Source of the DNA: an uncultured Rickettsiales bacterium | Lineage (GTDB): Bacteria; Pseudomonadota; Alphaproteobacteria; Rickettsiales; UBA1997 | Reading direction: 5' to 3' | DNA: 64,000 bases | NCBI GenBank assembly: GCA_944391075.1 | Contig: CALXSG010000004.1 | Coordinates: 10,445 to 74,444, forward strand | Shown: positions 1 to 64,000 of the stretch, piece by piece | Position numbering within the stretch: position 1 is the stretch's first letter | How the letters are laid out: each line of letters starts with the position of its first letter | Notes under the pieces: generated by a model | Database searches by the model: none | The model's input: the letters and a program-made list of their open reading frames with translations, nothing else | What the model was told of the DNA's origin: nothing | Translations under genes and position numbers: made by a program

Positions 1-59
1 TGATTAGCAGACATTTTTTTTCTTTTATTATTTTTTTCTATTGCACTTACTTTTGCCAT
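1..59 (-). CDS. rpsN: 30S ribosomal protein S14 (uS14), N-terminal fragment running off the window edge
   Basis: Minus-strand ATG at 59 translates MAKVSAIEKNNKRKKMSAN..., a typical uS14 N-terminus. It lies directly downstream of rplE as in spc operons. Absent from the ORF track because it is truncated. Confidence 0.6.
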   Translation of the reverse strand, partial: MAKVSAIEKNNKRKKMSAN

Positions 60-71
60 ATCCTTTCTCTT

Positions 72-608
72 TTATTTAATTGGAAAATATAATTCACTCA
101 ATAAAGCCTTAGCCTCTTCTTTATTTTTAGCTGTTGTAACAACATTGACATCCAAACCGAATATCTTATAAGCTTTATCTAATTCAATTTCTGGAAATAT
201 TGTATGTTCTTTAATACCAAAGCTATAATGATTGCTTTGATTGAATGCATTTCCAGGTAAACCTCTAAAATCTTTAACCCTAGGTAATGCAATAAACAAC
301 AATCTATCCAAGAATTCATACATTTTATCTTTTCTTAAAGTTACTTTTGCTGCTATTGACATACCTTCTCTTAATTTAAAGGTAGAAATAGATTTTTTAG
401 CTTTAACTAAAACAGCTTTTTGTCCAGCAATTAGACTTAATTGATTAACAACATAGGTTAAAAAATTGCTGTCTATATCACTAGTCTTGAAAGCTACGTT
501 TAAAGAAACTTTCTCCAATCTTGGAATTTCAAGTTCATTCTTATAGCCAAATTTTTCTTTTAGCTTTTTAGCAACTTCATTATAATATTTATCTTTAATT
601 AATGACAT
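72..608 (-). CDS. rplE: 50S ribosomal protein L5 (uL5)
   Basis: 178-aa ORF with a conserved uL5 sequence (LNVAFK..., FRGL). Correct operon position after rplX. Confidence 0.95.
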   Translation of the reverse strand: MSLIKDKYYNEVAKKLKEKFGYKNELEIPRLEKVSLNVAFKTSDIDSNFLTYVVNQLSLIAGQKAVLVKAKKSISTFKLREGMSIAAKVTLRKDKMYEFLDRLLFIALPRVKDFRGLPGNAFNQSNHYSFGIKEHTIFPEIELDKAYKIFGLDVNVVTTAKNKEEAKALLSELYFPIK

Positions 609-612
609 AATT

Positions 613-918
613 CTAACCTATTTTGTTTTTACTCTTTTTAGATACTCTAACCTTTTTACCATCTACAATTTCAAAACCAACCTTAACAGGTTTATTATCT
701 TCTACATAAGATACATTTGAAACGTGTATAGGTTTCTCTTCTTGTACTCTTTGTCCAGGAGTTTGAGCTGTAGGTTTCTTATGAACGGTAGCTAAATTAA
801 CTCCAGAAACTAATACTTTGTTTTCGGATGCAAGAACTTTAACGATTTCTCCTGTCTTGCCTTTATCCTTTCCGGTAATAACAATAACTGTATCACCTTT
901 TTTTAATTTACTAGCCAT
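613..918 (-). CDS. rplX: 50S ribosomal protein L24 (uL24)
   Basis: 101-aa ORF with the KKGDTVIVITGKDKGKTGEI KOW motif. Correct operon order. Confidence 0.95.
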   Translation of the reverse strand: MASKLKKGDTVIVITGKDKGKTGEIVKVLASENKVLVSGVNLATVHKKPTAQTPGQRVQEEKPIHVSNVSYVEDNKPVKVGFEIVDGKKVRVSKKSKNKIG

Positions 919-1286
919 TATAACACCTCCTCTGCTAAAGATAATATTTTTAAAAAGTTTCCAGCTCTTAATTCCCTAGCAATAGGTCCAGAAACACGAG
1001 TTCCAATAGGCATTCCGTCCTTAGAAATTAAAACAACAGCATTATCGTCAAATCTAATAGTACTGCCGTCCGGTCTTGTGATTTCTTTTTTTGTTCTAAC
1101 AATCACTCCTCTAACAACTTCACCTTTCTTTACTTTAGCACCAGGAATGATACTTTGTACAGCTAATACAATAATATCTCCAACGTTACTTGACATTCTT
1201 TTAGAGCCACCAAGAACTTTTATACATTTTGCAGTCTTGGCACCAGAATTATCAGCAACATTCAATAAAGTTTCCATCTGAATCAT
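918..1286 (-). CDS. rplN: 50S ribosomal protein L14 (uL14)
   Basis: 122-aa ORF starting [17 protein letters not shown], a canonical uL14 start. Confidence 0.97.
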
Positions 1287-1535
1287 TTACTTTTCTCCAG
1301 TTTCATCTTTGTTAATAATAACCCAAGACTTTCTTTTTGACAAAGGTCTTGTCTCTTGAATATAAATTTCATCACCGATCTTAGCCGTATTATTTTCGTC
1401 ATGAATCATATATTTCTTTTGTTTTTTAACATACTTTTCATATATTGGGTGTTTAACCAAAAAAGTATGTAAACCAACAACAGTCTTATCTCCAGCTATG
1501 CTAACTACTTTAACTTGTAAAATTTTTCCTGACAT
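1287..1535 (-). CDS. rpsQ: 30S ribosomal protein S17 (uS17)
   Basis: 82-aa ORF. HPIYEKY... is typical of uS17, and the operon order fits. Confidence 0.93.
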   Translation of the reverse strand: MSGKILQVKVVSIAGDKTVVGLHTFLVKHPIYEKYVKKQKKYMIHDENNTAKIGDEIYIQETRPLSKRKSWVIINKDETGEK

Positions 1536-1536
1536 T

Positions 1537-1695
1537 TTATTCTCCTGCTTTTTTTAATTTAGTGAATAACCTAGCTATTTCCTTTTTTGTCTTCTTAATT
1601 TCAGAGACATTCTTTAAATCACCATTAGCATTCTTAATTCTAAGACTTAAAAGTTTCTTTTTCAATTCTAATATTTTATCTTTAATTTCTTTCAT
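1537..1695 (-). CDS. rpmC: 50S ribosomal protein L29 (uL29)
   Basis: Not in the ORF track (52 aa). Hand translation from ATG 1695 to TAA 1537-1539 gives MKEIKDKILELKKKLLSLRIKNANGDLKNVSEIKKTKKEIARLFTKLKKAGE. It fills the rplP-rpsQ gap, where rpmC is expected. Confidence 0.85.
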   Translation of the reverse strand: MKEIKDKILELKKKLLSLRIKNANGDLKNVSEIKKTKKEIARLFTKLKKAGE

Positions 1696-1712
1696 ATCTT
1701 TTCTCTCTATAA

Positions 1713-2126
1713 TTAAACTCTTTTAACAATCTTAGTTATAAAAGGTAACTTTGCGGAAGCTTTAGATAAAGCTGTCATAGCTACATCTTCGGATACACCA
1801 TCAACCTCAAATAATACCAAACCAGGTTTTACCCTGCACATCCAATAACTAACAGAACCTTTACCACTACCCATTCTAACTTCGGCAGGTTTGCTAGATA
1901 CTGGTATTTGTGGAAATACTCTAATCCAGATTTTACCTTCTCTTTTTAAATATCTAGAAATACATCTTCTAGCAGCTTCAATTTGGTTAGCTTTTAATCT
2001 TCCCGAACTTAAAGATTTAAGACCAAACATACCGAAGGCCAAAGAAGATCCAGAGCTTGCAACACCTGTAATTTTCTTTCCACCTTTTTGCGCTTTTCTA
2101 TATTTTGTCTTATTAGGCAACAACAT
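1713..2126 (-). CDS. rplP: 50S ribosomal protein L16 (uL16)
   Basis: 137-aa ORF starting [15 protein letters not shown]..., a canonical uL16 N-terminus. Confidence 0.96.
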
Positions 2127-2208
2127 TTTCTTATTTCCTCATTTTTACTAGTATAATAAAATTATATCTTAATAAATTAAAGTCAATAGGTTTAAACAAG
2201 AAATTTAA

Positions 2209-2823
2209 CTATTTCTTGCAAATCCATACTTTAATTCCAATTATTCCATAAATTGTATGTGCATTAGCTGTTGCATAATCAACATCAGCTTTTAAGGTAT
2301 GCAAAGGAATAGAACCTTCTTTATAAGTTTCAGCCCTTGCAATCTCAGCGCCATTCAATCTTCCACCAATCTTAATCTTGATTCCTTTAATACCATATCT
2401 CATAGCGGTTTGCATAACTTTTTTGATAACTCTTCTATAAGAAGCACGGTTTTCAATTTGTTTTGCAATACTTGTTGCTACAACTTGGCTGTCCATATCA
2501 GGTTTATCAACCTCAGAAATCTTAATATTAACATCGGCTTCACCCATCTTTTTAACTTGTGCTTTAATCTTTTCAATATCAGCACCTTTCTTACCAATTA
2601 AAACACCAGGTTTAGCTGTTTTAATTATAACATTTACTTTATTTCCAGCTCTTTCAATAACTACTTTACTAATAGCAGAATCACTATAATTATTCATTAT
2701 GTAATCTCTGATCTTTAAATCTTTAATAAGATTTTCGGCATACTTTTTATCGTCATACCATACAGAAGACCATTGATTATTATTAAGGATTCTAAAACCC
2801 ACTGGATTAACTTTTTGTCCCAT
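2209..2823 (-). CDS. rpsC: 30S ribosomal protein S3 (uS3)
   Basis: 204-aa ORF starting MGQKVNPVGFRI, with a KH domain (GVLIGKKGADIEK). Confidence 0.96.
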   Translation of the reverse strand: MGQKVNPVGFRILNNNQWSSVWYDDKKYAENLIKDLKIRDYIMNNYSDSAISKVVIERAGNKVNVIIKTAKPGVLIGKKGADIEKIKAQVKKMGEADVNIKISEVDKPDMDSQVVATSIAKQIENRASYRRVIKKVMQTAMRYGIKGIKIKIGGRLNGAEIARAETYKEGSIPLHTLKADVDYATANAHTIYGIIGIKVWICKK

Positions 2824-3204
2824 TTATTCTCCTTTTTCAATTAAAACTATTCTTAAATTACTAAAAGGTTTAAGTATTCTAACACCTCTACCTTTTGCTC
2901 TAGCCTTAAATCTTTTCATAACCATAGCCTTACCAACATCAACTCTATAAACATATAAATTGTCTATATCTAAGCCGTGGTTATTTTCTGCATTAGCCAT
3001 AGCTGATTTTAAAAGTTTACTAACATCTTTTGCAGCAGCTTTCTTTGAAAAATTTAATGCAACAACAGCTTTATTAGCTGGCATACCCATAATGCTTCTA
3101 GCTATAGCAGATAACTTTATAGGACTAATTCTAATGGATCTCAAATGAGCTTCTGCAGTTTTTTGAATTTTATTTTCATTTTCTTTTTTCATTTTTCTCT
3201 CCAT
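2824..3204 (-). CDS. rplV: 50S ribosomal protein L22 (uL22)
   Basis: 126-aa ORF with RISPIKL... and KRFKARAKGR motifs. Correct operon order. Confidence 0.93.
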   Translation of the reverse strand: MERKMKKENENKIQKTAEAHLRSIRISPIKLSAIARSIMGMPANKAVVALNFSKKAAAKDVSKLLKSAMANAENNHGLDIDNLYVYRVDVGKAMVMKRFKARAKGRGVRILKPFSNLRIVLIEKGE

Positions 3205-3485
3205 TATTTTTTAGCAGCAACTTTCTTATTTCCTGCATGTCCAAAGAAAGTTCTAGTAGGAGCAAACTCGCCAAACTTGTGTCCAACCATACCTTCAGTT
3301 ACTAGCACAGAAACAAATTTCTTTCCATTATAAACACTAAATGTCAAACCAACAAATTGTGGAACAATAGTTGATCTTCTTGACCATGTTTTTATAATAC
3401 CTTTTTTTGTAGATTCATTCATGGCTTTAGCTTTCTTTAATAAATAACCATCCACAAATGGAACCTTCCAAACTGATCTTGACAT
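3204..3485 (-). CDS. rpsS: 30S ribosomal protein S19 (uS19)
   Basis: 93-aa [15 protein letters not shown] and [13 protein letters not shown] are canonical uS19 motifs. Confidence 0.96.
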
Positions 3486-3498
3486 ATTCTAACCTCTT

Positions 3499-4323
3499 CT
3501 ATTTTTTATGACGACTTTTAATAATTAACTTGTTAGAAACTTTATTCTTCTTTCTAGTTCTACCACCTCTAGCACATACACCGGTTGGAGAAACTGGAAT
3601 TCTACCACCTCTTGTTCTACCACCAAGTGGATGATCAACAGGGTTCATAGATTCACCTCTAACGTGAGGTCTAATTCCTAACCATCTAGATCTACCTGCT
3701 TTACCAATTACTATGTTTTTGTTATCAGCATTAGAAACAGTACCTATTGTAGCTAAACAATCTAATGGGAATTTTTTAATTTCACCAGATTGTAATTTTA
3801 ATATAGCATAGCCATTATCTTTACCAGCTAATTGAGCAAATGAACCAGCACTTCTAGCTAATGTGGCACCAGCACCAACTTTTGTCTCAATATTATGTAT
3901 TAAAGTACCAACTGGTATAATTGCCATAGGCATTGTATTACCTGGTTTTATATCTAATAACTTTTTTGATGACATAATTTTATCACCAACTGCTAATTTA
4001 TTAGGTGCAATTATGTAAGATAAAATGCCGTCTTCATATTTAATTAAAGCTATAAAAGCAGTTCTATTAGGATCATATTCGATTCTTTCAACTACTGCTG
4101 GAACATCGAATTTATTTCTCTTAAAATCAACTAATCTATAAGCTTGTTTATGTCCACCACCTCTTCTTCTAACAGTAATTTGGCCTTTATTATTTCTTCC
4201 AGCTTTACTATTTAAAGGTTCAACCAACATTTTAACAGGAGAACCCTTCCAAAGGTCTGATCTATCAATTGTAATCAAACTTCTTTGTGCAGGTGTAATA
4301 GGATTATAATTTTTTATAGCCAT
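3499..4323 (-). CDS. rplB: 50S ribosomal protein L2 (uL2)
   Basis: 274-aa ORF with conserved [15 protein letters not shown] and [15 protein letters not shown] motifs. Confidence 0.97.
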
Positions 4324-4326
4324 TTC

Positions 4327-4620
4327 TTACTCCAATATACTTAAATTAATATCCTGTCCTTTTTTAACGGTAACGACAGCTTTTTTAACTGAACTTCTCT
4401 TTCCCTTAGTTCCTTTAAATCTTTTTACTTTACCTTCTGTATTAATTATATTAACACCTTCAACAATAACATCAAAAATATCTTGAATAGCTTTTTTAAC
4501 ATCGTCTTTATTTGCAGAAGCTACAACTTCAAAATAAAATTGATTATTTTCAGCTGCTCTTGCAGTTTTTTCTGTTGTAAGTGTTCGTACTATAATATCA
4601 AAATTTTTACCTAAACTCAT
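4327..4620 (-). CDS. rplW: 50S ribosomal protein L23 (uL23)
   Basis: 97-aa ORF in the L23 position between rplD and rplB, with the motif LTTEKT. Confidence 0.9.
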   Translation of the reverse strand: MSLGKNFDIIVRTLTTEKTARAAENNQFYFEVVASANKDDVKKAIQDIFDVIVEGVNIINTEGKVKRFKGTKGKRSSVKKAVVTVKKGQDINLSILE

Positions 4621-5240
4621 TATAATACCTCTTTTTTAACTTTTTCATAAGAAAGCTCATCAAGTAATAAGAAGTCATGATTCATTAAATCATAAACATT
4701 TAATGCATTAGAATTTAAAAGTTTAACACCTTTAATATTTCTAACTGATTTGTTGAAGTTTTCTACAACTTCTTGATAAGCTATTAAAGGATTTACAATA
4801 GCATTTTGAACTAATTTAGCATTAACTTCTTTTGTACTAATTGGAAGTTCTTGTAAACCTTGTAAAATAATAACTTTTCCATTAGCTAATTTATCTTTCA
4901 ATACGATTGATAAAGCTTTTTTAACCATTTTCTTAGGCATTGTATATGAGTAATCTCTAGGTTTTGGACCATGAGCCTTAGCACCACCAACAAATTGAGC
5001 ACCTTTTAAACTACCTTGTCTAGCAGAACCTCTACCTTTTTGACCAAAAGGTTTCTTTCCTGTATAAGCAATTTCAGAAACGGTTTTTGTTTTAGCGGAT
5101 GAAAGTCCTCTTCTATTAGCAAGTTGCCATTTAATGATTGAAGCAATTAAATCTGCATTTTCATTAATACTTTCAGCAACTAAATCTAAATCTTGTTCGG
5201 ATATTTGAGAATTACTTAAATTTAAAAATTTTATCTTCAT
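4620..5240 (-). CDS. rplD: 50S ribosomal protein L4 (uL4)
   Basis: 206-aa ORF with a KPFGQKGRGSARQGS loop typical of uL4. Confidence 0.94.
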   Translation of the reverse strand: MKIKFLNLSNSQISEQDLDLVAESINENADLIASIIKWQLANRRGLSSAKTKTVSEIAYTGKKPFGQKGRGSARQGSLKGAQFVGGAKAHGPKPRDYSYTMPKKMVKKALSIVLKDKLANGKVIILQGLQELPISTKEVNAKLVQNAIVNPLIAYQEVVENFNKSVRNIKGVKLLNSNALNVYDLMNHDFLLLDELSYEKVKKEVL

Positions 5241-5243
5241 TTC

Positions 5244-5879
5244 CTATCCTCTCTTAGCTGTTTTGATAATAACATCTCTACCTTTAAAACCAGGGATAGC
5301 ACCTTTTACACAAATAATATTGTCAGCTGTATCAATATCAACAACTTTCAAATTCTTTACAGTAACTTGTTCATCACCTAATTGACCAGGCATTTTTTTA
5401 CCTTTAAATACTTTTGCTGGACTCATTCTATTACCGGTAGAACCAATAGATCTATGTGTAACTGAAACACCATGAGAAGCTTCAAGTCCTCTAAAATTCC
5501 ATCTCTTCATACCACCAGCAAAACCTTTACCTTTACTGATTCCAGTAATATCAACAAGAACAACACCATCTAAAAGAGCAGCATTTAAAATGTCGCCAAT
5601 ATTAACTGGTTTATCTTTTGACATTTTAACAGTTGTCATTTTTGAATATGGTTCTAAGTTCTTCTTTTTGTAAATACCAAGAATTGATTTATTTAATTTT
5701 TTTTCTGGATTCTTTGGTTTATCATAAGATAAAGTAACATTTAAGTAATCTTTACCTTCAATTTCTTTAATATCACTTACACAACACTCATAGAGTTGAA
5801 TAAGTGTAACAGGAGTAACAGCACCATTGCTGTCGTATATTCTACTCATTCCTATTTTTTTACCAACTATACCTAACAT
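5244..5879 (-). CDS. rplC: 50S ribosomal protein L3 (uL3)
   Basis: 211-aa ORF with [15 protein letters not shown] and GKGFAGGMKRWNF motifs. Confidence 0.96.
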   Translation of the reverse strand: MLGIVGKKIGMSRIYDSNGAVTPVTLIQLYECCVSDIKEIEGKDYLNVTLSYDKPKNPEKKLNKSILGIYKKKNLEPYSKMTTVKMSKDKPVNIGDILNAALLDGVVLVDITGISKGKGFAGGMKRWNFRGLEASHGVSVTHRSIGSTGNRMSPAKVFKGKKMPGQLGDEQVTVKNLKVVDIDTADNIICVKGAIPGFKGRDVIIKTAKRG

Positions 5880-6202
5880 TATTCATTTACCCCATTAAGT
5901 GCAATTTTAATATCAACACCAGCTGATAAGTTAAGACTCATAAGAGCATTAACTGTTTGTGGTGTAGGAATAATAATTAATAATCTTTTAATAGATCTAA
6001 TTTCAAACTGTTCCATACTTCTCTTATAAATATGAGGAGATCTGATAACTGTAAATTTTTTAATATTAGTAGGTAAAGGAATAGGGCCTTTTACAACAGC
6101 TCCTGTTCTTTTAACAGTACCAATAATATCTTGAACAGCTTGATCTAATATTTGACTATCAAAAGCCTTCAAAGTTATTTTAATACTTTCTTTCTTTTTC
6201 AT
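5879..6202 (-). CDS. rpsJ: 30S ribosomal protein S10 (uS10)
   Basis: 107-aa [11 protein letters not shown] and [10 protein letters not shown] are typical motifs. First gene of the S10 operon. Confidence 0.95.
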
Positions 6203-6230
6203 TTCAAAAAATTTAATTTTAATAAAATAT

Positions 6231-6300
6231 AACTACAACGAGAGGTCCATATAATGGACTTCGTCCCTACATTTACAACAATCTATTGGCAAATGTAGTT
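6231..6300 (-). promoter_or_regulatory. Structured 5' leader of the S10 operon with alternative pairings
   Basis: GC-richer patch in an extremely AT-rich spacer. The minus strand reads AACUACAUUUGCC...AAAUGUAGGGACGAAGUCCAUUAUAUGGACCUCUCGUUGUAGUU. The 5' CUACA segment can pair with either of two downstream UGUAG segments, and there is an internal GUCCA/UGGAC hairpin. Confidence 0.35.
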
Positions 6301-6303
6301 TAT

Positions 6304-6331
6304 ATTATAGAACCAATATTTTAAAAATCAA
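6304..6331 (-). promoter_or_regulatory. Candidate sigma70-type promoter of the S10 operon
   Basis: Minus strand has TTGATT (6331-6326), a 16-nt spacer and TATAAT (6309-6304). The predicted start falls at the 5' edge of the structured leader. Confidence 0.45.
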
Positions 6332-6417
6332 GCTTAAATTACATTTTTTAGCAAATTTACACAATTTATGAAAAAAATACGACAAAAATTTTAATTATTT
6401 ATAAGAATAATTTTAGA

Positions 6418-7234
6418 TTATATATCTATAAGATGAATAGCAAATCTATTACCTTCTCTATGATCTGATTTTTTATATCTAAAAATACCATTCATATCAC
6501 CATGACCATCTACATCTATACCATCAATTTTTGTATCAAGTTTTTTTAATATATCATCATAACTTTGCTTAAAAGAAATTTGATCTTCCGATACCATCCA
6601 TATACTATGCTTCATTATATTATAAAACCAATCATTATTTTTACTATATCCAATAATTTGATGAAAAGTCCAAGGTAAATCAGAAAAAAACTTGGTAGTT
6701 GGAGCATGAAAATCATCTGGTGTAGGTTCAAAATCTATAATACCATTTAAATATAATTCAATATATGCTCCAGCATCACTTTTCTGAGCTTTATTATTGT
6801 ATGGACTTGAAAAACTATTAATTGAATAACTTTCTCCAGCTTTTCCTGTTCCATTAGGACAAGAATCACCACCACACCAAGCACCATTAAAACCATCATT
6901 ATTTAAATCTCCTGGCAATCTACCATATTTTACTTTAAATGTATATAAAGCTTGTTTCCACGAATTTACTTCATTAATAAAATTTCTCATTTTTGCACTC
7001 TCAATCAAACTAGCACCACCAGTTATACCAGCTACAAGAAGTCCTATTATTATAAGAACTATTGACAACTCAATCAAAGAAAAAGCAAGAATATTATTTA
7101 TTTTGAATTTAATGAAATTTTTATGTATACAATCAGTATTATTGTTTGAATTAACTATTTTGTTAAATTGTTTATAAAAAGCGCCCCCCCCCCCACAAAC
7201 TTTTGATAATATTTTTATTATTTATAATATTCAT
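6418..7234 (-). CDS. Prepilin-type (type IV pilin/pseudopilin-like) protein, paralog A. The leader is frameshifted at a G11 tract (apparent phase OFF)
   Basis: The ORF-track start at 7077 is a TTG that actually encodes the L of the class III signal motif A|FSLIELSIVLIIIGLL. The upstream ATG at 7234 is out of frame (157 nt, mod 3 = 1) and stops just after the tract. G10 would restore a leader homologous to paralog B. Confidence 0.8.
7184..7194 (-). repeat. Homopolymeric G11 tract (C11 on + strand) in the leader-coding region of prepilin A
   Basis: Direct count in gcgCCCCCCCCCCCacaaac. Flanks are conserved with the tracts at 8102 and 9133. Confidence 0.9.
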
Positions 7235-7319
7235 ATATTGTTAAATTATTATTATGACATTTCTATTTTTAATATAACTATTGATATTTTAAAAAAGCAA
7301 TAAATTATTAAAATATTTA

Positions 7320-8144
7320 TTATAAATCCATTAAATTTACACCTACTCTATTACCATATTTATGAGTATGTGGCTGATATCTAAAATTACCTGTCAAATC
7401 CCACTCCTCATCCATAATATGACCATCCAATTTCCTATCTATTTTTTTACATATTCGGTCATAACTACTTTTAGATATATAAGCAACATCCGAAACCAAC
7501 CACACACTCAAATTTTTTATATTATCTACAAACATTATAGCATTAGGATTTGAACTATATTTATATTCTACAAATTGATGAAATTTCCATGATAATTCAG
7601 GAAATACTATAATATGAGGCTTAACAAAATTTTCTGGATCTGGCTTGAAATCTATAATACCATTTAAATATAATTCAATATATGCTCCAGCATCACTTGG
7701 TTGTACTTTATTATTATATGGTTCTGGAAAACTATTAATTGAATAACTTTCTCCAGCTTTTCCTGTTCCGTTAGGACAAGCATTACCACCACACCAACCA
7801 CCTAAAAAACCATCATTATTTAAATCTCCTGGCAATCTACCATATTTTACTTTAAATGTATATAAAGCTTGTTTCCACGAATTTACTTCATTAATAAAAT
7901 TTCTTACTTTAGCACTCTCAATCAAACTTTGACCACCAATTATGCCGGATACCAAAAGACCAATAATAATTAATACTATTGATAATTCAATTAAAGAAAA
8001 AGCAAGAATATTATTTATTTGAGATTTAATGAAATTTTGATTTATACAATCAGTATTATTGTTTGAATTAACTATTTTGTTAAATTGTTTATAAAAAGCG
8101 ACCCCCCCCCCACAAACTTTTGATAATATTTTTATTATTTTCAT
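7320..8144 (-). CDS. Prepilin-type protein, paralog B, full length (apparent phase ON). About 47-aa leader, then FSLIEL...
   Basis: 274-aa ORF. ATG 8144 reads through G10 as ..KVCGGGVAFYK.. into ILA|FSLIELSIVLIIIGLLVSG, the prepilin cleavage/methylation motif plus hydrophobic helix. Confidence 0.88.
   Translation of the reverse strand: MKIIKILSKVCGGGVAFYKQFNKIVNSNNNTDCINQNFIKSQINNILAFSLIELSIVLIIIGLLVSGIIGGQSLIESAKVRNFINEVNSWKQALYTFKVKYGRLPGDLNNDGFLGGWCGGNACPNGTGKAGESYSINSFPEPYNNKVQPSDAGAYIELYLNGIIDFKPDPENFVKPHIIVFPELSWKFHQFVEYKYSSNPNAIMFVDNIKNLSVWLVSDVAYISKSSYDRICKKIDRKLDGHIMDEEWDLTGNFRYQPHTHKYGNRVGVNLMDL
8102..8111 (-). repeat. Homopolymeric G10 tract in the leader-coding region of prepilin B
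   Basis: Direct count in gcgaCCCCCCCCCCacaaac. Translated in frame as GGG(V). Confidence 0.9.
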
Positions 8145-8351
8145 ATTTATATTATTTTAATATTATTATTACAACCTTTGTACTTATAATATATTGTTTG
8201 ATGTGAAAGTCAATAAAATTTTTCTAATTATAAATATATACCAATTCTATTAGTAATAAAATTAATCTACTACTAATATAGTAATTATATAATAATTACA
8301 CCAATAAAATAAAAAATGATATTATTATAAATTAAACTTATTAATATTTTA

Positions 8352-9175
8352 TTAATAATCTATTAATGTCATAGATATATTACATGCAATATTATTTAAA
8401 ATAGATGTATTATAATCTGTATAACCATCACCGCAACTACTTCTAATACTACCAATATTATAAATACCATCATCATATTTTAAATCATAATTTCTCAAAT
8501 ATTTAGGATCAATTTCTTGTGTGGTATATATTGTTATTTGATTTCCAGGTTTTATCTTATACTTATAATGCATTGGGTTATTTAAATCTTCTCTTCTATG
8601 TTCATAATAATATTGACAATTCTTTAATATTTTTGAGTTAGGTTTGGCTTTATCACCTTTTTTTCCATATGTTGATAAATTAGCTTCTTTAGGCACAAAA
8701 TCAATAATTTTAGCTAAATATAAATCAACAAATGGGGCAGATATTTCATTAGGTATACCATATCCACTTCCTCCATTTTGATTATATGGGGCTGGAAAAC
8801 TATTTGAATTATAAGTTTGACCACTAAAAAGTCCAATAGAGCCAGAACCATTTAAATCACCAGGAGCTCTACCATTTAATGCCTTAAAAGTAAAATATGC
8901 TTGTTTATAACTATTAATTTCATCACCTAATGCTTTAATTTTAGTACTTTCAATGAGACTAGCACCACCTGTAACACCAGCTATAAGAAGTCCTATTATT
9001 ATAAGTACAATTGATAATTCAATCAAAGAAAAAGCAAGAATATTATTTATTTTGAATTTAATGAAATTTTTATGTATACAATCAGTATTATTGTTTGAAT
9101 TAACTATTTTGTTAAATCGTTTATAAAAAGCACCCCCCCCCCTACAATTTTAACTACTTTTTTATTATTTCCCAT
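8352..9175 (-). CDS. Prepilin-type protein, paralog C. The leader is frameshifted at a G10 tract (apparent phase OFF)
   Basis: The ORF-track start at 9026 is again the TTG of LIEL. ATG 9175 is 149 nt upstream (mod 3 = 2) and terminates at a TAG after the tract. G11 or G8 restores MGNNKKVVKIVGGGGAFYKRFNKIVNS...ILAFSLIEL. The C-terminal Cys pair (SSCGDG...NIAC) resembles a pilin D-region. Confidence 0.8.
9133..9142 (-). repeat. Homopolymeric G10 tract in the leader-coding region of prepilin C
   Basis: Direct count in agcaCCCCCCCCCCtacaat. Confidence 0.9.
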
Positions 9176-9396
9176 ATTTATATTCAAATCATGTTATCAT
9201 ACTTCTAATTTTAATATATTTACAAATATTTTAAAATCAAGAATTTACTATGCATAATATTACCATATGTTAACAATTCTTTTTTTATTCACTAATTTTA
9301 CTGATAAATAATCTTATTTATTCATAAAAATAATTGTTTTTACAAGAGCATCGCTATACATTGATTCTATTAAATAGAATATTATTATTACTAAAA

Positions 9397-12300
9397 TTAT
9401 TTACTTTTCTCTATTTTTAATATTTCTATACTTTCAATACCATTTTTCTTTTCAATATCAACAATTTCATTTAAAGCAACGCCAATTAAAGCTTCACCAT
9501 AAAGTGTATGTTTATTAACAATGGCTATATCATTATCTATACAACTATTAGAATCTACAATTTTTATTTTAAACATTTTTCCATTATCTTTTTTTAATGT
9601 AATAATATCATTTAATTCAACAATATTTCTATTATTTAAAAATTTGTCTAATTTATTTTTAATGAATTTGATTTCTGTATCGTATATAACTTTGATTTGC
9701 TTATATTCTTTTATAAGTTGTGAATATTTTGCTATTACAATATTTTGATTTAATTTCCAATTATTAATTAAATTTTTAATTTTATACTTATTTATATTGA
9801 TGTTATATTGTTTTTGTTCTTCTTTTAGCTTTAAAATTAATAATTTTTCCTCAAAAATTAGCAATTGTTTTATATCATATTCGTTTAATGTTAAAAGAAA
9901 ATTTAAATCGCAATATCTTTTATATTCCGTATAGAGTTCTTTATAATATATTCTATTTTTCGCAACATAATAATTGTATTTGCGAATAGCATGTTTTTTA
10001 TTAAAATGTTTTAATATATTAATTTCTTTATTGATATAATTGAGTTTTTTATCAATATCTTTTAAAACACTGTATTTTGATTCTATATTATCAAATTCTT
10101 TAATATATTGATTCAAGTTTTTTCTTATTGTTTGCTTAATTTTTTTAATATTAATTAAAAAATCATAACTTTTATTGTAAAGATCTATAATTATTTTTGC
10201 ATTTTTTAAAATAAAATAATTATCATTATATAAAAATAATTCTAGAATATGTATATTTTCAATGTTATATTGTATATATTCTTCTCTTATATTATGTAAT
10301 TTTTGTTTTAATTTGCTTAATTCTTTAAAAATAATTACAGTTTCATTAAATATTGTGTTAAGTTTTACAAAAGTTTGAATATTAAATTTATTTTGATTGA
10401 TTTTTAATATAATAAAATGATATTTATTTATATTCAATTTATAATGAAATAGCTTTAATTTAATTTTGTATTTAATAATTTCCCTTTTGTGTAAGAGATA
10501 TTTTTTATTAGTCAACAATGTAGATAAATATTTTTCATCTAAAAACTCTCTAAGTTTTAAATATTCTAGTTCATTTAAGTTATAATAACTATTTTGTAAA
10601 TCTAAAAATTTAAGTAAATAACTGACTATTATCAAATTTTTATCTAAAGAATTTATATTAAAAAACTTATTGTGAATGTCATTTGCATTATTTATTATAT
10701 ATTCTTTTAATTTTTTAAAAGAATAATCCCAAAATTTATTATATAAATCTATTTCAGAACAAAACAAAAATGAGATTTTTTCAACACTCTGTAATTTTGA
10801 AATTTTATATGAATTCAATTCGTTATTAATAAATAATTTTTTTTGTTTTTCTAACCATTCATATAATCTTTGTTCTGAATTATTTCCTGTTTCTTCTGGT
10901 AATCTATCTCTATTTTCTATAAATTGTTTTAATTCTATAAAATTTACACTCCAACTCCCATAACTTCTTTTTATTATTTTTTCAAGAATAGCCTCTTCTA
11001 TTTGTTTATTATTAAAATTTTCTAATATTATAGAATCTTTTTTATCTTCTTCATGTTCTTCCTCATTTTCTTTTTTATTTATCTTATTATTCTTCTTTTT
11101 AAAATCCAAAAAAGACAAATTGATATAGCTTTCTATTCTTTCATCTTCATCTCCAATTTTCTTAATAATGTTAATCATTTCATTAAGATCTTTCTTTCTA
11201 ATCTTTATTTTTTTGTTTGTGCCTTCTTCTTCATATTCAACATTTTCAAAATTATTATCTAATGCTGTGTCAAAATTATTATCTGATAACTTTTCTTGAT
11301 AATATATTGGTATTACTATGTAACCGAATTCTTTTTCTTTTCCATCTTTATCTTTATATTTTCTCAATGCTCTTCCGGCTGACTGCACAATATCAATAGT
11401 GGATTTTTTAATATTTGAATAAAAAATCATATCAACTTTTGGAATATCAACTCCTTCTGACAAACACCTAGCATTTGAAATTAATGATTTTTCAGAATTC
11501 TTAAAATTTAACATTATTTCATTTCTTTTATCAGCATCTATTTTACTACTTATACAATAAGAATCAAAATTTTTAAAAAATTGTTTATGCCTATCAGCAA
11601 AATTTTCGGCCTTTTTAATTTTTGAATGAAATGTTATAGCATGTTTTAAATTATACTTTTCCATGATTAAATTACATGCATAATTATCAGCAATATCTTG
11701 ATATGATATATTTTTATCAATTATTTTTCCTGATTTTATATAGTTCTCTATCTCCAAATCAGTAATACCAACACCTATTATTTTATAATCAACTAAAATA
11801 TTTTCATCAATAGCCTTTTGAAAACTCATTTGATATATAACATCTCCAAAAGTTTTTATGTCATCCATATTAAAAACATTTTCATTTATATATTTATAAA
11901 CTTGATTGAACTGGCTATTATAATTATTATCATAATTCTTGTTATCATCATCAGTATTATAATAATCTGTATTAACCACTCTAGGTGTAGCAGTCATATA
12001 TAATCTTTTTTTAACTTTTATATAATCATTACTATGTATTTTTTTAAAATGTGTTATTTTTGAATTAATGATCTCTCCGGCTGTTCTATGTGCTTCATCA
12101 CAAATCGCCAAGTCAAACACTAACTCTTCATCCTTAATAGCTTTAATCACCTTATCTAAGGATTGATATGTAGAAAAAATAACTTTATTTTTACAGGTAT
12201 TAGCTAATAAAAAACTTTTTATTATATTACTATCAGTTGTAACCTTAAATACAGGTTCCTCAATAAATTCTTCATCATATTCCTCTTCATCATCCTCATC

Positions 12301-12561
12301 TACATCTTGGCTTGAACAAACACAAAGATAATTAAAATCAATATTTTTTTCTTCTTTCCAATTATCTTTAGTTTGTTTAATTAGGCTAATAGATGGAACC
12401 AATACAATAGTTAACTTTGACTTCAAAGCTTCATGTGTCCATAAAGAAATCAAAGTCTTTCCAGAACCACAAGGTAAAATAATTTTTCCCCTATCATTTT
12501 CTTTAAAATATTCAACAATACACTTTATAACATCTTCTTGATATTTATACGGTTTTTTCAT
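9397..12561 (-). CDS. Large SF2 (DEAH, ResIII-like) helicase with an HA-like domain, a long N/K/I-rich coiled region and a GreA/GreB-C-like C-terminus
   Basis: - Motif I LPCGSGKT, motif II DEAH, motif III MTATPR, motif VI QSAGRALR.
- Residues ~535-592 (SWSVNFIELKQFIENRDRLPEE...LYEWLEKQKK) resemble the helicase-associated (HA) domain.
- The last ~75 aa (IVD...VNKHTLYGEALIGVALNEIVDIE...IEILKIE) resemble the GreA/B C-terminal fold. Confidence 0.75.
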   Translation of the reverse strand: MKKPYKYQEDVIKCIVEYFKENDRGKIILPCGSGKTLISLWTHEALKSKLTIVLVPSISLIKQTKDNWKEEKNIDFNYLCVCSSQDVDEDDEEEYDEEFIEEPVFKVTTDSNIIKSFLLANTCKNKVIFSTYQSLDKVIKAIKDEELVFDLAICDEAHRTAGEIINSKITHFKKIHSNDYIKVKKRLYMTATPRVVNTDYYNTDDDNKNYDNNYNSQFNQVYKYINENVFNMDDIKTFGDVIYQMSFQKAIDENILVDYKIIGVGITDLEIENYIKSGKIIDKNISYQDIADNYACNLIMEKYNLKHAITFHSKIKKAENFADRHKQFFKNFDSYCISSKIDADKRNEIMLNFKNSEKSLISNARCLSEGVDIPKVDMIFYSNIKKSTIDIVQSAGRALRKYKDKDGKEKEFGYIVIPIYYQEKLSDNNFDTALDNNFENVEYEEEGTNKKIKIRKKDLNEMINIIKKIGDEDERIESYINLSFLDFKKKNNKINKKENEEEHEEDKKDSIILENFNNKQIEEAILEKIIKRSYGSWSVNFIELKQFIENRDRLPEETGNNSEQRLYEWLEKQKKLFINNELNSYKISKLQSVEKISFLFCSEIDLYNKFWDYSFKKLKEYIINNANDIHNKFFNINSLDKNLIIVSYLLKFLDLQNSYYNLNELEYLKLREFLDEKYLSTLLTNKKYLLHKREIIKYKIKLKLFHYKLNINKYHFIILKINQNKFNIQTFVKLNTIFNETVIIFKELSKLKQKLHNIREEYIQYNIENIHILELFLYNDNYFILKNAKIIIDLYNKSYDFLINIKKIKQTIRKNLNQYIKEFDNIESKYSVLKDIDKKLNYINKEINILKHFNKKHAIRKYNYYVAKNRIYYKELYTEYKRYCDLNFLLTLNEYDIKQLLIFEEKLLILKLKEEQKQYNININKYKIKNLINNWKLNQNIVIAKYSQLIKEYKQIKVIYDTEIKFIKNKLDKFLNNRNIVELNDIITLKKDNGKMFKIKIVDSNSCIDNDIAIVNKHTLYGEALIGVALNEIVDIEKKNGIESIEILKIEKSK

Positions 12562-12654
12562 TATATGTCAGTTATAATAATGTTTTAAATATACAACACA
12601 TAGTTTAAAAATCAATTAATTATAATAATAATTATATGTATTTATATTAAAAAT

Positions 12655-13278
12655 TTATTTATAATTTTCTCTTTTTTCTTTACCAAATTGAAAACCAACC
12701 ATATCAATAAGTTTCATAGGCGGATAATCATAGCAAAGTGATTCTTGTTCAAAATAAAAACACCAAATTTCTTTTAAAGATTTTTGCGATAAGGTCTGTG
12801 TTATTTTATTTTCTCTTAAAAATAATTTAAAATTGGTATCATATGCTGGTGTTGATGCAGAAGTGCCTAATAAAATTTTAGTAATCAATGTGTCTGTTGT
12901 TGATATTTCCCTATGCTCATAATATTTCTTTAATTTTTTAATAGTCTTATATACTATATCAGTATATGCATCTATTTCGTTAATATTTTTAGGATATTTT
13001 TTTAATTCTATTAAATCTTCAAGTAAAATTTTTATTATAGGCTTATGAATTAAATAATTATAATCTGTTAACAATTTTGAAGATCCTCTCATCATCCCCC
13101 AACTGCCCAAATATAAAGCTAAACTTCGTGCTAAAAAATCATCATCATAACTTTGTCTTGATTTTAATGCTTTATTAAAATCATCAAATATAATATTCCA
13201 AGAATAATATCTACCTTCTTCCTTATTTTTTATATCATTAATATTTAGAAAATTATCTATATATTTTTTAATCATCAT
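12655..13278 (-). CDS. Hypothetical protein (207 aa), immediately upstream of and co-oriented with the helicase
   Basis: Clean ORF with non-low-complexity sequence (LALYLGSWGMMRGSSKLL, ITKILLGTSASTPAYD). I recognise no family. Confidence 0.55.
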   Translation of the reverse strand: MMIKKYIDNFLNINDIKNKEEGRYYSWNIIFDDFNKALKSRQSYDDDFLARSLALYLGSWGMMRGSSKLLTDYNYLIHKPIIKILLEDLIELKKYPKNINEIDAYTDIVYKTIKKLKKYYEHREISTTDTLITKILLGTSASTPAYDTNFKLFLRENKITQTLSQKSLKEIWCFYFEQESLCYDYPPMKLIDMVGFQFGKEKRENYK

Positions 13279-13571
13279 AACTTATTATAAATAATATATT
13301 ATTATTAATAACTATTATAAATTATTCATATAAATTCAATCAAAAATTTAAGTATTTCAAAGCAGAAATAGACTATACAACTCTTTACAGAACGGAACAA
13401 GGGCAGAATGTATATATCTATACAGCTTATAAAATTTTAAAGAGTTTAGACATTGATCTATTAAATATAATAGATAATGCGATAGTTACTCAAACTTCAA
13501 AATAAAATAATAGTATATTAGCAAAAGTTGATAAGAATACTAAATAATTTTACTAGTATTCTCATATTTAA

Positions 13572-14240
13572 TTAATAAAATGTATTAAAGAATCTATCAC
13601 CCGCATCACCTAAACCAGGAACAATATAACCATTATCATTTAATTTTTCATCAATAGCCGTTGTATACATATTTATGTTAGGATAAAGATTTTTTACTTT
13701 ATTAATTCCTTCTGGTGCAGAAATTATATTTAACAATGTAATATTACTTTCAGGGACACCTTTACTAATATATAATTTTATAGCTTCAATAATAGAACCG
13801 CCTGTTGCTAACATTGGATCGCATATATAAACATAAGTATTTTTAGGTTTTTTAAATGTTTCTGGCAATTTATTATAATACCATACCGGTTCCAATGTTT
13901 TTTCATTTCTATACATACCTAAATGTTGAACTTTAAAAAATGGCAAGAAATTACAAACATTATTAGATATAGCAAGCCCTGCCCTTAAAATTGGAACAAC
14001 ATATATTTCATTATTATCATCAATAACTTTTGTTGTTGTTTTAATAATTGGTGTTTCAGTTTCAATTTCTTTTAATGGAAGATTTTGAGTAGCATTAATT
14101 GCTAAAATATCAGCTAATTTTGAAATTGCTTCTCTAAAATCTTTGCTATTTGTATTTTTATTTCTAATAATAGATAAATTATGTTCAACTAATGGATTTT
14201 TAATTAAATTTACTTTTTCCATAATACTAATACTACTCAT
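13572..14240 (-). CDS. upp: Uracil phosphoribosyltransferase
   Basis: 222-aa ORF. HNLSIIRNKNT, VPILRAGL, DPMLATGGS and GLGDAGDR motifs are typical of Upp. Confidence 0.92.
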   Translation of the reverse strand: MSSISIMEKVNLIKNPLVEHNLSIIRNKNTNSKDFREAISKLADILAINATQNLPLKEIETETPIIKTTTKVIDDNNEIYVVPILRAGLAISNNVCNFLPFFKVQHLGMYRNEKTLEPVWYYNKLPETFKKPKNTYVYICDPMLATGGSIIEAIKLYISKGVPESNITLLNIISAPEGINKVKNLYPNINMYTTAIDEKLNDNGYIVPGLGDAGDRFFNTFY

Positions 14241-14254
14241 ATATTTACACTTTT

Positions 14255-14290
14255 TGATATTAAAATAGCATCAAGATTACTTGATGCTAT
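14255..14290 (-). terminator. Rho-independent terminator after pflB
   Basis: 11-bp stem ATAGCATCAAG/CTTGATGCTAT (14265-14275 and 14280-14290) with a 4-nt loop. On the minus strand it is followed by TTTAAT. Confidence 0.65.
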
Positions 14291-14300
14291 TATTAATTAA

Positions 14301-16517
14301 TTACATGCAACTATTAATAGTTCTGCTAATAACATCTAATTGTTGTTCTTTTGTTAATTTAATGAAATTAACAGCATAACCAGAAACTCTAATTGTGAGT
14401 TGTGGATATTTTTCAGGATGGTTCATAGCATCTTCAAGTAATTCTCTAACAAATACATTTACATTAAGATGTTGACCACCTTTTGGTGTAAAGTAACCAT
14501 CAAGTAAAGATACAAGGTTAGTGATTTGCGAATCTTTGTCTTTACCTAATGCTTGTGGAGTAATTGCAAATGTGTATGAAATACCATCTCTTGAATAAGC
14601 AAATGGAAGTTTAGCAACAGAAGATAAAGCTGCAATAGCACCTTTTGTATCTCTACCATTCATAGGGTTAGCACCAGGAGCAAATGGAGTACCAGCTTTT
14701 CTTCCACAAGGTGTAGCACCTGTATTCTTTCCATAAACAACATTTGATGTAATTGTTAAAAGTGATTGAGTTGCTAATGCTCCTCTATATGTCTCATGGC
14801 TAGCCATATAACCCATAAATGTTTTTACTAAATCACAAGCAATTTTATCTGCTTCTTCATCATTATTTCCAAAAGGAACATAATCACCTTCTCTTTCAAA
14901 ATCAACAGCTAAACCTTGTTCGTTTCTAATAACTTTTACTTTGCAATTTTTAATAGCATTTAATGAATCAGCAACAATAGAAAGTCCTGCAATACCTGAT
15001 GCTTCAAATCTTTCTACATCTGTATCGTGTAAAGCCATTTCATATGCTTCATAATCATATTTGTCATGCATGTAGTGAATAATTTTTAAAGCATTACAAT
15101 ATGTTTTAGCAAGCCATTTCATCATTTGATTAAATTTTGCCATAACTTCATCATAATCTAAATATTCACTTGTAATAGGTTCAAACATAGGACCAACTTG
15201 ATCGCCATGAATTTCATCTTTACCGCCGTTTATAGCATAAAGTAAACATTTTACTAAATTAGCTCTTGCGCCGAAGAATTGCATTTGTTTACCAATTTTC
15301 ATTGATGAAACACAACAAGCAATACCATAATCATCACCATAAATTGGTCTCATTAAATCATCGTTTTCATATTGAATAGCAGATGTATCAATAGAAACTT
15401 TTGCACAGAATTTTTTCCAATTTTCAGGAAGATTTTCAGACCATAAAACTGTTAAGTTTGGTTCTGGTGCAGGACCTAAATTATATAATGTATTTAAGAA
15501 TCTAAAAGATGTTTTTGTAACAAGTGTTCTTCCATCAACACCCATACCACCAAGTGATTCTGTAACCCAAGTAGGATCGCCAGTAAATAATGAATTATAT
15601 TCAGGAGTTCTTAAGAATCTAACAATTCTTAATTTAATAATCATTTGATCTACTAACTCTTGTGCTTCTTCTTCTGTTAATTTTCCTTCTTCAATATCTT
15701 TTTCAATATAAATATCAAGGAAAGTTGAAACTCTACCAAGAGACATAGCAGCACCATCTTGATCTTTTACAGCTCCTAAATATGCAAAGTATACCCATTG
15801 TACTGCTTCTTTTGCATTTGTAGCAGGTTTTGATACATCAAAGCCGTAATTAGCACACATTTTTTTGAATGATTTTAAGGCATTGATTTGTTCTGTAAGT
15901 TCTTCTCTCTTTCTAATAATATCTTCAGTATATTCTTCACCACCCATATTTTTGAAATCTTTTTGCTTTTCCTCAATCAATCTATCAACACCATATAAAG
16001 CAACTCTTCTATAATCACCAATAATTCTACCTCTACCATAAGCATCAGGTAAACCTGTAATTATGTGAGCATGTCTGCAAGCTCTAATATCTTGATCGTA
16101 TGCTGAAAATACACCATCATTATGTGTTTTTCTGTATTTTGTAAAGATTTCTTTTGTTAATGGGTCAAGTTCATAACCATAAGATTTTAAAGCTGTTTCA
16201 ACCATTCTTAAACCACCTTTTGGAAAAATACCTCTTTTTAATGGTTTATCTGTTTGAAGTCCAACAATAGTTTCGTTGTCTTTATCAATATAACCTGCAC
16301 CATAAGTTTCAAGACTTTGTGGGAGTTTAGTTTCAGCATCATAAACTCCTTTTTCTCTTTCAACTTTAAACATTTCTGTAAGTTTATCCCAAACTTTTTT
16401 TGTTTTTTCTGTTGCTGGTTTTAAAAATTTATCATCACCAGTATATGGTTTATAATTTTCTTGTATAAAATCTCTAACATCAATTTCATCTTTCCAATAT
16501 TCACCTTTAAAGTTCAT
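14301..16517 (-). CDS. pflB: Pyruvate formate-lyase (formate C-acetyltransferase)
   Basis: Glycyl-radical motif RVSGYAVNF near the C-terminus, active-site GIACCVS, and an N-terminus ([27 protein letters not shown]) typical of PFL. I prefer the ATG at 16517, which has a GGAG RBS 8 nt upstream. The ORF track extends to 16583. Confidence 0.93.
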
Positions 16518-16683
16518 ATTTACTCCATTTTTGTTAATAAAATTCATAAATCTTCTTATAACACATTTAATTCTTATTATCAAGAAAAAAATATTTTATA
16601 ATTTTTATCATAAATATATACTATAAATTATTAATTATTTATTTTAATAAAATTTCATAACAATATTTATAATAAAAATATTT

Positions 16684-17106
16684 TTATTTCTTTTCAGCAT
16701 AAATTTCCACTTTGTGATTTAGCATTTTATAACCATATTTATCGCATATTTGATTTAATAATTTATCTATTTCACCATCAGGAAATTCAATAATATCACC
16801 GCTAGCTGTATCAATTATATGATGATGGTGAAACGAAAATTTATCTGATTTTTCATAAAAAGTTTTACAACCTTTAAAATCATGTCTCTCAATTAAACCA
16901 ATATCACAGAATAAATTTAATGTTCTGTAAATAGTAGCCATGCCAATATTCTCATCCATCTTCTTAGTTCTATCATAAATATCGTCAACATTAAGATGAC
17001 AATTGTTTTCACTTAAAACTTTTAATACAGCTAATCTAGGTTTTGTTAAAGTAATGTTATTATCTTTTATTATCTTTGTAAAACAATCTAAAATATTTTC
17101 TGTCAT
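16684..17106 (-). CDS. fur: Fur-family metalloregulator
   Basis: Winged-helix region (TKPRLAVLKVL...ATIYRTLNLF) and an HHHH(I)ID metal-site motif. I prefer the ATG at 17106, preceded by a GGGGGA RBS. The ORF track extends to 17154. Confidence 0.85.
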   Translation of the reverse strand: MTENILDCFTKIIKDNNITLTKPRLAVLKVLSENNCHLNVDDIYDRTKKMDENIGMATIYRTLNLFCDIGLIERHDFKGCKTFYEKSDKFSFHHHHIIDTASGDIIEFPDGEIDKLLNQICDKYGYKMLNHKVEIYAEKK

Positions 17107-17167
17107 AAAATTTCCCCCATAAATAATGTATAGTGTGTATTTTAATAATTTCAATGTAAATATATTT

Positions 17168-17182
17168 TGATAATGATTATCA
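17168..17182. promoter_or_regulatory. Fur box (perfect 7-1-7 inverted repeat TGATAATgATTATCA)
   Basis: Exact palindrome matching the core of the GATAATGATAATCATTATC consensus. It lies in the divergent region between fur (ATG 17106) and the membrane-protein gene at 17305. Confidence 0.6.
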
Positions 17183-17304
17183 AAATCATAATATATATTA
17201 TTTTTTTATTGTCAAGAAGAAAAATATTATAATACTTGTACGATATTTCTTGCAATATTTATTTAAATATTTATTTTTTTAAATATATTTATTAAACATT
17301 ATTT

Positions 17305-18384
17305 ATGCTTGAAAATATTAAAGAGAGAATATTAAATGGTGGATCTTCAGATAATATAATATCTAGAAATAATGTTTTATTTTTAATTTTATTATTATTA
17401 TTCATGTTAATGTTTTGTCCATCAAATAAACTTGACTGGCTTGGAGTATTTTTTACAATGTTTAGCACAATGAGCAACGATTCAGTGCAAACACTTGGAA
17501 CTTTTATAACCTCAAATTCAAAAACATCATGGCTAAAAATGTGGCTATATATTGCTATACTATTTATAATAACTTTATTATTAGCATGGTTTCTTAATGA
17601 TTATAGATTAGATTTTAATAAGTTAGTTTTAATTCCGTATCATAATGATAACGATTTTATGCATTATGTTCCACCAATTTTATTGATAATCTTAACTTAT
17701 TATAAAATACCTGTAAGTTCTACATTTTTAATTTTATCAGTATTTGCATCACAAAGAGCAATTAGCATTGTTTTACTAAAAACATTAATTGGTTATACTA
17801 TTGGCTTTGGAATTAGTTATTTGTTATGGAGAATAATATTAAAATTTTTTAAGATTCTTCTATCTAATGAAGGAACTGAAAAAAGGTTAAGAATATGGAA
17901 AAAGCTACAATGGTTATCAACAGGAATTTTGTGGGTTTCTTGGTTAACAAATAATACATCTAATATAGTTGTTTATTTGCCACGAGCATTTTCAGTACAT
18001 GATTTAATATTGTTTTTAATATTAGGTATTCTTTTTATTGGTTTTACTTTTTACAATCATGGCGGACCTATTCAAAAAATTGTTAGTGAAAAAAAAGATA
18101 TTACAAATATTAGATCAACATCTATAATAAACATATCTTTTGCATTCGTCATTTTATTATTAAATAAAGTTAGTAATGCACCTATGGCAACCACATGGGT
18201 TTTTATTGGAATATTAGCCGGCAGAGAGTGGTGTATAGCACAATTAGAAAATGATGGTGTGTTAACATTAAAAGAAAGATACAAACGTGCTAGAAAATTA
18301 ATTTTTAAAGATTTAATTTTAGCAGGTTTAGGAATAGCAATATCTTTAACATTTGCCATGATTAATAATTTTTATATAAAATAG
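17305..18384 (+). CDS. Polytopic integral membrane protein with a tentative PiT/PHO4-like signature
   Basis: About 10 hydrophobic segments. SNDSVQTLGTF has the ND-x5-GT spacing of the PiT motif GANDVANAFGTS. The true start is uncertain (several in-frame Met). Confidence 0.5.
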   Translation: MLENIKERILNGGSSDNIISRNNVLFLILLLLFMLMFCPSNKLDWLGVFFTMFSTMSNDSVQTLGTFITSNSKTSWLKMWLYIAILFIITLLLAWFLNDYRLDFNKLVLIPYHNDNDFMHYVPPILLIILTYYKIPVSSTFLILSVFASQRAISIVLLKTLIGYTIGFGISYLLWRIILKFFKILLSNEGTEKRLRIWKKLQWLSTGILWVSWLTNNTSNIVVYLPRAFSVHDLILFLILGILFIGFTFYNHGGPIQKIVSEKKDITNIRSTSIINISFAFVILLLNKVSNAPMATTWVFIGILAGREWCIAQLENDGVLTLKERYKRARKLIFKDLILAGLGIAISLTFAMINNFYIK

Positions 18385-18392
18385 GAGAGAAT

Positions 18393-19118
18393 ATGGAAAA
18401 TATTTTTTATATTATAACATCTTTAATATTTGGTTCAGTATTTGGAAGTTTTATTACGGCAGCTAGTTATCGTTTACCGCGAAATGAGACAATGTGGACT
18501 AGATCACATTGTCCTAAATGCAACAAAATATTAAAGCCAATTTCATTAATACCAATATTTTCATGGTTATTTCAAAAAGGAAGATGTTTAAATTGTGGTG
18601 AAAAAATTTCTATAAGATATCCATTGACAGAAATTATAACAGCCATTTTATTTTTATTATCATACTTAAAATTTGGCTATAATTTTAATACAATAATAGT
18701 TGATGCTTTTATGGTTATTGGTATGATAATGATAGTTTCTGACTTAGAAACATATACAATACCGGATTCCACACAACTTGCTTTATTAATTACAGCTATA
18801 ATATTTAATTTATATAATGATTTTGATTTATTATATTCAACATTTTCTGCATTAATTTATTTTGCAATGATATTTGTTTCAAGTTTAATAGTATCAAAAT
18901 GGAAGAAAAAAGATGCAATAGGTGGTGCAGATCTTAAATTAATAACCATTTGTGGTCTAGTTTTAGGTATTCTGGCTTTACCTTTATTCTTTTTATTCTC
19001 AGGTTTATTTGGTATAGTATTTGGTTTAGCATGGCAAAAAATTAAAAAGAATGAATATTTCCCATTTGGTCCTGCATTAATTGCATCATTCTTATTTTTA
19101 ATATTTTATTTATCTTAA
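18393..19118 (+). CDS. pilD: Prepilin peptidase / N-methyltransferase (A24 family, PilD-like)
   Basis: Zinc-ribbon-like CPKC...CLNCG pair, and catalytic Asp contexts (SDLETYTIPD and GGADLKL) typical of A24 peptidases. Confidence 0.88.
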   Translation: MENIFYIITSLIFGSVFGSFITAASYRLPRNETMWTRSHCPKCNKILKPISLIPIFSWLFQKGRCLNCGEKISIRYPLTEIITAILFLLSYLKFGYNFNTIIVDAFMVIGMIMIVSDLETYTIPDSTQLALLITAIIFNLYNDFDLLYSTFSALIYFAMIFVSSLIVSKWKKKDAIGGADLKLITICGLVLGILALPLFFLFSGLFGIVFGLAWQKIKKNEYFPFGPALIASFLFLIFYLS

Positions 19119-19120
19119 TA

Positions 19121-19912
19121 TTAATTAGCCATATTAATATATTCTTCAACAGTTAACTCCTCAGCTCTCTTATTTAAATCAATATTGTTTATGGAAGATG
19201 GAGTTAGTATTTGTTGTTTTAATAATGATTCAACAGCATTTTTAATCTTTTTCCTTCTTTGACTAAATAGATTCTGTGTGATGATACCTAATTTTTTAAT
19301 ATTAATATTATTAATATTCTGTTTAGGTTTAATATAAACAACAGAGGACATAACTTTAGGAGGAGGAATAAAAGACTCCGGCTTTATATCAAACATTTTT
19401 TTAGCATCACATAAAGCCTGAGTAATAATCGATAACCTACCATAATCTTTTGTGCAAGGTTTCGCAATAATTCTCTCTACAACTTCCTTTTGTAATAACA
19501 AAGTAAAACTTTCAAATAAATTAATATTATTTAACCACTTAATCAATAAATTAGTTCCAACATTATATGGGAGATTGGCAATAATATTAATATTATTGTC
19601 AAAATATTCATTCTCATGAATTTTTAAAGCATCTTCATTTATTACTTGAAAATTATTATATTGTTTAAATTCAATTTTTAAAATTTCAAATAAATCATTA
19701 TCTATTTCAATAGAAATAAGTTTTTTAGGTTCTTTTTTTAATATTGCAGAAGTTAAGCCACCTGGCCCTGGTCCAACTTCTAAAACATTTTTATTTTTAA
19801 TATCGCCCGCAACATCAACAATTTTATTTAATATAACATCACTTGTAAGAAAATTTTGTCCAAATTTCTTTTTTGTAATAAGATTATATTTTTTTATAAT
19901 TTCCATAATCAA
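19121..19912 (-). CDS. rsmA: 16S rRNA (adenine1518/1519-N6)-dimethyltransferase
   Basis: KKFGQNFL, VLEVGPGPGGLT and NLPYNVGT motifs. Confidence 0.93.
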   Translation of the reverse strand: MIMEIIKKYNLITKKKFGQNFLTSDVILNKIVDVAGDIKNKNVLEVGPGPGGLTSAILKKEPKKLISIEIDNDLFEILKIEFKQYNNFQVINEDALKIHENEYFDNNINIIANLPYNVGTNLLIKWLNNINLFESFTLLLQKEVVERIIAKPCTKDYGRLSIITQALCDAKKMFDIKPESFIPPPKVMSSVVYIKPKQNINNINIKKLGIITQNLFSQRRKKIKNAVESLLKQQILTPSSINNIDLNKRAEELTVEEYINMAN

Positions 19913-22900
19913 TTATTTATTTATCTTATCTTTAACACTAGCAACCACTTTACCAGGTACAGATTTGATACCATTCCAAGCTTTACCAGGAGCTTCTTTT
20001 GCAAAATTATAAGCAGTACTTGCACCTCTTTTAATACCATTCCAAGCTTTGCCAGGAGCTTCTTTTACTGTAGTATAAGCCTTAACAGCACCATCCTTTA
20101 TATCATTTGCTTTTTGAATAGCAGCATTTTTAATATTTTCTCCTCTTTGTTGCCATGTTTCTTTCTTGAAATTTTTAGCTACATTACCCCAAGTTCTCTT
20201 AACTCCTGCCGTAAAGCCATCTCTATTCCATTCTTTAAATCCATCTCGAACATATCTACCAAATTTTTTACCTGCATTAACAGCAACTTTTTCCGTACCC
20301 TTTGCAATTTTAGCAACATCTTTAATTCTATTTCTGAATTTTTCACCAGTACCTCCAAAGCTCATATTTCCTTCAGCATCATCTGGTGCAGAAAATATTC
20401 TCTTTGAAAAATTTGGTATTTCATCTAACACTTTTACCATCATATATATAACAACTAATACACCACATAAATAACTAAAAATAGCCAATGGATTTTTATA
20501 TATATGACTAACCGAATAAAAAAGGGCATCCAAACCAAAAAAATTTAATATTTTTTCACCAAAAGCCTTTTCACCTTCTGCTGGGCTATTAGGATTATTT
20601 GCAATAAAACATAAAAAACTTAAACCATTATCATCACAAGTTACAGATGGTAATCTACCAGTATAAGGATCATGGCCATAATATCTACCATCACCAAGTA
20701 CTACATCATCTATTGTTAATAATGCAAAACCTATAAAACCCATTAATAATATCATCTGAAAACAAGCACCCATTAAGTTGGAGAGCCAATTATCAAAAAT
20801 ACCTTTATATTTTGCTATTAACAAAAATGGAAAAATAAAAGGTGAAACAAAAATTAATAATGTAATCATCATAATATTTGTAATATATATATAAAATACC
20901 TTAAAAGATAAGACAAAAACTAAGAATAACATAAATGTTAGTACAAACACTACAAGCATACCAAAAGTTGCACTAAAAAGACAAGATATTAAAAATACAA
21001 TTAATGTTCCACTGCTTACACTTATACCATAATAATTTAATATCTTACAATCTAGTGTATCAAACACCATCAAATATTCTTTACCATCAGGGTATTCGTT
21101 ATCACCAAAATAGCAACCATCATATCTATCACTATATGATGCAACAGGATTACCATTTTCATCATAATCTGTATAGTAACGACAGTTACTGTAATATGTA
21201 TTCTCCATAATTTGTTGATTATCATCATTAGATATTAATAATGACGTTTTATATTCAATATCGACAGGTAATTCTGTTGGTAATACACTTACATCTTCTA
21301 TTATCTTATCTTCTTCTAAACCAACAGGAGTAATTTTAACCTTGTTATATTGAGGTGCCATCATATCTTCACTACAATTTGAATAGCACTTTCTAATAAT
21401 AACAATGTTTCCAAATTCATTTGTTTCATTAATGACATCGCATACCTCTTCACCATTAGAAGCATTAATAACATCCTCCGGCAGTTCTTCTACATTTATT
21501 TTTCGATAACCGTTATATAGAATATCAACATCATTAGAATCTGATGGTTCTGATGTAATATAACATATAGTAGCCTTTCCATTTCCAATATTTACACCGT
21601 TATCACCACCACTATTACTTACTATTTTTGTATTAACGTAGCCAGAGCCTCCTCCGCCTCCACCTGTAAGATACATATTTTGACTGGATGTATAATAAGC
21701 AACCATACTCGATGCTCCACCGCCATAATAACCTCCTCCACCACCACTTCCACCCGCATATCCATCTTGTCCACTTCCACCTTTACCAAACACTCCATTA
21801 TTTAAAGCACAATAATTTAATACACTTGCAGAATTTACCCTTTCAAAATTACACTTATTTCCTAATGCATCACAATTTTGAATACATTTATTATTACTTA
21901 TACAATCTTCATAGCTTAAACACAATGAATTATTAATACAATCATTTATAATATCTTGTGTTTTACATATAAAATTATAAGAGCAGCTACCACCAATACC
22001 ACCAGAAGTTAATGTGCCAGGCGATCCAAAACACTGTCTATTATCTTCACTAAAAATATTGTTACTTTGTCCACCTGAATTATTTCCACCACCCCCATCT
22101 CCACCGGAAAATACACCATTATAAGAAATTCCACCACCACCACCGGCAACCATAATTCTAGATTCCAAACTTCTTTGTGTATTAGTACCACTATCAATTA
22201 ACGTTCTAATATCAGTAGCCCCACCACCTCCATGTCCAACAAGATTTTGATAGCCATAACCACCATTTCCACCACCATTATAACCGCCACAAGAAAAATA
22301 ACTTCCATACATATTTTTAATCTCTTGAGAACAATTTTCATTAGATGCTACACCGCCCACATAAATATATAATTTATTCGGTATTAAAACTTTGGTAAGA
22401 TCTAATTCTCCATATGTATAACCACCTTTTCCCACATTAGCTGTGACTAATTGTCCATTAGCACCTATTACTGGATTGCCATTATTTATAGTATTTGTCA
22501 ATTCTGAACTTGCGCCATATAATTCAACAATTATTTTTAAATAATCACTAGATATATTAAATTCATATTCACCAGGTTCTGAATAAACTGTACAATTCTC
22601 AAGAATTTCTCTAGTTTCAGTATAATAACATTGCTTTACCTTACCTTTAGTAGTAATTTCGTGTTCTTTTCTAACATCACATACAACATTTAAAAAATCA
22701 TTTTTATAATCATCATAATCTAAAAAAGAAAATTCAAACATCTTTGCATTCACAAAACGCAAAGCTTCCATTAGCCAATTATAGAATTTTGTTTGCCAAG
22801 CATTAGTTAATGAAAAATATAACACAATAGCTATTTTAATCAACATCATAATAATAGCTTTAACACTTTTTGTATTAAAAACATCAAGTTCACCAGTAAT

Positions 22901-25051
22901 TAAAAATTTGGCAGAAGCTATTACTATTGCTAAAGTAATAAATAATATTATTATATGTCTAACAGTATTTTGAATCCTAAAAAATATATTATTCTCCTGA
23001 GGTAACTCTTCACCAATTATATAATTATATGCATTTTTATCTCCAGAATATTCAGCATTATATTTTTCATGCCTAATTTCACCAGGTTTAGAAAAAGTAT
23101 CGCGTCCACATAAACCTTCGCTATTAACTGTTTCATCGCTAGATTTACAAGAACTTGTACCAGCTATATTTAAAAACATATTTTTTATAGCCTCTGTGAT
23201 ACACTCAGCCATAGGAGATAAAAAACCTCTAGGCCCACCACCTACAAACCCTGCTATTTCTATATCTTCTAATTTAACTGGATATTGAAAATTTTGCCCA
23301 GAACCCTTAGTAAAATCAAAACATACCTCAGGCAAAAATTTATTATGTGTATCATTTTCATCGGTTATAATTGAATACGTAATAGGCATTTCCTCATATT
23401 CCACACAATGCACATTTTGCTCACAAAAATTTTTTACATTACCATATGATGATGCATGCGTACTTGCAACCGCAGTCGATGTTGTTTCCCATATTTTATC
23501 ATAATCTTGTCCATATCTTGACTGCCATTCATCATAATTATTATTTTCCTTATCTTCACTATCAAAAGGATTCTGACAAGATATATAATCACCATCACAG
23601 TATAAATCTTTAATTTCAGTTCCATATGAAACATTAAAATTATAAGGAAACAAATTAGCCGATCTAACACATAATTTTTTTGATTTTGATGAGCCAACAT
23701 AATAAGAATTTTTATCTAGCACACCTTCATATAATTTATAATAAACTTTTCTATCACCTTTAATATTTAAAGAACAAATATGACTATTATTAGCCATACT
23801 CTGATTTGAGCAAAATGCTATACTATGTTGTCTTGATATTGTGTTATTATTCTCTACTGTAAAATCATAATTTAGACCATTTATTTTTGTATAATAACCG
23901 ACATTTTGAGTTAATTTATTTGGTGCATATAAACAAATACCTCCATTACTTCTTTTTTCACAACATTGTTTAGCTAAACTAAAAAGTAATTCACATTCTT
24001 TAGAATTTCTTGAATATTCAGTTCCATTCATATCAATGCATGGATTGCCTTTATAATCGAATCTATCACAAGCATAATTAGCGGTTTGAGAACCTCTAAA
24101 ATAATATCTTTGCTCATTACTCTTATAGCCTTTTTCTCCTTCAATTCTTGGATCAAAACATCCATAATTTGAACTGTATATCATTTTATTATTAACTACA
24201 ATATCATTATATACAGTGTCAATATGATTACTATTTCTAGGTATTGAAAACTCTTCACCTTCGTATAGCATTTCTCTATAAAAGCGATTTTTTTTATTCC
24301 GTGTAGCAATATTCATTCCAGCGCAATTTGTAGCATCACAAAATTTACTATCTATAAGCATAGAAACCACTGGAAAACACTCTTGTTTAAATTTAGTACA
24401 CTTTGAACCATTATCTAAATTAGCAGTCTTTATACAATCATTTATTATATCTTTTTTTAATGTAACAGTTCCATCATTGGCAACACTAAAATAATTATCA
24501 CAATTATATTTACCAGAAAAAATATTTGATAATTTATATTCATAAGAGTTAGAAAATGCTCCAAATGCTGGATACCAATTAATTTTCGGAGTATTTTTAA
24601 CATTACTAGACAATATTGCATATGTATTCCAATCATAACCGCATATTTTTACAGCATCCCTAATTTCATTTATATCGCCAGTAGAAAATTCATTAGTTAA
24701 AGATCTATTATTAAGAATATAGTTCTGTTCTGTCGTTTTAACAGCACTACCACTAGCTGAACAATATAAAGGAATATTGCCATCATCATCAGTAACAAAA
24801 GCTATATTATTGTTTATAACAGATGACAAATCTACTAAAGCATTGTTTATACCTTGTACTAGTATTGTTGCTTTATTACAAGAATCAATATCCCCATCTA
24901 GAGCTGTATAACCTTTATCCTCTTTTAAAAAATCGGAACATTTAACAATAGACGAAGCAAACGACACTTTTAAGCTATAACTCAACAACGATATAGCTAT
25001 ATATAATATTATTTTTAATATAAAATTTACCTTTTTTCTTATTATCTTCAT
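19913..25051 (-). CDS. Giant VirB6/TrbL-like T4SS inner-membrane protein (1712 aa)
   Basis: Domain order:
- Signal peptide.
- Cys-rich ectodomain.
- Glycine-rich loop domain.
- Polytopic core containing the TrbL/VirB6-like segment LIFVSPFIFPFLLIAKYKGIFDNWLSNLMGACFQ.
- Repeat-bearing basic C-tail.
It follows virB3-virB4 and a VirB6 paralog, and it is paralogous to 25129-28158 over multiple motifs. Confidence 0.8.
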   Translation of the reverse strand: MKIIRKKVNFILKIILYIAISLLSYSLKVSFASSIVKCSDFLKEDKGYTALDGDIDSCNKATILVQGINNALVDLSSVINNNIAFVTDDDGNIPLYCSASGSAVKTTEQNYILNNRSLTNEFSTGDINEIRDAVKICGYDWNTYAILSSNVKNTPKINWYPAFGAFSNSYEYKLSNIFSGKYNCDNYFSVANDGTVTLKKDIINDCIKTANLDNGSKCTKFKQECFPVVSMLIDSKFCDATNCAGMNIATRNKKNRFYREMLYEGEEFSIPRNSNHIDTVYNDIVVNNKMIYSSNYGCFDPRIEGEKGYKSNEQRYYFRGSQTANYACDRFDYKGNPCIDMNGTEYSRNSKECELLFSLAKQCCEKRSNGGICLYAPNKLTQNVGYYTKINGLNYDFTVENNNTISRQHSIAFCSNQSMANNSHICSLNIKGDRKVYYKLYEGVLDKNSYYVGSSKSKKLCVRSANLFPYNFNVSYGTEIKDLYCDGDYISCQNPFDSEDKENNNYDEWQSRYGQDYDKIWETTSTAVASTHASSYGNVKNFCEQNVHCVEYEEMPITYSIITDENDTHNKFLPEVCFDFTKGSGQNFQYPVKLEDIEIAGFVGGGPRGFLSPMAECITEAIKNMFLNIAGTSSCKSSDETVNSEGLCGRDTFSKPGEIRHEKYNAEYSGDKNAYNYIIGEELPQENNIFFRIQNTVRHIIILFITLAIVIASAKFLITGELDVFNTKSVKAIIMMLIKIAIVLYFSLTNAWQTKFYNWLMEALRFVNAKMFEFSFLDYDDYKNDFLNVVCDVRKEHEITTKGKVKQCYYTETREILENCTVYSEPGEYEFNISSDYLKIIVELYGASSELTNTINNGNPVIGANGQLVTANVGKGGYTYGELDLTKVLIPNKLYIYVGGVASNENCSQEIKNMYGSYFSCGGYNGGGNGGYGYQNLVGHGGGGATDIRTLIDSGTNTQRSLESRIMVAGGGGGISYNGVFSGGDGGGGNNSGGQSNNIFSEDNRQCFGSPGTLTSGGIGGSCSYNFICKTQDIINDCINNSLCLSYEDCISNNKCIQNCDALGNKCNFERVNSASVLNYCALNNGVFGKGGSGQDGYAGGSGGGGGYYGGGASSMVAYYTSSQNMYLTGGGGGGSGYVNTKIVSNSGGDNGVNIGNGKATICYITSEPSDSNDVDILYNGYRKINVEELPEDVINASNGEEVCDVINETNEFGNIVIIRKCYSNCSEDMMAPQYNKVKITPVGLEEDKIIEDVSVLPTELPVDIEYKTSLLISNDDNQQIMENTYYSNCRYYTDYDENGNPVASYSDRYDGCYFGDNEYPDGKEYLMVFDTLDCKILNYYGISVSSGTLIVFLISCLFSATFGMLVVFVLTFMLFLVFVLSFKVFYIYITNIMMITLLIFVSPFIFPFLLIAKYKGIFDNWLSNLMGACFQMILLMGFIGFALLTIDDVVLGDGRYYGHDPYTGRLPSVTCDDNGLSFLCFIANNPNSPAEGEKAFGEKILNFFGLDALFYSVSHIYKNPLAIFSYLCGVLVVIYMMVKVLDEIPNFSKRIFSAPDDAEGNMSFGGTGEKFRNRIKDVAKIAKGTEKVAVNAGKKFGRYVRDGFKEWNRDGFTAGVKRTWGNVAKNFKKETWQQRGENIKNAAIQKANDIKDGAVKAYTTVKEAPGKAWNGIKRGASTAYNFAKEAPGKAWNGIKSVPGKVVASVKDKINK
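19968..20066 (-). repeat. 66-nt-period direct repeat encoding KEAPGKAWNGIK x2 in the C-terminal tail of the giant VirB6-like protein
   Basis: The 33-nt units at 19968-20000 and 20034-20066 differ at one base (ataccattccaagctttRccaggagcttctttt). Confidence 0.85.
21554..22576 (-). other. ALK/LTK-type glycine-rich domain (Pfam Gly_rich-like) inserted in the VirB6-like protein (residues ~826-1166)
   Basis: Signature string: GEYEFNISSDYLKIIVELYGA...LYIYVGG...CGGYNGGGNGGYG...GHGGGGATDIRT...RIMVAGGGGG...GGDGGGG...GGSGGGGGYYGGG...LTGGGGGGSGYV...GNGKATICY. Confidence 0.7.
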
Positions 25052-25128
25052 TATTTAACCTGTTAAATCTTATTAAATAATATCATAAAAAATCTTATTT
25101 GCAATAAATTAAAATTATATTTTAATAA

Positions 25129-28100
25129 TTATCCTTTATCCTGTTCTTTTTGCGCTGCAACTTTTTCTCTTAACTTTGACGTAGAAGATTTATTGACAAT
25201 CTTTTTTACAGCACCAACAGTAAGACGTTTTACAAATAATACCGTCTGCACTGCTTTTCCAGCAACAACCATTGGATTTACATCAGCACCCAAACCTGGT
25301 ATAGCAGCACTACCTGTTAAAGTTGAGGCTATTCTAGGAACTCTATTTAACATATTATCTAAAACCACTACTAAAATAAGAATAGAAAGTAAAGTAATAA
25401 CATCGTTAATTACTACATCTGTAATACGAAAAATAATACCAAATACCAAATCAGTGCTAATATTTGACATTAAACACAATGGGCTATTACGCTTTATATC
25501 AATAATTTTATCACCTGATTTACAATTTTTTAGATCTGCATTACCTTTAAGTTTATCTAATACATTAATCCATATCTTTTGCATTTCAAGTTCTTTTTGT
25601 TCTTGTGATATTCCCTGTTTTTCTAGATCATTTATTTCTGTATTTAAATAATATGAAACGAAAGCATTTCGTTTACTTGTATAAGCAACAAGATCACCCG
25701 TATCTTGATCATAGCATGCAAAACCACAAACCAATTCTTTATTAGGACCTGAACCAGTGAAAAGTCCACTACCTAACATAAAATTATCAATAATCATAAT
25801 AGATATAGAAACAAATGCTACCATTACAAATGGCTGAATAGCATAACCTAATAAATTTTTAAACCATTTCTGAAAAATTCCATTAAATTTTTTAAATAAT
25901 AATGTTGGAATAATAATTGGAGATAAAAATAATAGTATAGTAATTGCAATCATAGAAGCTACATAAATATATACTATTTTTAATGCAAATATAAATAAAG
26001 TTATTCCTAAAAACATTGAAATAAAACCAATAAATAAACCTAGACCAAATGGCCATATAATAGATAATACATATAATTTAACTATTCCCCAACCAGTACC
26101 ATTGTCAAATGCTGAATAGCCAAAATATTTAGCAATTTTACAATCTAGAGCATCAAAGAAAGATACATATCGTCTATCGCTTGGATAATCATCATAGTTA
26201 TTATCATATTTAGCTATAGCCTCAATAATTTCAGGAGAATCATCTGTAAATCTTAAACTTGTAATATCCCCAAAATAACAACCATCATCTCTAACAAGAT
26301 TACCATGTTCATCAACAAGAGTTTCAAAACCTATCTTTGAAACAGTTGAAAATAATAAATCGTTTAAAGCATAAGTAAATTTAAATATTAAATTATACCA
26401 TGATGTATTTACTGTTAATGCTACAATAAAACTAATTTTTACTATTAACATAACAATATCATATCTACTGCCAAGAGCACCACCTTTTATTAAAACATTA
26501 TAACCATATAAAGATATTGCAAAAGCAATAAACATATATGTAATATTTTTAGTATATCTGATAATATCTTGTAATGGATGTTTGTATGAATCAACACCAT
26601 CTGAAGAAACAATATTAGTATCAAATTCTTGCCCAGCTTTAAATATTTCTCCACTTTCACATTCATTCATATGATTAGGAGTTTCTGATATAACCTTACA
26701 TCTAGTATGACCGGCTTTATTTAATAATAAATTTTTCATAGTTTCAACCACACATTCAACAGCAGGAGCAAATATTGTTTTTGGATACAAATCAACAGCA
26801 CGATTATAAGCAGAATATGAAGCATATCCTGTTGTATTATGAGAATTACCAACTAAATTAAGGCACGCTTTATCTAAATATGGTGAATATGTATTAGCAT
26901 AAATAAATTCAATATTATTATTGCTAACTTGAGTGCAATGTCTATTATATTGAAAGAAATTTTTATTTTTACCTTCACATAATGGATAAACTACACCATT
27001 ATCATTACAATCATCTTTATCATATTGTATTTCGCAATTAGCATAATCTCCGCTATCTTGACACGCCTTCATACTATCTTCATTTGGTATTCTTTCAAAA
27101 ACAGATGTAGCATAATCAGAACCACCTTCTACATTAACATTGTCAGGACATAAATTATATGTTTTAATACAATATCTATTAGTATTTTCTACTTCACTAT
27201 CTACAGTAAAGTTTTTAAATACTTTAAATTTGATATCATCTACTTTACATTCATTATCATAGATTGAACAAAATGTAGCTAAATTATTTTTTTCATTTTT
27301 ATATATACAAACACTTTGTTGCGCCTTTAAACAACACTGATACGCTATATCGAATGCATCACCAGTTTTTGATCTTTTTTCTAAATATCTTTCACATAAA
27401 TAATTACCATAATCATAACCTCTCATATAATATGTTTGATAAGCTTGTTCTTCACCTCTAAAAATATCATAATTCTTAGCTTCAGGTCTTGGATCTATAC
27501 AAGCATAATTAATAATCTCTTCACCATCATACATATTTTCTCTAAACACTCTATCATTCTGTGTAAAATAATTACCACCATCAACAGGTTGACAGGTATT
27601 ATCATTATTACCTTTTTGACATCTTTCTAATGCCACTACACCATCACAATCATTAATATTTCTTACACATTTATTTACTTCAAATTTATATGAGCCATTA
27701 AATGCTCCTCGAGTTGGATAATATTTTTTGATATTAGCAAATGCTGAACAATTACCAGCTTCACAACCTCCTGCTTTATTATAATCATTAATAGCTTGCT
27801 CATTACCATAAGTTAACCAATTTGCACCACATATTTTAAAATTTAAAAGAACACTCTGCGATATACTAAATTTATCCTTAAAATCAAATCCACCAAAACT
27901 CTGATTCCACCAACAATATCCATTATCCATTTCCCATTTTGAATTATCTTTTTCGAATATTATCGGCTCTCCACTTACCCAATTATACCCAATTATTTTA
28001 AAACTCGATGAAAATTTTAGTCCATCTGAACCATCCTCAGTAACTTCATATACTTGTTCAAGTGGTCTACTCAAATTAAGATCAGCAAAAGTATCAGAAA

Positions 28101-28158
28101 TATTACTATATAAAGTTAAACAAATAATAAAAATAATTTTATAAATATTTTTTATCAT
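25129..28158 (-). CDS. VirB6/TrbL-like T4SS inner-membrane protein with a Cys-rich N-terminal ectodomain (~1009 aa from the preferred start)
   Basis: Signal peptide MIKNIYKIIFIICLTLYSNISDTFA. The polytopic region contains LFLSPIIIPTLLFKKFNGIFQKWFKNLLGYAIQP, a VirB6/TrbL hallmark. The preferred ATG at 28158 overlaps the virB4 TGA as ATGA. The ORF track extends to 28194. Confidence 0.82.
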   Translation of the reverse strand: MIKNIYKIIFIICLTLYSNISDTFADLNLSRPLEQVYEVTEDGSDGLKFSSSFKIIGYNWVSGEPIIFEKDNSKWEMDNGYCWWNQSFGGFDFKDKFSISQSVLLNFKICGANWLTYGNEQAINDYNKAGGCEAGNCSAFANIKKYYPTRGAFNGSYKFEVNKCVRNINDCDGVVALERCQKGNNDNTCQPVDGGNYFTQNDRVFRENMYDGEEIINYACIDPRPEAKNYDIFRGEEQAYQTYYMRGYDYGNYLCERYLEKRSKTGDAFDIAYQCCLKAQQSVCIYKNEKNNLATFCSIYDNECKVDDIKFKVFKNFTVDSEVENTNRYCIKTYNLCPDNVNVEGGSDYATSVFERIPNEDSMKACQDSGDYANCEIQYDKDDCNDNGVVYPLCEGKNKNFFQYNRHCTQVSNNNIEFIYANTYSPYLDKACLNLVGNSHNTTGYASYSAYNRAVDLYPKTIFAPAVECVVETMKNLLLNKAGHTRCKVISETPNHMNECESGEIFKAGQEFDTNIVSSDGVDSYKHPLQDIIRYTKNITYMFIAFAISLYGYNVLIKGGALGSRYDIVMLIVKISFIVALTVNTSWYNLIFKFTYALNDLLFSTVSKIGFETLVDEHGNLVRDDGCYFGDITSLRFTDDSPEIIEAIAKYDNNYDDYPSDRRYVSFFDALDCKIAKYFGYSAFDNGTGWGIVKLYVLSIIWPFGLGLFIGFISMFLGITLFIFALKIVYIYVASMIAITILLFLSPIIIPTLLFKKFNGIFQKWFKNLLGYAIQPFVMVAFVSISIMIIDNFMLGSGLFTGSGPNKELVCGFACYDQDTGDLVAYTSKRNAFVSYYLNTEINDLEKQGISQEQKELEMQKIWINVLDKLKGNADLKNCKSGDKIIDIKRNSPLCLMSNISTDLVFGIIFRITDVVINDVITLLSILILVVVLDNMLNRVPRIASTLTGSAAIPGLGADVNPMVVAGKAVQTVLFVKRLTVGAVKKIVNKSSTSKLREKVAAQKEQDKG

Positions 28159-30548
28159 AACTTCCTCACTCTTTTGTAAAATATTGGCAACCAATCTTCT
28201 GGTTTATCACTTTTTATTTCTTCAATAATTTGATCAAGTAATAAAACAGTTTCAGCTCTTCCAGATAATACATTTATTACATCTGTCATACCTGATAAAT
28301 CAATTTTTGCAACAACACCACTATTATCTTGTTTAATTAAAAAATATCTACTACCGGGATCAATACTCTTTATAAGTTGAAATTCTCTTGCTGATAGCAT
28401 AAATACACTTCTATAAGCTTCTGTAGCTCTTAAATTAGGTAAATAAATTTGAGTAGCCGTTTGTTGAACAAGTGTATCAGAAATAGCACTTTTTGTGGCA
28501 TCTTCAACCGATTGTGTAGCAAAGACAACAAACGCATTTAACTTTCTTAAAACTTTTAACCAATCCTTAATTCTAGGTGCAAAAACAGGATTATCAATTA
28601 ATGCCCAAGCCTCATCAAGAATAATCATTGTAGGTGTTCCATCTAAAGAAGCATTAATTCTTTGAAATAAATAAAGCAAAACAGGGTTAATACTAATTTT
28701 ATCTTTTAATAATTCGCCCATTTCAAAACCAAATATCTTAGATGAAAAGAAATCAATATTATCGGTTTCATTATCAAATAATTTTGCACGTGAACCATCA
28801 GAATGCCACATTTCTAACCTTCCCGCTAATGTATCAGGACCAGAAATACCTAAGAATGGTGCTATATTTCTTAAAATTCTTTTTTTGGGTGGTAATTTAT
28901 AATTACCATTAACAGCTTCTGTAATTCTAGCCATATCACTTGCTGTAACTTTTTCACCATTAACACTTACCATACTTCTAATCCAGTCTATTAGAAAATC
29001 TTTATTTTCATTGGTTTCTGGCAGTAATAATGGATTAAAGCCAGCTGATTTACTAGTTTCTATTGTTGTATATTTACCACCCATAGCTCTAATAAATATT
29101 TCCGCACCTCTATCCTTATCAAAAAAGAACATTCTGCAATTAAATTTTTGTGCCTGTGCACATAAAAAGTTCATTGTAACTGTTTTACCACTACCAGTAG
29201 GTCCAACAATCATTGTGTGTCCAACATCCCTAACATGAAAATTAAAGAAAAATGGTGTACCTGAAACCGTATTTAAAACAGTAACAGCAGGTCCCCAATG
29301 ATTTCTTCTAATTCTACCAGAAGGATAATTATGTAAAGAGGCAAAACTTGCTAGATTTAATGTATTTATTGTAGCTGCTCTTACAACATATTGGAAATTT
29401 CCAGGCAACTGTGCCCAAAATACAGCTTCCATATTCATTCTTTCTCTAACAGCATTTATACCCATATTAGAAAATTCTACAACAATCATTGATAAATCAT
29501 TCTCAATTGATTTTATGGTATCATCTATACACATAACCGTCATATGATGCTTTCCAAAAGCAAACTTACCACTCATAATTTCATCTAATGCTTGATCTAT
29601 TTCTTGAATTTGAGATACAGCAACATCTTCAGATTGAATCATTCTCCTTTGTTGTAATTGTATACTACTAATAGCAATTGTTCTATTAACAAATTTAAAT
29701 GATTGTGAAATAATAAATTCAAATGGCAATTGCAAAAAACCATCCATCATACCAGCATTTGTTGCATTTCTATATTCTTTTAAAGAAACCATACCACCAT
29801 ATTTAGTTTCAAATGGCATTTTTACTTCAAAATTTTTAGCGCCAAAATATATTCTATTGGTTGGCAAATAAGATGCAAAACCATATGGAATAAATCTATA
29901 ATTTTGTACATAACCGCAATTAACTATACTTCCTAAAAAATTACATATTTCTGAGAAAATACCATCACTGGTTTCCACAACATCAAGTAATTCAGCACCA
30001 TAATTTGATAGACCATTCAAAATTCTAGATGTCAATTCTTCTATTTCACTAAAATTTTCTCTCATATTTTTGATTCTAGCATTTTCATCAGCTTTATTTC
30101 GAAGTCTTCTGGCAAAAGTCGCAACTTTTGCTAAACCGGCTTTGTCATCCATTCTTATAATACTAACATACTCTTCATTAGCAAAACTTCTATCACCATC
30201 ATGCTTGCGCTTCCATTCTTCATTTACTTTTTTTGCAAAAATATTTGTCATCTCTCCTTCTGGAAAAGCCTCTTTTCTTCGTCTAATTGTATGAAAATAA
30301 AGCCCTAAATTACCAGAAGCCATACTTTTAAATAAATTATTTCTATGATTCTTCTTTATATCTATTTCTTCGTCATCAGCAGTTTCAAAAGAAAAACCTT
30401 TAATTCTTACAACTCTTAATAAGGCATTATCTTTCATTAAAATGGTATTAGAATTCCAAAAACATTTATATGGTATGTAAATGGAAGATGAAGTTTCCCA
30501 TTTGAAATATTTATTTTTAGGAGGTTGTATAATGCCTAATTTCATCAA
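28155..30548 (-). CDS. virB4: Type IV secretion system ATPase VirB4
   Basis: 797 aa. Walker A GPTGSGKT and Walker B MIILDEAW. Size and neighbours (virB3 upstream, virB6-like downstream) fit. Confidence 0.93.
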   Translation of the reverse strand: MMKLGIIQPPKNKYFKWETSSSIYIPYKCFWNSNTILMKDNALLRVVRIKGFSFETADDEEIDIKKNHRNNLFKSMASGNLGLYFHTIRRRKEAFPEGEMTNIFAKKVNEEWKRKHDGDRSFANEEYVSIIRMDDKAGLAKVATFARRLRNKADENARIKNMRENFSEIEELTSRILNGLSNYGAELLDVVETSDGIFSEICNFLGSIVNCGYVQNYRFIPYGFASYLPTNRIYFGAKNFEVKMPFETKYGGMVSLKEYRNATNAGMMDGFLQLPFEFIISQSFKFVNRTIAISSIQLQQRRMIQSEDVAVSQIQEIDQALDEIMSGKFAFGKHHMTVMCIDDTIKSIENDLSMIVVEFSNMGINAVRERMNMEAVFWAQLPGNFQYVVRAATINTLNLASFASLHNYPSGRIRRNHWGPAVTVLNTVSGTPFFFNFHVRDVGHTMIVGPTGSGKTVTMNFLCAQAQKFNCRMFFFDKDRGAEIFIRAMGGKYTTIETSKSAGFNPLLLPETNENKDFLIDWIRSMVSVNGEKVTASDMARITEAVNGNYKLPPKKRILRNIAPFLGISGPDTLAGRLEMWHSDGSRAKLFDNETDNIDFFSSKIFGFEMGELLKDKISINPVLLYLFQRINASLDGTPTMIILDEAWALIDNPVFAPRIKDWLKVLRKLNAFVVFATQSVEDATKSAISDTLVQQTATQIYLPNLRATEAYRSVFMLSAREFQLIKSIDPGSRYFLIKQDNSGVVAKIDLSGMTDVINVLSGRAETVLLLDQIIEEIKSDKPEDWLPIFYKRVRKL

Positions 30549-30561
30549 TTTGTCCCATTAA

Positions 30562-30861
30562 TTAATAAAGGTCATAAGAATTTGTTCCATTATAAAATGT
30601 CCTGTTTTTACATCTCATAAAATTGCTACTTTTCATAATAACAATCTCTAAAGCTAGTGGTTCTTTTAAACAAATTATATAAGCAATACCGTGTAAAAGT
30701 GGTAACATAACAATTAAATAAATAAATTTATTTGTCATCACAAATAGTAATAATGAACCTAGAATATTTAAAGAAGCAAACACATAGGACACACCAAGAA
30801 TCATACTTGATCTGGTCAAACCTAAGAACAATGAATCAACTTCTATTTTTCCATCAGCCAT
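30562..30861 (-). CDS. virB3: Type IV secretion system protein VirB3
   Basis: From ATG 30861: MADGKIEVDSLFLGLTRSSMILGVSY..., with two TM helices. This is typical VirB3 size and motif (LF.GLTRP.M.GV). The longer ORF-track start at 30954 adds only an I/L/F-rich extension. Confidence 0.8.
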   Translation of the reverse strand: MADGKIEVDSLFLGLTRSSMILGVSYVFASLNILGSLLLFVMTNKFIYLIVMLPLLHGIAYIICLKEPLALEIVIMKSSNFMRCKNRTFYNGTNSYDLY

Positions 30862-31025
30862 AAAAAATATAACGTTATATAATATATATATTAACAAGTA
30901 TAAAACTAAAATCAAGAAAAAAACAAAGATATTTTTGTTTTTTAAAAAAATCAAACTATATAAAAGTGTTGCAATATTAAAAAATAAAATTAAAATTATA
31001 GTAATTTGAATGAATAAGGAAAAAA

Positions 31026-32252
31026 ATGGATAAAGTAAATGTAGCTGTCTTTTTTGGTGGAAAATCTTTTGAACACGATGTTAGTATTTTAACTGGTTTA
31101 GAAGCATGCTACGCATTAGATACTGAAAAATATAATTTAATACCTGTTTATGTTGATTTAAATAATCATTTTTGGACAGGTGATGCATTACTTGATAAAA
31201 ATTTTTACCCTTTAAATAATTGGGGTAAAAAATTGGTTAACGAAGCAAAACTTATAATTGGAGAAGACAAACCAACCTTAGAGATTAAAAAACAAGGTAT
31301 GTTTGCAAAAACAACAGAATATATTACATTTGATGTAGCTTTATTAGCATTTCATGGTGAATATGGTGAAAATGGCCCAATGCAAGGTTTATTTGAAGTA
31401 GCTAATATTCCATATACAGGTTGCAGAACACTTTCTGCTGCTGTTTGTATGAATAAATCAATGGCAAAAACCATTGTTGCATCAGTTGGAGTTCCCGTTT
31501 TACCTGAAATATTAATCAAAAAACCAACAAATAATGACTTCTTTGATATTAATGAATTTACAAAAGAAATGCCATTTGATTTTCCTGTTATAGTTAAACC
31601 AGTAGCATTAGGAAGTAGCGTTGGTGTTAGTAAAGCAAATAATAAAGATGAATTAAATGTTTCTGTTCTTCAAGTCTTTACACTTGGTGAAGACGCTTTA
31701 ATTGAACCATTTGTTGAAAATTTAGAAGAATATAATATTTCTGTTACAAAAGCATTAGATGAAACTATCAAACATTCAATTATTGAACATCCATTAAAGA
31801 AAAATGCTGAATTTTTAGGTTTTGTTGAAAAATATTTATCTAACTCAGGCACAAAAGGTGGTGTTAAAAAAGCTGGAAGTAAATTAATGTCAAATAATGA
31901 AAAGCTTGGCATGATTTCTTTAACACGCGACTTTACAATCAAAGAATTAACCGATAAACAAAAAGAAGATATTACAAATTGGGCATTAAATGCTTTTGAA
32001 GCATTAGAATGCAATGGTATTGTAAGAATTGACTTTATGTATAATTCAAAGACAAAAGAATTCTATTTTACAGAAGCAAATACAATTCCTGGTTCTTTTG
32101 CTTATTACTTATGGGAAGCAAGCGAACCTAGCTATACATATACAGATTTAATGACAGCTTTAATTAATGAAGCACTTGAATTGCAAAAAACTAAAAAGGG
32201 AGATATAATCTTATCGTCATCTAAATCTAGTATATTTAAGGAGAAAGAATAA
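31026..32252 (+). CDS. ddl: D-alanine--D-alanine ligase family ATP-grasp enzyme (long form with insertion)
   Basis: VAVFFGGKSFEHDVSILTG, AFHGEYGENGPMQGLFE..IPYTG, VKPVALGSSVGVSK and EANTIPG motifs match Ddl. An extra ~40-aa K/G/S-rich insert lies before the C-terminal lobe. Confidence 0.8.
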   Translation: MDKVNVAVFFGGKSFEHDVSILTGLEACYALDTEKYNLIPVYVDLNNHFWTGDALLDKNFYPLNNWGKKLVNEAKLIIGEDKPTLEIKKQGMFAKTTEYITFDVALLAFHGEYGENGPMQGLFEVANIPYTGCRTLSAAVCMNKSMAKTIVASVGVPVLPEILIKKPTNNDFFDINEFTKEMPFDFPVIVKPVALGSSVGVSKANNKDELNVSVLQVFTLGEDALIEPFVENLEEYNISVTKALDETIKHSIIEHPLKKNAEFLGFVEKYLSNSGTKGGVKKAGSKLMSNNEKLGMISLTRDFTIKELTDKQKEDITNWALNAFEALECNGIVRIDFMYNSKTKEFYFTEANTIPGSFAYYLWEASEPSYTYTDLMTALINEALELQKTKKGDIILSSSKSSIFKEKE

Positions 32253-32253
32253 T

Positions 32254-32988
32254 ATGTATTCAACAAAGCTTGAAGGAAAAGAAAATACTAAACTAAGAAT
32301 CATATGGCTACATGGTTGGGGTGCTGATCATAAAGCCATGATTCCTTTAGCTACATATTTTATAAATCAAGCTGAAAATTATCTTGTTGATTTGCCTGGT
32401 TTTGGACAAACAAAAGCTCCTGAAAAATCATGTGGTAGTGAATGGTATGCTGATCAGGTTGCTAGTTTTATTGAATCATTACCTAAAAAGAAAACCGTAA
32501 TTATTGGGCATTCTAATGGTGGTAGAATTACTATTTCCTTAGCAAGTAAATATAATAATCTTGTAGATGGTATTGTTTTAATTAATGGAGCTGGTATTCC
32601 ACCAAAAAGAAATATTTTCTTTAAATTTTATTCATGGAGTATCAAAACTTTTGGACCAACACTAAAAAAAATATTTCCATTTTTAAAAAAAATATCATTA
32701 AGTTCCACTGATTATAAAAATGCCAATGGAGTTATGAAAGAAGTTTTTTTAAATGTAATTAAAGAAGATCTTAGAGAAAAAGCAAAAAATATCACTGTAC
32801 CAACACTTTTAATTTACGGAGAAATTGATAGAGATACACCTGTATATATGGGTGAAGAATACAATGAAAGTATTAAAGGTTCTATATTAAAAATAATTCA
32901 AGATGCAGGACATTGGGGTCCTCTTATTGAATTTAGAACAAAAACTCATCACATTATTACAAACTTTATAAGGGAGAAACTATGTTAA
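32254..32988 (+). CDS. Alpha/beta-fold hydrolase
   Basis: Nucleophile elbow GHSNGG, late acidic residue (GEIDRDTP) and His (DAGHWGP). The start lies 2 nt after the ddl stop. Confidence 0.75.
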   Translation: MYSTKLEGKENTKLRIIWLHGWGADHKAMIPLATYFINQAENYLVDLPGFGQTKAPEKSCGSEWYADQVASFIESLPKKKTVIIGHSNGGRITISLASKYNNLVDGIVLINGAGIPPKRNIFFKFYSWSIKTFGPTLKKIFPFLKKISLSSTDYKNANGVMKEVFLNVIKEDLREKAKNITVPTLLIYGEIDRDTPVYMGEEYNESIKGSILKIIQDAGHWGPLIEFRTKTHHIITNFIREKLC

Positions 32989-34541
32989 GCTTAGATGTTT
33001 ATATTTTTGCTATTGCAAATTTTTTATTCTGTTATGTTAGATCAAAATTCTTAATGTTATTCTTTCAACAAGAAGAATATCGTAATACATGGTTTCTAAA
33101 ATATATTTTTAGACGTGCCGAATTGATTGATAAAAAATTAACATTTGGTTTATTATTAATATGGGTTTTATCTCTTGAATTTCCAATTTTAGTATGGTTA
33201 ATGCTACCATTATTCTTAGTATTTATGGTTAGTGAATACATTTTCTTAACAAAAGCAAAGAAAAAACTAAATATGACTTCAAGAGTTAAAAGAATATTAT
33301 TTATGAACTCATTATTAGTTGCCTTTACTATTGGCCTTTGTACAATAGAATATACTCAGTTAATGACAGCTATAATAATAGCTCAATTATTACCATTCTT
33401 ATTAATATTAAGTAATATCATTTTAAGTCCATTCGAAAATAGTATACAAAATAAGTTTAAAAATGAAGCAATTAAAAAAATTCAACAATTAAATCCAATA
33501 GTAATTGGTATTACAGGTTCATATGGCAAAACATCTACGAAATATATATTAGCACATATATTATCATCTAATTTGCCTACTTTATGGACTCCAGGCAGTG
33601 TTAATACAGAAATGGGAATTACAAGAATCATTAGAGAACAATTAAAACCAGAACATAAGTATTTTATTGTTGAAATGGGAGCTTATTTCAAAGGTTCAAT
33701 AGAAAAATTGTGTAAATTAACAAATCCACGACACGGTATTATTACATCAATAGGACAAGCACATTATGAACATTTTAAAACGCAAGAAACAATAGCTTCT
33801 GCTAAATTTGAATTGGGAGAATGGGTTAAGAAAAATAATGGTATTTTAGTTATAAATGCCGATCAAATTGAAGAAAGATTTATACCTATGAACATGCCAT
33901 TAGTAAAAGTTGGAACAAGTTATGATACTTATATATCAAATGTTAATCAATCTGTAGATGGTTTAAGCTTTAATTTCCATACAGATGGTGAAACATATGA
34001 TGTATTTACTCCAATCTATGGTGAACATCAAGCATCTAATATTGCTATTGCTATTGAAATGGCTTTAAAACTTGGTATGTCAATAAATACAATATTAGCT
34101 GCTTTAAAAACTCTTCCACAAATTAATCATAGATTACAGGTTTTACATAAAGACAACGATATTACAATGATTGATGATGCTTATAATTCAAATATTGATG
34201 GCTTTAAATCTGGTCTTAATTTATTACAAACATTAAGAAAGACAAGAAGAATTTTAGTAACACCTGGAATGGTTGAATTAGGAAAATTACATAATGACTT
34301 ACATTATGAAATTGGAAAATATGCAGGCGAAAGAGTTGATATAGCTGTTATAGTTAGACCTGATAGAATACCGACATTCATAAAAGGTTTTACAGAAACA
34401 GCATTACAACAAACACAATTAATTGAAGCTGATTCTTTCCACGATGTACAAGTATGGTTAGACAAAAATTTACAACCTGGTGATGTTGTATTACTAGAAA
34501 ATGATTTAACTGATATTTATGAAAGTAAAAAAAGCTTATAA
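32982..34541 (+). CDS. Membrane-anchored Mur ligase family protein (MurF-like catalytic and C-terminal domains)
   Basis: The first ~150 aa contain about 4 hydrophobic helices. Then come the P-loop GITGSYGKTSTK, IDDAYNSNIDGF and TPGMVELGKLHNDLH motifs, as in MurF. Overlaps the hydrolase gene by 7 nt. Confidence 0.75.
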   Translation: MLSLDVYIFAIANFLFCYVRSKFLMLFFQQEEYRNTWFLKYIFRRAELIDKKLTFGLLLIWVLSLEFPILVWLMLPLFLVFMVSEYIFLTKAKKKLNMTSRVKRILFMNSLLVAFTIGLCTIEYTQLMTAIIIAQLLPFLLILSNIILSPFENSIQNKFKNEAIKKIQQLNPIVIGITGSYGKTSTKYILAHILSSNLPTLWTPGSVNTEMGITRIIREQLKPEHKYFIVEMGAYFKGSIEKLCKLTNPRHGIITSIGQAHYEHFKTQETIASAKFELGEWVKKNNGILVINADQIEERFIPMNMPLVKVGTSYDTYISNVNQSVDGLSFNFHTDGETYDVFTPIYGEHQASNIAIAIEMALKLGMSINTILAALKTLPQINHRLQVLHKDNDITMIDDAYNSNIDGFKSGLNLLQTLRKTRRILVTPGMVELGKLHNDLHYEIGKYAGERVDIAVIVRPDRIPTFIKGFTETALQQTQLIEADSFHDVQVWLDKNLQPGDVVLLENDLTDIYESKKSL

Positions 34542-34546
34542 TATTT

Positions 34547-34578
34547 AAATCACTAGTTTATCTAGTGATTTTTATTAT
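34547..34578 (+). terminator. Rho-independent terminator after the ddl-hydrolase-Mur ligase operon
   Basis: 10-bp stem AAATCACTAG/CTAGTGATTT (34547-34556 and 34562-34571) with loop TTTAT, then a T-rich tail TTATTAT. Confidence 0.7.
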
Positions 34579-34593
34579 CAAAAGAGATTGAAT

Positions 34594-35532
34594 ATGATAG
34601 ATATAGATTTAATACATAAATATTTTCCAAAGATAGAAATTAATGATACAAAATTAATTACAGAAGGTTGGGAAAGTGATATATTAGTTGTAAATAACGA
34701 ATATGTTTTTAGATTTCCAAAAGAAAATAATAGATTTGATTGCGTTTATGAAAAAGAAAAAATTATAACTGATAATATTAGAAAATTTATATCAACAGAA
34801 ATTTCAAATATTCAAATATATAAACACAAAGATACAATATTTACAGTTCTAAAATATATACCAGGTGAAAATCTATATCATACTACTGCCAATATAGTTG
34901 ATGACTTTTCTAATTTTTTGAAAGAAATTCACTCAGTGGATATTAAGGTTTTAAAAAAATATAAATTAGATGCTGATAATTTACCATTTTATAAATATAG
35001 ATTAAGTTTAAGTAATTTTTCATTTAATTATGATACTTTGCCCGATTTATTAAAAAAATATAATTTAGATGATGATTTTAATAATTGTGTAAATACATTC
35101 ACAGCATTTGATTACAGAGATGAAGATGATGTTTTATGCCATAATGATTTACATAAAGGAAATATTATAGTTAATAATGGAAAATTAAGTGGAATAATTG
35201 ATTTTGGTGATACTATTTATACAAACTACAATATTGAATTTATATCAATATTTAAATGGCAAGAAGAAATTATTATTGATATAAAACAAAAATATGAAGA
35301 AATTACTGAAAGAAAATTGAATATATCTTTCATAACATCTATTATTAAGATGGCTTTATATTCAAAAATTAGTTATACAGAAGGCGATATTACAAAATAC
35401 TTAAAAAGATTACAATTATTCACGGCAATAGAAGAACTATTTAAAGAAGAAAATTTATCTAACTTTGAACAAAATAGAAATAAATTAAAAGTTTTATTTA
35501 CTGATAAGATGGTTGCTAGAACTCATAAATAA
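34594..35532 (+). CDS. Phosphotransferase (APH/choline-kinase-like protein kinase fold)
   Basis: Brenner motif HNDLHKGNIIV and IDFGD. ATG at 34594 (the ORF-track start at 34588 is TTG). Confidence 0.75.
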   Translation: MIDIDLIHKYFPKIEINDTKLITEGWESDILVVNNEYVFRFPKENNRFDCVYEKEKIITDNIRKFISTEISNIQIYKHKDTIFTVLKYIPGENLYHTTANIVDDFSNFLKEIHSVDIKVLKKYKLDADNLPFYKYRLSLSNFSFNYDTLPDLLKKYNLDDDFNNCVNTFTAFDYRDEDDVLCHNDLHKGNIIVNNGKLSGIIDFGDTIYTNYNIEFISIFKWQEEIIIDIKQKYEEITERKLNISFITSIIKMALYSKISYTEGDITKYLKRLQLFTAIEELFKEENLSNFEQNRNKLKVLFTDKMVARTHK

Positions 35533-35537
35533 TATAA

Positions 35538-36203
35538 TTAAATATTTTGAAATTCTAAAAAGTAGCTTTCTCTGCCTTCTTTTATAGCTTTTTGTTGATA
35601 TCTTGTTATAACCCACCACTGTGGCTCTTTTTTACAGCTCTCTAAATCATTAAACATTGGTTTAAGTTTTGAATTTATATGTTCAATAGTCCACTCAACA
35701 TAATTCAATATATCACTAGCAAAAAATAATGTACCACCAATTTTAAGCTTTAACTTAACTAATTCTATAAATTCATCATTTATAATACGTCTTTTGTTTT
35801 GCTTCTTTTTAGGCCATGGATCAGGAAATAATATAAAAATTTTATCTATGGAGTGATTAGGCATATTTTCAAGTAATAATCTAGCATCACCATTATGTAA
35901 TTTAATATTTTCAATTTTCTCTGTTTGCATTTTGGATATTAAAGATAATACACCATTAACATAAGTTTCACAAGCTATAATAGTAGTTTGTGAGTTTAAT
36001 TTTGCTTGATGTACAGTATGTTCACCATAACCAAAACCAATTTCAAAAAATATATTATTGTTATTATCACATAAACTTTTAAGATATTCTTTATTATTTT
36101 CTACTCGATATAATGGCAAAATATTATCTAATGTATTAATTTTACTATCACTTAATTTGCGCCCTTTAATTCTACCAAAGCTCCTAATCTTTGTATTTTC
36201 CAT
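35538..36203 (-). CDS. trmB: tRNA (guanine46-N7)-methyltransferase
   Basis: EIGFGYGEH and LFPDPWPKKKQNKRR motifs. Confidence 0.9.
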   Translation of the reverse strand: MENTKIRSFGRIKGRKLSDSKINTLDNILPLYRVENNKEYLKSLCDNNNNIFFEIGFGYGEHTVHQAKLNSQTTIIACETYVNGVLSLISKMQTEKIENIKLHNGDARLLLENMPNHSIDKIFILFPDPWPKKKQNKRRIINDEFIELVKLKLKIGGTLFFASDILNYVEWTIEHINSKLKPMFNDLESCKKEPQWWVITRYQQKAIKEGRESYFLEFQNI

Positions 36204-36665
36204 TTATATACCCCATATATTTTTAGATTCTAACCAACCTATCTTATTATTAACCTCAACTTTGCACCAATCTTTTTCGCATTTGTCTAATTTTGCAACA
36301 ACATTTTCTTCTAATCTAAAAATAGGATTTGATTCTAAATCATCCTTTTTATACAATATTTGTGTACCATTCTTTACAATAATATATCTTGCTTTCATAG
36401 TTAAATTTTTGCTAACCCAACCTTCATCATTATCTTTATCAACAACTTTATACCAACCTTCATATTCTCCTAAAACTTTAAGTGGCATTGCTTTTATTTT
36501 ATATACATATTTTATTGGATATTCATTTCCTGGTCCAACTCTTAAATTTACCTTATTAGATCTTAATGATACAAATAAATTATTATCGTTAGCAACATTT
36601 TCACTAGCTAATAAATAATGACAGTTAAAAAATATTAAAAATAAAAAAATATAAATTTTAAACAT
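36204..36665 (-). CDS. Secreted SH3-domain protein (alphaproteobacterial DUF1058 type)
   Basis: Signal peptide, then FVSLRSNKVNLRVGPGNEYPIKYVYK...WYKVVDKDNDEGWVSKNL. Confidence 0.75.
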   Translation of the reverse strand: MFKIYIFLFLIFFNCHYLLASENVANDNNLFVSLRSNKVNLRVGPGNEYPIKYVYKIKAMPLKVLGEYEGWYKVVDKDNDEGWVSKNLTMKARYIIVKNGTQILYKKDDLESNPIFRLEENVVAKLDKCEKDWCKVEVNNKIGWLESKNIWGI

Positions 36666-36679
36666 ATAAAAAATATTTA

Positions 36680-37414
36680 TTATTCTAATAGATATTCAAC
36701 ACTAATACAACCAAGATTTTTTTTCATAGCTGTAGAATAATCTACAAGATCACTATTATTACTATAAGTAGTACTACAACCTCCAATAATTTTTCCTTTA
36801 TTATAAATTCCATCATCGAGTTTTTTATCTATATTATACATCACCTCTGATGGAATAGTATAACTCCTTCTCTTACCGGCCTCGGTTTTATAATGACATG
36901 TAATTCTATTATGTTGATTTATTAAAGCAGTTGCTCCACCATATTGATAATGACATTGAAATTGTTCAAAAGCTTTACTAACAGGAGCTCCACCATTATT
37001 CCAATCTAATTTCTCACCAGATGGTTTATTTTTTTTAGGTTCAAAATCTAAATAACCCGTTTGAAATAATTCAACAAAAGGGCCTACCCTATCTGTTGGA
37101 ACACCATATTCCGTATTTGAAGATGTATATGGATTACCAAAACTTCCATTATCATAAATTTGTCCAGAGTGTAAACCAATTTTTCCATTTCTATTTTTAT
37201 CACCTGGCCATCTCTTTTTATTTGATTTAAAATTTTGCGTCGCTGTTGTATAAGTTCTTAATTCATCAATAAAAACCAACATTCTTCCATTCTTTATCAT
37301 GGAAATACCGCCAACTATCACCGATACTAAAAGAGATATAACAACTAAAACTATAACTGCTTCTACCATTGTAAAAGCTGATTCTTTCTTAATTTGTTGT
37401 AAACTTTTATACAT
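36680..37414 (-). CDS. Prepilin-type protein, paralog D (short 13-aa leader, no G tract)
   Basis: MYKSLQQIKKESA|FTMVEAVIVLVVISLL. The central region is similar to paralog C (GLHSGQIYDNGSFGNPY, VGPFVELF..YLDFEPKK, DKKLDDGIYNKG). A C-terminal Cys pair is present. Confidence 0.82.
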   Translation of the reverse strand: MYKSLQQIKKESAFTMVEAVIVLVVISLLVSVIVGGISMIKNGRMLVFIDELRTYTTATQNFKSNKKRWPGDKNRNGKIGLHSGQIYDNGSFGNPYTSSNTEYGVPTDRVGPFVELFQTGYLDFEPKKNKPSGEKLDWNNGGAPVSKAFEQFQCHYQYGGATALINQHNRITCHYKTEAGKRRSYTIPSEVMYNIDKKLDDGIYNKGKIIGGCSTTYSNNSDLVDYSTAMKKNLGCISVEYLLE

Positions 37415-37494
37415 AACTTAAAAAATATATAAACTACTTATAAATATATTTCAAAATGAATAAATGTCAATAAATAAAATTTTACTAACAATTA

Positions 37495-37962
37495 TTAAAT
37501 ACTAAAATCTAAATATGATTTATCAACAATAGAATCAATATTATTCTTGATTTGATGCGGTTTATTTACATATAAAAATTTAACTTTCGATGTTCCTGTT
37601 CCTGAAAAACAAATATTACCATAATCAAATATACGTCCAATTAAACTTTGCTTCATCTCAATAGCTTCAATTTTCTTATTCTTCAATTCTTCTGTCTTTA
37701 TACTAATAATTCCAACTTTACATATAATTCTTTTATTTGTAACAACCATTTCAGTCGTTTTTATAAGTAAAAAATAATACAAGGCAAGTAATATTGTAAT
37801 AAAACCAAATAATAATATTGATATATCATATATTAAACTAAATATTACAAAAACAAAAGCTACAAATGCAATTGTAAAAGCTTTAATATAGGCAAACCAA
37901 TGTAATTCCGCAACAACTTCTATTTTTTCATCATTAGCTAATGTTTGTTCAATATAAGACAT
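37495..37962 (-). CDS. Membrane protein with a bacterial PH domain (bPH_2/YdbT-like)
   Basis: Two TM helices followed by TTEMVVTNKRIICKVGIISIKTEEL...IEAIEMKQSLIGRIFDYG. Confidence 0.7.
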   Translation of the reverse strand: MSYIEQTLANDEKIEVVAELHWFAYIKAFTIAFVAFVFVIFSLIYDISILLFGFITILLALYYFLLIKTTEMVVTNKRIICKVGIISIKTEELKNKKIEAIEMKQSLIGRIFDYGNICFSGTGTSKVKFLYVNKPHQIKNNIDSIVDKSYLDFSI

Positions 37963-38029
37963 ATTTTATTTATTTGTTTTTTTAAAACTTAATACTATTG
38001 GTTATTTAGTCAAGGAAAATAATTATTAT

Positions 38030-38059
38030 GATAGTATTAACCATTAAATTAATACTATC
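38030..38059 (-). terminator. Hairpin terminator after the P-type ATPase gene
   Basis: 11-bp stem GATAGTATTAA/TTAATACTATC with an 8-nt loop. The tail is AT-rich rather than pure U. Confidence 0.5.
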
Positions 38060-38073
38060 AATATATAATTTCA

Positions 38074-40752
38074 TTATTTAGTTTTTTTTCTTAAAAAATA
38101 TTTAGCTACTTCGCTTATTATGATTACTAATAAAGCATAAGCAAATATTTTTAGCCACATAATTAAAGGAAGTGGAACTGTCCTAAATATTATGCCGAAA
38201 AATTGACTAACTATTAATTGTACAGCAAGTGTAATTGCAAATACAATAATCATGCTTTTATTTAAAAGTAAGTTTTTAAATATACTTTGATTATCAATTT
38301 CACGACAGTTGAATGCATTTAATAATTGCATAATCACAAATAAATTAAATAATATTGTTTTTTGTTGTTCTGGTGTACCACCTAAAACATTAAATATCAT
38401 TTGTGAAAATAATATTAATGATATTAAAACACCCATTGATGAAATTTTTAACCATAAAGATTTTGTAATTATACTTACTTTTCTATTAATTGGTTTTTGA
38501 TGCATTAGATTATTTCTAACTGGTTCTAAACCTAATGTTAATGCTGGTGGGCCATCCATTATAATATTAATCCATAATAATTGCAATGCTGTAAATGGTG
38601 CTGGATAACCTAATAAAACAGAAACAAATACAATTAAAACAGCAGAAACATTTACTGTTAATTGAAATGTAATAAATCTTTGAAAGTTTTGATAAATATT
38701 TCTTCCCCATTTAATTGCTTTTGCTATTGTAGCAAATGAATCATCAAGTAAAACTATGTCAGCAGCTTCTCTTGAAACTTCTGTACCGGCAATACCCATA
38801 GCAATACCAACATCAGCATTTTTAATTGCTGGTGCATCATTTACACCATCACCTGTAACAGCAATAGTATTTCCTCTTTCTCTTAGCATTTTTACAACTC
38901 TTAATTTTGTAGTTGGTGTACTTCTTGCAATTACAACAATATTATCAATACAACTTGCTAATTTTTCATCATCCATTTCTTCAATTTCTTTTGCTGTCAA
39001 AACTAATGATTCAGAAGTTAAAATATTTAATTCATTAGCAATAGCTCTTGCGGTAACAACATGATCACCTGTCAAAATTTTTAAATTAATACCAGCCATT
39101 CTACAATTTCTTACAGCATCTAAAACTTCTGGCCTTAATGGATCATAAATAATTACAAAACCATCAAAAACCATATCACTTTCCATTTTTGCATGATTTT
39201 CTGGTTTTTCTAAATCTTCAATATCATCCTTCAAAATTTTATGTGCAAAGCCAATAACTCTCATAGCTTTTTCTTGCGATTTGAATATTTCTAATTCAAT
39301 ATTATATTTGTCATCATTATCAAGTTTACACATTGAAATAATTTTTTCAGGACTTCCTTTTACATAAGCAACTGTTTCTTTATCATTTCTTACAACAGTT
39401 GTCATATGTTTTTCTTCGGAAGAAAATGGAAATACTTTTATATATTCAACTTCTTTCTTTTTATCTTTATAAGATTTTTTAGATGTTCTAATTGGACAAG
39501 AACATTGATAAAAAGCTAGCATAGCAGATTCAGTAGGATTACCTAAAAATTTTACATCATCTCCATCAATATCTATATCAGCAGAAGAATTTACACAAAT
39601 ATTTGTAGTTAAATAATGTGAAATATCTTCTTCCATTTCTTGATGCCAACCTTTATCATCGTAGTAGCCCATAACTTTCATTTTATTTTGTGTTAAAGTA
39701 CCAGTTTTGTCAGAACAAATAATATTTACGGCCCCTATTGTTTCGCAAGCTACCATCTTTTTTACTAATGCATTTTCTTTTGCCATTTTTATAACATTTA
39801 AAGCTAATGATATAGCAACTATTGTGGATAGCCCTTCTGGGACAGCTGCAACAATTAAAGCTATACTTGTAATAAAAATTTCACCAATAGATTCACTATC
39901 ACCAATACCATAAAATTTTTGAATAATTTGAGCTATAAAAATTAAAATTGCAGCTCCTATTGCAAAAATACTTATATGTTGTCCTAATTTATCAAGTTTT
40001 TCTTGTAATGGTGTTGTTTGTTTTCCAGAATGTTTTAATTCATGTGCTATTTTTCCTAATTCAGTATGATCACCAACAGCAACAACTATTGCTTCACAAG
40101 AACCTGTTGTAATATAACAACCAGCATACAACATATTAACTCTTTCAGCAAGTGGAGTATCTTCATTATCTAAAATTACATTTCCAACTTTATGAATTGG
40201 TAAACTTTCACCAGTTAAAGATGCTTCGTCAGAAGTTAATTGATTAGCAGAAATAATATAACAATCAGCTGGTATTTTATCGCCTGTTTCTAATGTAACA
40301 ATATCACCTACAACTAAATCACTTTGAGAAACTATTTGAGGAACACCATTTCTCTTAACTTTTACAGCAATATTACTTTGAATTTTTTGCAATGCTTGAA
40401 AAGCCTTTTCTGAGTGCCCTTCCATAATAATGGTAATAGCAGCAGATAAAAATATTGCAACTAAAATACCAGTACATTCAACAAAATCAGTTTCTGCCCC
40501 TGTAAATAATCTATAAAGATTAATTCCTATTGTGATCAAAGCGGCAACAATAAGAATAATTGTCATAGGTTCACATAATGCTTCTAAAACTTTTTCTAAA
40601 AAGCTTTTTCCTTTTGCAACGGTTAAATTATTAGAACCATATTTTTCTTTATTTAATTCAACCATTTCATCAGTAAGTCCTATTTCTAAATTACTATTTA
40701 ATTTTTTAGCAATATCATTTGCTTCCATCATATAAAATTTTGAATTTTCCAT
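38074..40752 (-). CDS. P-type cation-transporting ATPase (type IIA, Ca2+/Mn2+ pump-like)
   Basis: 892 aa with DKTGTLT, TGES and TGDGVNDAPAIK motifs and 10-TM architecture. Confidence 0.9.
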   Translation of the reverse strand: MENSKFYMMEANDIAKKLNSNLEIGLTDEMVELNKEKYGSNNLTVAKGKSFLEKVLEALCEPMTIILIVAALITIGINLYRLFTGAETDFVECTGILVAIFLSAAITIIMEGHSEKAFQALQKIQSNIAVKVKRNGVPQIVSQSDLVVGDIVTLETGDKIPADCYIISANQLTSDEASLTGESLPIHKVGNVILDNEDTPLAERVNMLYAGCYITTGSCEAIVVAVGDHTELGKIAHELKHSGKQTTPLQEKLDKLGQHISIFAIGAAILIFIAQIIQKFYGIGDSESIGEIFITSIALIVAAVPEGLSTIVAISLALNVIKMAKENALVKKMVACETIGAVNIICSDKTGTLTQNKMKVMGYYDDKGWHQEMEEDISHYLTTNICVNSSADIDIDGDDVKFLGNPTESAMLAFYQCSCPIRTSKKSYKDKKKEVEYIKVFPFSSEEKHMTTVVRNDKETVAYVKGSPEKIISMCKLDNDDKYNIELEIFKSQEKAMRVIGFAHKILKDDIEDLEKPENHAKMESDMVFDGFVIIYDPLRPEVLDAVRNCRMAGINLKILTGDHVVTARAIANELNILTSESLVLTAKEIEEMDDEKLASCIDNIVVIARSTPTTKLRVVKMLRERGNTIAVTGDGVNDAPAIKNADVGIAMGIAGTEVSREAADIVLLDDSFATIAKAIKWGRNIYQNFQRFITFQLTVNVSAVLIVFVSVLLGYPAPFTALQLLWINIIMDGPPALTLGLEPVRNNLMHQKPINRKVSIITKSLWLKISSMGVLISLILFSQMIFNVLGGTPEQQKTILFNLFVIMQLLNAFNCREIDNQSIFKNLLLNKSMIIVFAITLAVQLIVSQFFGIIFRTVPLPLIMWLKIFAYALLVIIISEVAKYFLRKKTK

Positions 40753-40811
40753 TTCTTTCCTTATTTGTTAACAACACAAACCTTTAAACTTTATAATAAA
40801 ATATAAAGCAT

Positions 40812-40920
40812 CTAAAAAAGATTCTCGTTGCTAGTATGATACCAGCCGTATAGCCAGATATAGATTTTATATCGAGTTGTTGACTTAATACGATTAAACT
40901 ACTCCATCTCCATAGAGATT
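40812..40920 (-). ncRNA. Candidate yybP-ykoY (Mn2+) riboswitch-like leader of the P-type ATPase gene
   Basis: The minus strand reads GGAGAU-GGAGUAG...GGCUGGUAUCAUAC-UAGCAACGAGA-AUCUUUUUU. GGAGUAG and UAGCAA.GA are the two most conserved yybP-ykoY strands. The flanking GGAGAU/AUCUUU can form P1. The segment is GC-richer than the surrounding spacer. Confidence 0.4.
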
Positions 40921-40945
40921 GTAAAAATATTTTTTTAATAGTCAA
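40918..40945 (-). promoter_or_regulatory. Candidate promoter for the ATPase leader
   Basis: Minus strand has TTGACT (40945-40940), a 16-nt spacer and TACAAT (40923-40918). This places the start at the 5' edge of the candidate riboswitch. Confidence 0.35.
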
Positions 40946-41030
40946 GAATAATTATAAAATTGATAAATAGATATTATTAATATAAAATAATTTTTACATT
41001 ATTATTATAAATTTGATAATATATATACTA

Positions 41031-41058
41031 AATAAGTCCACATAAAAGTGGACTTATT
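41031..41058 (-). terminator. Hairpin terminator after rplY
   Basis: 11-bp stem AATAAGTCCAC/GTGGACTTATT with a 6-nt loop, 23 nt after the rplY stop. Confidence 0.55.
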
Positions 41059-41080
41059 AGATAGTAATAATTTAATAAAA

Positions 41081-41743
41081 TTATTTTTTTGCTTCTGTTG
41101 TAGCTGCTGCATCAGTTGTAGCTGTTGCAGTTGCATCAGTTGTAGCTGCTGCTTGTTGTACAGTGTCATCTGTTGATTTTCCTCTACCTGTAACAGTAAC
41201 TACATTAAAGTTTGTTTTATCAACAACTTTTACATTATCAGGTAATTTTACATCATTGATTTTAATTTTACTACCAATGTGCATTGAATCAACATAAACA
41301 TCTATTGAAGCTGGAATATTCATTGGGTCAACATAAAGTTGAATCTTTCTTTTTAAAATATTTAAGAAACCACCTCTTTTTAAACCAGGAGCTTTTTCTT
41401 TACCAATAAAGTTTACAGGAACATAAACTTTAACTTCTTTTTTATCTTTAATATTAATAAAATCTACATGTCTTGGCAAATCTGTAAGTGGATCAATATC
41501 AATTTGATATGTTAAAACTTGATATTTTTTACCATCAACTGTTAATTCAATAGGCTTTATTTCAATATTTCCTTTTAAATATTCTTTATCAAAATCTTTT
41601 TTTGCAATAGAAATATATAAGTTATCACTGCCATTTGTGCCATAAATAACAGCAGGTGTATAACCTTCTTTTCTTAATCTATTAGTATTACTAGAACCTA
41701 AATCTTTTCTAATGCTACCATTTAAAGTTAAAAATTCAACCAT
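41081..41743 (-). CDS. rplY: 50S ribosomal protein L25 / general stress protein Ctc, with an A/T-rich (Ala/Thr) C-terminal tail
   Basis: N-terminus LNGSIRKDLGSSNTNRLRKEGYTPAVIYG is typical of bL25. The C-tail is ATTDATATATTDAAATTEAKK. Confidence 0.88.
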   Translation of the reverse strand: MVEFLTLNGSIRKDLGSSNTNRLRKEGYTPAVIYGTNGSDNLYISIAKKDFDKEYLKGNIEIKPIELTVDGKKYQVLTYQIDIDPLTDLPRHVDFINIKDKKEVKVYVPVNFIGKEKAPGLKRGGFLNILKRKIQLYVDPMNIPASIDVYVDSMHIGSKIKINDVKLPDNVKVVDKTNFNVVTVTGRGKSTDDTVQQAAATTDATATATTDAAATTEAKK

Positions 41744-41810
41744 TTTACTCTCACATTTTTTTTAATAAAATAATAAATATACTAATTAAATACAATTAGT
41801 ATTAGCTGTT

Positions 41811-42362
41811 TTATTTTTCTTCTTTTTCAGTATTTTTCTTTACTTCTTCAATAATTTGATTAAATAAAGATTGACTGCAAAGACCTAATAAAACAGGATC
41901 TCTAGGTGTTATCTCTTTAATATTCCAATGAGTTCTATTCCTAATAGAATCAATCATTGTAGTTGTGGTACCAATTAATTTTCTAATTTGTGCGTCAGTA
42001 ATATCAGGATAATATTTTAAAAGATAAGCGATACCATTTGGTTTATCACTTCTTCTTGCAATTGGTGTATATTTTCCTTTCTTTTTACTGGTTACTTCAA
42101 CTGTTTCTGAAATTTGTTCTTTTAATTCTAATTGTTTATTAGGATCTTTCTCACAAGCTTCAATCATTTCTCTTGTTAATTGGCCATTATCAATAGGACT
42201 TTGTCCAATAATACCACCAGCAACATCACCATCAGCAATACCTTGCACTTCAAGTTCATGCATACCACAAAAATTAGCAATCTGCTCAAAAGTTAATGAT
42301 GTATTATCAACTAACCATACAGCAGCTGCTTTTCTCATTAAAGGTAATTTACTTCCACTCAT
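41811..42362 (-). CDS. DUF1013/TrcR-family protein (alphaproteobacterial cell-cycle regulator family)
   Basis: PLMRKAAAVWLVDNTSLTFEQIANFCGMHELEVQGIADGDVA matches my memory of the family's conserved N-terminus. Confidence 0.75.
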   Translation of the reverse strand: MSGSKLPLMRKAAAVWLVDNTSLTFEQIANFCGMHELEVQGIADGDVAGGIIGQSPIDNGQLTREMIEACEKDPNKQLELKEQISETVEVTSKKKGKYTPIARRSDKPNGIAYLLKYYPDITDAQIRKLIGTTTTMIDSIRNRTHWNIKEITPRDPVLLGLCSQSLFNQIIEEVKKNTEKEEK

Positions 42363-42492
42363 ACTCTCTCTTTTATATAATTCAATAACTTATTAAAAGC
42401 TAATAGCTAATAATATTTAAGTCAACAAAAATTAAAACTTTTTCAACTAATTTAATTTATATAATACTTTTTAAAATATGCAACAAATAAAT

Positions 42493-43965
42493 CTAAATAG
42501 CTAAATTAAAATCACATTCAAAATCATTAAATACTGAGAAATAATCAATCATTAATGAAATGATATTATAATAGCTATTAACCAATGCAACTTCTGACTC
42601 AAATAAAGAATCTTCATCTTGTATTAATTCACTCAAAGCAATTCTACCTTGATTATATTTTGTTCTCATACTTTCAACTCTAATTGTCAAGTTGTCTCTA
42701 TAAGCCTTTTGATCTTCCATAACATTGATTAAGTTTTGCATTGATATCGCAAAATAATTATGGAAAGAAACTAAATTTGACATAATCTCTTTCTTTTCAG
42801 CATTGTGTTGCATTTTTAATATTTTCATTTGATTTTCTTTTGTATCACTATAAGCACTACCAAAAGGAACAGAAATATTTAAACCAATGCTATAATCTTT
42901 TTGTTCAGCATTACTCATATCATCAAAAGAATCACTGTTTTCTTTTCCATAACCTAATGATGCGGCACTTGCTTCCAATTTTACATCAGCATCAGAATAT
43001 CTTTCTAAGGCTTTTAAATTTGCATTAATTTTTTCATCTTTGTAATTAATAATCTTAGTATAAGATGTTAAATTTAAAGGTGTTTCTTTTTGATTTTTAA
43101 TTTTCTTATAACAAGCCTTTATACTATTTTCAACACCATCAAAGGTACCAAAATCAAATTCTAATTTTTTACCATTCAATTCTGGAATTAAATTAGATAA
43201 TTCCCTCTTTATATTTTCCATACTATATTTTAAAGAAGAAAGATTAGCCTTTCTAGTATTAACAACAGCCGCTGCCCTAGCGAGATCACCTCTATCAGCA
43301 ACAGAAGCTTTATACATCTTTCTAACATTATCTTCTTGTAAAATAGCTTGTTTAATCAATCTATCATAAATCTTTGTAAGTGTATTATCAATACTTAATT
43401 TCCAATACATTTTTCTAATTTCATTATAGAATTTTGTGGTTTCAAGTTTAGCTTGTTCTTTTGTCTCTTCTTGATTAAATTTTAGTCCTAATTTTTCAGC
43501 TCTTTCTGTATAACCTAATAAGTTTTTCCATAAATCAACAGTTAATTTAGCTTCTAAACTAGAATCATATTGAGAATTTATATTTTCCCCTGGTTGATAA
43601 TTATATGTTTTTGCAAAATTATTATAAATTCCAACATTAAGATTCATACCAACAGGTAGGTTTTGATTTACACTTAAACCATAATTTCTAGCTGGATCAT
43701 CAAATTGTCCTTGATAACCATTAAATACATCACCGCTTACACCATTGTAATTTGCTTGACCATTTACAGTTGTACTATATTTTTGATTATATTGTGTTAA
43801 ATCTAAATCGGATTGAACAACCATTGCATTAATCTTCTCAATAGAAGGAACGTTGTTTGTCATTAACTCTTTTAATTTTTGTTCATTAATGACTACTTTT
43901 TCCTGTGCTAAAACAAATGCAGGACTTAACAAAATTGCCGCTAATATTTTTTTATTCATTTCCAT
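42493..43965 (-). CDS. TolC-family outer-membrane efflux protein
   Basis: Signal peptide (NKKILAAILLSPAFVLAQ), ~490 aa, with duplicated coiled/beta repeat organisation. The exact start is uncertain (ORF-track TTG at 43986, ATGs at 43965 and 43959). Confidence 0.65.
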   Translation of the reverse strand: MEMNKKILAAILLSPAFVLAQEKVVINEQKLKELMTNNVPSIEKINAMVVQSDLDLTQYNQKYSTTVNGQANYNGVSGDVFNGYQGQFDDPARNYGLSVNQNLPVGMNLNVGIYNNFAKTYNYQPGENINSQYDSSLEAKLTVDLWKNLLGYTERAEKLGLKFNQEETKEQAKLETTKFYNEIRKMYWKLSIDNTLTKIYDRLIKQAILQEDNVRKMYKASVADRGDLARAAAVVNTRKANLSSLKYSMENIKRELSNLIPELNGKKLEFDFGTFDGVENSIKACYKKIKNQKETPLNLTSYTKIINYKDEKINANLKALERYSDADVKLEASAASLGYGKENSDSFDDMSNAEQKDYSIGLNISVPFGSAYSDTKENQMKILKMQHNAEKKEIMSNLVSFHNYFAISMQNLINVMEDQKAYRDNLTIRVESMRTKYNQGRIALSELIQDEDSLFESEVALVNSYYNIISLMIDYFSVFNDFECDFNLAI

Positions 43966-44103
43966 TAAAAAAGTTTTTACTAACAAATAACATTATAGAA
44001 TTGATTATTTAATAAAATCAAGTTTTTATTTTATAAATAAAATTTTAAATCAACTATTAAAATTTAAAGGATAACGGGAAAAATAAAATTTTTCCCATTG
44101 TAT

Positions 44104-44817
44104 TTAGTCATTGCTTATTATAGTATATTTTCCTTCGCCTTTAATGGCATTTAAGAAAGCATCTTGTTCGGAAATTTTGAATACTAAAATTGGCATATTG
44201 TTATCTCTTGCCAATGTTAAAGCTGTTGGATCCATAACTCTTAAATCTCTTTTAATTGCTTCATCAAATGAAATTTTATCAAATCTAACTGCATCAGGGT
44301 ATTTTTTTGGATCTTTATCATAAACACCATCAACTTGTGTGCCTTTTAAAATAACATCACATCTCATTTCGGTTGCTCTTAAAACAGAAGCTGTATCAGT
44401 AGTAAAATATGGATTACCTGTACCGGCAACAAAAATATTAATTCGTCCTTTTTCTAAATGACTTAAAGCTCTTCTTAAAGTATAGGTTTCACAAACACCA
44501 GTCATATCAAGTGCTGACATCATTCTAGCTTCTACACCGTATTTCTCAATACCAGCTTGTAAAGCAATACCATTCATAACAGTTGCTAACATACCCATAT
44601 AATCGGCACTAGCTCTGTCCATTATTTCACTAGTAGCAGAAACACCCCTAAAAATATTCCCACCACCAACTACAACAGAAATTTCAGCACCAGCTTTGTG
44701 TATACTAACAATTTCTTCACAAGTCTTTTTAATAGCATTCATATCATGTCCAAATGGTTTATCACCCATTAATGATTCACCTGATACTTTAAACAAAACT
44801 CTTTTATATTTTAACAT
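44104..44817 (-). CDS. pyrH: UMP kinase
   Basis: YKRVLFKVSGESL, VVGGGNIFRG and GTGNPYFTTD motifs. Confidence 0.95.
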   Translation of the reverse strand: MLKYKRVLFKVSGESLMGDKPFGHDMNAIKKTCEEIVSIHKAGAEISVVVGGGNIFRGVSATSEIMDRASADYMGMLATVMNGIALQAGIEKYGVEARMMSALDMTGVCETYTLRRALSHLEKGRINIFVAGTGNPYFTTDTASVLRATEMRCDVILKGTQVDGVYDKDPKKYPDAVRFDKISFDEAIKRDLRVMDPTALTLARDNNMPILVFKISEQDAFLNAIKGEGKYTIISND

Positions 44818-44840
44818 TTTGCCCCTTTTTTTAATTATTA

Positions 44841-44870
44841 AAAAAGAAGTAGTTTTAACTACTTCTTTAA
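44841..44870 (-). terminator. Rho-independent terminator/attenuator between tsf and pyrH
   Basis: Stem GAAGTAG/CTACTTC (extendable with A/T pairs), followed on the minus strand by TTTTTTAAT. Confidence 0.55.
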
Positions 44871-44874
44871 AAAA

Positions 44875-45813
44875 TTAAGCTTTATTAACCATTGACGCAA
44901 CTTCGTCTGCGAAATCGGCTGTTTGCTTTTCTATACCTTCACCTAAAACGAAGAATACATATTCTTGAATTTCAACTTTCTTTCCTGTTTCTTTTTCAAA
45001 ATCTTTTAAAAGATCAGAAATCTTTTTGTTGCCATCCATAATGTATGCTTGATTTAAAAGTACATTTTCTTCATAATACTTTTTAACTCTACCTTCAACC
45101 ATTTTTTCAACAATATTATCTGGTTTACCTGACTTCTTAGCTAATTCTCTTGCGATTTCTTTTTCAGAATCAATTTTAGTAGCAGGAACATCAGCTTCTG
45201 TTAAAAATTCAGGTTTTGTAGCAGCAATATGCATTGCAATACCTTTTCCTAATTCTTCTAATTTATCTTGTGAAGCATCGGATTTTAAAGCAACTAATAC
45301 ACCAATTTTTCCAAGTCCAGGAGCTATTGCTGTGTGAACATAAGAAACAATTAAACCATTATCAACAGTAATCGTTTTTCCTCTTCTAATTTGTAAATTT
45401 TCACCAATTGTAGCAACAGCATTAGCAACTATATCAGAAACAACTTCATTACATTTTTCACATTTTGAAGATTTTAATGTTTCTGCAAACTTATATGTAT
45501 CATCTTCTTTAATATTTAAAGAAATTTTTAATAAGTTCTTAACTAAATCTTGGAATTTTTCGTTTCTAGCAACAAAATCTGTTTCTGAGTTTACTTCAAG
45601 TATTGTTGCTTTTTTGCCATCATTTTCAATACCAACAACACCTTCTGCTGTAACTCTAGAACTTTTTTTAGCTGCGGATGATAAACCTTTTTTTCTTAAC
45701 CATTCAACAGCCTTTTCGTAGTCATCATTATTTTCTTTTAAAGCTTTATTACAGTCAGCCATACCACAGCCTGTATTTTCTCTAAGCTTTTTAATTAAAT
45801 CTGCATTTGCCAT
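44875..45813 (-). CDS. tsf: Elongation factor Ts
   Basis: LIKKLRENTGCGMADCNKAL (UBA-like N-terminus) and a conserved dimerisation region. rpsB-tsf-pyrH synteny. Confidence 0.95.
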   Translation of the reverse strand: MANADLIKKLRENTGCGMADCNKALKENNDDYEKAVEWLRKKGLSSAAKKSSRVTAEGVVGIENDGKKATILEVNSETDFVARNEKFQDLVKNLLKISLNIKEDDTYKFAETLKSSKCEKCNEVVSDIVANAVATIGENLQIRRGKTITVDNGLIVSYVHTAIAPGLGKIGVLVALKSDASQDKLEELGKGIAMHIAATKPEFLTEADVPATKIDSEKEIARELAKKSGKPDNIVEKMVEGRVKKYYEENVLLNQAYIMDGNKKISDLLKDFEKETGKKVEIQEYVFFVLGEGIEKQTADFADEVASMVNKA

Positions 45814-45904
45814 TTTTATCCTTTTTTTTGTTTTGTATTAATATAAATATTATATGTTTGTTAATTGTTGAAGGAAATAAGTACTTATTTCCTTCTTTTA
45901 ATTA

Positions 45905-46906
45905 TTATTCAGCTTTATCTTCAACAACAGCTGGAGCCTTTGCTTCTTCTTTAACAGCAGGAGCTTTTGTTTCTTTCTTTACAGCTGGAGCTTTTGCTTC
46001 TTTTTTTGCAACAGGTAATTTATCACCTTTTTTTGATTTATTTAAAGCTTTACTTGGTTTTTTTGATGAAGTTTTTTTAGCTTCTTTTTTAACTTCTTTT
46101 TTAATTACTGGTGCATTTTCTAAAGCATCTTTTAAAGCTTCTTCAATAACTTTCATGTATAATTTAATAGCTTTAATAGAGTCATCGTTTCCTGGAATTG
46201 GATAATCAATATTGTCAGGATCTGAATTTGTATCAACAATAGCCATTACAGGAATACCTAAACTTTTAGCTTCAGCAATAGAAAGAGTTTCTCTTGGAGT
46301 ATCAACTACAAAAATCAAGTCAGGTAATTTTGACATGTCTTTGATACCACCTAATTGTTTTTCTAACTTATCTTTTTTTCTACTTAACATTAATTTTTCT
46401 TTTTTTGTTAAAGTAGAATTTTCGTCAGCTAATTCGTTTTCAATTTCTTTTAATGTTTTTATAGATCTAGAAATTGTTTTCCAGTTTGTTAACATACCAC
46501 CTAACCATTTGTTGGTAACGTAGTATTGTTTACAATCAACAGCAACTTCCTTAACAGTTTCTGCACCTTGTTTTTTTGTACAAACAAACAAAATTTTACC
46601 ATTTCTTTTTACAATTTCTCTCAAAATTTTTGAAGCCTCAGCAAGTAAAATTGCACTTTGTGTTAAGTCAATAATATGCAATTCATTTTTAACACCATAG
46701 ATATATGGAGCCATTTTTGCATTCCATCTAGATGTTCTGTGTCCAAAATGAACACCTGCTTCTAACATTTCTCTAATTGTAAAATGTGGTTCAAACTCTT
46801 TGTTTTCTTTTGTATTTTCAACATTTTCTTGTTGATTTTCTAAGGTTTCGTTTTGTTCTACTGTATTTTCCAGAACTTCACCTTGTTCTTTTGTCATTTC
46901 TGTCAT
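45905..46906 (-). CDS. rpsB: 30S ribosomal protein S2 (uS2) with N- and C-terminal low-complexity extensions
   Basis: Core MLEAGVHFGHRTSRWNAKM...GGMLTNW. An E/N/Q-rich ~45-aa N-extension, and a K/A/P-rich C-tail with 9-aa repeats (K)EAKAPAV. Confidence 0.92.
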   Translation of the reverse strand: MTEMTKEQGEVLENTVEQNETLENQQENVENTKENKEFEPHFTIREMLEAGVHFGHRTSRWNAKMAPYIYGVKNELHIIDLTQSAILLAEASKILREIVKRNGKILFVCTKKQGAETVKEVAVDCKQYYVTNKWLGGMLTNWKTISRSIKTLKEIENELADENSTLTKKEKLMLSRKKDKLEKQLGGIKDMSKLPDLIFVVDTPRETLSIAEAKSLGIPVMAIVDTNSDPDNIDYPIPGNDDSIKAIKLYMKVIEEALKDALENAPVIKKEVKKEAKKTSSKKPSKALNKSKKGDKLPVAKKEAKAPAVKKETKAPAVKEEAKAPAVVEDKAE

Positions 46907-47117
46907 AATTTTTTCCTTTTCTTTGGTTATACCACCATCAGCTCAATATCTATATAAATAGACACCAAAGTTTGGCTGATTGTGATTTATTATTAATAAT
47001 ATTAAATGAACTAATCAAAAATTAATTCACTACAAATATAATATATATAATATTTATTTTGCAAGAGTTTTTTATATTTTATAAATCTTATATATTAATT
47101 TAGATTTACTATATAAT

Positions 47118-47141
47118 TTAAGGGCCTTTAAAAGCCCTTAA
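47118..47141 (-). terminator. Hairpin terminator after rne
   Basis: 8-bp stem TTAAGGGC/GCCCTTAA with an 8-nt loop. It is the only GC-rich hairpin in the spacer, 14 nt after the stop. Confidence 0.5.
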
Positions 47142-47154
47142 ATAACTAAATTTA

Positions 47155-49296
47155 TTATAAACCTAATAACTTCTTAAACCAACTTTTCTTTTTCTTCTTA
47201 TTCTTATTATTATTGTTATTATAATTAAATTTATTATATCTATTATATTGTTTCTTATTAATTCTCTTAGGTGATTTTTCATTTGGTTCATAAATTTCTT
47301 CATCAAATTTATATTTTTTAATATCAGCATTACTTACTGAATATGATTCATCATCAAAACTCAAATTTACTTTACCAACTTTTTGTTGAGGTTCCAATTC
47401 TCTTTTTTCTTCAGGAGTTAAACCTTTTCTCTTTTTAAGAGTATAATTATTGTCCTCCATATGTTCGTTAACTTCAACAAAAACATAAATACCGTAATCT
47501 TTTTCAATATTATTAATTTCTCTTCTCTTAAAATTCAATAGATAATCACATAAATCTAATGTAGTTTCAACAACAACAACATTTATTTGCTTATCATTAG
47601 ATGCATATTTAATAGCTCTTAAAATACTAAGTGCTACAATTTCTTTTGATTTAATTTTACCTTTTCCACTACATCGTGGGCAAACTTCACTACTTCTTTC
47701 CATAAAACTTGCACCAAGTCTTTGTCTAGAAAGTTCCATTAAACCAAAAATACTAAGTCTAGCAATTTGAATTCTAGCTCTATCTGTTGACATAGCATCT
47801 CTCATTGCCTTTTCAACTATTCGTCTGTTTTTTAATTCAAACATATCAATATAGTCAATAACAACTAAACCACCTAAATCTCTAAGTTTTAATTGTCTAG
47901 CAATTTCCTTTGCCGCCTCAACATTTGTAGCAACAGCCATTTCTTCAACACTCTTCTCTTTTGTAGCTTTTCCAGAGTTAACATCAATTGCAACTAATGC
48001 TTCTGTTTGATCTATAACGATAGAACCACCAGAAGGAAGATTTACTTTATTATTATATAATTCTAACAATTGATTTTCAATATTATATGACTGAAATAAA
48101 GGAACTTTATCAGTATGTAATTTAACAACAGGATTTTTAGTTGTCGATATAATTTTAGCTAAACTAGCAACAGATTTAAATGTATCTTCACCTTCTACTA
48201 CAATCTCATCAATATCATCAGTATATAAATCTCTAATTGTTTTTTTAATAATATCATCCTCAGCATGAATAAAAGCTGGTGCTTTTGATTCTAACGTAGT
48301 TTCTTTAATCGTCTTCCATAACCTAATAAGATATAAATAATCCTTTAAAATATCCTCAGGTTTTTTACCAACACCTGCTGTTCTTAAAATTATTGATTTA
48401 TCTTCTGAAACCTTTAAACTTCTTAAAATACTTTTTAAGATTTTTCTATCATTAATATTGGTAATTTTTTTAGAAACGCCACCTCTTCCTGGTGTATTAA
48501 CCATAAGAACACAATATTTTCCGGCAATAGAAATATATGTTGTCATTGCAACACCTTTATTGCCCCTTTCTTCTTTCAATACTTGTACTAAAAGATATTG
48601 TCCTTCTTTAATAACATCTTCAATTTTATATTGAGGTTCAACAACATTATTATTTGTAATGTCGGTTTCTTCATCAACAGAATAATTAGGTATAATATCT
48701 ACATCACTATCTTCATTATTATTTGATAAATTATCATCTAATACTTCATCAGTGTTTTCAATAGATATATTGCCTTCATCTTTATTAACAATATTATTTA
48801 AAGTATTGTCGTCAAGTTGCTCATTTTCAGCATTTACTAAAATAGTTTCACTATTAGAATCGGTTACAAAAACACCATCAGCTTGAATATTATTATTATC
48901 AAGACTTTCTACATTTGTGTTTTCTAAATTATCAATATTCTCTTCACTATTTTTATCTAACTCTTCAACTTTTTCTTCTTCTTCAATATTATTTAATTCA
49001 TCATTCGTTTGAAAAAATTTAACCTCTTTTAAATTTTTGATCTCGCTTTTAGGAATATTATAATAGTCTGGATGTATATCTGAAAAAGGTAAAAAACCAT
49101 GTCTATCACCACCATAATCTATAAAAGCTGCTTGTAATGAAGGTTCGATTCTGGTTACCTTAGCTAAATATATATTACCTTTCAATTGTTTAAAATTAAA
49201 ATCTTCTCTATCATAATTCTGTAAAACATTATCTTCTACTAATGCTACCCTTGTTTCTTCCTTAAACGCACCATCTATCAAAATCTTTTTACTCAT
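47155..49296 (-). CDS. rne: Ribonuclease E/G family endoribonuclease (RNase E-like)
   Basis: S1 domain (GNIYLAKVTRIEPSLQAAFIDYG), catalytic DLGGLVVIDYIDM, Zn-link CPRCSGKG, a low-complexity D/N/E insertion and a basic tail. I prefer the ATG at 49296 (MSKKILIDG). The ORF track extends to 49332. Confidence 0.9.
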   Translation of the reverse strand: MSKKILIDGAFKEETRVALVEDNVLQNYDREDFNFKQLKGNIYLAKVTRIEPSLQAAFIDYGGDRHGFLPFSDIHPDYYNIPKSEIKNLKEVKFFQTNDELNNIEEEEKVEELDKNSEENIDNLENTNVESLDNNNIQADGVFVTDSNSETILVNAENEQLDDNTLNNIVNKDEGNISIENTDEVLDDNLSNNNEDSDVDIIPNYSVDEETDITNNNVVEPQYKIEDVIKEGQYLLVQVLKEERGNKGVAMTTYISIAGKYCVLMVNTPGRGGVSKKITNINDRKILKSILRSLKVSEDKSIILRTAGVGKKPEDILKDYLYLIRLWKTIKETTLESKAPAFIHAEDDIIKKTIRDLYTDDIDEIVVEGEDTFKSVASLAKIISTTKNPVVKLHTDKVPLFQSYNIENQLLELYNNKVNLPSGGSIVIDQTEALVAIDVNSGKATKEKSVEEMAVATNVEAAKEIARQLKLRDLGGLVVIDYIDMFELKNRRIVEKAMRDAMSTDRARIQIARLSIFGLMELSRQRLGASFMERSSEVCPRCSGKGKIKSKEIVALSILRAIKYASNDKQINVVVVETTLDLCDYLLNFKRREINNIEKDYGIYVFVEVNEHMEDNNYTLKKRKGLTPEEKRELEPQQKVGKVNLSFDDESYSVSNADIKKYKFDEEIYEPNEKSPKRINKKQYNRYNKFNYNNNNNKNKKKKKSWFKKLLGL

Positions 49297-49655
49297 TTCT
49301 CTCCCTACTTTAAACATTGCATTATAATACAATATTTGGTCTGTTCAATATATTAACAAAAATACAACAAAAAATTCTCTATTTATTCATATTTGGTCAT
49401 ATTAAACCAATACCAAACGTTTATTTGCAATGCCATTAATAAAATTCAAATTCTCTAAGCTTTATTGCTATAATATTGCAAATAAATACATAAAAAGTAT
49501 ATTTTAAAATATACTTAATAAAGATTATAACCTTTTATTAAAAAAACAAGAGTTTAAAAAAATATTTTTAAACTATTATTTAAATAATTTTATAGGTATA
49601 ATATAAAGTAAATATTATAAATTTTTGTACTTCAATTATACCTATAAGAGTTATA

Positions 49656-50720
49656 TTAATCAGTAAAATTTTTTAATAATTCAACATCTTTTTGTAAATC
49701 TTCCTTTGCTTTATTAAATTGTTCCTTTTCACTATCTTCAACAAAATAATCTTTTATAGGAGTTAACTTTTCACTTGAAATTTTTACAGGAATAGATATT
49801 TCATCATATATCTTTACACCATATAATTTTGCTACATCTTCATTATTAATTAAAATATTACATACTGATTCAAGTTCTTCTTTTTCTCCAATATAAGCTA
49901 ATACAATATCGCTAATAGTTTTTGATGGCGCAACAAATGAACCATAAACTTTTAATGGAATTTCAGAACCTAATTTATTCAATATTGAAATATGCATACC
50001 CATATCTCTTGTTTCTTGCAAACAAGATTCAATTACCTTTTTACCTTCATCACTATCTAAAAATTCGTCAACTTCTTTTATATTGGTTTTTAATGTACTA
50101 TTTAAAATAAACATAGAATTATTGTGATAACCAACTATTTTTGCTTGTATATCTGTTTTTTTAAGAAAAGTAAATTTATCTTTTAAAGCATTATATAAAC
50201 AATAGCACAATCTAGCAGAATCAAGCGAATTTCCAATACCTATAACTTTTTGTGTTTTGCCTAAAATTGATCTCATTATACTTGTTATTATATCAACTTG
50301 ATTAGTAATCACTACAACAAAACTATTAGGAGCATATTTTTTTATATTCTCACCAATACCTTTTATCATATCTAAATTAACTTTGCAAGTTATAAGCCTT
50401 CCTGTGTTATCAAATTTTTTAAATTCTTCCTCTTCTTCTGGTGTAGCACTTTTAGATGCTGTAATAATAACTACATCGGCATTTTGAATTGATGTATAAT
50501 CTTGAGTAATGGAAAATTTAATATCTTTTATTTTATTAGAAATTAAAAATAAGCTATTTTCTAAATCTAATAAAAAACCTTTCATTTTATTTAAACTTGT
50601 TTCTTTATTTGAAACCAATAAAATAATTTCAATTTCATTATTATTCACACTATTACATATATTTTTAAGGACTTCCTGTCCTATTCTTCCATTAGCCCCA
50701 ATTATTGCAATTTTTTTCAT
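49656..50720 (-). CDS. Lactate/malate dehydrogenase-family oxidoreductase (divergent)
   Basis: Rossmann start MKKIAIIGANGRIG, VVVITNQVDIIT, DSARL, and a GYHN segment at the catalytic His position. There is an acidic insertion, and I cannot call the substrate. Confidence 0.55.
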   Translation of the reverse strand: MKKIAIIGANGRIGQEVLKNICNSVNNNEIEIILLVSNKETSLNKMKGFLLDLENSLFLISNKIKDIKFSITQDYTSIQNADVVIITASKSATPEEEEEFKKFDNTGRLITCKVNLDMIKGIGENIKKYAPNSFVVVITNQVDIITSIMRSILGKTQKVIGIGNSLDSARLCYCLYNALKDKFTFLKKTDIQAKIVGYHNNSMFILNSTLKTNIKEVDEFLDSDEGKKVIESCLQETRDMGMHISILNKLGSEIPLKVYGSFVAPSKTISDIVLAYIGEKEELESVCNILINNEDVAKLYGVKIYDEISIPVKISSEKLTPIKDYFVEDSEKEQFNKAKEDLQKDVELLKNFTD

Positions 50721-50852
50721 ATTTTACCTATTATATTTATTATTTTATTAAAAGTATAAATATTTAATTTTATTTCACAATTCTTATTTATAAAAATATA
50801 GTGTTGAAAATTAATCAACACTATATTTATATTTATAACGAATCATTAATAA

Positions 50853-51620
50853 TTAAAATTCCAATATATCATTATTATGTGGAATTAATACATTTGACAA
50901 TTTTAAATTTTCTATATCTTGTCTTGTAGTTGTTAAGTGACTAACATTATCTAAATGACTAACTACTATGGCTGAATTTTTAGCAAAATTAGCTACCGCT
51001 TTTACATCATTATCATCCATAATAATTTTTTCATTATTTAATAACATCGCTCCACAAGCATTCACTACTATTATCTCCGGTTTGAATTTATTGATAGCTT
51101 GTTTAACTTCATCAACAAAAATTGTATCACCAGCAATATATAGTGTTTTTTCATTATTTGTTTTAAACACAACACCCATAGCATCATATGGCATACCTAT
51201 TGATTCACAAATAGGTTTTATAATTTCTCGTTTTCCATGCTGACAATCGGTTTTATATAATGTCGTACCAAAAATTTCAGTTCCATCATAGGACAAGATT
51301 TTAATATTATTAAAACCATACGATGAAATAATATCATAATCAGTTTTTGATTGGACAAAAAATGGAATATCTTTTTTGATTGCTTCTTCAGCATATTTAT
51401 CCCAATGATCTGGATGAAAATGAGTCAATATAACTGCATCTACATCAACTATTGTTTTTATATCAATAGGTAATTCCTCTCTTGGTTGTCTAATATGAGA
51501 ATTATATGCTCCTTCAAAGCCTGGCATATAGTCCTTTGGACCAAGCCATGGATCAATCAAAAATTTTTTGCCATTATATGTAACAATCAAAGTAGCATTT
51601 CTTATTTGATGTATTTTCAT
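50853..51620 (-). CDS. MBL-fold metallo-hydrolase
   Basis: THFHPDHWD metal-binding motif. I prefer the ATG at 51620 (MKIHQIRNATL). The ORF-track extension overlaps the adhE terminator hairpin. Confidence 0.7.
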   Translation of the reverse strand: MKIHQIRNATLIVTYNGKKFLIDPWLGPKDYMPGFEGAYNSHIRQPREELPIDIKTIVDVDAVILTHFHPDHWDKYAEEAIKKDIPFFVQSKTDYDIISSYGFNNIKILSYDGTEIFGTTLYKTDCQHGKREIIKPICESIGMPYDAMGVVFKTNNEKTLYIAGDTIFVDEVKQAINKFKPEIIVVNACGAMLLNNEKIIMDDNDVKAVANFAKNSAIVVSHLDNVSHLTTTRQDIENLKLSNVLIPHNNDILEF

Positions 51621-51657
51621 AATAAAACAAATTATTAATAGTATTATATATAGTCTA

Positions 51658-51687
51658 TTCAAGAAGAATAATATTATTCTTCTTGAA
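51658..51687 (-). terminator. Perfect 30-nt palindrome (hairpin) after adhE
   Basis: TTCAAGAAGAATAAT|ATTATTCTTCTTGAA, 14 nt after the adhE stop. No clean U tract. Confidence 0.45.
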
Positions 51688-51700
51688 TATTTATTAAAAT

Positions 51701-54301
51701 TTAGATATCAAAGTCAGTCTCACCTTCGTATGCTTTCCAATATAATTCTTCAATTTCAGAAATTAAAGGATATCTAGGGTTACAACCTGTACTTTGATCA
51801 TCAAATGCTTCTTCTGCTAAACCATTCTTTAAAGCTTTTTCAAGATCTTCTTTCTTTACACCACCTTCTTTCATAGAAGTTTTGATACCAACAGAAGTTT
51901 TTAATTCTTGAAGAGCCTTAATTAAATTATTTACTTTTTCATCATCATTCTTTCCACCTAAACCTAAATAATCTGCAATATGTGCATATCTTTGTTTAGC
52001 AAATGGATATTTGTATTGTGGGAATGCTGCTTGTTTTGTAGGTTTTTCAGAACTATTATACTTAATTACCTGACAAATCAAGTAAGCATTAGCAATACCA
52101 TGTGGAATATGTAAATGTCCACCAATTTTATGTGCCATTGAGTGGCAAACACCTAAAAAGGCATTAGCAAAAGCCATACCAGCAAGTGTTGCTGCATAAT
52201 GAACTTGTTCTCTGTCATATTCAGTGCATTCATTTACAGATTTTGGTAAGTGTTTAAACAATAATTTTAAACCTTCCAATGCAACACTATCAGTAAATGG
52301 ACTGGCCATTGTTGAAACATATGCTTCAAGACAATGTGTAACAGCATCAATACCAGAAGCAGCAGCTAAACCCTTAGGCATTGTCATAACAAAATCAGGA
52401 TCAATAATAGCCATACTAGGTGTAAATGCATAATCAGCTAATGGGTATTTAATGCCTGTTGCATCATCAGTAATAACTGAGAATGAACTAATTTCTGAAC
52501 CTGTACCTGATGTTGTAGGAATACAAATTAATTTAGCTACTTGTCCTAAATCTTTTAGCATAAAGATTCTTTTTCTAATATCCATAAATCTCATGGCAAC
52601 ATCTTCAAAAGCAATTTCTGGTTGCTCGTACATTAACCATAAAATTTTTGCAGCATCCATAGGTGAACCTCCACCTAATGCAATAATTAAATCAGGTTTA
52701 AATGTTCTAACATCATGTATTGCTTTATTAATTGTTGATAAATCTGGATCTGGATGAACATCATAGAAAAGTGTATATTCTACACCTATTTCATCAAGAA
52801 CATTTGTAACTTTCTTTGTTGTTCCTAAATCAAATAAGATTTTATCAGTAATAATAAATGCTTTTTTATGGCCTTTTAATTCTTCTAATGCAAATTTAGT
52901 ACAACCTTTCTTAAAATAAATCTTTGGTGGTACTTTGAACCATAACATATTTTCTTCTCTCATAGCTACTGTTTTAATATTAATAAGTTGTTTAACACCT
53001 ACGTTCTCACTAACGGAATTTTTACCCCAACTTCCGCAACCTAACGTTAAAGAAGGCTCCAACCTAAAATTATAAACATCACCAATACCACCGAAAGAAG
53101 AAGGAGTATTTACTAAAATTCTTCCTGTATCCATTACATCAGCATATTTCTTAATTCTATCTGTATATTGTTGATTTGTATAGAGAATAGATGTATGGCC
53201 TGCACCACCTAAATTAACTAATGCATGAGCTTTTTTTACACCATCTTCAAAATCTTTTGCTTTATACATACCAAGTAATGGAGATAATTTTTCTCTACCC
53301 CATGGTTCATTCATACTAATTTCAGTAGCTTCACCAATTAATATTTTTGTTTTTTCTGGAACTTTAATACCTGCCATTTCAGCAATTTTTGTAGCAGGTT
53401 GACCAACTATTGCAGAATTCAATACACCATTAGGGAAAGCAAAATTAATCAATTTTGTTTTATCTTGGCCTTTTACGTAGTATGCACCCCTTTTTTCAAA
53501 TTCTTTTTTAATATCGTCATATATTGATTCAACTACAACAGCACTTTGTTCAGATGCACATATCATACCATTATCAAAAGTTTTACTCATAATAATAGAA
53601 GATACGGTTGTTTCAATATCAGCTGTTTCATCAATTAAAGCAGGAGCATTTCCCGCACCAACACCAACAGCTGGTTTACCACAGCTATAAGCAGCTTTAA
53701 CCATACCAGGACCACCTGTTGCTAAAATTAAATCAACATCAGGGTGGTTCATTAAGGCCGCTGACAATTCAACACTAGGTTCATCAATCCAACCTAATAA
53801 ATTATCAGGAGCACCTGCTTGTCTAGCAGCTTCAACCACAACCTTTAATGCTTCAATAGTACATTTTTTAGCTCTTGGATGCGGTGAAAATACCATAGCA
53901 TTTCTAGTTTTTAAAGCAATTAAACATTTAAAAATTGCAGTTGCAGTTGGGTTTGTTGTAGGAACAACACAAGCTATAATTCCAACAGGGTCAGCAATTT
54001 TCATCATACCATGTGTAATATCTTCTTCAATAATACCGCAAGTTTTTGTATTCTTATATTTATTATAAATATATTCTGCTGCAAAATGATTTTTAATAAC
54101 TTTATCTTCAACAACACCCATACCAGTCTCTTCAACAGCCATTTTTGCAAGTCTAATTCTTTCAGTATTAGCTAATAATGCTGTTCTTTTAAAAATTTCA
54201 TCTACTTGTTCTTGTGAATATGTAGCGTAGATTTTTTGCGCTTCTTTGACTTTTTTAAGTAGAGCATCGAGACTTTCAAGTGAATTAACCAACTCTGTCA
54301 T
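51701..54301 (-). CDS. adhE: Bifunctional acetaldehyde-CoA/alcohol dehydrogenase
   Basis: About 866 aa. N-terminal ALDH domain (catalytic Cys context FDNGMICASEQ) fused to an iron-type ADH domain (GGGSPMDAAK, HSMAHKIGG). I prefer the ATG at 54301. Confidence 0.93.
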   Translation of the reverse strand: MTELVNSLESLDALLKKVKEAQKIYATYSQEQVDEIFKRTALLANTERIRLAKMAVEETGMGVVEDKVIKNHFAAEYIYNKYKNTKTCGIIEEDITHGMMKIADPVGIIACVVPTTNPTATAIFKCLIALKTRNAMVFSPHPRAKKCTIEALKVVVEAARQAGAPDNLLGWIDEPSVELSAALMNHPDVDLILATGGPGMVKAAYSCGKPAVGVGAGNAPALIDETADIETTVSSIIMSKTFDNGMICASEQSAVVVESIYDDIKKEFEKRGAYYVKGQDKTKLINFAFPNGVLNSAIVGQPATKIAEMAGIKVPEKTKILIGEATEISMNEPWGREKLSPLLGMYKAKDFEDGVKKAHALVNLGGAGHTSILYTNQQYTDRIKKYADVMDTGRILVNTPSSFGGIGDVYNFRLEPSLTLGCGSWGKNSVSENVGVKQLINIKTVAMREENMLWFKVPPKIYFKKGCTKFALEELKGHKKAFIITDKILFDLGTTKKVTNVLDEIGVEYTLFYDVHPDPDLSTINKAIHDVRTFKPDLIIALGGGSPMDAAKILWLMYEQPEIAFEDVAMRFMDIRKRIFMLKDLGQVAKLICIPTTSGTGSEISSFSVITDDATGIKYPLADYAFTPSMAIIDPDFVMTMPKGLAAASGIDAVTHCLEAYVSTMASPFTDSVALEGLKLLFKHLPKSVNECTEYDREQVHYAATLAGMAFANAFLGVCHSMAHKIGGHLHIPHGIANAYLICQVIKYNSSEKPTKQAAFPQYKYPFAKQRYAHIADYLGLGGKNDDEKVNNLIKALQELKTSVGIKTSMKEGGVKKEDLEKALKNGLAEEAFDDQSTGCNPRYPLISEIEELYWKAYEGETDFDI

Positions 54302-54622
54302 ATTTCTACCCTTTTTTATTGTTAACATTTCTATTATTATAACAAAAATTTTAATATTAAAGATATTTTTTAAATAATCTTAAAATTGATATATTAAAGC
54401 ATAAATATTAAATATATTAACTAAATTAAATATAAAAATAATTACAAATAATATTAAAAATTATCATATATTAAACAAAATTGTATATTTTACCAAAAAG
54501 AATATATTTATAGTTGCAAAAAATAGGCCAATTTTTTATATAATTTAAAAACTTGAAAAATATATATTATGTATTAAATTTTTCTTATTATGTTTAATAA
54601 TTGGAGTTATTACATTTTCTTT

Positions 54623-55411
54623 ATGAAAAAATTAATATTGTTGTTTGTTATATTATCTATTACTTTTCAAGCTAATGCTAATAATGTTGTTGAGAGTCAA
54701 GTTCAATTATCATATAAAACAGATTTTACAGCTGATCATATCATTGAAAGTGTTTACACAAGACCATACAATGCTTTTGATAATAATATAGAATATAGTT
54801 ATATTAAAACAAGTATGTTAGTTATGGCTGGTGCTAGTGTTCTTGGTGCTGGAATTTTATATTTATTACCAGAAAGCTTTACAAATTGGGACAAAGATGA
54901 TGCTTCTGATATATTTACTAAATGGAAAGACAATGTAACAGAAGGACCCGTTATGGACGAAGATGATTTCTTCTTAAATTATGTTACACATCCATATTGG
55001 GGTGCTGTTTATTATATGTCCGCTAGATCAGCTGGTGCAAATGTTTTTTATTCATTTTTATATTCTGCAATTTTATCTACATTCTTTTGGGAATATGGTG
55101 TAGAAGCTTTTGCCGAAGTGCCATCTAAACAAGATTTAATTATTACACCAGTTGTTGGTTCTATGTTTGGCGAATTATTTTATTTAAGTAAAAGACATAT
55201 AATTAATAATGACTACCAATTATTAGGTTCAAGAACATTAGGAAAAATTACAATATTTATAATGGATCCAATTACAGAAGTTACAAAATTCTTTTTAAGA
55301 GAAGATAAAGAAGATTTAACAGAAAATAAAGATATAGCCTTATATTCTTTCCCAACAATTGATAGTCATGGTGCTTTTGGCTATAATATTAATTTTAGTT
55401 ATAAATTTTAA
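54623..55411 (+). CDS. Secreted protein resembling the DUF3943 family
   Basis: Signal peptide MKKLILLFVILSITFQANA. HPYWGAVYYMSARSAG...WEYGVEAFAEVPSKQDLIITPVVG matches my recollection of DUF3943 motifs. Confidence 0.45.
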   Translation: MKKLILLFVILSITFQANANNVVESQVQLSYKTDFTADHIIESVYTRPYNAFDNNIEYSYIKTSMLVMAGASVLGAGILYLLPESFTNWDKDDASDIFTKWKDNVTEGPVMDEDDFFLNYVTHPYWGAVYYMSARSAGANVFYSFLYSAILSTFFWEYGVEAFAEVPSKQDLIITPVVGSMFGELFYLSKRHIINNDYQLLGSRTLGKITIFIMDPITEVTKFFLREDKEDLTENKDIALYSFPTIDSHGAFGYNINFSYKF

Positions 55412-55414
55412 AAT

Positions 55415-56347
55415 ATGAAAAATTTAAAAATTGGTTTAATTATATTTCTTTTGAATACAAGTTTTGTATTGGCAGAAGAAAATAGCTTTATAAAAATGGC
55501 ATCATTTACATACGAAAATGATTCTGTATATGGAAAAGATAGTTATTATTCTAATGGTTTACAATTTTATTTTTCTACTAATAATAAAGAAAAAAATAAT
55601 AAATTACACTCTTATTCTTTTGGTATAGGACAAAAAATGTTTACTCCATATAGCATTGAAGAAAAAGGTTTCAACCCTAATGATAGGCCTTATGCTGGTT
55701 ATTTATATGGTTTTTTAAACAAAAATATTTTTCATGATAATACAATGGATACAATAGGTTTGTCTTTGGGAACAACTGGTCCTAATTCATTAGCAGAAGA
55801 AGTACAAAAAGATATACACTCAATAATTAAAAGTCCAGAACCACAGGGGTGGGATTATCAAATAGACAATCAAATATTGTTTTCTTTACATTTAAAAAGA
55901 AATATGGAAATTTTTTCTACTAATACACATCAGTATGATTGGAAAATATTTACAAAACTTGAATTAAATTTAGGAACTCCTACTACAAGTATTGTTCCAT
56001 CAATAGAATTTAGATATGGTTGGAATTTAGGAAATGATTTTTTAACCAATAAAATTACAGAAACTCCACAAGATTTAATACTAAATGAAGGTACTTCATA
56101 TTATGCGTTTTTAGAATTAATGCCTATGGCTGTATTGTATGATACATTTTTAGATGAAGATGAAGTAAAAGGTGGTTATAAAACAAATATTGAACGAGAA
56201 TGGTTCCAATATCAAATAATGCTTGGTTTTACAGCAAAATATAAAGATTTTTATGTAAAAAATTCTAATATGTTCTTTTCAAAAGAATTTGATAAGCAAG
56301 ATAAGACACAAATTATATTTTCGTTAAATGTTGGTTATTTATTTTAA
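55415..56347 (+). CDS. lpxR: Lipid A 3'-O-deacylase LpxR-like outer-membrane protein (DUF2219 family)
   Basis: YENDSVYGKDSYYSNGLQF, GQKMFTP, DRPYAGYLYG, GTTGPNSLAEEVQKDIH and GWDYQ motifs. Confidence 0.72.
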   Translation: MKNLKIGLIIFLLNTSFVLAEENSFIKMASFTYENDSVYGKDSYYSNGLQFYFSTNNKEKNNKLHSYSFGIGQKMFTPYSIEEKGFNPNDRPYAGYLYGFLNKNIFHDNTMDTIGLSLGTTGPNSLAEEVQKDIHSIIKSPEPQGWDYQIDNQILFSLHLKRNMEIFSTNTHQYDWKIFTKLELNLGTPTTSIVPSIEFRYGWNLGNDFLTNKITETPQDLILNEGTSYYAFLELMPMAVLYDTFLDEDEVKGGYKTNIEREWFQYQIMLGFTAKYKDFYVKNSNMFFSKEFDKQDKTQIIFSLNVGYLF

Positions 56348-58135
56348 TTAGTCATTAATCAAAACATCTTCAATGATAAATTGGATATTTTCTTGACCTT
56401 GCCATCTATTTATGTTTAATTCACCTAAAAGATTTATTTTTTTTCCTTTTTGTGATAAAATAGAAAATATTTTATCATCTTTTGTAGTTCTAAAACACAT
56501 AGCTATAAGCCCATGAGATAAATTTACTGCATCATTATCACACACTATTAATCTTAAATTATTTTGATTTTTACCAACTATATCAGCCTTCACTACAACC
56601 ACATCTTTTAATATGATTTTAGGTTTATGATTTCCTGTGCCAAATGGCCCTAATTTATCTATTTCATTAGCTAAATCAATGGACAAACTCTTACATTCTA
56701 AAACTAAATCAGCATTTCTTTCTTTGTTATTTAAGTAATAATCGACATCATTACTTAACTCTTCAAGAAAAAATTGTTTTAATTCTTCTACTTTATTCTC
56801 TTCGACGCTAAAACCACCAGCCATAGCGTGTCCACCACCATCTTTAATTAGGCCTTTTAATTTTGCTTTTAATATTACACTACCAATATCAACACCATGC
56901 ACGGATCTACAAGAAGCTCTATAATAATCTTTTATTTTTGAAATAACCACGGTTGGCTTTTCAAACTTATCTTTAATTCTGGATGCAATAATACCAATTA
57001 CACCTTCGTGCCATGATTCACCTTCGACAAATATAATACTATCATTATATAATTCTTTCTTTTCTATCTCTATAATAGCTTCTTGCAATACAACCTTTTC
57101 TATTGCTTGTCTTTCTTGATTATAAATATTTAAATGTTTTGCTATTTGTAATGTTTCAAAGTCATCTTTTAAACAAAGCAATTTACTAGATAAGTCTGAT
57201 TCTCCTACTCTACCTGTTGCATTAATTCTAGGGCCTAAAATAAAACCAACATGATAAGTACCAATTTCTTCATCTATTTCAGAAACATTGATAAGTGATT
57301 TAATACCTGAATTTGTCCTATTATGAATTACTTTTAAACCTTGTCTTACAAATGCTCTATTAAGTCCTGTTAAAGGAACAACATCACATATTGTTCCTAA
57401 TGCAACTAAGTCAAGAAATTGCAATAAATCTGGTTCTTTTATATTTTTTTCTTTAAAATAACCCTCTTCTCTTAATTTTCTATTAAGAGAAATTAAAAAT
57501 AAAAAACCTACACCAACACCTGCTAAATTTTTATACTCTGTAATTTCATCTAATCTATTAGGGTTTATGACAGCATCAGCTTCTGGAAGTTCACTATCAC
57601 CAAGATGATGATCTGTCACAACAATCTTTAAACCTAATTCTTTACCAATTTTGCAAGGTTCAAAAGCTGAAACGCCACAATCAACAGTTAATATTAAATT
57701 TACTTTGTCATCATATTTTAACTTTTTAAAGGCTTCGACATTAGGTCCATAACCTTCATTAACCCTATCAGGAATATAAATAAGAGAATCAACATTAATT
57801 AAGTCAAAATAATTCTTCATTAAAGCAGAAGACGATACACCATCGACATCATAATCACCAAAAATACAGATTTTTTCATTATTAATTATTGAATTATACA
57901 CAATATCCACACCCTTCTTCATATCTAATAATTTATTAGGATCAGTTAAATATCTTCTAAGAGTTGGATTTATAAAATCGTTTATTTCATCCAGTTCAAC
58001 ACCTCTAATATTTAGCAATCTAGATAATATTTCCGAAAAACCAAATTTTTGATATATAGCTAAAACTTTTCTATCATCATATTGATTTATTTTCCATAAA
58101 CAGTTTTTAAATGATTTTTTGTTTGAGAAGTACAT
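56348..58135 (-). CDS. recJ: Single-stranded-DNA-specific exonuclease RecJ
   Basis: DHH motifs (IFGDYDVDG, VVTDHH), DHHA1 (GGGHAMAGG). 595 aa. Confidence 0.93.
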   Translation of the reverse strand: MYFSNKKSFKNCLWKINQYDDRKVLAIYQKFGFSEILSRLLNIRGVELDEINDFINPTLRRYLTDPNKLLDMKKGVDIVYNSIINNEKICIFGDYDVDGVSSSALMKNYFDLINVDSLIYIPDRVNEGYGPNVEAFKKLKYDDKVNLILTVDCGVSAFEPCKIGKELGLKIVVTDHHLGDSELPEADAVINPNRLDEITEYKNLAGVGVGFLFLISLNRKLREEGYFKEKNIKEPDLLQFLDLVALGTICDVVPLTGLNRAFVRQGLKVIHNRTNSGIKSLINVSEIDEEIGTYHVGFILGPRINATGRVGESDLSSKLLCLKDDFETLQIAKHLNIYNQERQAIEKVVLQEAIIEIEKKELYNDSIIFVEGESWHEGVIGIIASRIKDKFEKPTVVISKIKDYYRASCRSVHGVDIGSVILKAKLKGLIKDGGGHAMAGGFSVEENKVEELKQFFLEELSNDVDYYLNNKERNADLVLECKSLSIDLANEIDKLGPFGTGNHKPKIILKDVVVVKADIVGKNQNNLRLIVCDNDAVNLSHGLIAMCFRTTKDDKIFSILSQKGKKINLLGELNINRWQGQENIQFIIEDVLIND

Positions 58136-58136
58136 A

Positions 58137-58559
58137 TTATCTACCTCCCACTATGTCCAAAGTATATGCATTTTTTGTATCTAATGCCTTAGGAATATTA
58201 TTACCGAATCTCTTTGCTGGCCCAAAACCTACAACTTTATTATTATCTAAAATAACCCAATATTCTGTACCAGTTCTTAATAATGGATAAAAACCAATAA
58301 ATGGAAATTGATCAAGATTAAAAAATAAGCTAAAAACACTATCGTGTACATAGTATACCATGTATTTTTTGCTATAAAATTCATTTTGTGTTGCTGGTTC
58401 ACCTAAAACATCTATAACTTGTTCGGCAGAATAATTTACATGAATATTCTTAAAACCATTGCTTGTCAAAGGAAGACAACTCGTACACAAAACACAAAAT
58501 AAAACAAAAAATAATTCTCTACTACTCTTAACTATCTTGTTAAAATACTTTTTCTTCAC
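58137..58559 (-). CDS. Putative lipoprotein, BamE/SmpA-OmlA-like
   Basis: Lipobox-like VLCTSC. SAEQVIDVLGEP is reminiscent of BamE-family domains. Weak call. Confidence 0.35.
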   Translation of the reverse strand: MKKKYFNKIVKSSRELFFVLFCVLCTSCLPLTSNGFKNIHVNYSAEQVIDVLGEPATQNEFYSKKYMVYYVHDSVFSLFFNLDQFPFIGFYPLLRTGTEYWVILDNNKVVGFGPAKRFGNNIPKALDTKNAYTLDIVGGR

Positions 58560-58607
58560 TACTAAACTTCTAAAAATTATACTACCAGTATATATTTTAA
58601 AAAAAGT

Positions 58608-58646
58608 ATAAAAAAAATCAACAATTTTATAATAAAATTGTTGATT
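58608..58646 (-). terminator. Rho-independent terminator after rpmG
   Basis: 13-bp stem AATCAACAATTTT/AAAATTGTTGATT with a 5-nt loop, followed on the minus strand by T8. Confidence 0.75.
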
Positions 58647-58670
58647 AATATTATTGAAAAATTTATATTA

Positions 58671-58868
58671 TTATTTACCGCCACCTAATTTTTCTTCTTT
58701 GAAAAGAACATGTTTTCTAACAACAGGGTCAAATTTATTAAATTCCATCTTGTTAGGTCTTTTCTTAGGATTTCTTCTTGCTAAGTAAAAATAACCTGTA
58801 CCAGCAGTACTAACCAATTTAAACAATATTGCCGGTCTCTTTCTTTTTGCTGTTTTACTATTTGCCAT
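58671..58868 (-). CDS. rpmG: 50S ribosomal protein L33 (bL33)
   Basis: [12 protein letters not shown]...[16 protein letters not shown], a canonical bL33 sequence. Confidence 0.92.
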
Positions 58869-59014
58869 TTTTAGCCTTTATTTTTAATCAAAATTTTTTC
58901 TAATAGTAAATTATGATTTTTATTTGTCAAGAAATAAGTATTATTTATCTACTTATTTTACTTGACTTTTTCTTACTTAATTATATCATATAGCAAATTT
59001 ATAAATATTAAAAT

Positions 59015-60667
59015 ATGAATAAAATTTTATTTAAGTACATTAAAAATATAAAAAATACAATGATAAATTTGACATTCGTTAAGTTTATATTCTTATTTAG
59101 TTTGTTTAATATAGTAGTTTATGGTTATCCAATTATTACAAAAGCTAACACTTTTTATCATAATTTCTTTATAACCATAATATTATATTCAATTTCTTAT
59201 GCTTTGTTAATTTCAGCTTTTGCTATACTTATATTTAAAAAATCATATAAAATCATATTATCTTTCATTATAATAGCTAATTCTGTAATCTTTCATTTCA
59301 TGATAACATATGGAATAGCTTTTGATGCTAATATGCTTATTAATACCACAGAAACAAATTATAATGAAGCTATTGAATTTATTAATTTAAAGTTTATTTT
59401 ATTTATTATTTTTTTAGGTATACTACCAGCTATATTTGTTTACAAAAGAATTAATATTGAATTTCCACACTATTGGAAAAATAAGATAATATTATCAATT
59501 GCCCCATTATTATTAATATTTTTGATGACTTTACCATGTCATTTATCAGAAAGAACACTAAACTTTGTTAGGGACAATCAAAGAATAACAAGCTATATAA
59601 TGCCAATAAATTATATTGAAGCAAGTATAGAATTTTGCTTTTTAAAAATTAAAAGTTATATAAATTCTTTAAACTTAATATCTATTAGTGATGATGCCAC
59701 AATAGAAGAAAAAAATTATAATAAAAATGACAAGAAAAATCTAATTGTTTTTGTTATGGGAGAATCTGCAAGAGCTAAAAATTTTTCATTAAATGGTTAT
59801 GAAAGAAATACAAATAAATTTTTAGATGATTATAAAGAAGATATAATTAGTTTCAAAAATTTTGAATCTTGCGGAACTTTCACAGCTTTAAGTCTTACTT
59901 GTACTTTTTCACATTTACCAAGAAAAGAATTTGATTATGCAAAAAGTTTTAAATATGAAAGTCTAATAGATATTTTTGATAAAGTAGGTTTTGATGTTGC
60001 ATGGAGAAGTAATAATGGTAAATGCAAAGGAGTTTGTGATAGAGTTAAAAATTCATTAGTAAAAAGTTTTGGCAATAATATTTATGATGATTTATTATTA
60101 AAAGCTTTTGATATGGACTTAAATAGATTAACAGAAAAAAATAATTTAATAGTTTTACATGGAAGAGGAAGCCACGGACCATTGTATTATAAAAGATATC
60201 CAAAAGAGTTTGAAGTATATAAACCAGCTTGCAACAATGAACTTGATAAATGTTCAGTTGAAGAAATCATTAACGCTTATGATAATAGCATATACTATAC
60301 TAGTTATATATTAAAAGAAATTATCAATAGATTAACAAAATTGGATGATAAATATAATACAATGCTAATTTTTATGTCAGATCACGGACAATCATTAGGA
60401 GAAAATGGTGTTTTTATGCATAGTGCTCCTTTTGATACAGCACCAATAGATCAAAAAAATCCTGCATTCTTTATATGGCTAAATGATGATTTTGCTAATA
60501 CATTTAATATTGACAAACAATGTTTAATATCTAAAATAAATAGTAATTTATCGCAAGACAATATTTTTCATTCAATGTTAGGAATTTTCAAGATTCATTC
60601 AAAGTATTATAATAAAAATTTAGATATTTTTAGTGATTGTATGAACATTAATAATATTACAAAATAA
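59015..60667 (+). CDS. eptA: Phosphoethanolamine--lipid A transferase (EptA family)
   Basis: N-terminal 5-TM region plus a sulfatase-fold domain. Motifs: VFVMGESARAKNFSLNGYERNTN, SCGTFTALSL (nucleophile Thr context), SDHGQSLGENG. Confidence 0.85.
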   Translation: MNKILFKYIKNIKNTMINLTFVKFIFLFSLFNIVVYGYPIITKANTFYHNFFITIILYSISYALLISAFAILIFKKSYKIILSFIIIANSVIFHFMITYGIAFDANMLINTTETNYNEAIEFINLKFILFIIFLGILPAIFVYKRINIEFPHYWKNKIILSIAPLLLIFLMTLPCHLSERTLNFVRDNQRITSYIMPINYIEASIEFCFLKIKSYINSLNLISISDDATIEEKNYNKNDKKNLIVFVMGESARAKNFSLNGYERNTNKFLDDYKEDIISFKNFESCGTFTALSLTCTFSHLPRKEFDYAKSFKYESLIDIFDKVGFDVAWRSNNGKCKGVCDRVKNSLVKSFGNNIYDDLLLKAFDMDLNRLTEKNNLIVLHGRGSHGPLYYKRYPKEFEVYKPACNNELDKCSVEEIINAYDNSIYYTSYILKEIINRLTKLDDKYNTMLIFMSDHGQSLGENGVFMHSAPFDTAPIDQKNPAFFIWLNDDFANTFNIDKQCLISKINSNLSQDNIFHSMLGIFKIHSKYYNKNLDIFSDCMNINNITK

Positions 60668-60729
60668 AATAGCTCCATATTGATTAACACAGAGCTATAA
60701 GTTCTTAATAAATAGATTATAAATCTATA

Positions 60730-61002
60730 TTATTTAACTGAATCTTTTAAAACTTTACCAACTGTAAATTTAACTTTTTTACCAGCAGGAATTTTAATTT
60801 CTTTTCCTGTTTTAGGATTTCTACCCATTTTAGCTTTTGTATCAACAACTTTAAAGCTTCCAAAACCAATTAAGGAAACATCATCACCTTTTTTAAGTGA
60901 TTCTTCAATTGTTTCCATAAAAGCATTTAATAACATTTCACATGCTACTTTTGTAGTACCTGTTTTAGTAGCTACTGCATTAATTAAATCTTGCTTATAC
61001 AT
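60730..61002 (-). CDS. hup: HU-family nucleoid-associated DNA-binding protein
   Basis: 90 aa with GFGSFKV...RNPKTGKEIKIPA. Confidence 0.93.
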   Translation of the reverse strand: MYKQDLINAVATKTGTTKVACEMLLNAFMETIEESLKKGDDVSLIGFGSFKVVDTKAKMGRNPKTGKEIKIPAGKKVKFTVGKVLKDSVK

Positions 61003-61133
61003 AATTTACCTCTTTATTTTTATTTAATATAATATCAAAAATATTATACTGCTTACTATTTTATATTAATTGATATAATTTTAATATCAAGACTTTTTAA
61101 TTATTAGTATTGTTTGTATAAATAGCATTTTTT

Positions 61134-61505
61134 CTATATATGTTCAGTTTGATTTTTTAAACACTTTTCAATATCTTTCGCTATCGATTCAACAGACATA
61201 TTCATAATAGAATGTCTAGCTATGATTTGATAATCATATTGATTTTTTAATAGCATTTTATCAACTTTTTTAAAAGCTTCTTTAATCTTCCTTCTAATGT
61301 GGTTTCTAACCACAGCTTTTTTGCTAATTTTTTTACTTACAACAGCTAATAATCTAACAAAATCAGTCACTCTACTATTATAATCAATATTTCTTTGTGG
61401 CGTTGGTATATATAATAATATCATGGAACCTGTTTTAATAAAAAATTCAGGGGATTCTCTCTCTTGCAATATTTGTATTCTAGATTTAATTGGTAAAATA
61501 AACAT
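61134..61505 (-). CDS. rnpA: Ribonuclease P protein component
   Basis: RNR-like basic motif KKAVVRNHIRRKIKEAF. The N-terminal boundary is uncertain. No rpmH is visible upstream (htrA precedes it). Confidence 0.7.
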   Translation of the reverse strand: MFILPIKSRIQILQERESPEFFIKTGSMILLYIPTPQRNIDYNSRVTDFVRLLAVVSKKISKKAVVRNHIRRKIKEAFKKVDKMLLKNQYDYQIIARHSIMNMSVESIAKDIEKCLKNQTEHI

Positions 61506-62968
61506 TAGTTATAGACAATATTTGATGATTGTTTTTCACCTATTGGTAAAAATATTAAACTATTTTTAGTAGGACTTTTTACAATAATAAATACATACTT
61601 ACTATTATCCAACTCAGCTTTATGAATATTTTGCAAAATAACATCGCCACTAGTAGCTTGATCTTGATTAATTGATAATATAACATCACCAGATCTAATA
61701 CCTTTTTTATCAGCCAAACCACCTTTTTGTGTTTTTAAAACATACATACCATCATTAGCTTTAATATCAAATTTTTTCTTAGATTCTCTATTTACAGGAA
61801 TTAGCACAGCATCAAAAGCTTCAACAGCTTTAGATAGTAAAGCTTCATACTCTTGATCATATTTATAATTATCTTTATTTTCCTCTGTTTTAACTGTTAT
61901 GCTTATAACCTTATTATTTCTTAAAATATCAAGTTTTACTCTTGAACCTATCTCAGTAGACGTAATTAATAATGATAATTCACGAACATTTCTAACTCTT
62001 TTACCATTATACTTTAATATAATATCAGAAACTAACAAGCCTGCTCTATCTGCGGGACTATCATTTTTTATATCCGTAATAATAACACCATATCTTCTTG
62101 TTGCAGTATCTAATATTTGAAAAATTTCCTTTTGTATATTTTCTACAACAATACCAATTGTACCTCTTTTAACATAGCCATATCTTTTTAATTCTTCAAT
62201 AAGTGGTAATAAATCGGTAGCTGGCATTGCAAAACCTATACCAACATTACTTCCATCAGGAGAGTAAATAGCACTTGTTAAGCCAATAACTTTACCTCTT
62301 AAATTGAACATAGGACCACCAGAATTGCCTTTATTTATAGATGCATCTGTTTGAATGAAATTATCAAAAGAATTCATTTTTAGATTTCGATTTAAAGCTG
62401 AAATAATACCAGTAGACACAGACACACCTAAATTATAAGGATTACCAGCAACAACTACAATATCACCAACCTTATAATTTTTAGTTTGATCAAATTCAAC
62501 ATACGGAAGTTTATTTTTAATTGATATTTTTAATAAAGCTATATCCATAATTTCATCTACACCTACAATTTCAGCTGGAAAATTTGTTTCTGAACCTTTT
62601 AATTTAATATTAACTTTTTCTCCATCTTTTATAACATGATAATTTGTTACAATATAACCATCTTCACTAATTAAAAAACCAGAACCAAGAGAAACAGTTT
62701 CAGGTGTTTCTTCTATATTATATTCTGTATTATATGTATTATTTTTTATAGTATTAATTGTAACAACTGTTGGCAATATATTATCAATAATCGAAGATAA
62801 ATCATATAAATATATACCATTTACACTAATATCTTCATTATTACTATCTTTTGTTTCAGTTGTATTATTTGTATTATCTGCTTGTGAAGATAAAGAACTA
62901 GCATTTACTAACTGAATATTAGTTATATACACTATAATTATTATTAGTAAAATGCTAGCTCTTCTCAT
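61505..62968 (-). CDS. htrA: HtrA/DegP-family periplasmic serine protease with two PDZ domains
   Basis: Catalytic motifs TNYHV, D..ALLK and GNSGGPMFN. I prefer the ATG at 62968 (MRRASILLIII signal). The ORF-track TTG at 62995 overlaps the upstream gene. Confidence 0.9.
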   Translation of the reverse strand: MRRASILLIIIIVYITNIQLVNASSLSSQADNTNNTTETKDSNNEDISVNGIYLYDLSSIIDNILPTVVTINTIKNNTYNTEYNIEETPETVSLGSGFLISEDGYIVTNYHVIKDGEKVNIKLKGSETNFPAEIVGVDEIMDIALLKISIKNKLPYVEFDQTKNYKVGDIVVVAGNPYNLGVSVSTGIISALNRNLKMNSFDNFIQTDASINKGNSGGPMFNLRGKVIGLTSAIYSPDGSNVGIGFAMPATDLLPLIEELKRYGYVKRGTIGIVVENIQKEIFQILDTATRRYGVIITDIKNDSPADRAGLLVSDIILKYNGKRVRNVRELSLLITSTEIGSRVKLDILRNNKVISITVKTEENKDNYKYDQEYEALLSKAVEAFDAVLIPVNRESKKKFDIKANDGMYVLKTQKGGLADKKGIRSGDVILSINQDQATSGDVILQNIHKAELDNSKYVFIIVKSPTKNSLIFLPIGEKQSSNIVYN

Positions 62969-62975
62969 AATTCTA

Positions 62976-63707
62976 TTAATTTTTATTATTACCAAAGAAT
63001 TTTAATAATGTTAAAAATAAGTTAATGAAATCCATATATAAATTTAAAGCACCAATAACAGCAACTTTTTCTTTAACTCCTGCATCTCCATTAACATAAT
63101 CATATGTTTGTTTGATTTTTTGTACATCATAAGCTGTTAAACCAGAGAATATGATAACACCTAAAATAGATATAGCAAAATCAACACCTGAACTCTTTAA
63201 GAAAATATTAACTAAACTTGCTATAACTATACCCAAAAGTCCCATAATCAAGAATTGTCCCATTCCTGTTAAATCTTTCTTTGTTACATAACCATATAAA
63301 CTCATACCACCAAACATAGCAGCTGTAATAAAGAATGTTCTAACAATACTAATAGATGTATAAATATAAAAAATTGATGACATTGATAAGCCCATCAAGC
63401 CTGAAAAAATAAATAAATGTGTCTTTGCTTTTTCAGGTGTCATAGACCATACTTTTGCACTAAAATAAAATACATAAAATAATGGAGCCAATGCAACAAC
63501 TATTGATAGTGGTGAACCTAAGAATAATTGTGTTAATGCAGCACTTTTAGCTACTAAAAAAGAAACTAAACCTGTAATTAATAAAGCTATTGACATATAT
63601 TTATAAACATTATCCATATATGTTTTTAAGCCTTCATCATAGGTTACAGTATTCGTTTGCGTCAAATCTAAAAAATTTTTCATAAAATGTCCTTTTATTA
63701 ATATCAT
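62976..63707 (-). CDS. BAX inhibitor-1/YccA-family membrane protein
   Basis: 7-TM profile with the C-terminal motif ALNLYMDFINLFL..L typical of the family. Confidence 0.85.
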   Translation of the reverse strand: MILIKGHFMKNFLDLTQTNTVTYDEGLKTYMDNVYKYMSIALLITGLVSFLVAKSAALTQLFLGSPLSIVVALAPLFYVFYFSAKVWSMTPEKAKTHLFIFSGLMGLSMSSIFYIYTSISIVRTFFITAAMFGGMSLYGYVTKKDLTGMGQFLIMGLLGIVIASLVNIFLKSSGVDFAISILGVIIFSGLTAYDVQKIKQTYDYVNGDAGVKEKVAVIGALNLYMDFINLFLTLLKFFGNNKN

Positions 63708-64000
63708 ATTATTTAATATAATAACCTTTTATTAAAATGCAATATATTTGTTATAAAATATATAATTTATCTTAATTTCTCTTAAAAAAATTTATAATAA
63801 TTAAACATATTAAAAATATTAATTCATATTATGAAATATTACAAATTTTGATAATATAAATTCTTGTTTTTTATATGTTGACAATTATAAAATATTATAT
63901 TATGATAATTTAAGTTTATTTTCGATAGTTAAGACTATTGTGAGGATAAATTTACCGCGGAGCTACTAGCGAGAAGGTAAATATAATTTAGCAAACTAAA

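Follow-up and report, generated by a model that had tools for sequence, protein, structure and literature searches.

Three tandem pilin-like genes on the minus strand of the window (the whole 64-kb stretch of DNA that was analyzed) each contain one run of G residues on the coding strand, early in the open reading frame (ORF). From comparisons of sequences, we consider it likely that these genes encode type IV pilin-like subunits and are contingency genes, each switched independently by slipped-strand frameshift phase variation. Several observations support phase variation: assemblies that are otherwise identical differ in tract length alone, and that length toggles the reading frame; genes 1 and 3 are each represented in public contigs by ON as well as OFF alleles; the leader is open in the pilin frame only; the same design is found in a related species; and the OFF genes retain full-length, intact bodies.

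Results

Reading frames of the three array genes

Gene 1 (6418–7234, minus strand) was OFF from its ATG in this assembly. Translation from the ATG at 7234 gave a 20-aa peptide, MNIINNKNIIKSLWGGGRFL, ending at TAA (7172–7234), and the 219-aa body of the gene was intact in the +1 frame. Gene 2 (7320–8144, minus strand) was ON; its ATG at 8144 opened a single prepilin-like ORF of 274 aa, MKIIKILSKVCGGGVAFYK...NNILAFSLIELSIVLIIIGLL, with a leader of 47 aa and the Ala(−1) codon at 8001–8003, followed by Phe(+1). Gene 3 (8352–9175, minus strand) was OFF in this assembly, with a 23-aa peptide, MGNNKKVVKIVGGGVLFINDLTK, running from the ATG at 9175 to a TAG (9104–9175) and an intact body of 224 aa. In the two outer genes the stop was reached 3 and 9 codons past the tract. 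An alternative genetic code was considered and rejected, since table 11 gives clean long ORFs and the codons that end the OFF frames are TAA and TAG.

These results agree with the first-pass annotation of this DNA, which had called the middle gene ON and both outer genes OFF. It had also placed the array directly upstream of the S10 operon, and the S10 ribosomal operon does start at 6202. The starts assigned by the ORF finder at 7077 and 9026, which that annotation had dismissed as TTG codons for the Leu of LIEL, do encode the first Leu of FSLIEL, for which gene 2 uses TTA. This carries a warning for annotation, in that gene callers produce proteins of 219–224 aa that start at TTG, or "MGGG..." proteins, and thereby hide both the true start and the switch.

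Position and length of the tracts

The tracts are G11 in gene 1 (7184–7194), G10 in gene 2 (8102–8111, in frame), and G10 in gene 3 (9133–9142), all on the minus strand and thus C11, C10, and C10 on the plus strand. The distances from the ATGs at 7234, 8144, and 9175 to the tract starts are 40, 33, and 33 nt. When the sequence was re-checked, the lengths, coordinates, and ATG distances given earlier proved correct in every detail, as did the impression that the window has no comparable G/C run elsewhere: the three tracts are its only G/C runs longer than 5 nt, and the next longest is 5 nt. At the GC content of the window (26.6%), chance alone would yield about 6e-4 runs of at least C10. All three genes therefore have the long homopolymer within the regulated ORF that is typical of a simple-sequence-repeat (SSR) contingency locus.

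The frame of gene 1 would be restored to its ATG by a tract of G10 or G13, whereas G12 or G9 would bring an overlapping GTG into frame. In gene 3, G11 or G8 would restore the frame. Both gene 1 and gene 2 also have a GTG that overlaps the tract at its 5' end and comes into frame at a second length of the tract (G12 in gene 1); therefore, "OFF" may not correspond strictly to two frames out of three.

Tract lengths in other assemblies

The array was compared with loci L002 and L084, which come from two other ENA analyses. There were no mismatches with the window over the 3.9-kb array, and gaps occurred only at the tracts. In the order gene 3/gene 2/gene 1, the tract lengths were G10/G10/G11 in the window, G11/G10/G13 in L002, and G11/G10/G12 in L084. 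Repeat length is thus polymorphic between otherwise identical arrays, and the changes move a gene between an intact and a truncated frame, with the ON products on record. The repaired product of gene 1, ...SLWGGGGAFYKQ..., is that of the G13 allele (P0003, locus L002), and the repaired product of gene 3, MGNNKKVVKIVGGGGAFYKRF..., is that of the G11 allele (P0157); G13 and G11 are among the repairs that had been predicted from the letters of the window. Comparison of tract lengths with other assemblies and bins, the check suggested in the first-pass annotation, thus returned both lengths that differ at otherwise identical arrays and tracts that recur in a related metagenome-assembled genome (MAG).

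Counts of exact proteins extended this comparison to 16 contigs, taken as one strain on the basis of matching protein counts rather than contig by contig. The exact ON protein of gene 2 was present on 16 of 16; gene 3 was in the ON form (P0157) on 8 contigs and in the OFF form (P0156) on 8; and gene 1 had G11 on 5 contigs, G12 on 10, and G13 on 1. The three assemblies and the 16 contigs may not stem from independent samples, and all are metagenome consensus assemblies, most likely from short reads, in which runs of G10–G13 are error-prone; sizing errors at G tracts in such data have been documented (PMC9187656). The number of array copies also varies among strains, with a single, frameshifted copy in L085, and some alleles have lost the tract.

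The first-pass annotation had proposed slipped-strand phase variation that selects which one of three subunits is made. Alleles that differ only in their tracts support the switching, but the selection of one subunit does not stand. Because the states ON/ON/ON, ON/ON/G12, and OFF/ON/OFF all occur, combinatorial display is indicated instead of a one-of-three choice, and to judge from these alleles each gene appears to switch independently of the others.

The leader between tract and cleavage motif

The segment between the tract and the cleavage motif (7087–7183 in gene 1, minus strand; equivalents at 8004–8101 in gene 2 and 9036–9132 in gene 3) is 94–98% identical among the three paralogs, with no synonymous differences. 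Among 24 distinct post-tract segments, the pilin frame was open in 21, compared with 0 and 1 for the two shifted frames. Stops over these 24 segments numbered 9 in the pilin frame (7 of which belong to a single outlier), versus 111 and 45 in the shifted frames. In the OFF copies the post-tract leader was also open in the pilin frame. No ATG or GTG was found between the tract and the motif, and gene 2 lacks even the TTG. Because this segment is open only in the pilin frame and has no start codon between tract and motif, we count it as coding. The tract lies between the ATG and an open leader, not outside the ORF beside promoter elements, as in loci of the opc or fim type.

Pilin identity and processing

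Across 21 aligned family members, Ala at −1 is invariant, and the alignment shows a conserved FSLIELSIVLIIIGLL with Glu5. In FSLIELSIVLIIIGLLVSGIIGG, F49, E53, and the hydrophobic run are invariant, and the sequence has the Phe1, the Glu5, and the approximately 21 hydrophobic residues expected of a pilin. In their F-S-L-I-E-L N terminus, hydrophobic helix, Glu5, and nearby gene for a prepilin peptidase, and more tentatively in a predicted fold of a helix plus a β-sheet head, these proteins resemble canonical type IV pilins. They differ in the leader. The canonical class III leader is short and hydrophilic, is 6–26 aa long, and ends in an "invariable" Gly(−1) (PMC4471445). The leaders of the window genes end in Ala(−1) and are 47–52 aa long, about twice the longest textbook leader, and leaders in the family as a whole range from 5 to 166 aa.

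Profile scores for gene 2 fell below the curated cut-offs for the N-terminal methylation families (14.4 vs. 21.2 bits and 15.6 vs. 16.3 bits; PF07963 and TIGR02532) and below that for GspG (24.3 bits; cut-off 88.85); some other family members carry a precomputed PF07963 match. An AF2 model (pLDDT 78, pTM 0.70) had a helix at 36–101 followed by strands forming a β head. The best fold matches in the PDB were Clostridioides difficile PilA1 and PilW, both weak (E 0.05, probability 0.91, TM 0.31/0.57), and in a profile search of PDB sequences the match was confined to the N-terminal helix of a Geobacter pilin.

The window encodes a PilD-like prepilin peptidase of the A24 family (18393–19118, plus strand; A24_N_bact E 1.6e-30, Peptidase_A24 E 1.8e-14). 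It is the enzyme expected to remove the leaders, although, with Ala in place of Gly(−1) and a leader of this length, cleavage and assembly are assumptions. A fourth pilin-like gene of the same family (36680–37414, minus strand) has a 12-aa leader, MYKSLQQIKKES/AFTMVEA, and lacks a tract, so that constitutive expression is presumed. A Pfam scan of approximately 53 window ORFs found neither an assembly ATPase nor a platform protein. In the related MAG E20__bin249, a T2SSE/MshEN (PilB-type) ATPase (E 7e-124) adjoins a tract-bearing pilin, and a PilT-like ATPase is present in another MAG. Rfam and tRNA scans of the window gave no matches. The gene content was that of a fermentative gut anaerobe.

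The same design in relatives

In E20__bin249, 14 pilin genes carry tracts of G9–G11 located 16–33 nt past an ATG. Three of the 14 were in frame, 1 was in frame only via a GTG, and 10 were out of frame; the in-frame share is close to one-third, as would be expected if the switches run freely. In other paralogs the tract is poly-C (C9 in L059 and C10 in L167). Long G or C runs persist in two species and in many of the paralogs, although AT pressure is strong. The G/C runs of 8 nt or more that lie outside pilin genes in a related MAG were found to be GC-rich intergenic repeats, not coding tracts.

As a negative control, pilin motifs were collected by a protein-guided scan of JGI metagenome contigs, which yielded distant pilins sharing only the N-terminal helix. 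None of 92 such motifs on unrelated environmental contigs had a tract. When JGI metagenome contigs were scanned for the conserved leader cassette as an exact pattern, there was no match.

Alternative explanations

The frameshifts could be artefacts, the genes being in frame in reality and their tracts missized in short-read assemblies. Tracts of G10–G13 are indeed hard to size with Illumina sequencing and PCR (PMC9187656), contig coverage is only about 22×, and pure error would likewise confine the differences between assemblies to the tracts. We nevertheless regard this explanation as very unlikely, because homopolymer noise that was uniform would not leave the G10 of gene 2 constant on 16 of 16 contigs while that of gene 3 was split 8:8 between G10 and G11; gene 1 moreover ranged from G11 to G13, including a 2-nt difference. 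The 10 out-of-frame genes among 14 in E20__bin249 are far above what error would produce on in-frame genes, and artefact leaves without account both the restriction of G/C runs to pilin leaders in a genome of 26% GC and the stop-rich nature of both shifted frames. Alternatively, genes 1 and 3 could be redundant duplicates inactivated at a mutational hot spot, so that the tract would be no adaptive switch. Two of the three copies here are frameshifted, the copy number of the array varies (to a single frameshifted copy in L085), and some alleles have lost the tract, all of which fit pseudogenes. We find this highly improbable, however, since the OFF bodies are intact over 219–224 codons although such AT-rich DNA is prone to stops, other assemblies carry these genes in frame and otherwise unchanged, the OFF copies still have a post-tract leader open in the pilin frame, and long G/C runs persist in many paralogs of two species against AT pressure.

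Two further explanations assign the tract a regulatory role of another kind. If RNA polymerase slips, or ribosomes shift frame, on the G run, every allele could yield some in-frame product, and tract length would then be a dimmer that tunes expression instead of an on/off switch. Long homopolymers are sites of productive transcriptional slippage, although the best-documented cases are A/T rather than G runs. Such tuning is compatible with the sequence and could act on top of DNA slippage, and the discussion and references of PMC9187656 raise transcriptional slippage as a topic; but length differences do exist between assemblies at the DNA level, and we consider an RNA-level explanation unlikely. 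The other possibility is that the tract sets spacing in a promoter or 5' UTR, as in Neisseria opc, with translation starting past it. Promoter-like hexamers (TTAACA-N17-AATAAT) do occur just after each tract, within the conserved segment, and distant homologs have short leaders such as MNNNK/AFSLIEL. The σ70 and terminator scans were uninformative in DNA this rich in AT, however, giving 50 promoter-like hits when 33 were expected from shuffled sequences, and no terminators. The absence of ATG and GTG from tract to motif, and of the TTG in gene 2, the segment open in the pilin frame in 21 of 24 cases versus 0 and 1 of 24, and the continuity of the ORF from the upstream ATG in ON alleles make a transcriptional switch extremely unlikely.

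Discussion

Proposed mechanism

Under slipped-strand phase variation, each gene would be laid out as an ATG, 11–13 codons, a run of G10–G13, 32 leader codons, the Ala/Phe-Ser-Leu-Ile-Glu-Leu junction, and a hydrophobic helix. Slippage of the polymerase on the G run during replication would add or remove a G and so bring the ATG into the pilin frame or take it out. In the matching frame, the product would be a prepilin with a cytoplasmic leader of 47–52 aa; the A24 peptidase encoded 10 kb away would be expected to cut it, and the glycines encoded by the tract would be discarded with the leader. Out of frame, a stop would be met 3–9 codons on, the stop being this early because both shifted leader frames are stop-rich. 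By this scheme, gene 2 would be ON and genes 1 and 3 OFF in this assembly. The leader plus tract appears to be a cassette that is homogenized among paralogs and found on many pilin genes of the lineage. A population could then vary which pilus subunits it displays together; the presumed benefit is varied adhesion or escape from antibodies or pilus-specific phages.

More tentatively, the long Ala-ended prepilin leader may itself be a switch module that is portable, its length having been extended specifically to make room for the switch; we think this possible but rather doubtful. Such a module would combine a G/C tract with stop-rich alternative frames, would have spread and been homogenized by gene conversion among the many pilin paralogs of an anaerobic gut lineage, and would give combinatorial control, possibly with three states (a long leader from the ATG, a shorter leader from the GTG, or OFF).

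If phase variation is confirmed as proposed, an uncultured, anaerobic, gut-associated lineage labelled Rickettsiales would join the users of hypermutable contingency loci, and type IV pilus-like filaments would be pointed to as its main variable surface structure. This would hint at strong, fluctuating selection by the host, by antibodies, or by pilus-specific phages. The placement of the switch within the presumably discarded leader of the filament subunit itself is a design that we did not find in the literature searched, and it recurs across paralogs: one related MAG has at least 14, and in this window 3 of the 4 pilin-like genes have it.

Comparison with known systems

The mechanism is classical, being that of Neisseria opa and pilC, Campylobacter, and Bifidobacterium pili; what is new is the class of gene, the host lineage, and a prepilin leader that ends in Ala and is unusually long. 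A literature search of incomplete coverage, weak as evidence of absence, did not turn up any account of the pilins of this lineage or of prepilin leaders that carry tracts.

The targets of phase variation in Campylobacter are mostly genes for glycosylation, capsule, and flagellar modification; they are not known to be pilins, nor are the tracts known to be located in leaders. The Campylobacter phasome is similar in that an AT-rich genome has rare poly-G/C tracts concentrated in phase-variable genes for surface structures (PMC6321876). The homopolymer of Neisseria opc is a promoter tract that acts on transcription, whereas the tracts described here lie within a maintained ORF. Bordetella fim is arranged like opc, with the length of a homopolymer in the promoter controlling a surface protein. 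The feature shared with opc is the control of surface-protein expression by the length of a poly-C run (PMC3960869).

A closer parallel in habitat is Bifidobacterium breve, a gut bacterium in which the first gene of a cluster for sortase-dependent pili has an intragenic G10/G11 tract whose length sets the continuity of the ORF; G11 is less stable than G10, and there is apparent selection in vivo (PMC9187656). These are sortase pili of a Gram-positive organism, however, at two loci rather than many, and the tract lies within the mature coding region, between two halves of the ORF.

The Neisseria opa genes (PMC3960869, PMC3745409) likewise form a multi-copy family of surface proteins (about 11 loci), each switched alone by slipped-strand changes in a repeat (CTCTT) in the leader-coding 5' region, and because that region encodes a cleaved leader, the repeat is never part of the mature protein. 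The repeat there is a pentamer rather than a homopolymer, the products are outer-membrane β-barrels with a Sec signal peptide rather than pilin-like proteins with a class III-like leader, and the host is a betaproteobacterial pathogen. In Neisseria pilC, a G homopolymer in the part of the gene encoding the signal peptide is said, in work by Jonsson et al. from 1991, to switch piliation ON and OFF by frameshifting, much as proposed here. PilC reportedly serves as a tip adhesin and in assembly rather than as the filament subunit, and its gene is said to have an ordinary signal peptide and to be present in one or two copies instead of a large family.

Poly-G tracts and reading frames in the window

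The GC content of the window is 26.6%, and just three G/C homopolymers exceed 5 nt: C11 at 7184–7194, C10 at 8102–8111, and C10 at 9133–9142 (plus strand); the chance expectation for runs of such length in the window is approximately 6e-4. Read on the minus strand, the G runs begin 40, 33, and 33 nt past the ATG codons at 7234, 8144, and 9175, respectively, of the tandem pilin-like genes 1 (6418–7234), 2 (7320–8144), and 3 (8352–9175). Gene 2 is an uninterrupted ORF of 274 codons. Translation from the ATG yields MNIINNKNIIKSLWGGGRFL followed by a stop for gene 1, and MGNNKKVVKIVGGGVLFINDLTK followed by a stop for gene 3. For genes 1 and 3, the gene finder places the start (ORFs of 219 and 224 aa) on the TTG codon for the first Leu of FSLIEL, where gene 2 has TTA. 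The first-pass annotation had described one gene in frame with its ATG (ON) and two out of frame (OFF), and had dismissed the TTG starts; rechecking the tract positions, ATG distances, and translations confirmed every one of these statements. The bodies of both OFF copies are intact.

Tract length varies among near-identical contigs

The ON form of the gene 2 protein was present on 16 public contigs by exact-sequence look-up. By the same look-up gene 3 was ON (protein P0157) on 8 contigs and OFF (P0156) on 8, and gene 1 had G11 (P0008) on 5, G12 (P0134) on 10, and G13 (P0003) on 1; that these are the same 16 contigs is inferred from the matching totals. Two other public assemblies, L002 (ERZ28614828) and L084 (ERZ28615501), aligned to the 3.9-kb array without a mismatch; each alignment has exactly two gaps, all at tracts. 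In the order gene 3/gene 2/gene 1, the lengths were G10/G10/G11 in the window, G11/G10/G13 in L002, and G11/G10/G12 in L084, and every gene of the L002 array is in frame with its ATG. Contig L003, from a 95%-identical strain, has G10/G10/G11, and its gene 1 position is out of frame; L085, from another strain, carries only one pilin gene ahead of the S10 operon, and its G11 is out of frame. The comparison of related genomes proposed in the first-pass annotation thus revealed that tract length differs between otherwise identical assemblies and sets the frame of the ATG.

Upstream of the array (9397–12561, minus) lies a gene for a 1054-aa ResIII/Helicase_C protein whose long C-terminal half is K/N/I-rich and whose end is weakly GreA/B-like. 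In L085 (1–4000), other small ORFs take the place of this gene and of two of the pilin genes, which makes the stretch ahead of the S10 operon variable between strains.

The leader is a maintained coding region

Neither ATG nor GTG occurs between the tract and the predicted prepilin processing site, A|FSLIEL, in genes 1, 2, and 3, and gene 2 also lacks TTG there. Stops were counted in 24 distinct leader segments that follow a tract, drawn from the window and from related loci. The pilin frame contained 9, 7 of them in one outlier, and was open in 21 segments; the shifted frames contained 111 and 45 and were open in 0 and 1. The leader is a maintained ORF, and, because no start lies past the tract and only the pilin frame is kept open, the tract sits within the coding region, where a ribosome in a shifted frame would stop quickly. 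A promoter role for the tract is contradicted by this open leader and the lack of a downstream ATG or GTG, and an opc-type promoter-spacing mechanism is excluded by the same coding evidence.

Genes 1 and 2 each have a GTG that straddles the 5′ end of the tract (7195–7197 and 8112–8114, minus; the GT ahead of the tract and the first tract G). This codon comes into frame at a second tract length, which for gene 1 is G12, the commonest state (10 of 16 contigs); the P0134 call, MGGGGAFYKQ..., begins at a GTG. Translation may alternatively start at this codon and give a shorter leader; gene 3 and most genes of the related MAG E20__bin249 lack such a GTG. A Shine-Dalgarno-like sequence is missing from about half of the window genes, these pilin genes included, so sequence does not decide on this start.

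The 97–98 nt after the tract (7087–7183, 8004–8101, and 9036–9132, minus) are 94–98% identical among the window genes with zero synonymous differences, whereas the neighboring protein-invariant helix segment is 73–88% identical with 6–11 synonymous codon differences. Bodies are 57–78% and the upstream 100 nt 60–67% identical. This contrast points to either gene conversion or a nucleotide-level function or constraint on the post-tract segment. Leader alleles differ between genomes, paralogs of one genome have the same allele, and L003 has a gene 1-type leader ahead of a gene 3 body; the simplest reading would be that the leader-plus-tract cassette was gene-converted among paralogs.

The proteins are type IV pilin-like

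The three window proteins and 21 aligned relatives have in common the invariant block A-F-S-L-(I/V)-E-L-S-(I/V)-V-L-I-I-I-G-L-L, with Glu at +5. Curated models gave weak hits: 14.4 bits for N_methyl (cut-off 21.2), 15.6 for TIGR02532 (cut-off 16.3), and 24.3 for GspG (cut-off 88.85). An AlphaFold model made with the family alignment as input (pLDDT 78, pTM 0.70) has a disordered leader, a helix at residues 36–101, and a beta-rich head; its best PDB matches, although weak (E 0.05, probability 0.91), were the Clostridioides difficile type IV pilins PilA1 and PilW. The window encodes an A24 prepilin peptidase (18393–19118). In a related MAG, the gene for a 598-aa T2SSE/MshEN ATPase (E 7e-124) closely precedes a tract-bearing pilin gene, and in another MAG a PilT-like ATPase gene adjoins a pilin gene. 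By the textbook description, a class III signal peptide has a leader of 6–26 aa ending in Gly (PMC4471445), whereas the −1 residue is Ala throughout this family and the window leaders are 47–52 aa. Because the helix, Glu5, and a nearby peptidase are present, and Gly(−1), a short leader, and scores above the curated thresholds are not, we call the proteins type IV pilin-like.

A fourth family member (36680–37414, minus) has a 12-aa leader, MYKSLQQIKKES|AFTMVEAVIVLVV, without a homopolymer, and so may be a constitutively made subunit. The 359-aa ORF directly upstream of the peptidase gene (17305–18384, plus) and a 207-aa ORF (12655–13278, minus) had no Pfam match even at E 0.1.

The same design recurs across the clade

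In a scan of species-representative genomes, relatives were found only in MAGs labeled "uncultured Rickettsiales bacterium" or "Rickettsiales bacterium" and one labeled Rhizobiaceae, each with many pilin paralogs. At least 26 loci were found in E20__bin249; 14 of its pilin genes carry G9–G11 starting 16–33 nt past the ATG and 44–112 nt ahead of the A|FSLIEL codons, in leaders unrelated in sequence to those of the window. The ATG is in frame in 3 of the 14, only a GTG is in 1, and 10 are out of frame. At the equivalent place two paralogs have poly-C (coding PPP) instead, C9 in L059 (~3897–3905) and C10 in L167 (~7030–7039), both out of frame with their ATG; this argues for convergent recruitment of homopolymers. 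L167 and L168, further loci from the same study, contain a window-type leader with G11. As a control, 92 pilin motifs on unrelated contigs of environmental origin were examined, and none had a G/C run of ≥8 nt within 220 nt upstream.

The 170 family proteins retrieved comprised 26 with ATG...GGG...motif, 39 whose called start lies in the tract (M[W]GGG...), 28 N-terminally truncated calls, 23 with a short leader of the MNNNK|AFSLIEL type, and 54 whose long leader contains no G run. Among these 54 are interrupted tracts (e.g., CGVLGIFYK and WIRNNFYK), plausibly locked-ON alleles, and N/I/K-rich leaders of up to 166 aa. The same pilin bodies follow repetitive N/I/K-rich leaders of 93–166 aa without a G tract in P0122, P0130, P0135, P0136, P0144, P0155, and L004 (1–155), an extraordinary length for a prepilin leader.

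In a related Nepal MAG, non-coding stretches of the otherwise AT-rich genome contain repeated elements that are GC-rich (L034 ~350–510, L055 ~5540–5700, L060 ~2000–2200, L063 ~100–270, and L077 ~2560–2800). Examples of their units are CCCC(C)TTATCAGGGG(G) and an inverted gtcagtctacgactgac core, and the G/C runs of this MAG outside pilin genes trace to them.

The host

The source contig is ENA ERZ24773436 NODE_150 (92 kb, ~22x coverage). Pyruvate formate-lyase (14301–16583), lactate/malate dehydrogenase (49656–50720), and AdhE (51701–54328; all minus), with a desulfoferrodoxin in related contig L167 (288–668), indicate a fermentative anaerobe, unusual among Rickettsiales-labeled genomes. Type IV secretion genes span 25129–30954 (VirB3, 30562–30954; VirB4, 28155–30548; TrbL/VirB6-like, 25129–28194; all minus), and the window also encodes LPS-modifying enzymes and TrcR, a cell-cycle regulator of alphaproteobacteria. 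After the VirB cluster lies a gene (19913–25051, minus) whose 1712-aa product contains an ALK/LTK glycine-rich domain. The gene content fits an anaerobic, fermentative, Gram-negative alphaproteobacterium related to Rickettsiales-labeled public MAGs, whose record names suggest a gut source.

Mechanism and comparison with known systems

The first-pass annotation had proposed slipped-strand frame-shifting phase variation that selects one of three subunits. Assemblies that differ only at tracts, with the frame toggled, support phase variation, and we consider that interpretation very probable. The selection did not hold: the states on record (OFF/ON/OFF, ON/ON/ON, and ON/ON/G12) show that the switches are independent, with no one-of-three selector. 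At the sequence level the array qualifies as an SSR contingency locus.

G tracts are notoriously hard to size (PMC9187656), but a pure assembly or sequencing artefact is unlikely, because the in-frame share in E20__bin249, with 10 of 14 tract genes out of frame, is close to the one-third expected of unconstrained switches and unlike sequencing error on intact genes. Nor does pseudogenization of the OFF copies fit intact bodies, open leader frames, and in-frame alleles without any other change. RNA-level slippage may add leakiness, but is no substitute for the DNA-level differences seen.

Under phase variation, tract length would change by replication slippage, reversibly within a lineage; in-frame genes would yield prepilins, cut after Ala(−1) by the A24 peptidase; the subunits would assemble into a filament; and the variation might serve adhesion or evasion. 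Because the tract falls in the predicted removed leader, 3-nt changes would leave the mature protein the same, and both GGG and GGGG are recorded.

The mechanism is conventional. Neisseria pilC has a G tract in its signal-peptide region, and the window system works similarly. It also resembles Neisseria opa, a multigene family in which repeats within leader-coding DNA act as the switch (PMC3960869), the sortase pili of Bifidobacterium with their G-tract switches (PMC9187656), and the Campylobacter poly-G phasome (PMC6321876). As far as literature searches show, the gene class, leader architecture, family size, and host lineage are new.

What the first reader, a model, noticed from the sequence alone, without database searches (positions are those of the whole stretch)
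21554..22576. ALK/LTK-type glycine-rich (polyglycine-helix) domain inserted into the periplasmic loop of a VirB6-like T4SS protein
Residues ~826-1166 of the 1712-aa VirB6-like protein read GEYEFNISSDYLKIIVELYGA...KLYIYVGG...CGGYNGGGNGGYG...GHGGGGATDIRT...RIMVAGGGGGISY...GGDGGGG...GKGGSGQDGYAGGSGGGGGYYGGG...LTGGGGGGSGYV...GNGKATICY.

This is the ordered motif series of the family Pfam calls Gly_rich, the same domain as the extracellular glycine-rich domain of the animal receptor kinases ALK and LTK. In those receptors the domain forms a lattice of polyglycine-II helices and binds ligand.

The insertion lies between the first TM pair (~residues 695-760) and the VirB6/TrbL core helices (~1345 onward). 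The shorter paralog has only ~90 residues in that loop. Both loops end in the same motif (DGCYFGD..YP...Y..FD.LDCKI..Y.G), so this is a clean domain insertion. A Cys-rich sub-insertion (residues ~1023-1082) interrupts it.

In A. tumefaciens VirB6 the corresponding large periplasmic loop is implicated in substrate passage. I am not aware of a described secretion-channel subunit carrying a ligand-binding-type Gly-rich module in this loop.
Basis: partly seen in the sequence, partly recalled or inferred. Interest (0 to 1): 0.85.

Follow-up and report, generated by a model that had tools for sequence, protein, structure and literature searches.

The report
ALK-type glycine-rich domain inside VirB6
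A type IV secretion channel protein (VirB6) of an uncultured, apparently anaerobic Rickettsiales bacterium carries, in its periplasmic loop, a true homologue of the glycine-rich ligand-binding domain of the animal receptors ALK/LTK; I found no description of this domain combination, and it suggests the loop is a display site for binding modules.

Summary
Window 21554-22576 (minus strand) encodes residues 826-1166 of a 1712-aa protein. It matches Pfam PF12810 (ALK_LTK_GRD) at E 6e-20, 72.6 bits. Six shuffled copies gave no hit and the reversed sequence gave 7.5 bits. Sequence profiles of the homologues hit LTK/ALK chains in the PDB (E 1e-11 to 1e-8). An AlphaFold2 model (pLDDT 80.5) retrieves only ALK/LTK glycine-rich domains as its top 19 Foldseek hits.

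The host protein is a VirB6: operon virB3-virB4-virB6-virB6, TrbL hits in 18 of 19 homologues, and a modelled core that matches R388 TrwI/VirB6.

The domain lies between the N-proximal helix pair and the VirB6 core. It is flanked by predicted beta-hairpins and a conserved cysteine pair, on the side inferred to be periplasmic.

About 14 protein clusters from uncultured Rickettsiales/Alphaproteobacteria share this architecture. Sister orthologues lack the insert. Another VirB6 carries a different glycine-rich domain, flanked by heptad-patterned arms, in the same loop.

Free-standing relatives are phage virion or tail proteins and pilin-like proteins, so a binding or display role is inferred. The function is untested.

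Verdict: a new variant of the known "extended VirB6" class. Interest is moderate to high.

The parts
30562..30954 (-). virB3 (130 aa), first gene of the operon
   Evidence: PF05101 VirB3, E 2.1e-19
28155..30548 (-). virB4 ATPase (797 aa)
   Evidence: NF010473 VirB4 equivalog, 1270.7 bits against a cut-off of 1050; PF03135
25129..28194 (-). VirB6 paralogue I (1021 aa). Same N-terminal Cys-rich domain, helix pair and core, with a short loop and no GRD.
   Evidence: PF04610 TrbL, E 1.1e-10. BLASTP to the 1712-aa protein: 31% identity over the core (E 1e-32) and 22% over the N-terminal domain (E 2e-21). Loop of 49 aa.
19913..25051 (-). VirB6 paralogue II (1712 aa), the GRD-bearing 'extended VirB6'
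24956..25051 (-). Predicted signal peptide (residues 1-32; basic n-region MKIIRKK, hydrophobic h-region, SFA|SS)
   Evidence: Hydropathy. A32 and C38 are nearly invariant in the family. Cleavage is inferred.
22970..24955 (-). N-terminal Cys-rich domain (residues 33-694, 28 Cys), shared by both paralogues; inferred periplasmic
   Evidence: No Pfam family.
22808..22954 (-). N-proximal membrane helix pair (700-718, 730-748)
   Evidence: Hydropathy 2.77 and 2.24. AF2 helices at 691-719, 730-748 and 751-775.
22577..22741 (-). N-side stem of the insert (residues 771-825; Cys791, 808, 820). AF2 predicts a long beta hairpin at 788-801/804-817.
   Evidence: C791 is nearly invariant, also in orthologues without a GRD.
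21554..22576 (-). ALK/LTK-type glycine-rich domain (residues 826-1166; Pfam envelope 842-1155)
21794..21988 (-). Cys-rich helical sub-insert inside the GRD (residues about 1022-1086; 10 Cys in 1003-1086). Present only in the clade of P0001-P0007.
   Evidence: Alignment. Cys positions. AF2 short helices at 1031-1040, 1047-1052 and 1055-1060, with low pLDDT at 1067-1080.
21185..21553 (-). Post-GRD region (residues 1167-1289). Fast-evolving in sequence but predicted as a series of long beta hairpins; it ends just before the nearly invariant Cys1290.
   Evidence: 27-34% identity where the core has 39-75%. AF2 strands at 1175-1293 with pLDDT 78-94.
21029..21124 (-). Conserved loop-closing motif YDGCYFGD.EYP.GKEYL..FD.LDCKI..Y (residues 1310-1341), shared with paralogue I and all homologues
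20417..21028 (-). VirB6/TrbL helical core (residues 1342-1545), including the invariant W1422
   Evidence: Foldseek to TrwI/VirB6 chains: E 0.016-0.15, probability >= 0.99, TM (target-normalised) 0.42-0.59.
19916..20416 (-). C-terminal tail (residues 1546-1712): 36 K/R, no Cys, two KEAPGKAWNGIK repeats; inferred cytoplasmic

Best explanation
SHOWN. The 1712-aa protein is the second of two VirB6 paralogues in a chromosomal virB3-virB4-virB6-virB6 operon of an uncultured, low-GC Rickettsiales-type bacterium. A homologue of the ALK/LTK glycine-rich domain is inserted between the N-proximal helix pair and the VirB6 helical core. This is the family of the bacterial and phage 'glycine rich domain-containing proteins'. 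The same architecture recurs in about 14 protein clusters of related MAGs. Within it the GRD is as conserved as the VirB6 core.

INFERRED (probability about 0.85). The insert faces the periplasm. It is built as a pedestal of long beta hairpins, closed at its base by the conserved pair Cys791/Cys1290, with the GRD at the far end.

INFERRED FROM R388 TrwI AND Dot/Icm DotA. VirB6 proteins form a pentamer that makes the base of the central stalk, with only two N-proximal helices in the inner membrane. On that model, up to five GRDs would ring the periplasmic stalk of the secretion machine.

PROPOSED MECHANISM (probability about 0.35-0.4). The glycine runs form a rigid polyglycine-II/beta-sandwich scaffold whose variable inter-run loops, including the Cys-rich sub-insert, form a binding surface. 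On this reading the GRD is a binding or docking module of the periplasmic part of the machine, forming a collar or a contact for another T4SS component, pilin or substrate. The TM2-core loop of these extended VirB6 proteins would then be a general plug-in site for such display modules.
For: Identity of the GRD:
- PF12810 at 72.6 bits with clean shuffle controls.
- Profile hits to LTK/ALK PDB sequences at 1e-11 to 1e-8.
- AF2 model with pLDDT 80.5 and pTM 0.82. The glycine runs have high confidence and are neither helix nor strand.
- Top 19 Foldseek hits are all ALK/LTK GRDs.

Identity of the host protein:
- Operon context.
- 18 of 19 homologues hit TrbL.
- The core model matches TrwI/VirB6.
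- W1422 is invariant.

Insertion:
- The loop is 529-657 aa in GRD carriers, 74-185 aa in sister orthologues and a median of 47 aa in 120+ other VirB6-like proteins.
- The position is identical in all carriers.

Topology:
- Signal peptide.
- 28 and 22 cysteines in the N-terminal domain and the loop, against 0 in the K/R-rich tail.
- The 66-residue hydrophobic block fits three helices, giving an odd helix count consistent with N-out and C-in.

Selection: GRD identity is 50-60% where the core is 41% (P0001 vs P0005).

Display architecture:
- Confident long beta hairpins flank the GRD.
- P0263 (= L018:6422-11911) has a PF21722 Gly_rich_2 domain flanked by two heptad-patterned arms of about 160 residues in the same loop.
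- P0148 has a sub-threshold LamG-like lectin domain in that loop.

Binding role by analogy:
- 92 BFVD hits, mostly phage proteins and including several annotated as virion structural or tail-collar proteins, plus the Bxb1 tail tip in the PDB.
- Free-standing homologues with pilin-like N-termini or PF07963.

VirB6 pentamer and stalk model: PMC9259494 and PMC12857230.
Against: - No experimental data exist for any member.
- Topology rests on hydropathy, charge and cysteine rules, not on a dedicated predictor or on fusions. R388 shows that hydropathy over-predicts membrane helices in VirB6 (PMC9259494).
- Model coordinates could not be inspected, so the polyglycine-II lattice and the position of the GRD relative to the pedestal are not verified.
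- Foldseek TM-scores to ALK are modest (0.31-0.44).
- This protein itself does not reach Pfam TrbL.
- The pentameric assembly and the participation of this paralogue in the machine are assumed by homology.
- A sister clade has lost or never had the GRD, so the GRD is not essential to the machine.
- Wolbachia builds pili without VirB5 or a GRD (10.1101/2025.08.29.673095).
Confidence: 0.7

Rival explanations
1. Surface or host-contact adhesin. The GRD on its pedestal is carried up the central channel, or released by processing, and is exposed at the cell surface or pilus tip. There it would replace the missing VirB5 tip adhesin and recognise the host (protist) cell.
For: - Rickettsiales rvh systems lack VirB5 (PMC2653234; 10.1101/2025.08.29.673095).
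- GRD relatives are found in phage virion and tail proteins and in pilin-like proteins.
- P0263 has heptad-patterned arms of about 160 residues on each side of its glycine-rich domain. If these are coiled coil they are long enough to span a periplasm.
- From my own knowledge, other extended VirB6 proteins (F TraG, DotA) have been proposed to reach beyond the periplasm or to be released.
Against: - The domain is tethered on both sides to membrane or stalk helices.
- The pedestal in this protein has strands of only about 14-15 residues (about 5 nm).
- No processing site is evident.
- Absence of VirB5 from this genome was not checked; only 64 kb were seen.
- A GRD is not needed for VirB5-less pilus formation in Wolbachia.
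Confidence: 0.2
2. Structural filler. The GRD is a rigid spacer or collar element that enlarges the periplasmic stalk, as in 'expanded' T4SSs, and has no specific ligand.
For: - From my own knowledge, polyglycine-II lattices are rigid scaffolds.
- The Wolbachia rvh machine shows a periplasmic collar and extra densities, which the authors attribute to gene-family expansions (10.1101/2025.08.29.673095).
- The glycine runs are the conserved part of the domain.
Against: - Unrelated binding-type modules (Gly_rich_2, LamG-like) occupy the same loop in other lineages.
- Variable loops and a lineage-specific Cys-rich sub-insert suggest a diversifying surface.
- Sister orthologues have no insert at all.
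Confidence: 0.25
3. Compositional or assembly artefact. The segment is a glycine-rich low-complexity stretch, or a chimeric or fused gene call, rather than a real domain in a real protein.
For: - Glycine-rich sequence attracts spurious hits.
- Single-sequence phmmer against PDB did not reach ALK.
- All carriers come from metagenome assemblies.
Against: - Shuffles that keep local composition give no hit.
- Profile and fold searches converge on ALK/LTK.
- The identical protein is seen on 22 contigs from several sources.
- The architecture is conserved down to 30% identity in independent assemblies.
- The reading frame is uninterrupted over 5.1 kb.
Confidence: 0.02
4. The insert is cytoplasmic. 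The helix count after the loop is even, so the loop and the C-tail lie on the same side.
For: Simple hydropathy resolves only two clear peaks in the block 1344-1411. VirB6 topology predictions are known to be unreliable (PMC9259494).
Against: - With a cleaved N-terminal signal peptide and two helices before the loop, the loop is periplasmic whatever follows it.
- The loop holds 22 cysteines, is net acidic and has 6.5% K/R.
- About half of the free-standing GRD homologues have signal, anchor or pilin-type N-termini.
Confidence: 0.05

Closest known systems
ALK/LTK extracellular glycine-rich (TNF-like + GlyR) domain, Pfam PF12810; PDB 7MZY, 7N00, 7LS0, 7NWZ, 7NX0, 7LIR
   Same: Same Pfam family above threshold. 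Ordered glycine runs. Beta strands contributed from both ends of the domain. Best fold matches in the PDB.
   Different: - 12-17% identity and TM-scores of only 0.31-0.44.
- No EGF-like domain, kinase or cytokine ligand.
- Carries a 65-residue Cys-rich helical sub-insert.
- Embedded as a loop insert in a bacterial membrane protein, not in a single-pass receptor.
Free-standing bacterial and phage 'glycine rich domain-containing proteins', including phage virion/tail proteins (e.g. the mycobacteriophage Bxb1 tail tip, 9D93_Qb) and proteins with pilin-like N-termini
   Same: These are the closest sequence relatives: 35-48% identity over 100-170 residues. Better fold matches than ALK, with TM up to 0.51-0.58. 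Extracytoplasmic, appendage-associated context.
   Different: They are terminal domains of secreted, virion or pilin-like proteins, sometimes in 5-7 tandem copies (P0139, P0163). Here the domain is internal, with both ends returning to a membrane protein.
'Extended VirB6' proteins (Rickettsiales RvhB6a-e, Anaplasmataceae VirB6 paralogues, F-plasmid TraG, Legionella DotA)
   Same: A VirB6/TrbL core plus large hydrophilic extra domains. Tandem paralogues follow virB4 as in rvh systems. The 2025 review states that the roles of the extra domains are not yet known (PMC12857230; PMC2653234).
   Different: I found no described member with an identified GRD. This lineage has two paralogues rather than four or five, and a shared 660-aa Cys-rich N-terminal domain. 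Rickettsiaceae-type arrays in L019-L026 have no GRD.
R388 TrwI/VirB6 pentamer at the base of the stalk (PDB 7O3V, 8RT9, 8RTD)
   Same: The modelled core matches TrwI chains at probability >= 0.99 and TM 0.42-0.59. Both have two N-proximal helices followed by long helices.
   Different: 9-11% identity. TrwI (342 aa) has no N-terminal domain and no loop insert. Pentamer formation was not tested here.
T-even phage gp38 adhesin (phage S16) polyglycine-II sandwich with hypervariable receptor-binding loops (recalled from memory, not tested)
   Same: The concept is the same: conserved glycine-rich motifs form a rigid scaffold and the variable segments between them do the binding.
   Different: It did not appear among the first 50 Foldseek hits listed. 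Homology was not shown. It is offered as an analogy only.

Membership tests
ALK/LTK glycine-rich domain (Pfam PF12810) | Profile match above Pfam's gathering score that is not explained by composition | tested here: met
   72.6 bits against 24.5. Six shuffles gave no hit and the reversed sequence gave 7.5 bits. 11 of 19 family members hit, best E 3.7e-30.
ALK/LTK glycine-rich domain (Pfam PF12810) | Sequence homology to the solved ALK/LTK domains | tested here: met
   Profile A2 hits LTK at 1.3e-11 and ALK at 3e-10 to 9e-10. The VirB6-only profile A1 hits ALK at 1.4e-8. A single-sequence search failed.
ALK/LTK glycine-rich domain (Pfam PF12810) | Same fold (beta-sandwich interwoven with the glycine-rich subdomain) | tested here: met
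   The top 19 Foldseek PDB hits are all ALK/LTK GRDs, E 4.6e-8 to 3e-4, probability 1.0. TM-scores are only 0.31-0.44. Strands come from both ends of the model.
ALK/LTK glycine-rich domain (Pfam PF12810) | Lattice of polyglycine-II helices | tested here: inconclusive
   There are seven runs of three or more glycines. They are modelled with high pLDDT as neither helix nor strand. Coordinates and backbone angles could not be inspected.
ALK/LTK glycine-rich domain (Pfam PF12810) | Binds a protein ligand (ALKAL-type cytokine) | not testable with these tools
   There are no data. No such ligand is expected in bacteria.
VirB6/TrbL (Pfam PF04610) | Profile match to TrbL | tested here: not met
   This protein gives no hit at E <= 0.1. 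However, 18 of 19 aligned homologues hit, including the adjacent paralogue at 1.1e-10, and the paralogue's TrbL region aligns to residues 1292-1474 at 31% identity, E 1e-32.
VirB6/TrbL (Pfam PF04610) | Fold of a solved VirB6 (R388 TrwI) | tested here: met
   Foldseek hits to 8rt9_F, 8rtd_H/I/L and 7o3v_F-I: E 0.016-0.15, probability >= 0.99, TM (target) 0.42-0.59. Chain 7o3v_F was verified as 'TrwI protein'.
VirB6/TrbL (Pfam PF04610) | Conserved essential Trp after a core helix (PMC2653234) | tested here: inconclusive
   W1422 is invariant in all 19 family members. Its equivalence to the A. tumefaciens Trp was not shown by direct alignment.
VirB6/TrbL (Pfam PF04610) | Encoded with other T4SS genes | tested here: met
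   The order virB3-virB4-virB6-virB6 is found in the window. Tandem virB6 paralogues with the GRD on the second were found in L001, L003 and L005-L008, and full synteny with the window was checked for L001.
Extended VirB6 subfamily | VirB6 core plus one or more large central or C-proximal hydrophilic domains (PMC12857230) | tested here: met
   660-aa N-terminal domain, 540-aa central insert and 167-aa tail.
Rickettsiales rvh-type T4SS | Tandem virB6 paralogues after virB3-virB4; Rickettsiales origin; no virB5 | tested here: inconclusive
   Two paralogues were found, not four or five. The closest genomes are titled 'uncultured Rickettsiales'. VirB4 matches NF010473 above its cut-off. Absence of virB5 cannot be judged from a 64-kb window.

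The most novel reading that the evidence does not exclude
The loop between the membrane helix pair and the VirB6 core would be a modular 'receptor-binding slot' of the type IV secretion stalk in VirB5-less Rickettsiales-type systems. Different lineages plug in different adhesin-type heads on stalks: an ALK-type GRD on a beta pedestal, a Gly_rich_2 domain between heptad-patterned arms of about 160 residues, and a LamG-like lectin with EGF-like repeats. On this reading VirB6 itself, not VirB5, presents the host-recognition tip of the machine, in the way phage tail fibres and pilins use the same domains.
Probability: 0.2. Interest if true: 0.8.

Novelty: new variant of a known kind. Interest (0 to 1): 0.6.

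Why it matters
A 2025 review (PMC12857230) states that the function of the extra domains of 'extended VirB6' proteins is not yet known. The reason for VirB6 expansion in Rickettsiales is also an acknowledged puzzle.

Here one such extra domain gets a recognisable identity. Everywhere else it is known, this fold sits on phage virion and tail proteins, on pilin-like proteins, or in the extracellular ligand-binding region of a receptor.

That turns a vague question into testable ones:
- Does the periplasmic loop of VirB6 bind something?
- Is it exposed?
- Does swapping the module change host range or substrate?

The finding also extends the ALK/LTK glycine-rich fold to an internal insert in a polytopic bacterial membrane protein. 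Finally, it flags a little-known group of apparently anaerobic Rickettsiales, some recovered from gut metagenomes.

Tried and rejected
- Single-sequence phmmer of the GRD against PDB gave only weak GTPBP10/Obg hits (E 0.28) and no ALK. Profiles were needed.
- Direct Pfam or NCBIfam assignment of this protein to TrbL/VirB6 failed. Membership had to be established through homologues, the paralogue and fold.
- Profile A1 against PDB sequences did not reach TrwI. An IncX4 VirB6 reached it only at E 0.41; that search was used only to identify the chain.
- One gain versus two gains of the GRD could not be settled. An unbootstrapped NJ tree of the scaffold places a GRD-less clade between the two GRD clades. 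BLAST shows the two clades' GRDs are no closer to each other than to free-standing GRDs. One gain plus one loss and two gains are equally parsimonious. A bootstrapped tree timed out.
- R388 (BR000038) is not in the plasmid collection.
- Literature searches for VirB6 with 'glycine-rich (domain)', for PF12810 and for anaerobic Rickettsiales returned nothing relevant.
- Pfam found no family for the N-terminal domain, the stem or the post-GRD region.
- Rfam and ARAGORN found no RNA genes in the window.
- The compositional-artefact and cytoplasmic-loop readings were considered and rejected (see the rival explanations).
Full report
WHAT IS THERE

Window 19913..25051 (minus strand) is an uninterrupted ORF of 1712 aa. 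The finding's coordinates 21554-22576 correspond exactly to residues 826-1166, and the quoted motif series is present.

The gene is the fourth in a co-directional row:
- virB3 at 30562-30954 (PF05101, E 2e-19).
- virB4 at 28155-30548 (NF010473 equivalog, 1270.7 bits).
- A 1021-aa VirB6 paralogue at 25129-28194 (PF04610 TrbL, E 1.1e-10).
- The 1712-aa protein.
- ksgA/rsmA follows.

The rest of the window is chromosomal housekeeping (RNase E, RecJ, DegP, a P-type ATPase). It also includes pyruvate formate-lyase and a bifunctional AdhE. GC content is about 27%. The closest genome records are titled uncultured Rickettsiales or Alphaproteobacteria MAGs.

IS THE GLYCINE-RICH DOMAIN REAL?

Yes.
- Pfam PF12810 (ALK_LTK_GRD) matches residues 842-1155 at E 6.3e-20, 72.6 bits, against a cut-off of 24.5.
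- Three global shuffles and three shuffles within 15-residue windows gave no hit. The reversed sequence gave 7.5 bits. The signal therefore lies in motif order, not in glycine content.
- A single-sequence search of PDB did not reach ALK.
- A profile of 107 homologues hit LTK at 1.3e-11 and ALK at about 4e-10.
- A profile made only of VirB6-type proteins hit ALK at 1.4e-8.
- An AlphaFold2 model of residues 811-1180 (107-sequence alignment) has pLDDT 80.5 and pTM 0.82. The glycine runs have high confidence and are neither helix nor strand, and beta strands come from both ends.
- Its top 19 Foldseek hits in the PDB are all ALK/LTK glycine-rich domains (E 4.6e-8 to 3e-4, probability 1.0). The next hit is a mycobacteriophage Bxb1 tail-tip chain. 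TM-scores to ALK are modest (0.31-0.44).
- Against predicted viral structures there are 92 hits at E <= 1e-3, mostly phage proteins, several annotated as virion structural or tail-collar proteins, with TM up to 0.51-0.58.

I could not inspect coordinates, so the polyglycine-II lattice itself is inferred.

IS THE HOST PROTEIN A VirB6?

The protein itself gives no TrbL hit. The other evidence is positive:
- 18 of its 19 aligned relatives hit TrbL.
- The paralogue's TrbL region aligns to residues 1292-1474 at 31% identity, E 1e-32.
- W1422 is invariant. An essential Trp is a hallmark of VirB6 (PMC2653234).
- A second AF2 model (residues 690-1560, pLDDT 79.9) retrieves first ALK (7mzy_A, E 7.9e-5) and then eight chains of the R388 stalk complex at probability >= 0.99, with target-normalised TM 0.42-0.59.
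- I verified that 7o3v_F is 'TrwI protein', i.e. VirB6.

ANATOMY AND TOPOLOGY

Hydropathy gives:
- A signal-peptide-like N-terminus (1-32, SFA|SS).
- A 660-aa domain with 28 cysteines.
- Two helices (700-718, 730-748) joined by a short basic turn.
- A 588-residue acidic stretch with 22 cysteines.
- A 66-residue hydrophobic block (1344-1411) that fits three helices.
- Two more helices (1429-1447, 1524-1542).
- A tail with 36 K/R and no cysteine.

A cleaved signal peptide followed by two helices puts the insert in the periplasm. The cysteine and charge distributions agree. This is inference from rules, not from a dedicated predictor.

The second AF2 model predicts confident long beta hairpins both before the GRD (788-817) and after it (1175-1293, pLDDT 78-94). 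It also predicts two 40-residue helices in the core.

Cys791 and Cys1290 flank the whole insert. They are nearly invariant even in orthologues that lack the GRD. I read them as a probable disulfide clamp at the base of the insert (inferred).

Inside the GRD, residues about 1022-1086 form a helical sub-insert. Ten cysteines fall in residues 1003-1086. The sub-insert is found only in the closest clade.

DISTRIBUTION

- The identical protein occurs on 22 contigs.
- Full-length relatives at 38-62% identity (P0002-P0007) and at about 30% (P0015-P0018) carry the GRD in the same place.
- P0008-P0014 (about 40% identity) have only 74-185 residues there.
- A search of 1.84 billion representative proteins added P0132, P0133, P0135 and P0136. 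It showed no VirB6-like protein with a GRD elsewhere in the chain.
- The median loop in more than 120 other VirB6-like proteins is 47 residues.
- In species-representative genomes, the GRD sits in the second of two VirB6 paralogues in L001, L003 and L005-L008. It is absent from L002, L013, L017 and all Rickettsiaceae-type arrays of multiple virB6 genes.
- P0016 has two GRDs in tandem, and P0017 has two GRD segments in the loop, apparently a duplicated or nested copy.
- The GRD is as conserved as the core: 50-60% against 41% for P0001 vs P0005. The post-GRD region and the tail diverge quickly.

Whether the GRD was gained once and then lost, or gained twice, is open.

CONTEXT THAT BEARS ON FUNCTION

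- Free-standing homologues are 270-650-aa proteins that NCBI names 'glycine rich domain-containing protein'. About half have signal, anchor or pilin-like N-termini, and some carry PF07963.
- A syntenic relative (L001) encodes a 748-aa pilin-like GRD protein near a prepilin peptidase.
- Other VirB6-like proteins use the same loop for other modules.
  - P0263 (= L018:6422-11911, MAG UBA6178) has a PF21722 Gly_rich_2 domain (E 2e-10) between two heptad-patterned, Pro/Gly-poor arms of about 160 residues.
  - P0148 has EGF-like Cys repeats and a sub-threshold Laminin_G_3 match (E 5.7e-4, 20.5 bits against 27.6).
- In R388, VirB6 is a pentamer forming the base of the periplasmic stalk, with only two N-proximal helices in the membrane and the VirB5 pentamer on top (PMC9259494; PMC12857230).
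- Rickettsiales rvh systems lack VirB5 (PMC2653234).
- The Wolbachia machine shows a periplasmic collar and extra densities that its authors attribute to gene-family expansion (10.1101/2025.08.29.673095).

MOST LIKELY MECHANISM

Shown: a true GRD is inserted in the loop after the helix pair of a VirB6 paralogue, and it is conserved.

Inferred, probability about 0.85: the insert is periplasmic and presented on a beta pedestal.

Inferred by homology: up to five copies surround the central stalk.

Proposed, probability about 0.35-0.4: the glycine runs form a rigid scaffold, and the variable loops between them form a binding surface for another machine component, pilin or substrate. The loop would be a general plug-in site for display modules.

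Rivals:
- A surface-exposed, VirB5-replacing adhesin (0.2).
- A purely structural collar (0.25).
- A cytoplasmic location (0.05).
- An artefact (0.02).

COMPARISON AND NOVELTY

The parts are known:
- PF12810 domains are widespread in bacteria and phages.
- 'Extended VirB6' proteins with central hydrophilic domains are a recognised class whose extra domains have no known role (PMC12857230).

I found no description of the combination. It gives one of these enigmatic extensions a recognisable, binding-type identity. I rate it a new variant of a known kind, with moderate to high interest.

Noticed in passing
window 14301-16583 (-) and 51701-54328 (-): Pyruvate formate-lyase (TIGR01255, 1179 bits) and a bifunctional aldehyde/alcohol dehydrogenase (AdhE-type) lie in a Rickettsiales-type chromosome. 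This suggests a fermentative, anaerobic lifestyle. From their record names I take several related MAGs to come from gut metagenomes; this was not verified.
   Followed up: partly
window 18393-19118 (+); L001:19183-21429 (+): A prepilin peptidase (PF06750 + PF01478) lies next to the operon. In the syntenic locus L001 a 748-aa protein with a pilin-like N-terminus and its own PF12810 GRD (E 1e-17) lies just beyond it. The window has FUR and PFL at that position instead. This protein could be a donor or sibling of the VirB6 GRD, but its GRD is not especially close to the VirB6 one.
   Followed up: partly
L018:6422-11911 (= P0263, MAG UBA6178): The first of five tandem VirB6 paralogues has a different glycine-rich domain (PF21722 Gly_rich_2, E 2e-10) in the same loop. 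It is flanked by two heptad-patterned arms of about 160 residues, which suggests a head on a long coiled-coil hairpin.
   Followed up: partly
P0148, P0207, P0252, P0208 (representative-library VirB6-like proteins): These are further VirB6-like proteins with loop inserts of 280-796 residues. P0148 has EGF-like Cys repeats plus a sub-threshold Laminin_G_3 (ConA-like lectin) match. By eye, P0207 and P0252 look coiled-coil rich. The loop seems to be a hot spot for insertions.
   Followed up: partly
window 22970-24955 (-) and 26566-28194 (-): Both VirB6 paralogues, and the whole family, share a domain of about 550-660 aa with more than 20 conserved cysteines that precedes the first membrane helices. 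It matches no Pfam family. Its fold and role are unknown.
   Followed up: partly
window 19964-19999 and 20030-20065 (-): The lysine-rich C-terminal tail contains two exact copies of KEAPGKAWNGIK, 22 residues apart. The tail is otherwise poorly conserved among homologues.
   Followed up: no
P0016, P0017, P0139, P0163: GRD copy number varies. P0016 has two tandem GRDs in the VirB6 loop, and P0017 has two GRD segments there. Non-VirB6 proteins P0139 and P0163 have 5 and 7 tandem GRDs.
   Followed up: partly
window 1-64000: No tRNA, tmRNA or any Rfam family at gathering threshold was found in 64 kb. Most genes lie on the minus strand, with strongly negative GC skew throughout.
   Followed up: no

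Follow-up and report, generated by a model that had tools for sequence, protein, structure and literature searches.

A cysteine-rich N-terminal domain shared by two VirB6 paralogs of an uncultured Rickettsiales bacterium represents a lineage-specific family

VirB6 is the pentameric base of the T4SS stalk, and VirB5 is the usual tip adhesin of the pilus. In the plasmid R388 system, only helices alpha1 and alpha2 of VirB6 lie in the membrane and the remainder is periplasmic (PMC9259494, PMC12857230); the R388 protein, TrwI, is without an N-terminal domain and has a separate VirB5 pentamer, TrwJ, as its partner in the stalk structures (7O3V, 8RT9, 8RTD). An essential conserved Trp follows the core helices of VirB6 (PMC2653234). 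The rvh-type systems of Rickettsiales do without VirB5 (PMC11077975, PMC2653234), and their extended VirB6 proteins (RvhB6a-e; VirB6-1 to -4 in Anaplasmataceae) are encoded in multiple copies after virB3-virB4, span 700 to more than 2000 aa, and carry large flanks around a TrbL core (PMC2653234, PMC7648143). The five Rickettsia paralogs reportedly have flanks unrelated to one another (PMC2653234). Published attention has been directed at the central and C-terminal extensions (PMC12857230, PMC7648143), and what extended-VirB6 architectures contribute "is not yet known" according to a 2025 review (PMC12857230).

The window analyzed here, a 64,000-nucleotide stretch from an uncultured Rickettsiales bacterium, holds an islet with the gene order virB3-virB4-virB6A-virB6B on the minus strand. 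It begins with a virB3-like gene (30562..30954; Pfam VirB3 PF05101, E 2e-19) and continues with a virB4-like ATPase gene (28155..30548; Pfam CagE_TrbE_VirB, E 2e-53; gaggaagttATGA), the TGA stop of which overlaps the ATG start of the first virB6 gene as ATGA in the window sequence. Paralog A (P0001, 1009 aa, 25129..28158) scores 41.9 bits against the curated TrbL cut-off of 25.9 (Pfam PF04610). Paralog B (P0002, 1712 aa, 19913..25051) reaches 19.3 bits on its own, below that cut-off, and in its core it can be aligned with P0001 (E 9e-33). At least five hydrophobic helices in a hydropathy scan and the position beside virB3-virB4 are also as in VirB6-type proteins. W765, which 90% or more of 95 homologues retain, falls inside the TrbL match. 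The AlphaFold2 (AF2) model, made for P0001 only (pLDDT 85.8), matches the TrwI/VirB6 chains of 7O3V, 8RT9, and 8RTD with probability 0.97-1.0, and its core aligns to TrwI/VirB6 of the R388 stalk with a target TM-score of 0.42-0.52.

In several respects this locus resembles the rvh systems. The genome belongs to the order Rickettsiales and encodes four VirB6-like ORFs; VirB2 is present while VirB5 is missing: this genome has no match to PF07996, and 61 genomes of the same family yield none above the Pfam cut-off. The extension itself lies elsewhere than described: extended VirB6 proteins are characterized by a central or C-proximal hydrophilic domain (PMC12857230), whereas the extra domain of P0001 is N-proximal (residues 27-535) and P0002 carries the N domain plus a central insert. 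The two paralogs here also have the same N domain, in contrast to the unrelated flanks of Rickettsia.

The original prediction held that both VirB6 proteins begin with a signal peptide followed by long, Cys-rich, mutually paralogous regions, and formal alignment bears this out. BLASTP pairs residues 108-603 of P0001 with 135-772 of P0002 (E 1e-21, 22% identity, many gaps), and a profile built from A-type sequences alone, with P0002 left out, matches P0002 residues 126-659 at E 1.4e-34. All six of the proposed motif pairs are found in register, and Cys stands opposite Cys at 18 positions. The N domain of paralog A occupies residues 27-535 (26554..28080) and contains 26 Cys; that of paralog B occupies residues 34-696 (22964..24952) and contains 28, giving Cys contents of 5.1% and 4.2%, compared with 1.4% for the long ORFs of the window. 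Because the shared domains measure 509 and 663 aa, the predicted sizes of about 550-690 aa were roughly right; the coordinates assigned to the region, 25129-28158, cover the entire gene of paralog A. By inspection, both signal peptides are Sec-type. In paralog A the signal peptide spans residues 1-26 (28081..28158), with predicted cleavage between SDTFA and DL after residue 25; residues 5-23 form a helix in the AF2 model, and the N-terminus is kept among homologues. In paralog B, cleavage is predicted between VSFA and SS after residue 32. A chance likeness of two Cys-rich, low-GC proteins was also considered and was rejected in view of the E-values from the profile, the Cys matched at 18 positions, and motifs conserved across 182 proteins.

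The Cys residues themselves are informative about where this domain resides. Their number is even in the N domain of 149 of 169 homologues, compared with 100 of 169 in the core, and Cys columns are gained or lost in pairs (r = 1.0 and 0.8), which argues for disulfides and therefore for a periplasmic location. The order of elements is signal peptide, N domain, two hydrophobic helices, and loop. In paralog A the two helices (residues 539-586, 26401..26544; AF2 helices 530-557 and 565-583) may be the equivalent of the two membrane-anchoring helices of VirB6, and the remainder (residues 587-1009, 25132..26400) comprises a loop in which C627 and C673 are invariant, along with the TrbL core and a C-terminal tail. 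This predicted topology, drawn from a simple hydropathy scan and analogy with R388, fits R388 VirB6, with a membrane-embedded pair of helices near the N-terminus and a periplasmic remainder; the P0001 core also matches TrwI in fold (probability 1.0). In some relatives, additional hydrophobic helices precede the domain and could alter this arrangement. Four features agree with the initial idea of a disulfide-rich extracytoplasmic module ahead of the VirB6 core: the signal peptide, the predicted topology, the even Cys numbers, and the pairwise gain and loss of Cys. Two DsbA-like genes in the genome are also in its favor. Counting against it is the oxidizing route that it would need: no DsbB was found in the genome, and the organism looks anaerobic.

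We found that the N domain is real and conserved and that it constitutes a lineage-specific family. A profile search of 1.84 billion proteins returned 214 clusters. The domain lies N-terminal to the VirB6/TrbL core in 169 of the 182 proteins checked and never downstream of it, the 13 without a detected core being mostly fragments, and the gene that bears it directly follows virB4 in most of 46 loci. Among 401 Rickettsiales genomes searched with the profile, it is present in all 40 from one GTDB family and, at E <= 1e-3, in none of the 361 from other families, which include R. typhi-like and Neorickettsia-like genomes with RvhB6-like ORF lengths. It was likewise absent from 400 genomes of other alphaproteobacteria, a sample that may or may not take in Holosporales. 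When VirB4 was used as the query in a protein search, the best 120 matches all came from the same family. As to whether VirB6 proteins of other Rickettsiales carry the domain, the answer is mostly negative: its bulk is absent from the families sampled, and only a piece of about 65 residues is more widespread.

The fold of the N domain is previously undescribed. An AF2 model from 95 sequences, which replaced an earlier 14-sequence run (pLDDT 68) and like it is a monomer, has a pLDDT of 90-97 over residues 100-410 of P0001. The domain had not been recognized at the outset, and it has no match among Pfam, NCBIfam, PDB sequences, or PDB structures searched with Foldseek. The possibility that this module is an enzyme or a metal-binding unit, for example a periplasmic hydrolase using conserved His, Cys, Ser, and Asp residues (RHC, GxSHN, AGHTxC), draws on a set of polar residues that are invariant or nearly so (H407, S439, H440, N441, H484, D222, R224). 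We consider it highly improbable, since the domain has no likeness to any enzyme family or fold and disulfides account better for most of the roughly 20 Cys conserved in the family.

Within the N domain of paralog A, conservation differs among a hypervariable leader (residues 27-99), a family-specific core (residues ~100-410), and a membrane-proximal piece common to other Rickettsiales VirB6 proteins (residues ~411-510). This last piece raises the question of whether the domain is new at all, or is instead an enlarged and strongly diverged form of an ancestral Cys-rich ectodomain that the first VirB6 paralog would carry throughout Rickettsiales (VirB6-1 of Anaplasmataceae, RvhB6b-like in Rickettsia). 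Alignment of the family profile with hhalign to the N regions of 30 Anaplasmataceae VirB6-1 proteins gives a probability of 85.7% (P 5.5e-6) over 48 columns with the pattern PYxDxAC..VG..FxAPxVxCxxExxxN, and the same HMM segment recurrently, if weakly, matches just before the core in eight VirB6-like ORFs of other Rickettsiales lineages, R. typhi-like and Neorickettsia-like genomes among them. Furthermore, the Anaplasmataceae N regions are likewise Cys-rich, with even counts in 28 of 30, and two patterns seen by eye ("NPFC + hydrophobic hairpin + C.W" and "YYP..SYK.EV..C") recall Anaplasmataceae motifs, though these are short.

The likeness is confined to the segment that immediately precedes the first membrane helix. 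Anaplasmataceae VirB6-1 has no more in common with the domain than its final ~65 residues (hhalign ~86%); an HMM search with --max of 15 VirB6 loci from other families returned the short pre-helix motif alone, and hhalign with small and then richer alignments confirmed that piece alone. Residues ~100-410, by contrast, have no significant profile-profile match (next-best P 0.02 and 0.36), and this core of about 300 residues is undetectable in the 361 other-family genomes, all of which lack a match at E <= 1e-3. We regard common ancestry of the whole ectodomain as rather unlikely; it concerns origin and is compatible with the explanation that we prefer.

That explanation, which we regard as moderately well supported, is that the domain is a lineage-specific family with a novel fold that is Sec-exported, disulfide-stabilized, and periplasm-tethered, and that forms a structural part of the secretion machine. 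The N domain would be exported by the Sec pathway, stabilized by about 10-13 disulfide bonds, and retained in the periplasm by its tether to the first VirB6 membrane helix. Because the VirB6 base is pentameric, five copies of a ~55 kDa module would be arranged around or on it. There the module may have a fixed structural role as a collar or platform extension that touches the VirB2 pilin, VirB10, and VirB8/9 in an rvh-type system without VirB5, and the two paralogs (A, and B with additional loop inserts) might produce alternative or mixed stalks. The paralogy, the conservation, the taxonomic limits, the constant fusion ahead of VirB6 wherever a core is present, the disulfide signature, the absence of a known fold, and the lack of VirB5 are results of the analysis; where exactly the module sits in the machine and that it serves as a scaffold are what we infer. 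A precedent for contacts inside the machine comes from Brucella and Agrobacterium, where the VirB6 N-terminus, also periplasmic and ahead of helix 1, binds VirB10 (work cited in PMC7648143 and PMC9259494); these N-termini are short peptides, in contrast to the disulfide-rich domain of ~500 residues seen here.

The rate of evolution bears on whether such a module faces inward or outward. Mean identity is 34% in the N domain and 33% in the membrane core, indicating an equal evolutionary rate, and the N domain keeps many invariant motifs and dozens of invariant residues; these features argue for an internal machine part and not a host-facing binder. The adhesin- or receptor-like role first suggested for the region is unsupported. 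In its fullest form, this suggestion would make the domain a surface head that binds a host or prey cell after being passed through the outer-membrane core or carried at the pilus tip like VirB5. In its wealth of disulfides and its novel fold the domain resembles many extracellular binders, VirB5 as the usual tip adhesin is absent, extended parts of VirB6 are reported to be surface-exposed in Anaplasma and other Rickettsiales (PMC7648143), and the leader is hypervariable. Yet the hypervariability is limited to ~70 residues at the start of the mature protein, where P0001 and P0003 are 48% identical, against 93-98% elsewhere; most of the domain shows no faster evolution than the membrane core; and the surface exposure in Anaplasma concerns C-terminal repeats and not N-terminal regions. 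In addition, an inner-membrane helix lies about 50 residues from the domain and is covalently joined to it, with no apparent cleavage site. We therefore judge a surface adhesin improbable.

Alternatively, the N domain may be a fused functional stand-in for the missing VirB5, forming the upper stalk, nucleating VirB2 polymerization, or capping the channel, with the Cys-rich N regions of other Rickettsiales as diverged versions of the same solution. If true, this would explain how rvh-type systems that lack VirB5 are built. The ~500-aa domain ahead of helix 1 nevertheless has no likeness to VirB5: there is no Pfam match to VirB5/TraC/TrwJ (PF07996) and no PDB sequence match at E <= 10, and Foldseek with the P0001 model matched the TrwI chains of 7O3V and not the TrwJ chains. 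The N-terminus of VirB6 alpha1 sits at the membrane-proximal periphery of the stalk and not at its apex, so a literal replacement is geometrically uncertain, and we find the proposal doubtful. The preferred reading, a structural part of the machine, faces a related objection in that other Rickettsiales, equally without VirB5, manage without this domain.

Our findings touch on two acknowledged open points, the working of the oversized VirB6 proteins of Rickettsiales and secretion without VirB5. The domain family is clean and well modelled: it comprises ~214 clusters, conserves about 20 Cys, lacks a known fold, and is located where the stalk is built. In the literature searched, we found no description of the pre-helix piece of ~65 residues that spans Rickettsiales families or of the disulfide-rich N regions on the first VirB6 paralog in the Anaplasmataceae genomes examined. 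Together with these two features, the family offers a tangible target for structural studies and for modelling the rvh stalk as a multimer. The carriers are uncultured gut and freshwater bacteria, which limits the practical impact.

A further elaboration is found in paralog B, where an ALK/LTK glycine-rich domain (21587..22528, minus strand; Pfam PF12810, E 6e-20) is inserted in the predicted periplasmic loop. This type of domain is extracellular in animal ALK/LTK receptors, in keeping with the topology predicted for the loop. The insert lies outside the shared N domain and varies among B-type orthologues.

The Cys-rich N-terminal region shared by the two VirB6-like proteins of the window is a real domain family. 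The original prediction held these regions to be paralogous, and formal alignment bears this out: residues 108-603 of VirB6-like protein A (P0001) align with residues 135-772 of VirB6-like protein B (P0002) at E 1e-21 (BLASTP), with all six of the motif pairs quoted earlier in register. A profile made without P0002 recovers that protein at E 1.4e-34, with 18 Cys aligned to Cys. The regions are also as rich in Cys as supposed, with 26 (A) and 28 (B) residues, or 5.1% and 4.2%, compared with 1.4% in the long ORFs of the window. The span first assigned to the feature, 25129-28158, is the entire gene A, within which the domain occupies approximately 26554-28080; in gene B it occupies 22964-24952.

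Both genes belong to a row of four on the minus strand, consisting of a virB3-like gene (30562-30954), a virB4-like gene (28155-30548), and the genes for VirB6-like proteins A (25129-28158; 1009 aa) and B (19913-25051; 1712 aa), after which comes an rRNA adenine dimethylase gene. The virB4 stop and the VirB6-A start overlap as ATGA at 28155-28158, and a GAGGA motif precedes the overlap by 6 bases, a sequence context that suggests translational coupling; the spacer between A and B is 77 bases. P0001 matches Pfam TrbL above the cut-off, and the VirB6 core of P0002 aligns with that of P0001 at E 9e-33 (BLASTP). Extended VirB6 proteins are already well known. For Rickettsia, the flanking parts of these proteins have been described as divergent and without known role (PMC2653234), and reviews describe central and C-proximal extensions (PMC12857230). 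Our literature search found no description of a Cys-rich N-terminal VirB6 domain.

A word-indexed search with P0001 residues 27-535 returned 39 proteins, nearly all marked TrbL, and about 20 Cys are invariant or near-invariant among the N-domain homologues. When 1.84 billion representative proteins were searched with a profile, 214 clusters matched at E <= 1e-3, 172 of them at E <= 1e-30. Of 182 retrieved proteins, 169 match local HMMs for the N domain as well as for the VirB6 core, always with the N domain ahead; the remainder are mostly fragments. The domain-bearing gene usually lies directly after virB4 across 46 loci in MAGs of uncultured Rickettsiales and Alphaproteobacteria, which apparently come from freshwater lakes and from gut samples (termite, deer, and others). 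The tandem arrangement of the window recurs in a gut clade, for which the domain tree shows reciprocal monophyly of types A and B, with parallel branching inside each; thus, the duplication is old and both copies have been retained.

The genome from which the window derives (1.16 Mb, 95% complete) carries exactly two copies of the domain, those of A and B. Two more VirB6-like ORFs outside the virB3-virB4 islet (C17:8877-9497 and C3:29707-30402) bring its VirB6 paralogs to four; their open frames span 1629 and 2127 aa and end in long charged C-terminal tails, and their N-terminal regions, also long, show no relation to the Cys-rich domain. Within the order, 40 of 401 genomes have the N domain, all in the window's GTDB family (12 genera), and none of the 361 genomes of other families does, whereas TrbL itself occurs in 395 of the 401, across 39 families. 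The domain was likewise absent from 400 genomes of other Alphaproteobacteria. Two of the sampled genomes we take to be R. typhi and N. sennetsu. One genome has five TrbL ORFs of 1135, 886, 674, 971, and 1154 aa, matching the lengths of R. typhi RvhB6 proteins (PMC2653234). The sampled order corresponds to the classical Rickettsiales.

As to whether other Rickettsiales VirB6 paralogs carry the domain, a membrane-proximal piece of it is shared, but a sensitive HMM search of 15 VirB6 loci of other families found no match to the whole. Weak matches recur at profile positions ~441-473 (APxVECxxETxKNxxxN), just ahead of the core; most fall on paralogs whose cores score highest, among them the 674-aa R. 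typhi-like protein. When the 169-sequence family profile was compared by hhalign with 30 Anaplasmataceae VirB6-1 orthologues, the only significant N-domain match covered 48 columns (85.7% probability, P 5.5e-6), corresponding to P0001 residues ~411-474. In other Rickettsiales families (loci L053-L067 and L069-L098), one VirB6 paralog carries a conserved helix motif, approximately (V/I)(V/I)xEC(I/V)xE(S/T)LxN(I/L)(F/L), ahead of the first membrane helix; it is seen in Anaplasmataceae, in R. typhi-like and Neorickettsia-like genomes, and in several MAG families. The membrane-proximal piece is thus shared outside the window's family, clearly with Anaplasmataceae and weakly with other families, and the ~300-residue core of the N domain (about 100-410) is, at a detectable level, restricted to one family. 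Short likenesses seen by eye upstream of the piece are a lead only.

Modeling the domain alone from 14 sequences gave a mediocre result (pLDDT 68); full-length P0001, modeled from 95 sequences, reached pLDDT 85.8 and pTM 0.67, with pLDDT 90-97 over residues 100-410, and the N domain is predicted to adopt a mixed alpha/beta fold. Foldseek matched the P0001 core to TrwI/VirB6 of the R388 stalk and the N domain to nothing in the PDB, and a PDB sequence profile search with the N domain was empty. The signal peptide and N domain precede two hydrophobic helices (539-586) and a loop with two invariant Cys. In P0002, this predicted periplasmic loop holds a central insert, an ALK/LTK glycine-rich domain (residues 842-1155, window 21587-22528; PF12810, E 6e-20) of a kind that is extracellular in animal ALK/LTK receptors. 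The insert is present in B-type orthologues L003 and L004 and absent from L001 and L010, so the loop resembles a swap site, with the N domain constant. In R388 VirB6, the membrane-embedded part is limited to two N-proximal helices, and the remainder assembles into a pentamer in the periplasm (PMC9259494, PMC12857230), an arrangement that the predicted order of elements fits.

The N region has an even Cys count in 149 of 169 homologues (binomial p 1e-25, inflated by relatedness) and the core in 100 of 169; variable Cys columns are gained or lost pairwise (351/398, r = 1.0; 384/394, r = 0.8). N regions of the motif-bearing paralogs of other families are also Cys-rich, with 10-16 Cys and almost always an even count (28 of the 30 Anaplasmataceae VirB6-1 orthologues). 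The window's genome has two DsbA-family ORFs (C2:9745-10185 and C6:661-1113), and no DsbB (PF02600) was found in it. Fermentative genes (PFL at window 14301-16583) occur there beside very Cys-rich exported domains.

In regard to function, the N domain and core evolve at similar rates (mean identity to P0001 34% vs 33%), and the N domain contains many invariant motifs. The genome encodes VirB2 and no VirB5, which also goes undetected above the Pfam cut-off in 61 genomes of the family; rvh systems typically lack it (PMC11077975, PMC2653234). The VirB6 pentamer of canonical systems is topped by a pentamer of VirB5 (PMC9259494). Together, these observations favor the N domain as a periplasmic module fixed in the stalk base, where it would serve as a scaffold or collar and may take over part of the VirB5 role, by analogy rather than homology. 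A literal replacement of VirB5 is argued against by the position of the N-terminus of helix 1 near the membrane, the lack of likeness between the N domain and VirB5, and the absence of the domain from other VirB5-less Rickettsiales. The adhesin-like role first proposed gained no direct support and has low probability, although surface-exposed extended VirB6 parts have been reported in Anaplasma (PMC7648143) and the leader is variable: residues 27-99 are the sole hypervariable part (16% mean identity), and P0001 and its closest homologue are 48% identical there vs 93-98% elsewhere in the protein.

A hypervariable stretch (window ~27850-28010, P0001 ~50-105) directly follows the signal peptide, and distant relatives have a pair of hydrophobic helices at this place. 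One JGI metagenome relative of 7775 aa (P0095) has the N domain at residues 255-782, then the VirB6 core and a C-terminal tail of ~6,900 residues, and in this respect resembles the giant VirB6-4 proteins known from Anaplasma.

Follow-up and report, generated by a model that had tools for sequence, protein, structure and literature searches.

A membrane-anchored MurF-type ligase in a widespread gene module with a long-form Ddl and a serine hydrolase: a probable D-Ala-D-Ala branch of peptidoglycan precursor synthesis

Introduction

The Mur ligase steps of peptidoglycan synthesis are textbook examples of soluble, cytoplasmic reactions and have long been antibiotic targets. Among the relatives of these enzymes, MurT of the MurT/GatD lipid II amidotransferase is a Mur-ligase homologue devoid of the UDP-binding N-terminal domain that acts on lipid II; it is soluble, has a DUF1727-type C-terminal domain and amidates D-Glu together with the glutaminase GatD. 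Mur-ligase-type chemistry is also found in the membrane-associated PgsB and in cyanophycin synthetase, which joins ATP-grasp and Mur-like modules. Among the Ddl ligases, a Lys-Tyr pair marks those that make D-Ala-D-Ala and not D-Ala-D-Lac, and van-type clusters bring together a Ddl-like ligase, a VanX dipeptidase and sometimes a second MurF.

Against this background we describe a compact operon in a 64,000-nucleotide stretch of DNA (hereafter the window) from an uncultured Rickettsiales bacterium, coding for a Ddl-type ligase, an alpha/beta-fold serine hydrolase and a MurF-type ligase with an N-terminal membrane domain (TM-MurF; Table 1). It is widespread, apparently undescribed so far, and probably a variant of the final cytoplasmic stages in the making of cell-wall precursors; a literature search over a limited full-text collection returned neither a membrane-anchored MurF nor the gene trio.

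Results

Layout of the operon

Table 1. Features of the operon, with positions counted from the first nucleotide of the window
Feature	Position	Strand	Basis
Divergent intergenic region, virB3 (- strand) / ddl	30955..31025	.	Promoter-like match, ribosome-binding site
Ddl-type ATP-grasp ligase, long-form D-Ala:D-Ala ligase (408 aa)	31026..32252	+	Pfam N/C domains
Ddl omega-loop insertion (residues ~273-298, G/K/S-rich)	31842..31919	+	Alignment to E. coli DdlB and 63 family members
Alpha/beta-fold serine hydrolase (244 aa)	32254..32988	+	Pfam Abhydrolase_1/6, Hydrolase_4
MurF-type ligase, whole ORF (519 aa)	32982..34541	+	
Ligase N-terminal membrane domain (residues 1-152)	32982..33437	+	Hydropathy/charge, alignment, AlphaFold2
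Ligase MurF-type central (ATP, P-loop GITGSYGKTS) and C-terminal (D-Ala-D-Ala-binding type) domains	33438..34541	+	Pfam M/C
Terminator-like hairpin at operon end	34547..34578	+	Stem, loop, T-rich tail

ORF calling recovers the three genes where the original prediction had placed them, all on the plus strand and with a 7-nt overlap between hydrolase and ligase, while the gap between ddl and the hydrolase gene measures 1 nt and not the 2 nt given earlier. The ddl ATG (31026) is preceded by an AAGGA ribosome-binding site and the ligase ATG (32982) by AGGGAG, a good Shine-Dalgarno sequence. A promoter-like match at 30969–30996, upstream of ddl, constitutes weak evidence, such matches being no commoner in the region than in shuffles. 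The hairpin that closes the operon combines a perfect 10-bp stem and a 5-nt loop (34547–34571) with a T-rich tail; to call it a strong terminator, as had been done, was generous, the stem having only three G-C pairs.

By tblastn, the 64 kb window contains neither murE, mraY, ftsQAZ or any other dcw gene, as had been claimed, nor a second MurF or Ddl, and VanH, VanX, VanY and a two-component regulator are likewise absent from it. The APH-type kinase gene downstream (34588–35532) was considered as a further member of the module and rejected, for it is not kept with the module in a 79%-identical relative. A PADLOC search matched none of the four proteins to a known anti-phage defence system.

A long-form Ddl with an altered omega loop

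The first product is matched by both Pfam domains of D-Ala:D-Ala ligases (Dala_Dala_lig_N, PF01820, E = 1.1e-27; Dala_Dala_lig_C, PF07478, E = 2e-29) and reaches 230.6 bits against TIGR01205, just under the cut-off of 245.65. All catalytic and specificity residues are present, i.e., E15, H63, K97, K144, S150, K215, Y216, R255, D257, E270 and N272 in the numbering of E. coli DdlB (in a register that matches the HMMER alignments to 1IOV/2DLN), and conservation at these positions, the Lys-Tyr pair among them, is 100% across 63 family members. The extra K/G/S-rich insert that had been noticed earlier is borne out as a stretch of 26 residues directly after the KYLS motif of the omega loop, with a conserved G-M..S..R motif at its end. 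It is here that HMMER alignments to solved Ddl structures are interrupted, and the Tyr-to-Arg distance is 45–68 residues in the long-Ddl family as against 39 in DdlB.

A MurF-type ligase with a membrane domain of its own

The catalytic part of the ligase (Mur_ligase_M, PF08245, E = 1.4e-36; Mur_ligase_C, PF02875, E = 1e-11) carries the MurF-type motifs on which the original prediction drew—GITGSYGKTSTK, DDAYNSN and PGMVELG—and these are largely invariant across the family alignment, the P-loop GITGSYGKTS being wholly so. The best NCBIfam model is murF TIGR01143 (225.3 bits, profile positions 65–403 of 418), with a score below its curated cut-off of 288.6 bits; the MurC, MurD, MurE, Mpl, FolC and MurT models reach at most 75 bits, which makes MurF the nearest family. 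The best PDB sequence matches (e.g., 1gg4 residues 96–380) and the top Foldseek matches of the structural model (e.g., 4qf5, E = 2.7e-23) are likewise MurFs. Clustering with orthodox enzymes, the outcome that had been named as speaking against a distinct system, was not what the tree returned: when central and C-terminal domains were placed in a neighbour-joining tree, computed without support values and with just 3 orthodox MurFs for comparison, 84 membrane forms are monophyletic and stand apart from those three.

The replacement of the usual N-terminal domain by some 150 residues of hydrophobic helices likewise holds, with five segments in place of the "about four" first counted. The soluble UDP-MurNAc-binding domain is absent, there being no PF01225 match and the TIGR01143 match beginning only at profile position 65. 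In the AlphaFold2 model (pLDDT 91, helices included) the N-terminus forms helices at residues 4–30, 51–66, 68–91, 100–123 and 126–170, and hydropathy and charge predict that it starts outside, with the K/R-rich loops and the ligase domain inside. The alignment reveals invariant motifs specific to this domain, namely FFQQEEY, DKK, AKKKLxxTxRxKR and LP..L..N..L.P.E. No Pfam or NCBIfam model covers residues 1–152, and the homologue search recovered the membrane domain solely at the N-terminus of ligase-length proteins (~510–570 aa) or shorter apparent fragments, and in no other architecture. A mis-called start, which had been raised as a way of explaining the hydrophobic segment away, fails in the face of the Shine-Dalgarno sequence, the hundreds of full-length homologues spanning 95–100% of the ligase and the confidently modelled helices: the N-terminus is real and the start codon correctly called.

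A serine hydrolase between the two ligases

The middle gene product is a member of the alpha/beta hydrolase fold (Abhydrolase_1, E = 5e-21; AlphaFold2 model pLDDT 92.6), in which the HGW(G) motif, Ser87 (in GHSxGG), Asp192 and His220 are invariant (73 and 26 sequences). By fold it comes closest to small carboxylesterases, BioH, PlaF and ABHD6; the scores against EstV (109.5 bits, cut-off 300) and BioH (67 bits, cut-off 207) are both below threshold. Fold and PDB profile searches gave no clue to a specific substrate, the matches being confined to small esterases of a generic kind, C-C hydrolases and BioH. We propose that the hydrolase is catalytically competent, esterase-like and part of the module.

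Recurrence of the trio and its genomic settings

Across more than 10 phyla the trio recurs as a conserved unit: the hydrolase gene lies directly upstream of TM-MurF in 76 of 83 loci, and the long ddl adjoins TM-MurF in 65 of the 83. It was seen in Alphaproteobacteria, Bdellovibrionota, Acidobacteriota, Chlamydiota, Melainabacteria, Cyanobacteria, Poribacteria, Omnitrophota, Bacteroidales and Firmicutes, and cultured carriers include Evansella cellulosilytica DSM 2522, Labrys okinawensis and Blastochloris sulfoviridis. In Muribaculaceae, which are gut bacteria, the membrane form looks like a core gene of the family, one sequence cluster occurring on 762 contigs. Among 72,556 plasmid records, only orthodox murF genes and no full-length membrane form were found. 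Apparent hydrolase-ligase fusions at two loci (L021 and L023) were discarded, the two matches lying in different reading frames.

The description of the operon as outside any dcw context holds for the present window and fails in other lineages, where the module occupies the murF slot or a dcw cluster. Five Poribacteria genomes have the order ftsI-murE-[hyd-TMmurF-ddl]-mraY-murD-ftsW-murG-murC, i.e., with the module in the murF slot, and their MurE, MurD and MurC all score above curated cut-offs. At least nine Micavibrio-like loci carry the module flanked by murB and ftsQ, and the long Ddl there takes the position of ddl; the murE-mraY junction, spanned by 7 loci, is occupied by an ORF of 149–190 aa (154 aa in L004) that has no family match and is not murF. 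In Melainabacteria the module follows murC-murB.

Four loci have a VanX-type M15 D-Ala-D-Ala dipeptidase within the module, and in one of them a further, soluble MurF and a tandem Ddl-Ddl fusion are present as well. A soluble MurF stands side by side with the membrane form in a Bdellovibrionales locus (L028). An orthodox murF is present in Bacteroides finegoldii, from a group with the module, and also in the relatives of the carriers among Bacillaceae and Hyphomicrobiales. In such groups the module may be a second system, and, given the separate clade and the co-occurrence of a soluble MurF in at least one locus, TM-MurF may have a function distinct from that of orthodox MurF.

Discussion

A membrane-tethered D-Ala-D-Ala branch

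The operon is probably a self-sufficient unit for the D-Ala-D-Ala branch of peptidoglycan precursor synthesis, tethered to the membrane. In this scheme the long Ddl would make D-Ala-D-Ala, as its fully conserved catalytic residues suggest, and the MurF-type ligase would join this dipeptide to the MurNAc-tripeptide precursor on the cytoplasmic side of the membrane, a step to which its central and C-terminal domains and the dcw slots taken by the module in other phyla point. The five-helix domain in place of the UDP-binding one would hold the catalytic domains at the membrane, where its conserved basic and acidic cytoplasmic loops might, as pure inference, recognise the pyrophosphate-sugar of the acceptor and/or place the ligase next to MraY. 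The translationally coupled serine hydrolase would be an esterase-like partner within the module. The module most likely represents the working Ddl and MurF of the cell in this reduced, Rickettsiales-like genome rather than an accessory pathway.

The original prediction had left the choice even between orthodox D-Ala-D-Ala addition in an unusual format and a separate pathway. Comparative context favours the former, because the module fills the murF slot or a dcw cluster in several phyla and because the Ddl keeps every catalytic residue of the D-Ala:D-Ala ligases; the VanX-type dipeptidases within the module and the seeming core status in Muribaculaceae count in the same direction. Against it count the loss of the UDP-binding domain with which orthodox MurF holds its substrate, the scores of both ligases below NCBI curated cut-offs, the position of the clade apart from the three orthodox MurFs compared and the Bdellovibrionales locus in which soluble and membrane forms stand side by side.

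In the likeliest of the alternatives, the trio would be a D-Ala-D-Ala-adding or repair system working at the lipid level, with undecaprenyl-pyrophosphate-linked MurNAc-tripeptide (lipid I or II) and not the UDP-linked form as its acceptor, either as the normal route or in rebuilding trimmed stems, the hydrolase preparing or editing the substrate. We hold this to be unlikely, though not negligibly so. The exchange of the UDP-binding domain for a conserved membrane domain of five helices, exclusive to the TM-MurF family and provided with a K/R-rich loop on the cytoplasmic side, fits such a system; MurT offers an established precedent and a weak match at residues 155–294, and the soluble MurF in L028 and the VanX-like dipeptidases fit a second, specialised activity. 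Yet the nearest folds of the hydrolase are carboxylesterases and not peptidases, and wherever the module replaces murF in the dcw cluster, MraY would need to use UDP-MurNAc-tripeptide. A still less probable proposal is that, in the lineages with the module, the final ligation on the stem peptide takes place at the membrane and no longer in the cytosol, D-Ala-D-Ala being added after MraY to undecaprenyl-pyrophosphate-linked MurNAc-tripeptide, with the esterase-like partner adding a second chemical step; if true, such post-MraY ligation would give the peptidoglycan pathway an order unlike that of the textbook.

Equally doubtful is a paralogous pathway that does not concern the stem peptide, the second option of the original prediction. 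Here a peptide of D-amino acids would be made by the two ligases, or attached by them, on some other acceptor in the envelope or membrane, with trimming or transfer left to the hydrolase. The separate, below-cut-off clade, the altered Ddl omega loop, the solitary position of the module away from dcw genes in the window and many other loci and its occurrence in taxa expected to have orthodox enzymes are all compatible with this, but the murF and ddl slots of dcw clusters are filled by the module in several phyla, the Ddl specificity residues are unchanged and the C-terminal domain of the ligase is of the MurF type. Moreover, the module is kept in small Rickettsiales-like and chlamydial genomes, and the models for cyanophycin synthetase, PgsB and MurT fit poorly or not at all. 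Finally, an ordinary murF with an over-extended start, by chance beside ddl and a hydrolase gene, has only the unusual length in its favour and is already refuted by the Shine-Dalgarno sequence before ATG 32982, the invariant motifs of the N-terminal 150 residues in hundreds of proteins, the confident helix model and the gene order repeated across phyla.

The TM-MurF clade challenges the soluble picture of the Mur ligases: it lacks the domain that holds the substrate, is built into the membrane and has as its genetic partners a catalytic serine hydrolase and a Ddl whose lid loop is remodelled. Occupancy of the murF slot in several phyla, apparent core status in Muribaculaceae and the architecture itself together indicate that the end of the pathway is organised differently in many bacteria. 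TM-MurF offers a concrete test case for the channelling of precursors to MraY or for a ligation that takes place on lipid intermediates, and the serine hydrolase would be a new accessory enzyme of cell-wall synthesis. The automatic label "MurF" conceals two architectures.

Comparison with known systems

Orthodox MurF (E. coli 1GG4, A. baumannii 4QF5) is the closest described relative, with which the ligase has in common the central P-loop ATP domain, the C-terminal domain, the best sequence and fold matches and, in some phyla, the dcw position; it differs in having five membrane helices with their own invariant motifs where MurF has its soluble UDP-binding domain, in its separate clade and score, and in being nearly always preceded by a serine hydrolase. 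Likewise, the long-form Ddls (DdlA type, S. aureus 2I80, TIGR01205) have both domains, the catalytic residues and the Lys-Tyr pair in common with the module Ddl, whereas the latter falls just under their cut-off, has about 6 to 29 extra residues in its omega loop, peculiar to the family and bearing the conserved G-M..S..R motif, and is genetically linked to a membrane MurF. With esterases of the BioH/EstV type the hydrolase has only the general fold and the Ser-Asp-His triad in common.

MurT, in turn, shows weak local similarity to the ligase (29 bits, cut-off 800), which has a MurF-type C-terminal domain, and GatD is not present. The analogies first drawn to cyanophycin synthetase and poly-gamma-glutamate synthesis do not hold up: the former's models (TIGR02068/NF010623) reach 28–29 bits against cut-offs of 850–877 and only over the C-terminal domain, and no PgsB/CapB model appears among the 25 listed of 26 NCBIfam matches (E <= 0.01). 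Unlike in cyanophycin synthetase, the ATP-grasp and Mur-like modules are separate genes; in place of the PgsC/PgsA partners of PgsB/CapB the neighbours are Ddl, the hydrolase and an APH-type kinase; and, in distinction to both systems, the ATP-grasp partner here is a full Ddl that retains every D-Ala:D-Ala residue. A parallel may also be drawn with van-type clusters, given the VanX-type M15 dipeptidase inside the module at four related loci. Nevertheless, the window is devoid of VanH/VanX/VanY, the Ddl keeps the Tyr of D-Ala-D-Ala ligases and, in other lineages, the module sits in housekeeping dcw clusters.

Operon layout and surroundings

The three genes, coding for a long Ddl, an alpha/beta hydrolase and a membrane-anchored MurF-type ligase (TM-MurF), lie on the plus strand of an AT-rich window (G+C ~27%), divergent from virB3 and among Rickettsiales-like neighbors on the minus strand. 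The ribosome-binding site of the hydrolase gene (AAGGAG) sits inside the 3' end of ddl, and an AGGGAG site is found upstream of the ligase ATG at 32982. Of the spacing in the original prediction, the 7-nt hydrolase/ligase overlap stands, whereas the ddl/hydrolase gap is 1 nt and not 2. Its claim that no dcw (cell-wall and division cluster) gene is near is borne out: tblastn queries covering 13 proteins of the dcw cluster, two orthodox MurFs (i.e., soluble, with a UDP-binding N-domain) and one VanX-like protein matched nothing beyond the trio in the 64 kb. A mis-called ligase start is excluded.

As for the surroundings, an APH-family phosphotransferase gene directly past the operon hairpin is found in contigs of the same species and is not beside the module in L006, a 79%-identical related locus. 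An EptA/MCR-like gene further downstream reaches 479 bits, short of the 500-bit domain cut-off. Two very large ORFs (1712 and 1054 aa) adjoining virB6/virB4/virB3 could encode effectors or additional VirB6-like proteins of an rvh-type secretion system.

Coordinates of the module, its neighbors and features of related loci (L numbers, loci from other genomes)
Feature	Locus	Position	Strand
Ddl (N and C domains), 408 aa	window	31026-32252	+
Alpha/beta hydrolase, 244 aa	window	32254-32988	+
Mur-ligase, central and C-terminal domains, 519 aa	window	32982-34541	+
Hairpin, perfect 10-bp stem and T-rich tail, 3' of ligase gene	window	34547-34578	
virB6, virB4, virB3	window	25129-30954	-
APH-family phosphotransferase (aminoglycoside/choline kinase-like)	window	34588-35532	+
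EptA/MCR-like phosphoethanolamine--lipid A transferase	window	59015-60667	+
ORF, 1712 aa	window	19913-25051	-
ORF, 1054 aa	window	9397-12561	-
murF-slot ORF, 154 aa	L004	19359-19823	-
VanX-type dipeptidase (Peptidase_M15), immediately 5' of hydrolase	L023, Labrys okinawensis	8329-9138	+
VanX-type dipeptidase (Peptidase_M15), immediately 5' of hydrolase	L026, Blastochloris sulfoviridis	8354-9160	+
VanX-type dipeptidase (Peptidase_M15), immediately 5' of hydrolase	L035, Melainabacteria	8147-8965	-
Five-gene row with both MurF types	L028, Bdellovibrionales	4407-11521	+

Domain architecture and catalytic residues

The NCBIfam model nearest to the ligase is MurF (TIGR01143), matched at 225 bits, below the 288.6 cut-off, with an alignment limited to profile positions 65–403; the MurC, MurD and MurE models do not exceed 75 bits, and cyanophycin synthetase gives 28–29 bits. 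Alignments to solved MurF structures begin only near residue 96 of the E. coli enzyme. In the AlphaFold2 model (pLDDT 91, pTM 0.86), helices at 4–30, 35–46, 51–66, 68–91, 100–123 and 126–170 precede two ligase domains, and the closest folds are MurF structures (~370 columns). The hydrophobic N-terminal domain proposed earlier is indeed present, but with five membrane segments by hydropathy (3–20, 53–70, 72–90, 105–122 and 125–150) rather than about four. K/R-rich loops at 20–52 and 91–105 predict an external N-terminus and an internal ligase domain, with the invariant motifs of the membrane domain—FFQQEEY, DKK, AKKKLxxTxRxKR and LP..L..N..L.P.E—all on the predicted cytoplasmic side. Across 1.84 billion representative proteins, this domain was found solely N-terminal in proteins of ligase length (~510–570 aa) or in shorter fragment-like sequences.

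The partner enzymes have intact catalytic residues. All catalytic and specificity residues of E. coli DdlB (in a register matching HMMER alignments to solved structures) have counterparts in the long Ddl, each 100% conserved among 63 family members, and the Lys215-Tyr216 pair typical of D-Ala-D-Ala ligases is retained. The extra K/G/S-rich insert noted in the original prediction is present, directly after the omega-loop KYLS motif. It differs in length between family members, with a Tyr-to-Arg distance of 45–68 residues versus 39 in DdlB, and terminates in a conserved G-M..S..R motif. Invariant features of the hydrolase are Ser87 (within GHSxGG), Asp192 and His220, together with an oxyanion motif, HGW(G), and a lid motif, S-x-D-Y. 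Its structure model is confident (pLDDT 92.6), and fold and profile searches gave nothing other than small carboxylesterases of generic type, BioH, ABHD6 and a membrane phospholipase A. The protein is thus a working serine hydrolase or acyltransferase, nearer to esterases than to peptidases.

Distribution and genomic linkage

Full-length relatives of the ligase are plentiful in metagenome-assembled genomes of Rickettsiales and other Alphaproteobacteria. When one genome was scanned for each species, relatives turned up in Alphaproteobacteria (Kordiimonas, Labrys okinawensis, Blastochloris sulfoviridis and Micavibrio), as well as in Bdellovibrionota, Acidobacteriota, Chlamydiota, Melainabacteria, Cyanobacteria, Poribacteria, Omnitrophota, Bacteroidales and Clostridia; the hydrolase as query added cultured Firmicutes, e.g., Evansella cellulosilytica DSM 2522. 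The gene order is conserved across these phyla, with the hydrolase immediately preceding the ligase in 76 of 83 distinct loci and a long Ddl adjacent to the ligase (upstream, divergent or downstream) in 65. Within Bacteroidales, TM-MurF seems to belong to the core genes of Muribaculaceae, and one sequence cluster occurs on 762 contigs. The neighborhood of the module in Muribaculaceae and Porphyromonadaceae is a housekeeping one, not an island; ileS, a small ORF, lspA and a DUF4296 gene follow it in L043, L058, L060, L070 and L072.

Linkage to dcw genes is seen in several lineages. In Poribacteria the order is rsmH-ftsL-ftsI-murE-[hyd-TMmurF-ddl]-mraY-murD-ftsW-murG-murC, with MurE, MurD and MurC scoring above curated cut-offs and the module exactly filling the murF position. 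Micavibrio-like genomes show murE-(ORF ~150 aa)-mraY-murD-ftsW-murG-murC-murB-<TMmurF, hyd>-ddl-ftsQAZ-lpxC, the ddl slot being taken by the long Ddl; the conserved ~150-aa ORF between murE and mraY (L004, L012, L015, L016, L019, L020 and L024) has no Pfam or NCBIfam match. In Melainabacteria, murC-murB precede the module. Further, the module contains an M15-family VanX-type D-Ala-D-Ala dipeptidase in Labrys, Blastochloris and one locus each of Melainabacteria and Bdellovibrionales. Through these links, the module is connected with D-Ala-D-Ala metabolism and the synthesis of peptidoglycan precursors, and the dcw-slot positions and dipeptidase associations argue that TM-MurF can be the only MurF. 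In two alphaproteobacterial dcw clusters (L008 and L014), ftsI is followed directly by mraY, without murE or murF between, and a hydrolase-TMmurF pair lies 1–2 kb upstream of rsmH.

Other observations weigh against a sole-MurF role. The membrane forms constitute a clade apart from orthodox MurFs (three included), and its branches largely follow phylum boundaries apart from some transfers, e.g., Acidobacteria nested in a Hyphomicrobiales group. A Bdellovibrionales metagenome-assembled genome (L028) provides the one locus observed to carry both MurF types: a tandem Ddl-Ddl fusion (810 aa), a soluble MurF (470 aa), an M15 VanX-like dipeptidase, the hydrolase and the membrane MurF stand in a row, next to a class A PBP and an HTH regulator. 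An orthodox murF (432 aa) is present in Bacteroides finegoldii, and orthodox ddl and murF are normal in Bacillaceae and Hyphomicrobiales. Thus, some carriers probably have the module as a second system.

Functional implications

The best-supported reading is that the module constitutes a membrane-tethered D-Ala-D-Ala branch. Ddl would make D-Ala-D-Ala and the ligase would add this dipeptide to a MurNAc-tripeptide precursor at the membrane, with the hydrolase as a necessary partner of the two; the membrane loops might bind the pyrophosphate-sugar moiety or aid hand-over to MraY. The main rival, based on the loss of the UDP-binding domain and on MurT as a precedent, retains the same chemistry but would have a lipid-linked intermediate as acceptor. 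A separate pathway outside peptidoglycan, also raised in the original prediction, is less likely.

In relation to known systems, source labels call the ligase plain MurF or 'Mur ligase family protein', and no curated Pfam or NCBIfam model spans the membrane domain or tells the TM-MurF clade apart. The literature searched, a limited collection such that an earlier description is possible, held none of a membrane-anchored MurF or of the gene trio. The TM-MurF operon is a variant architecture without a curated family model of its own, and the finding reaches past the window, the operon being one member of a large family.
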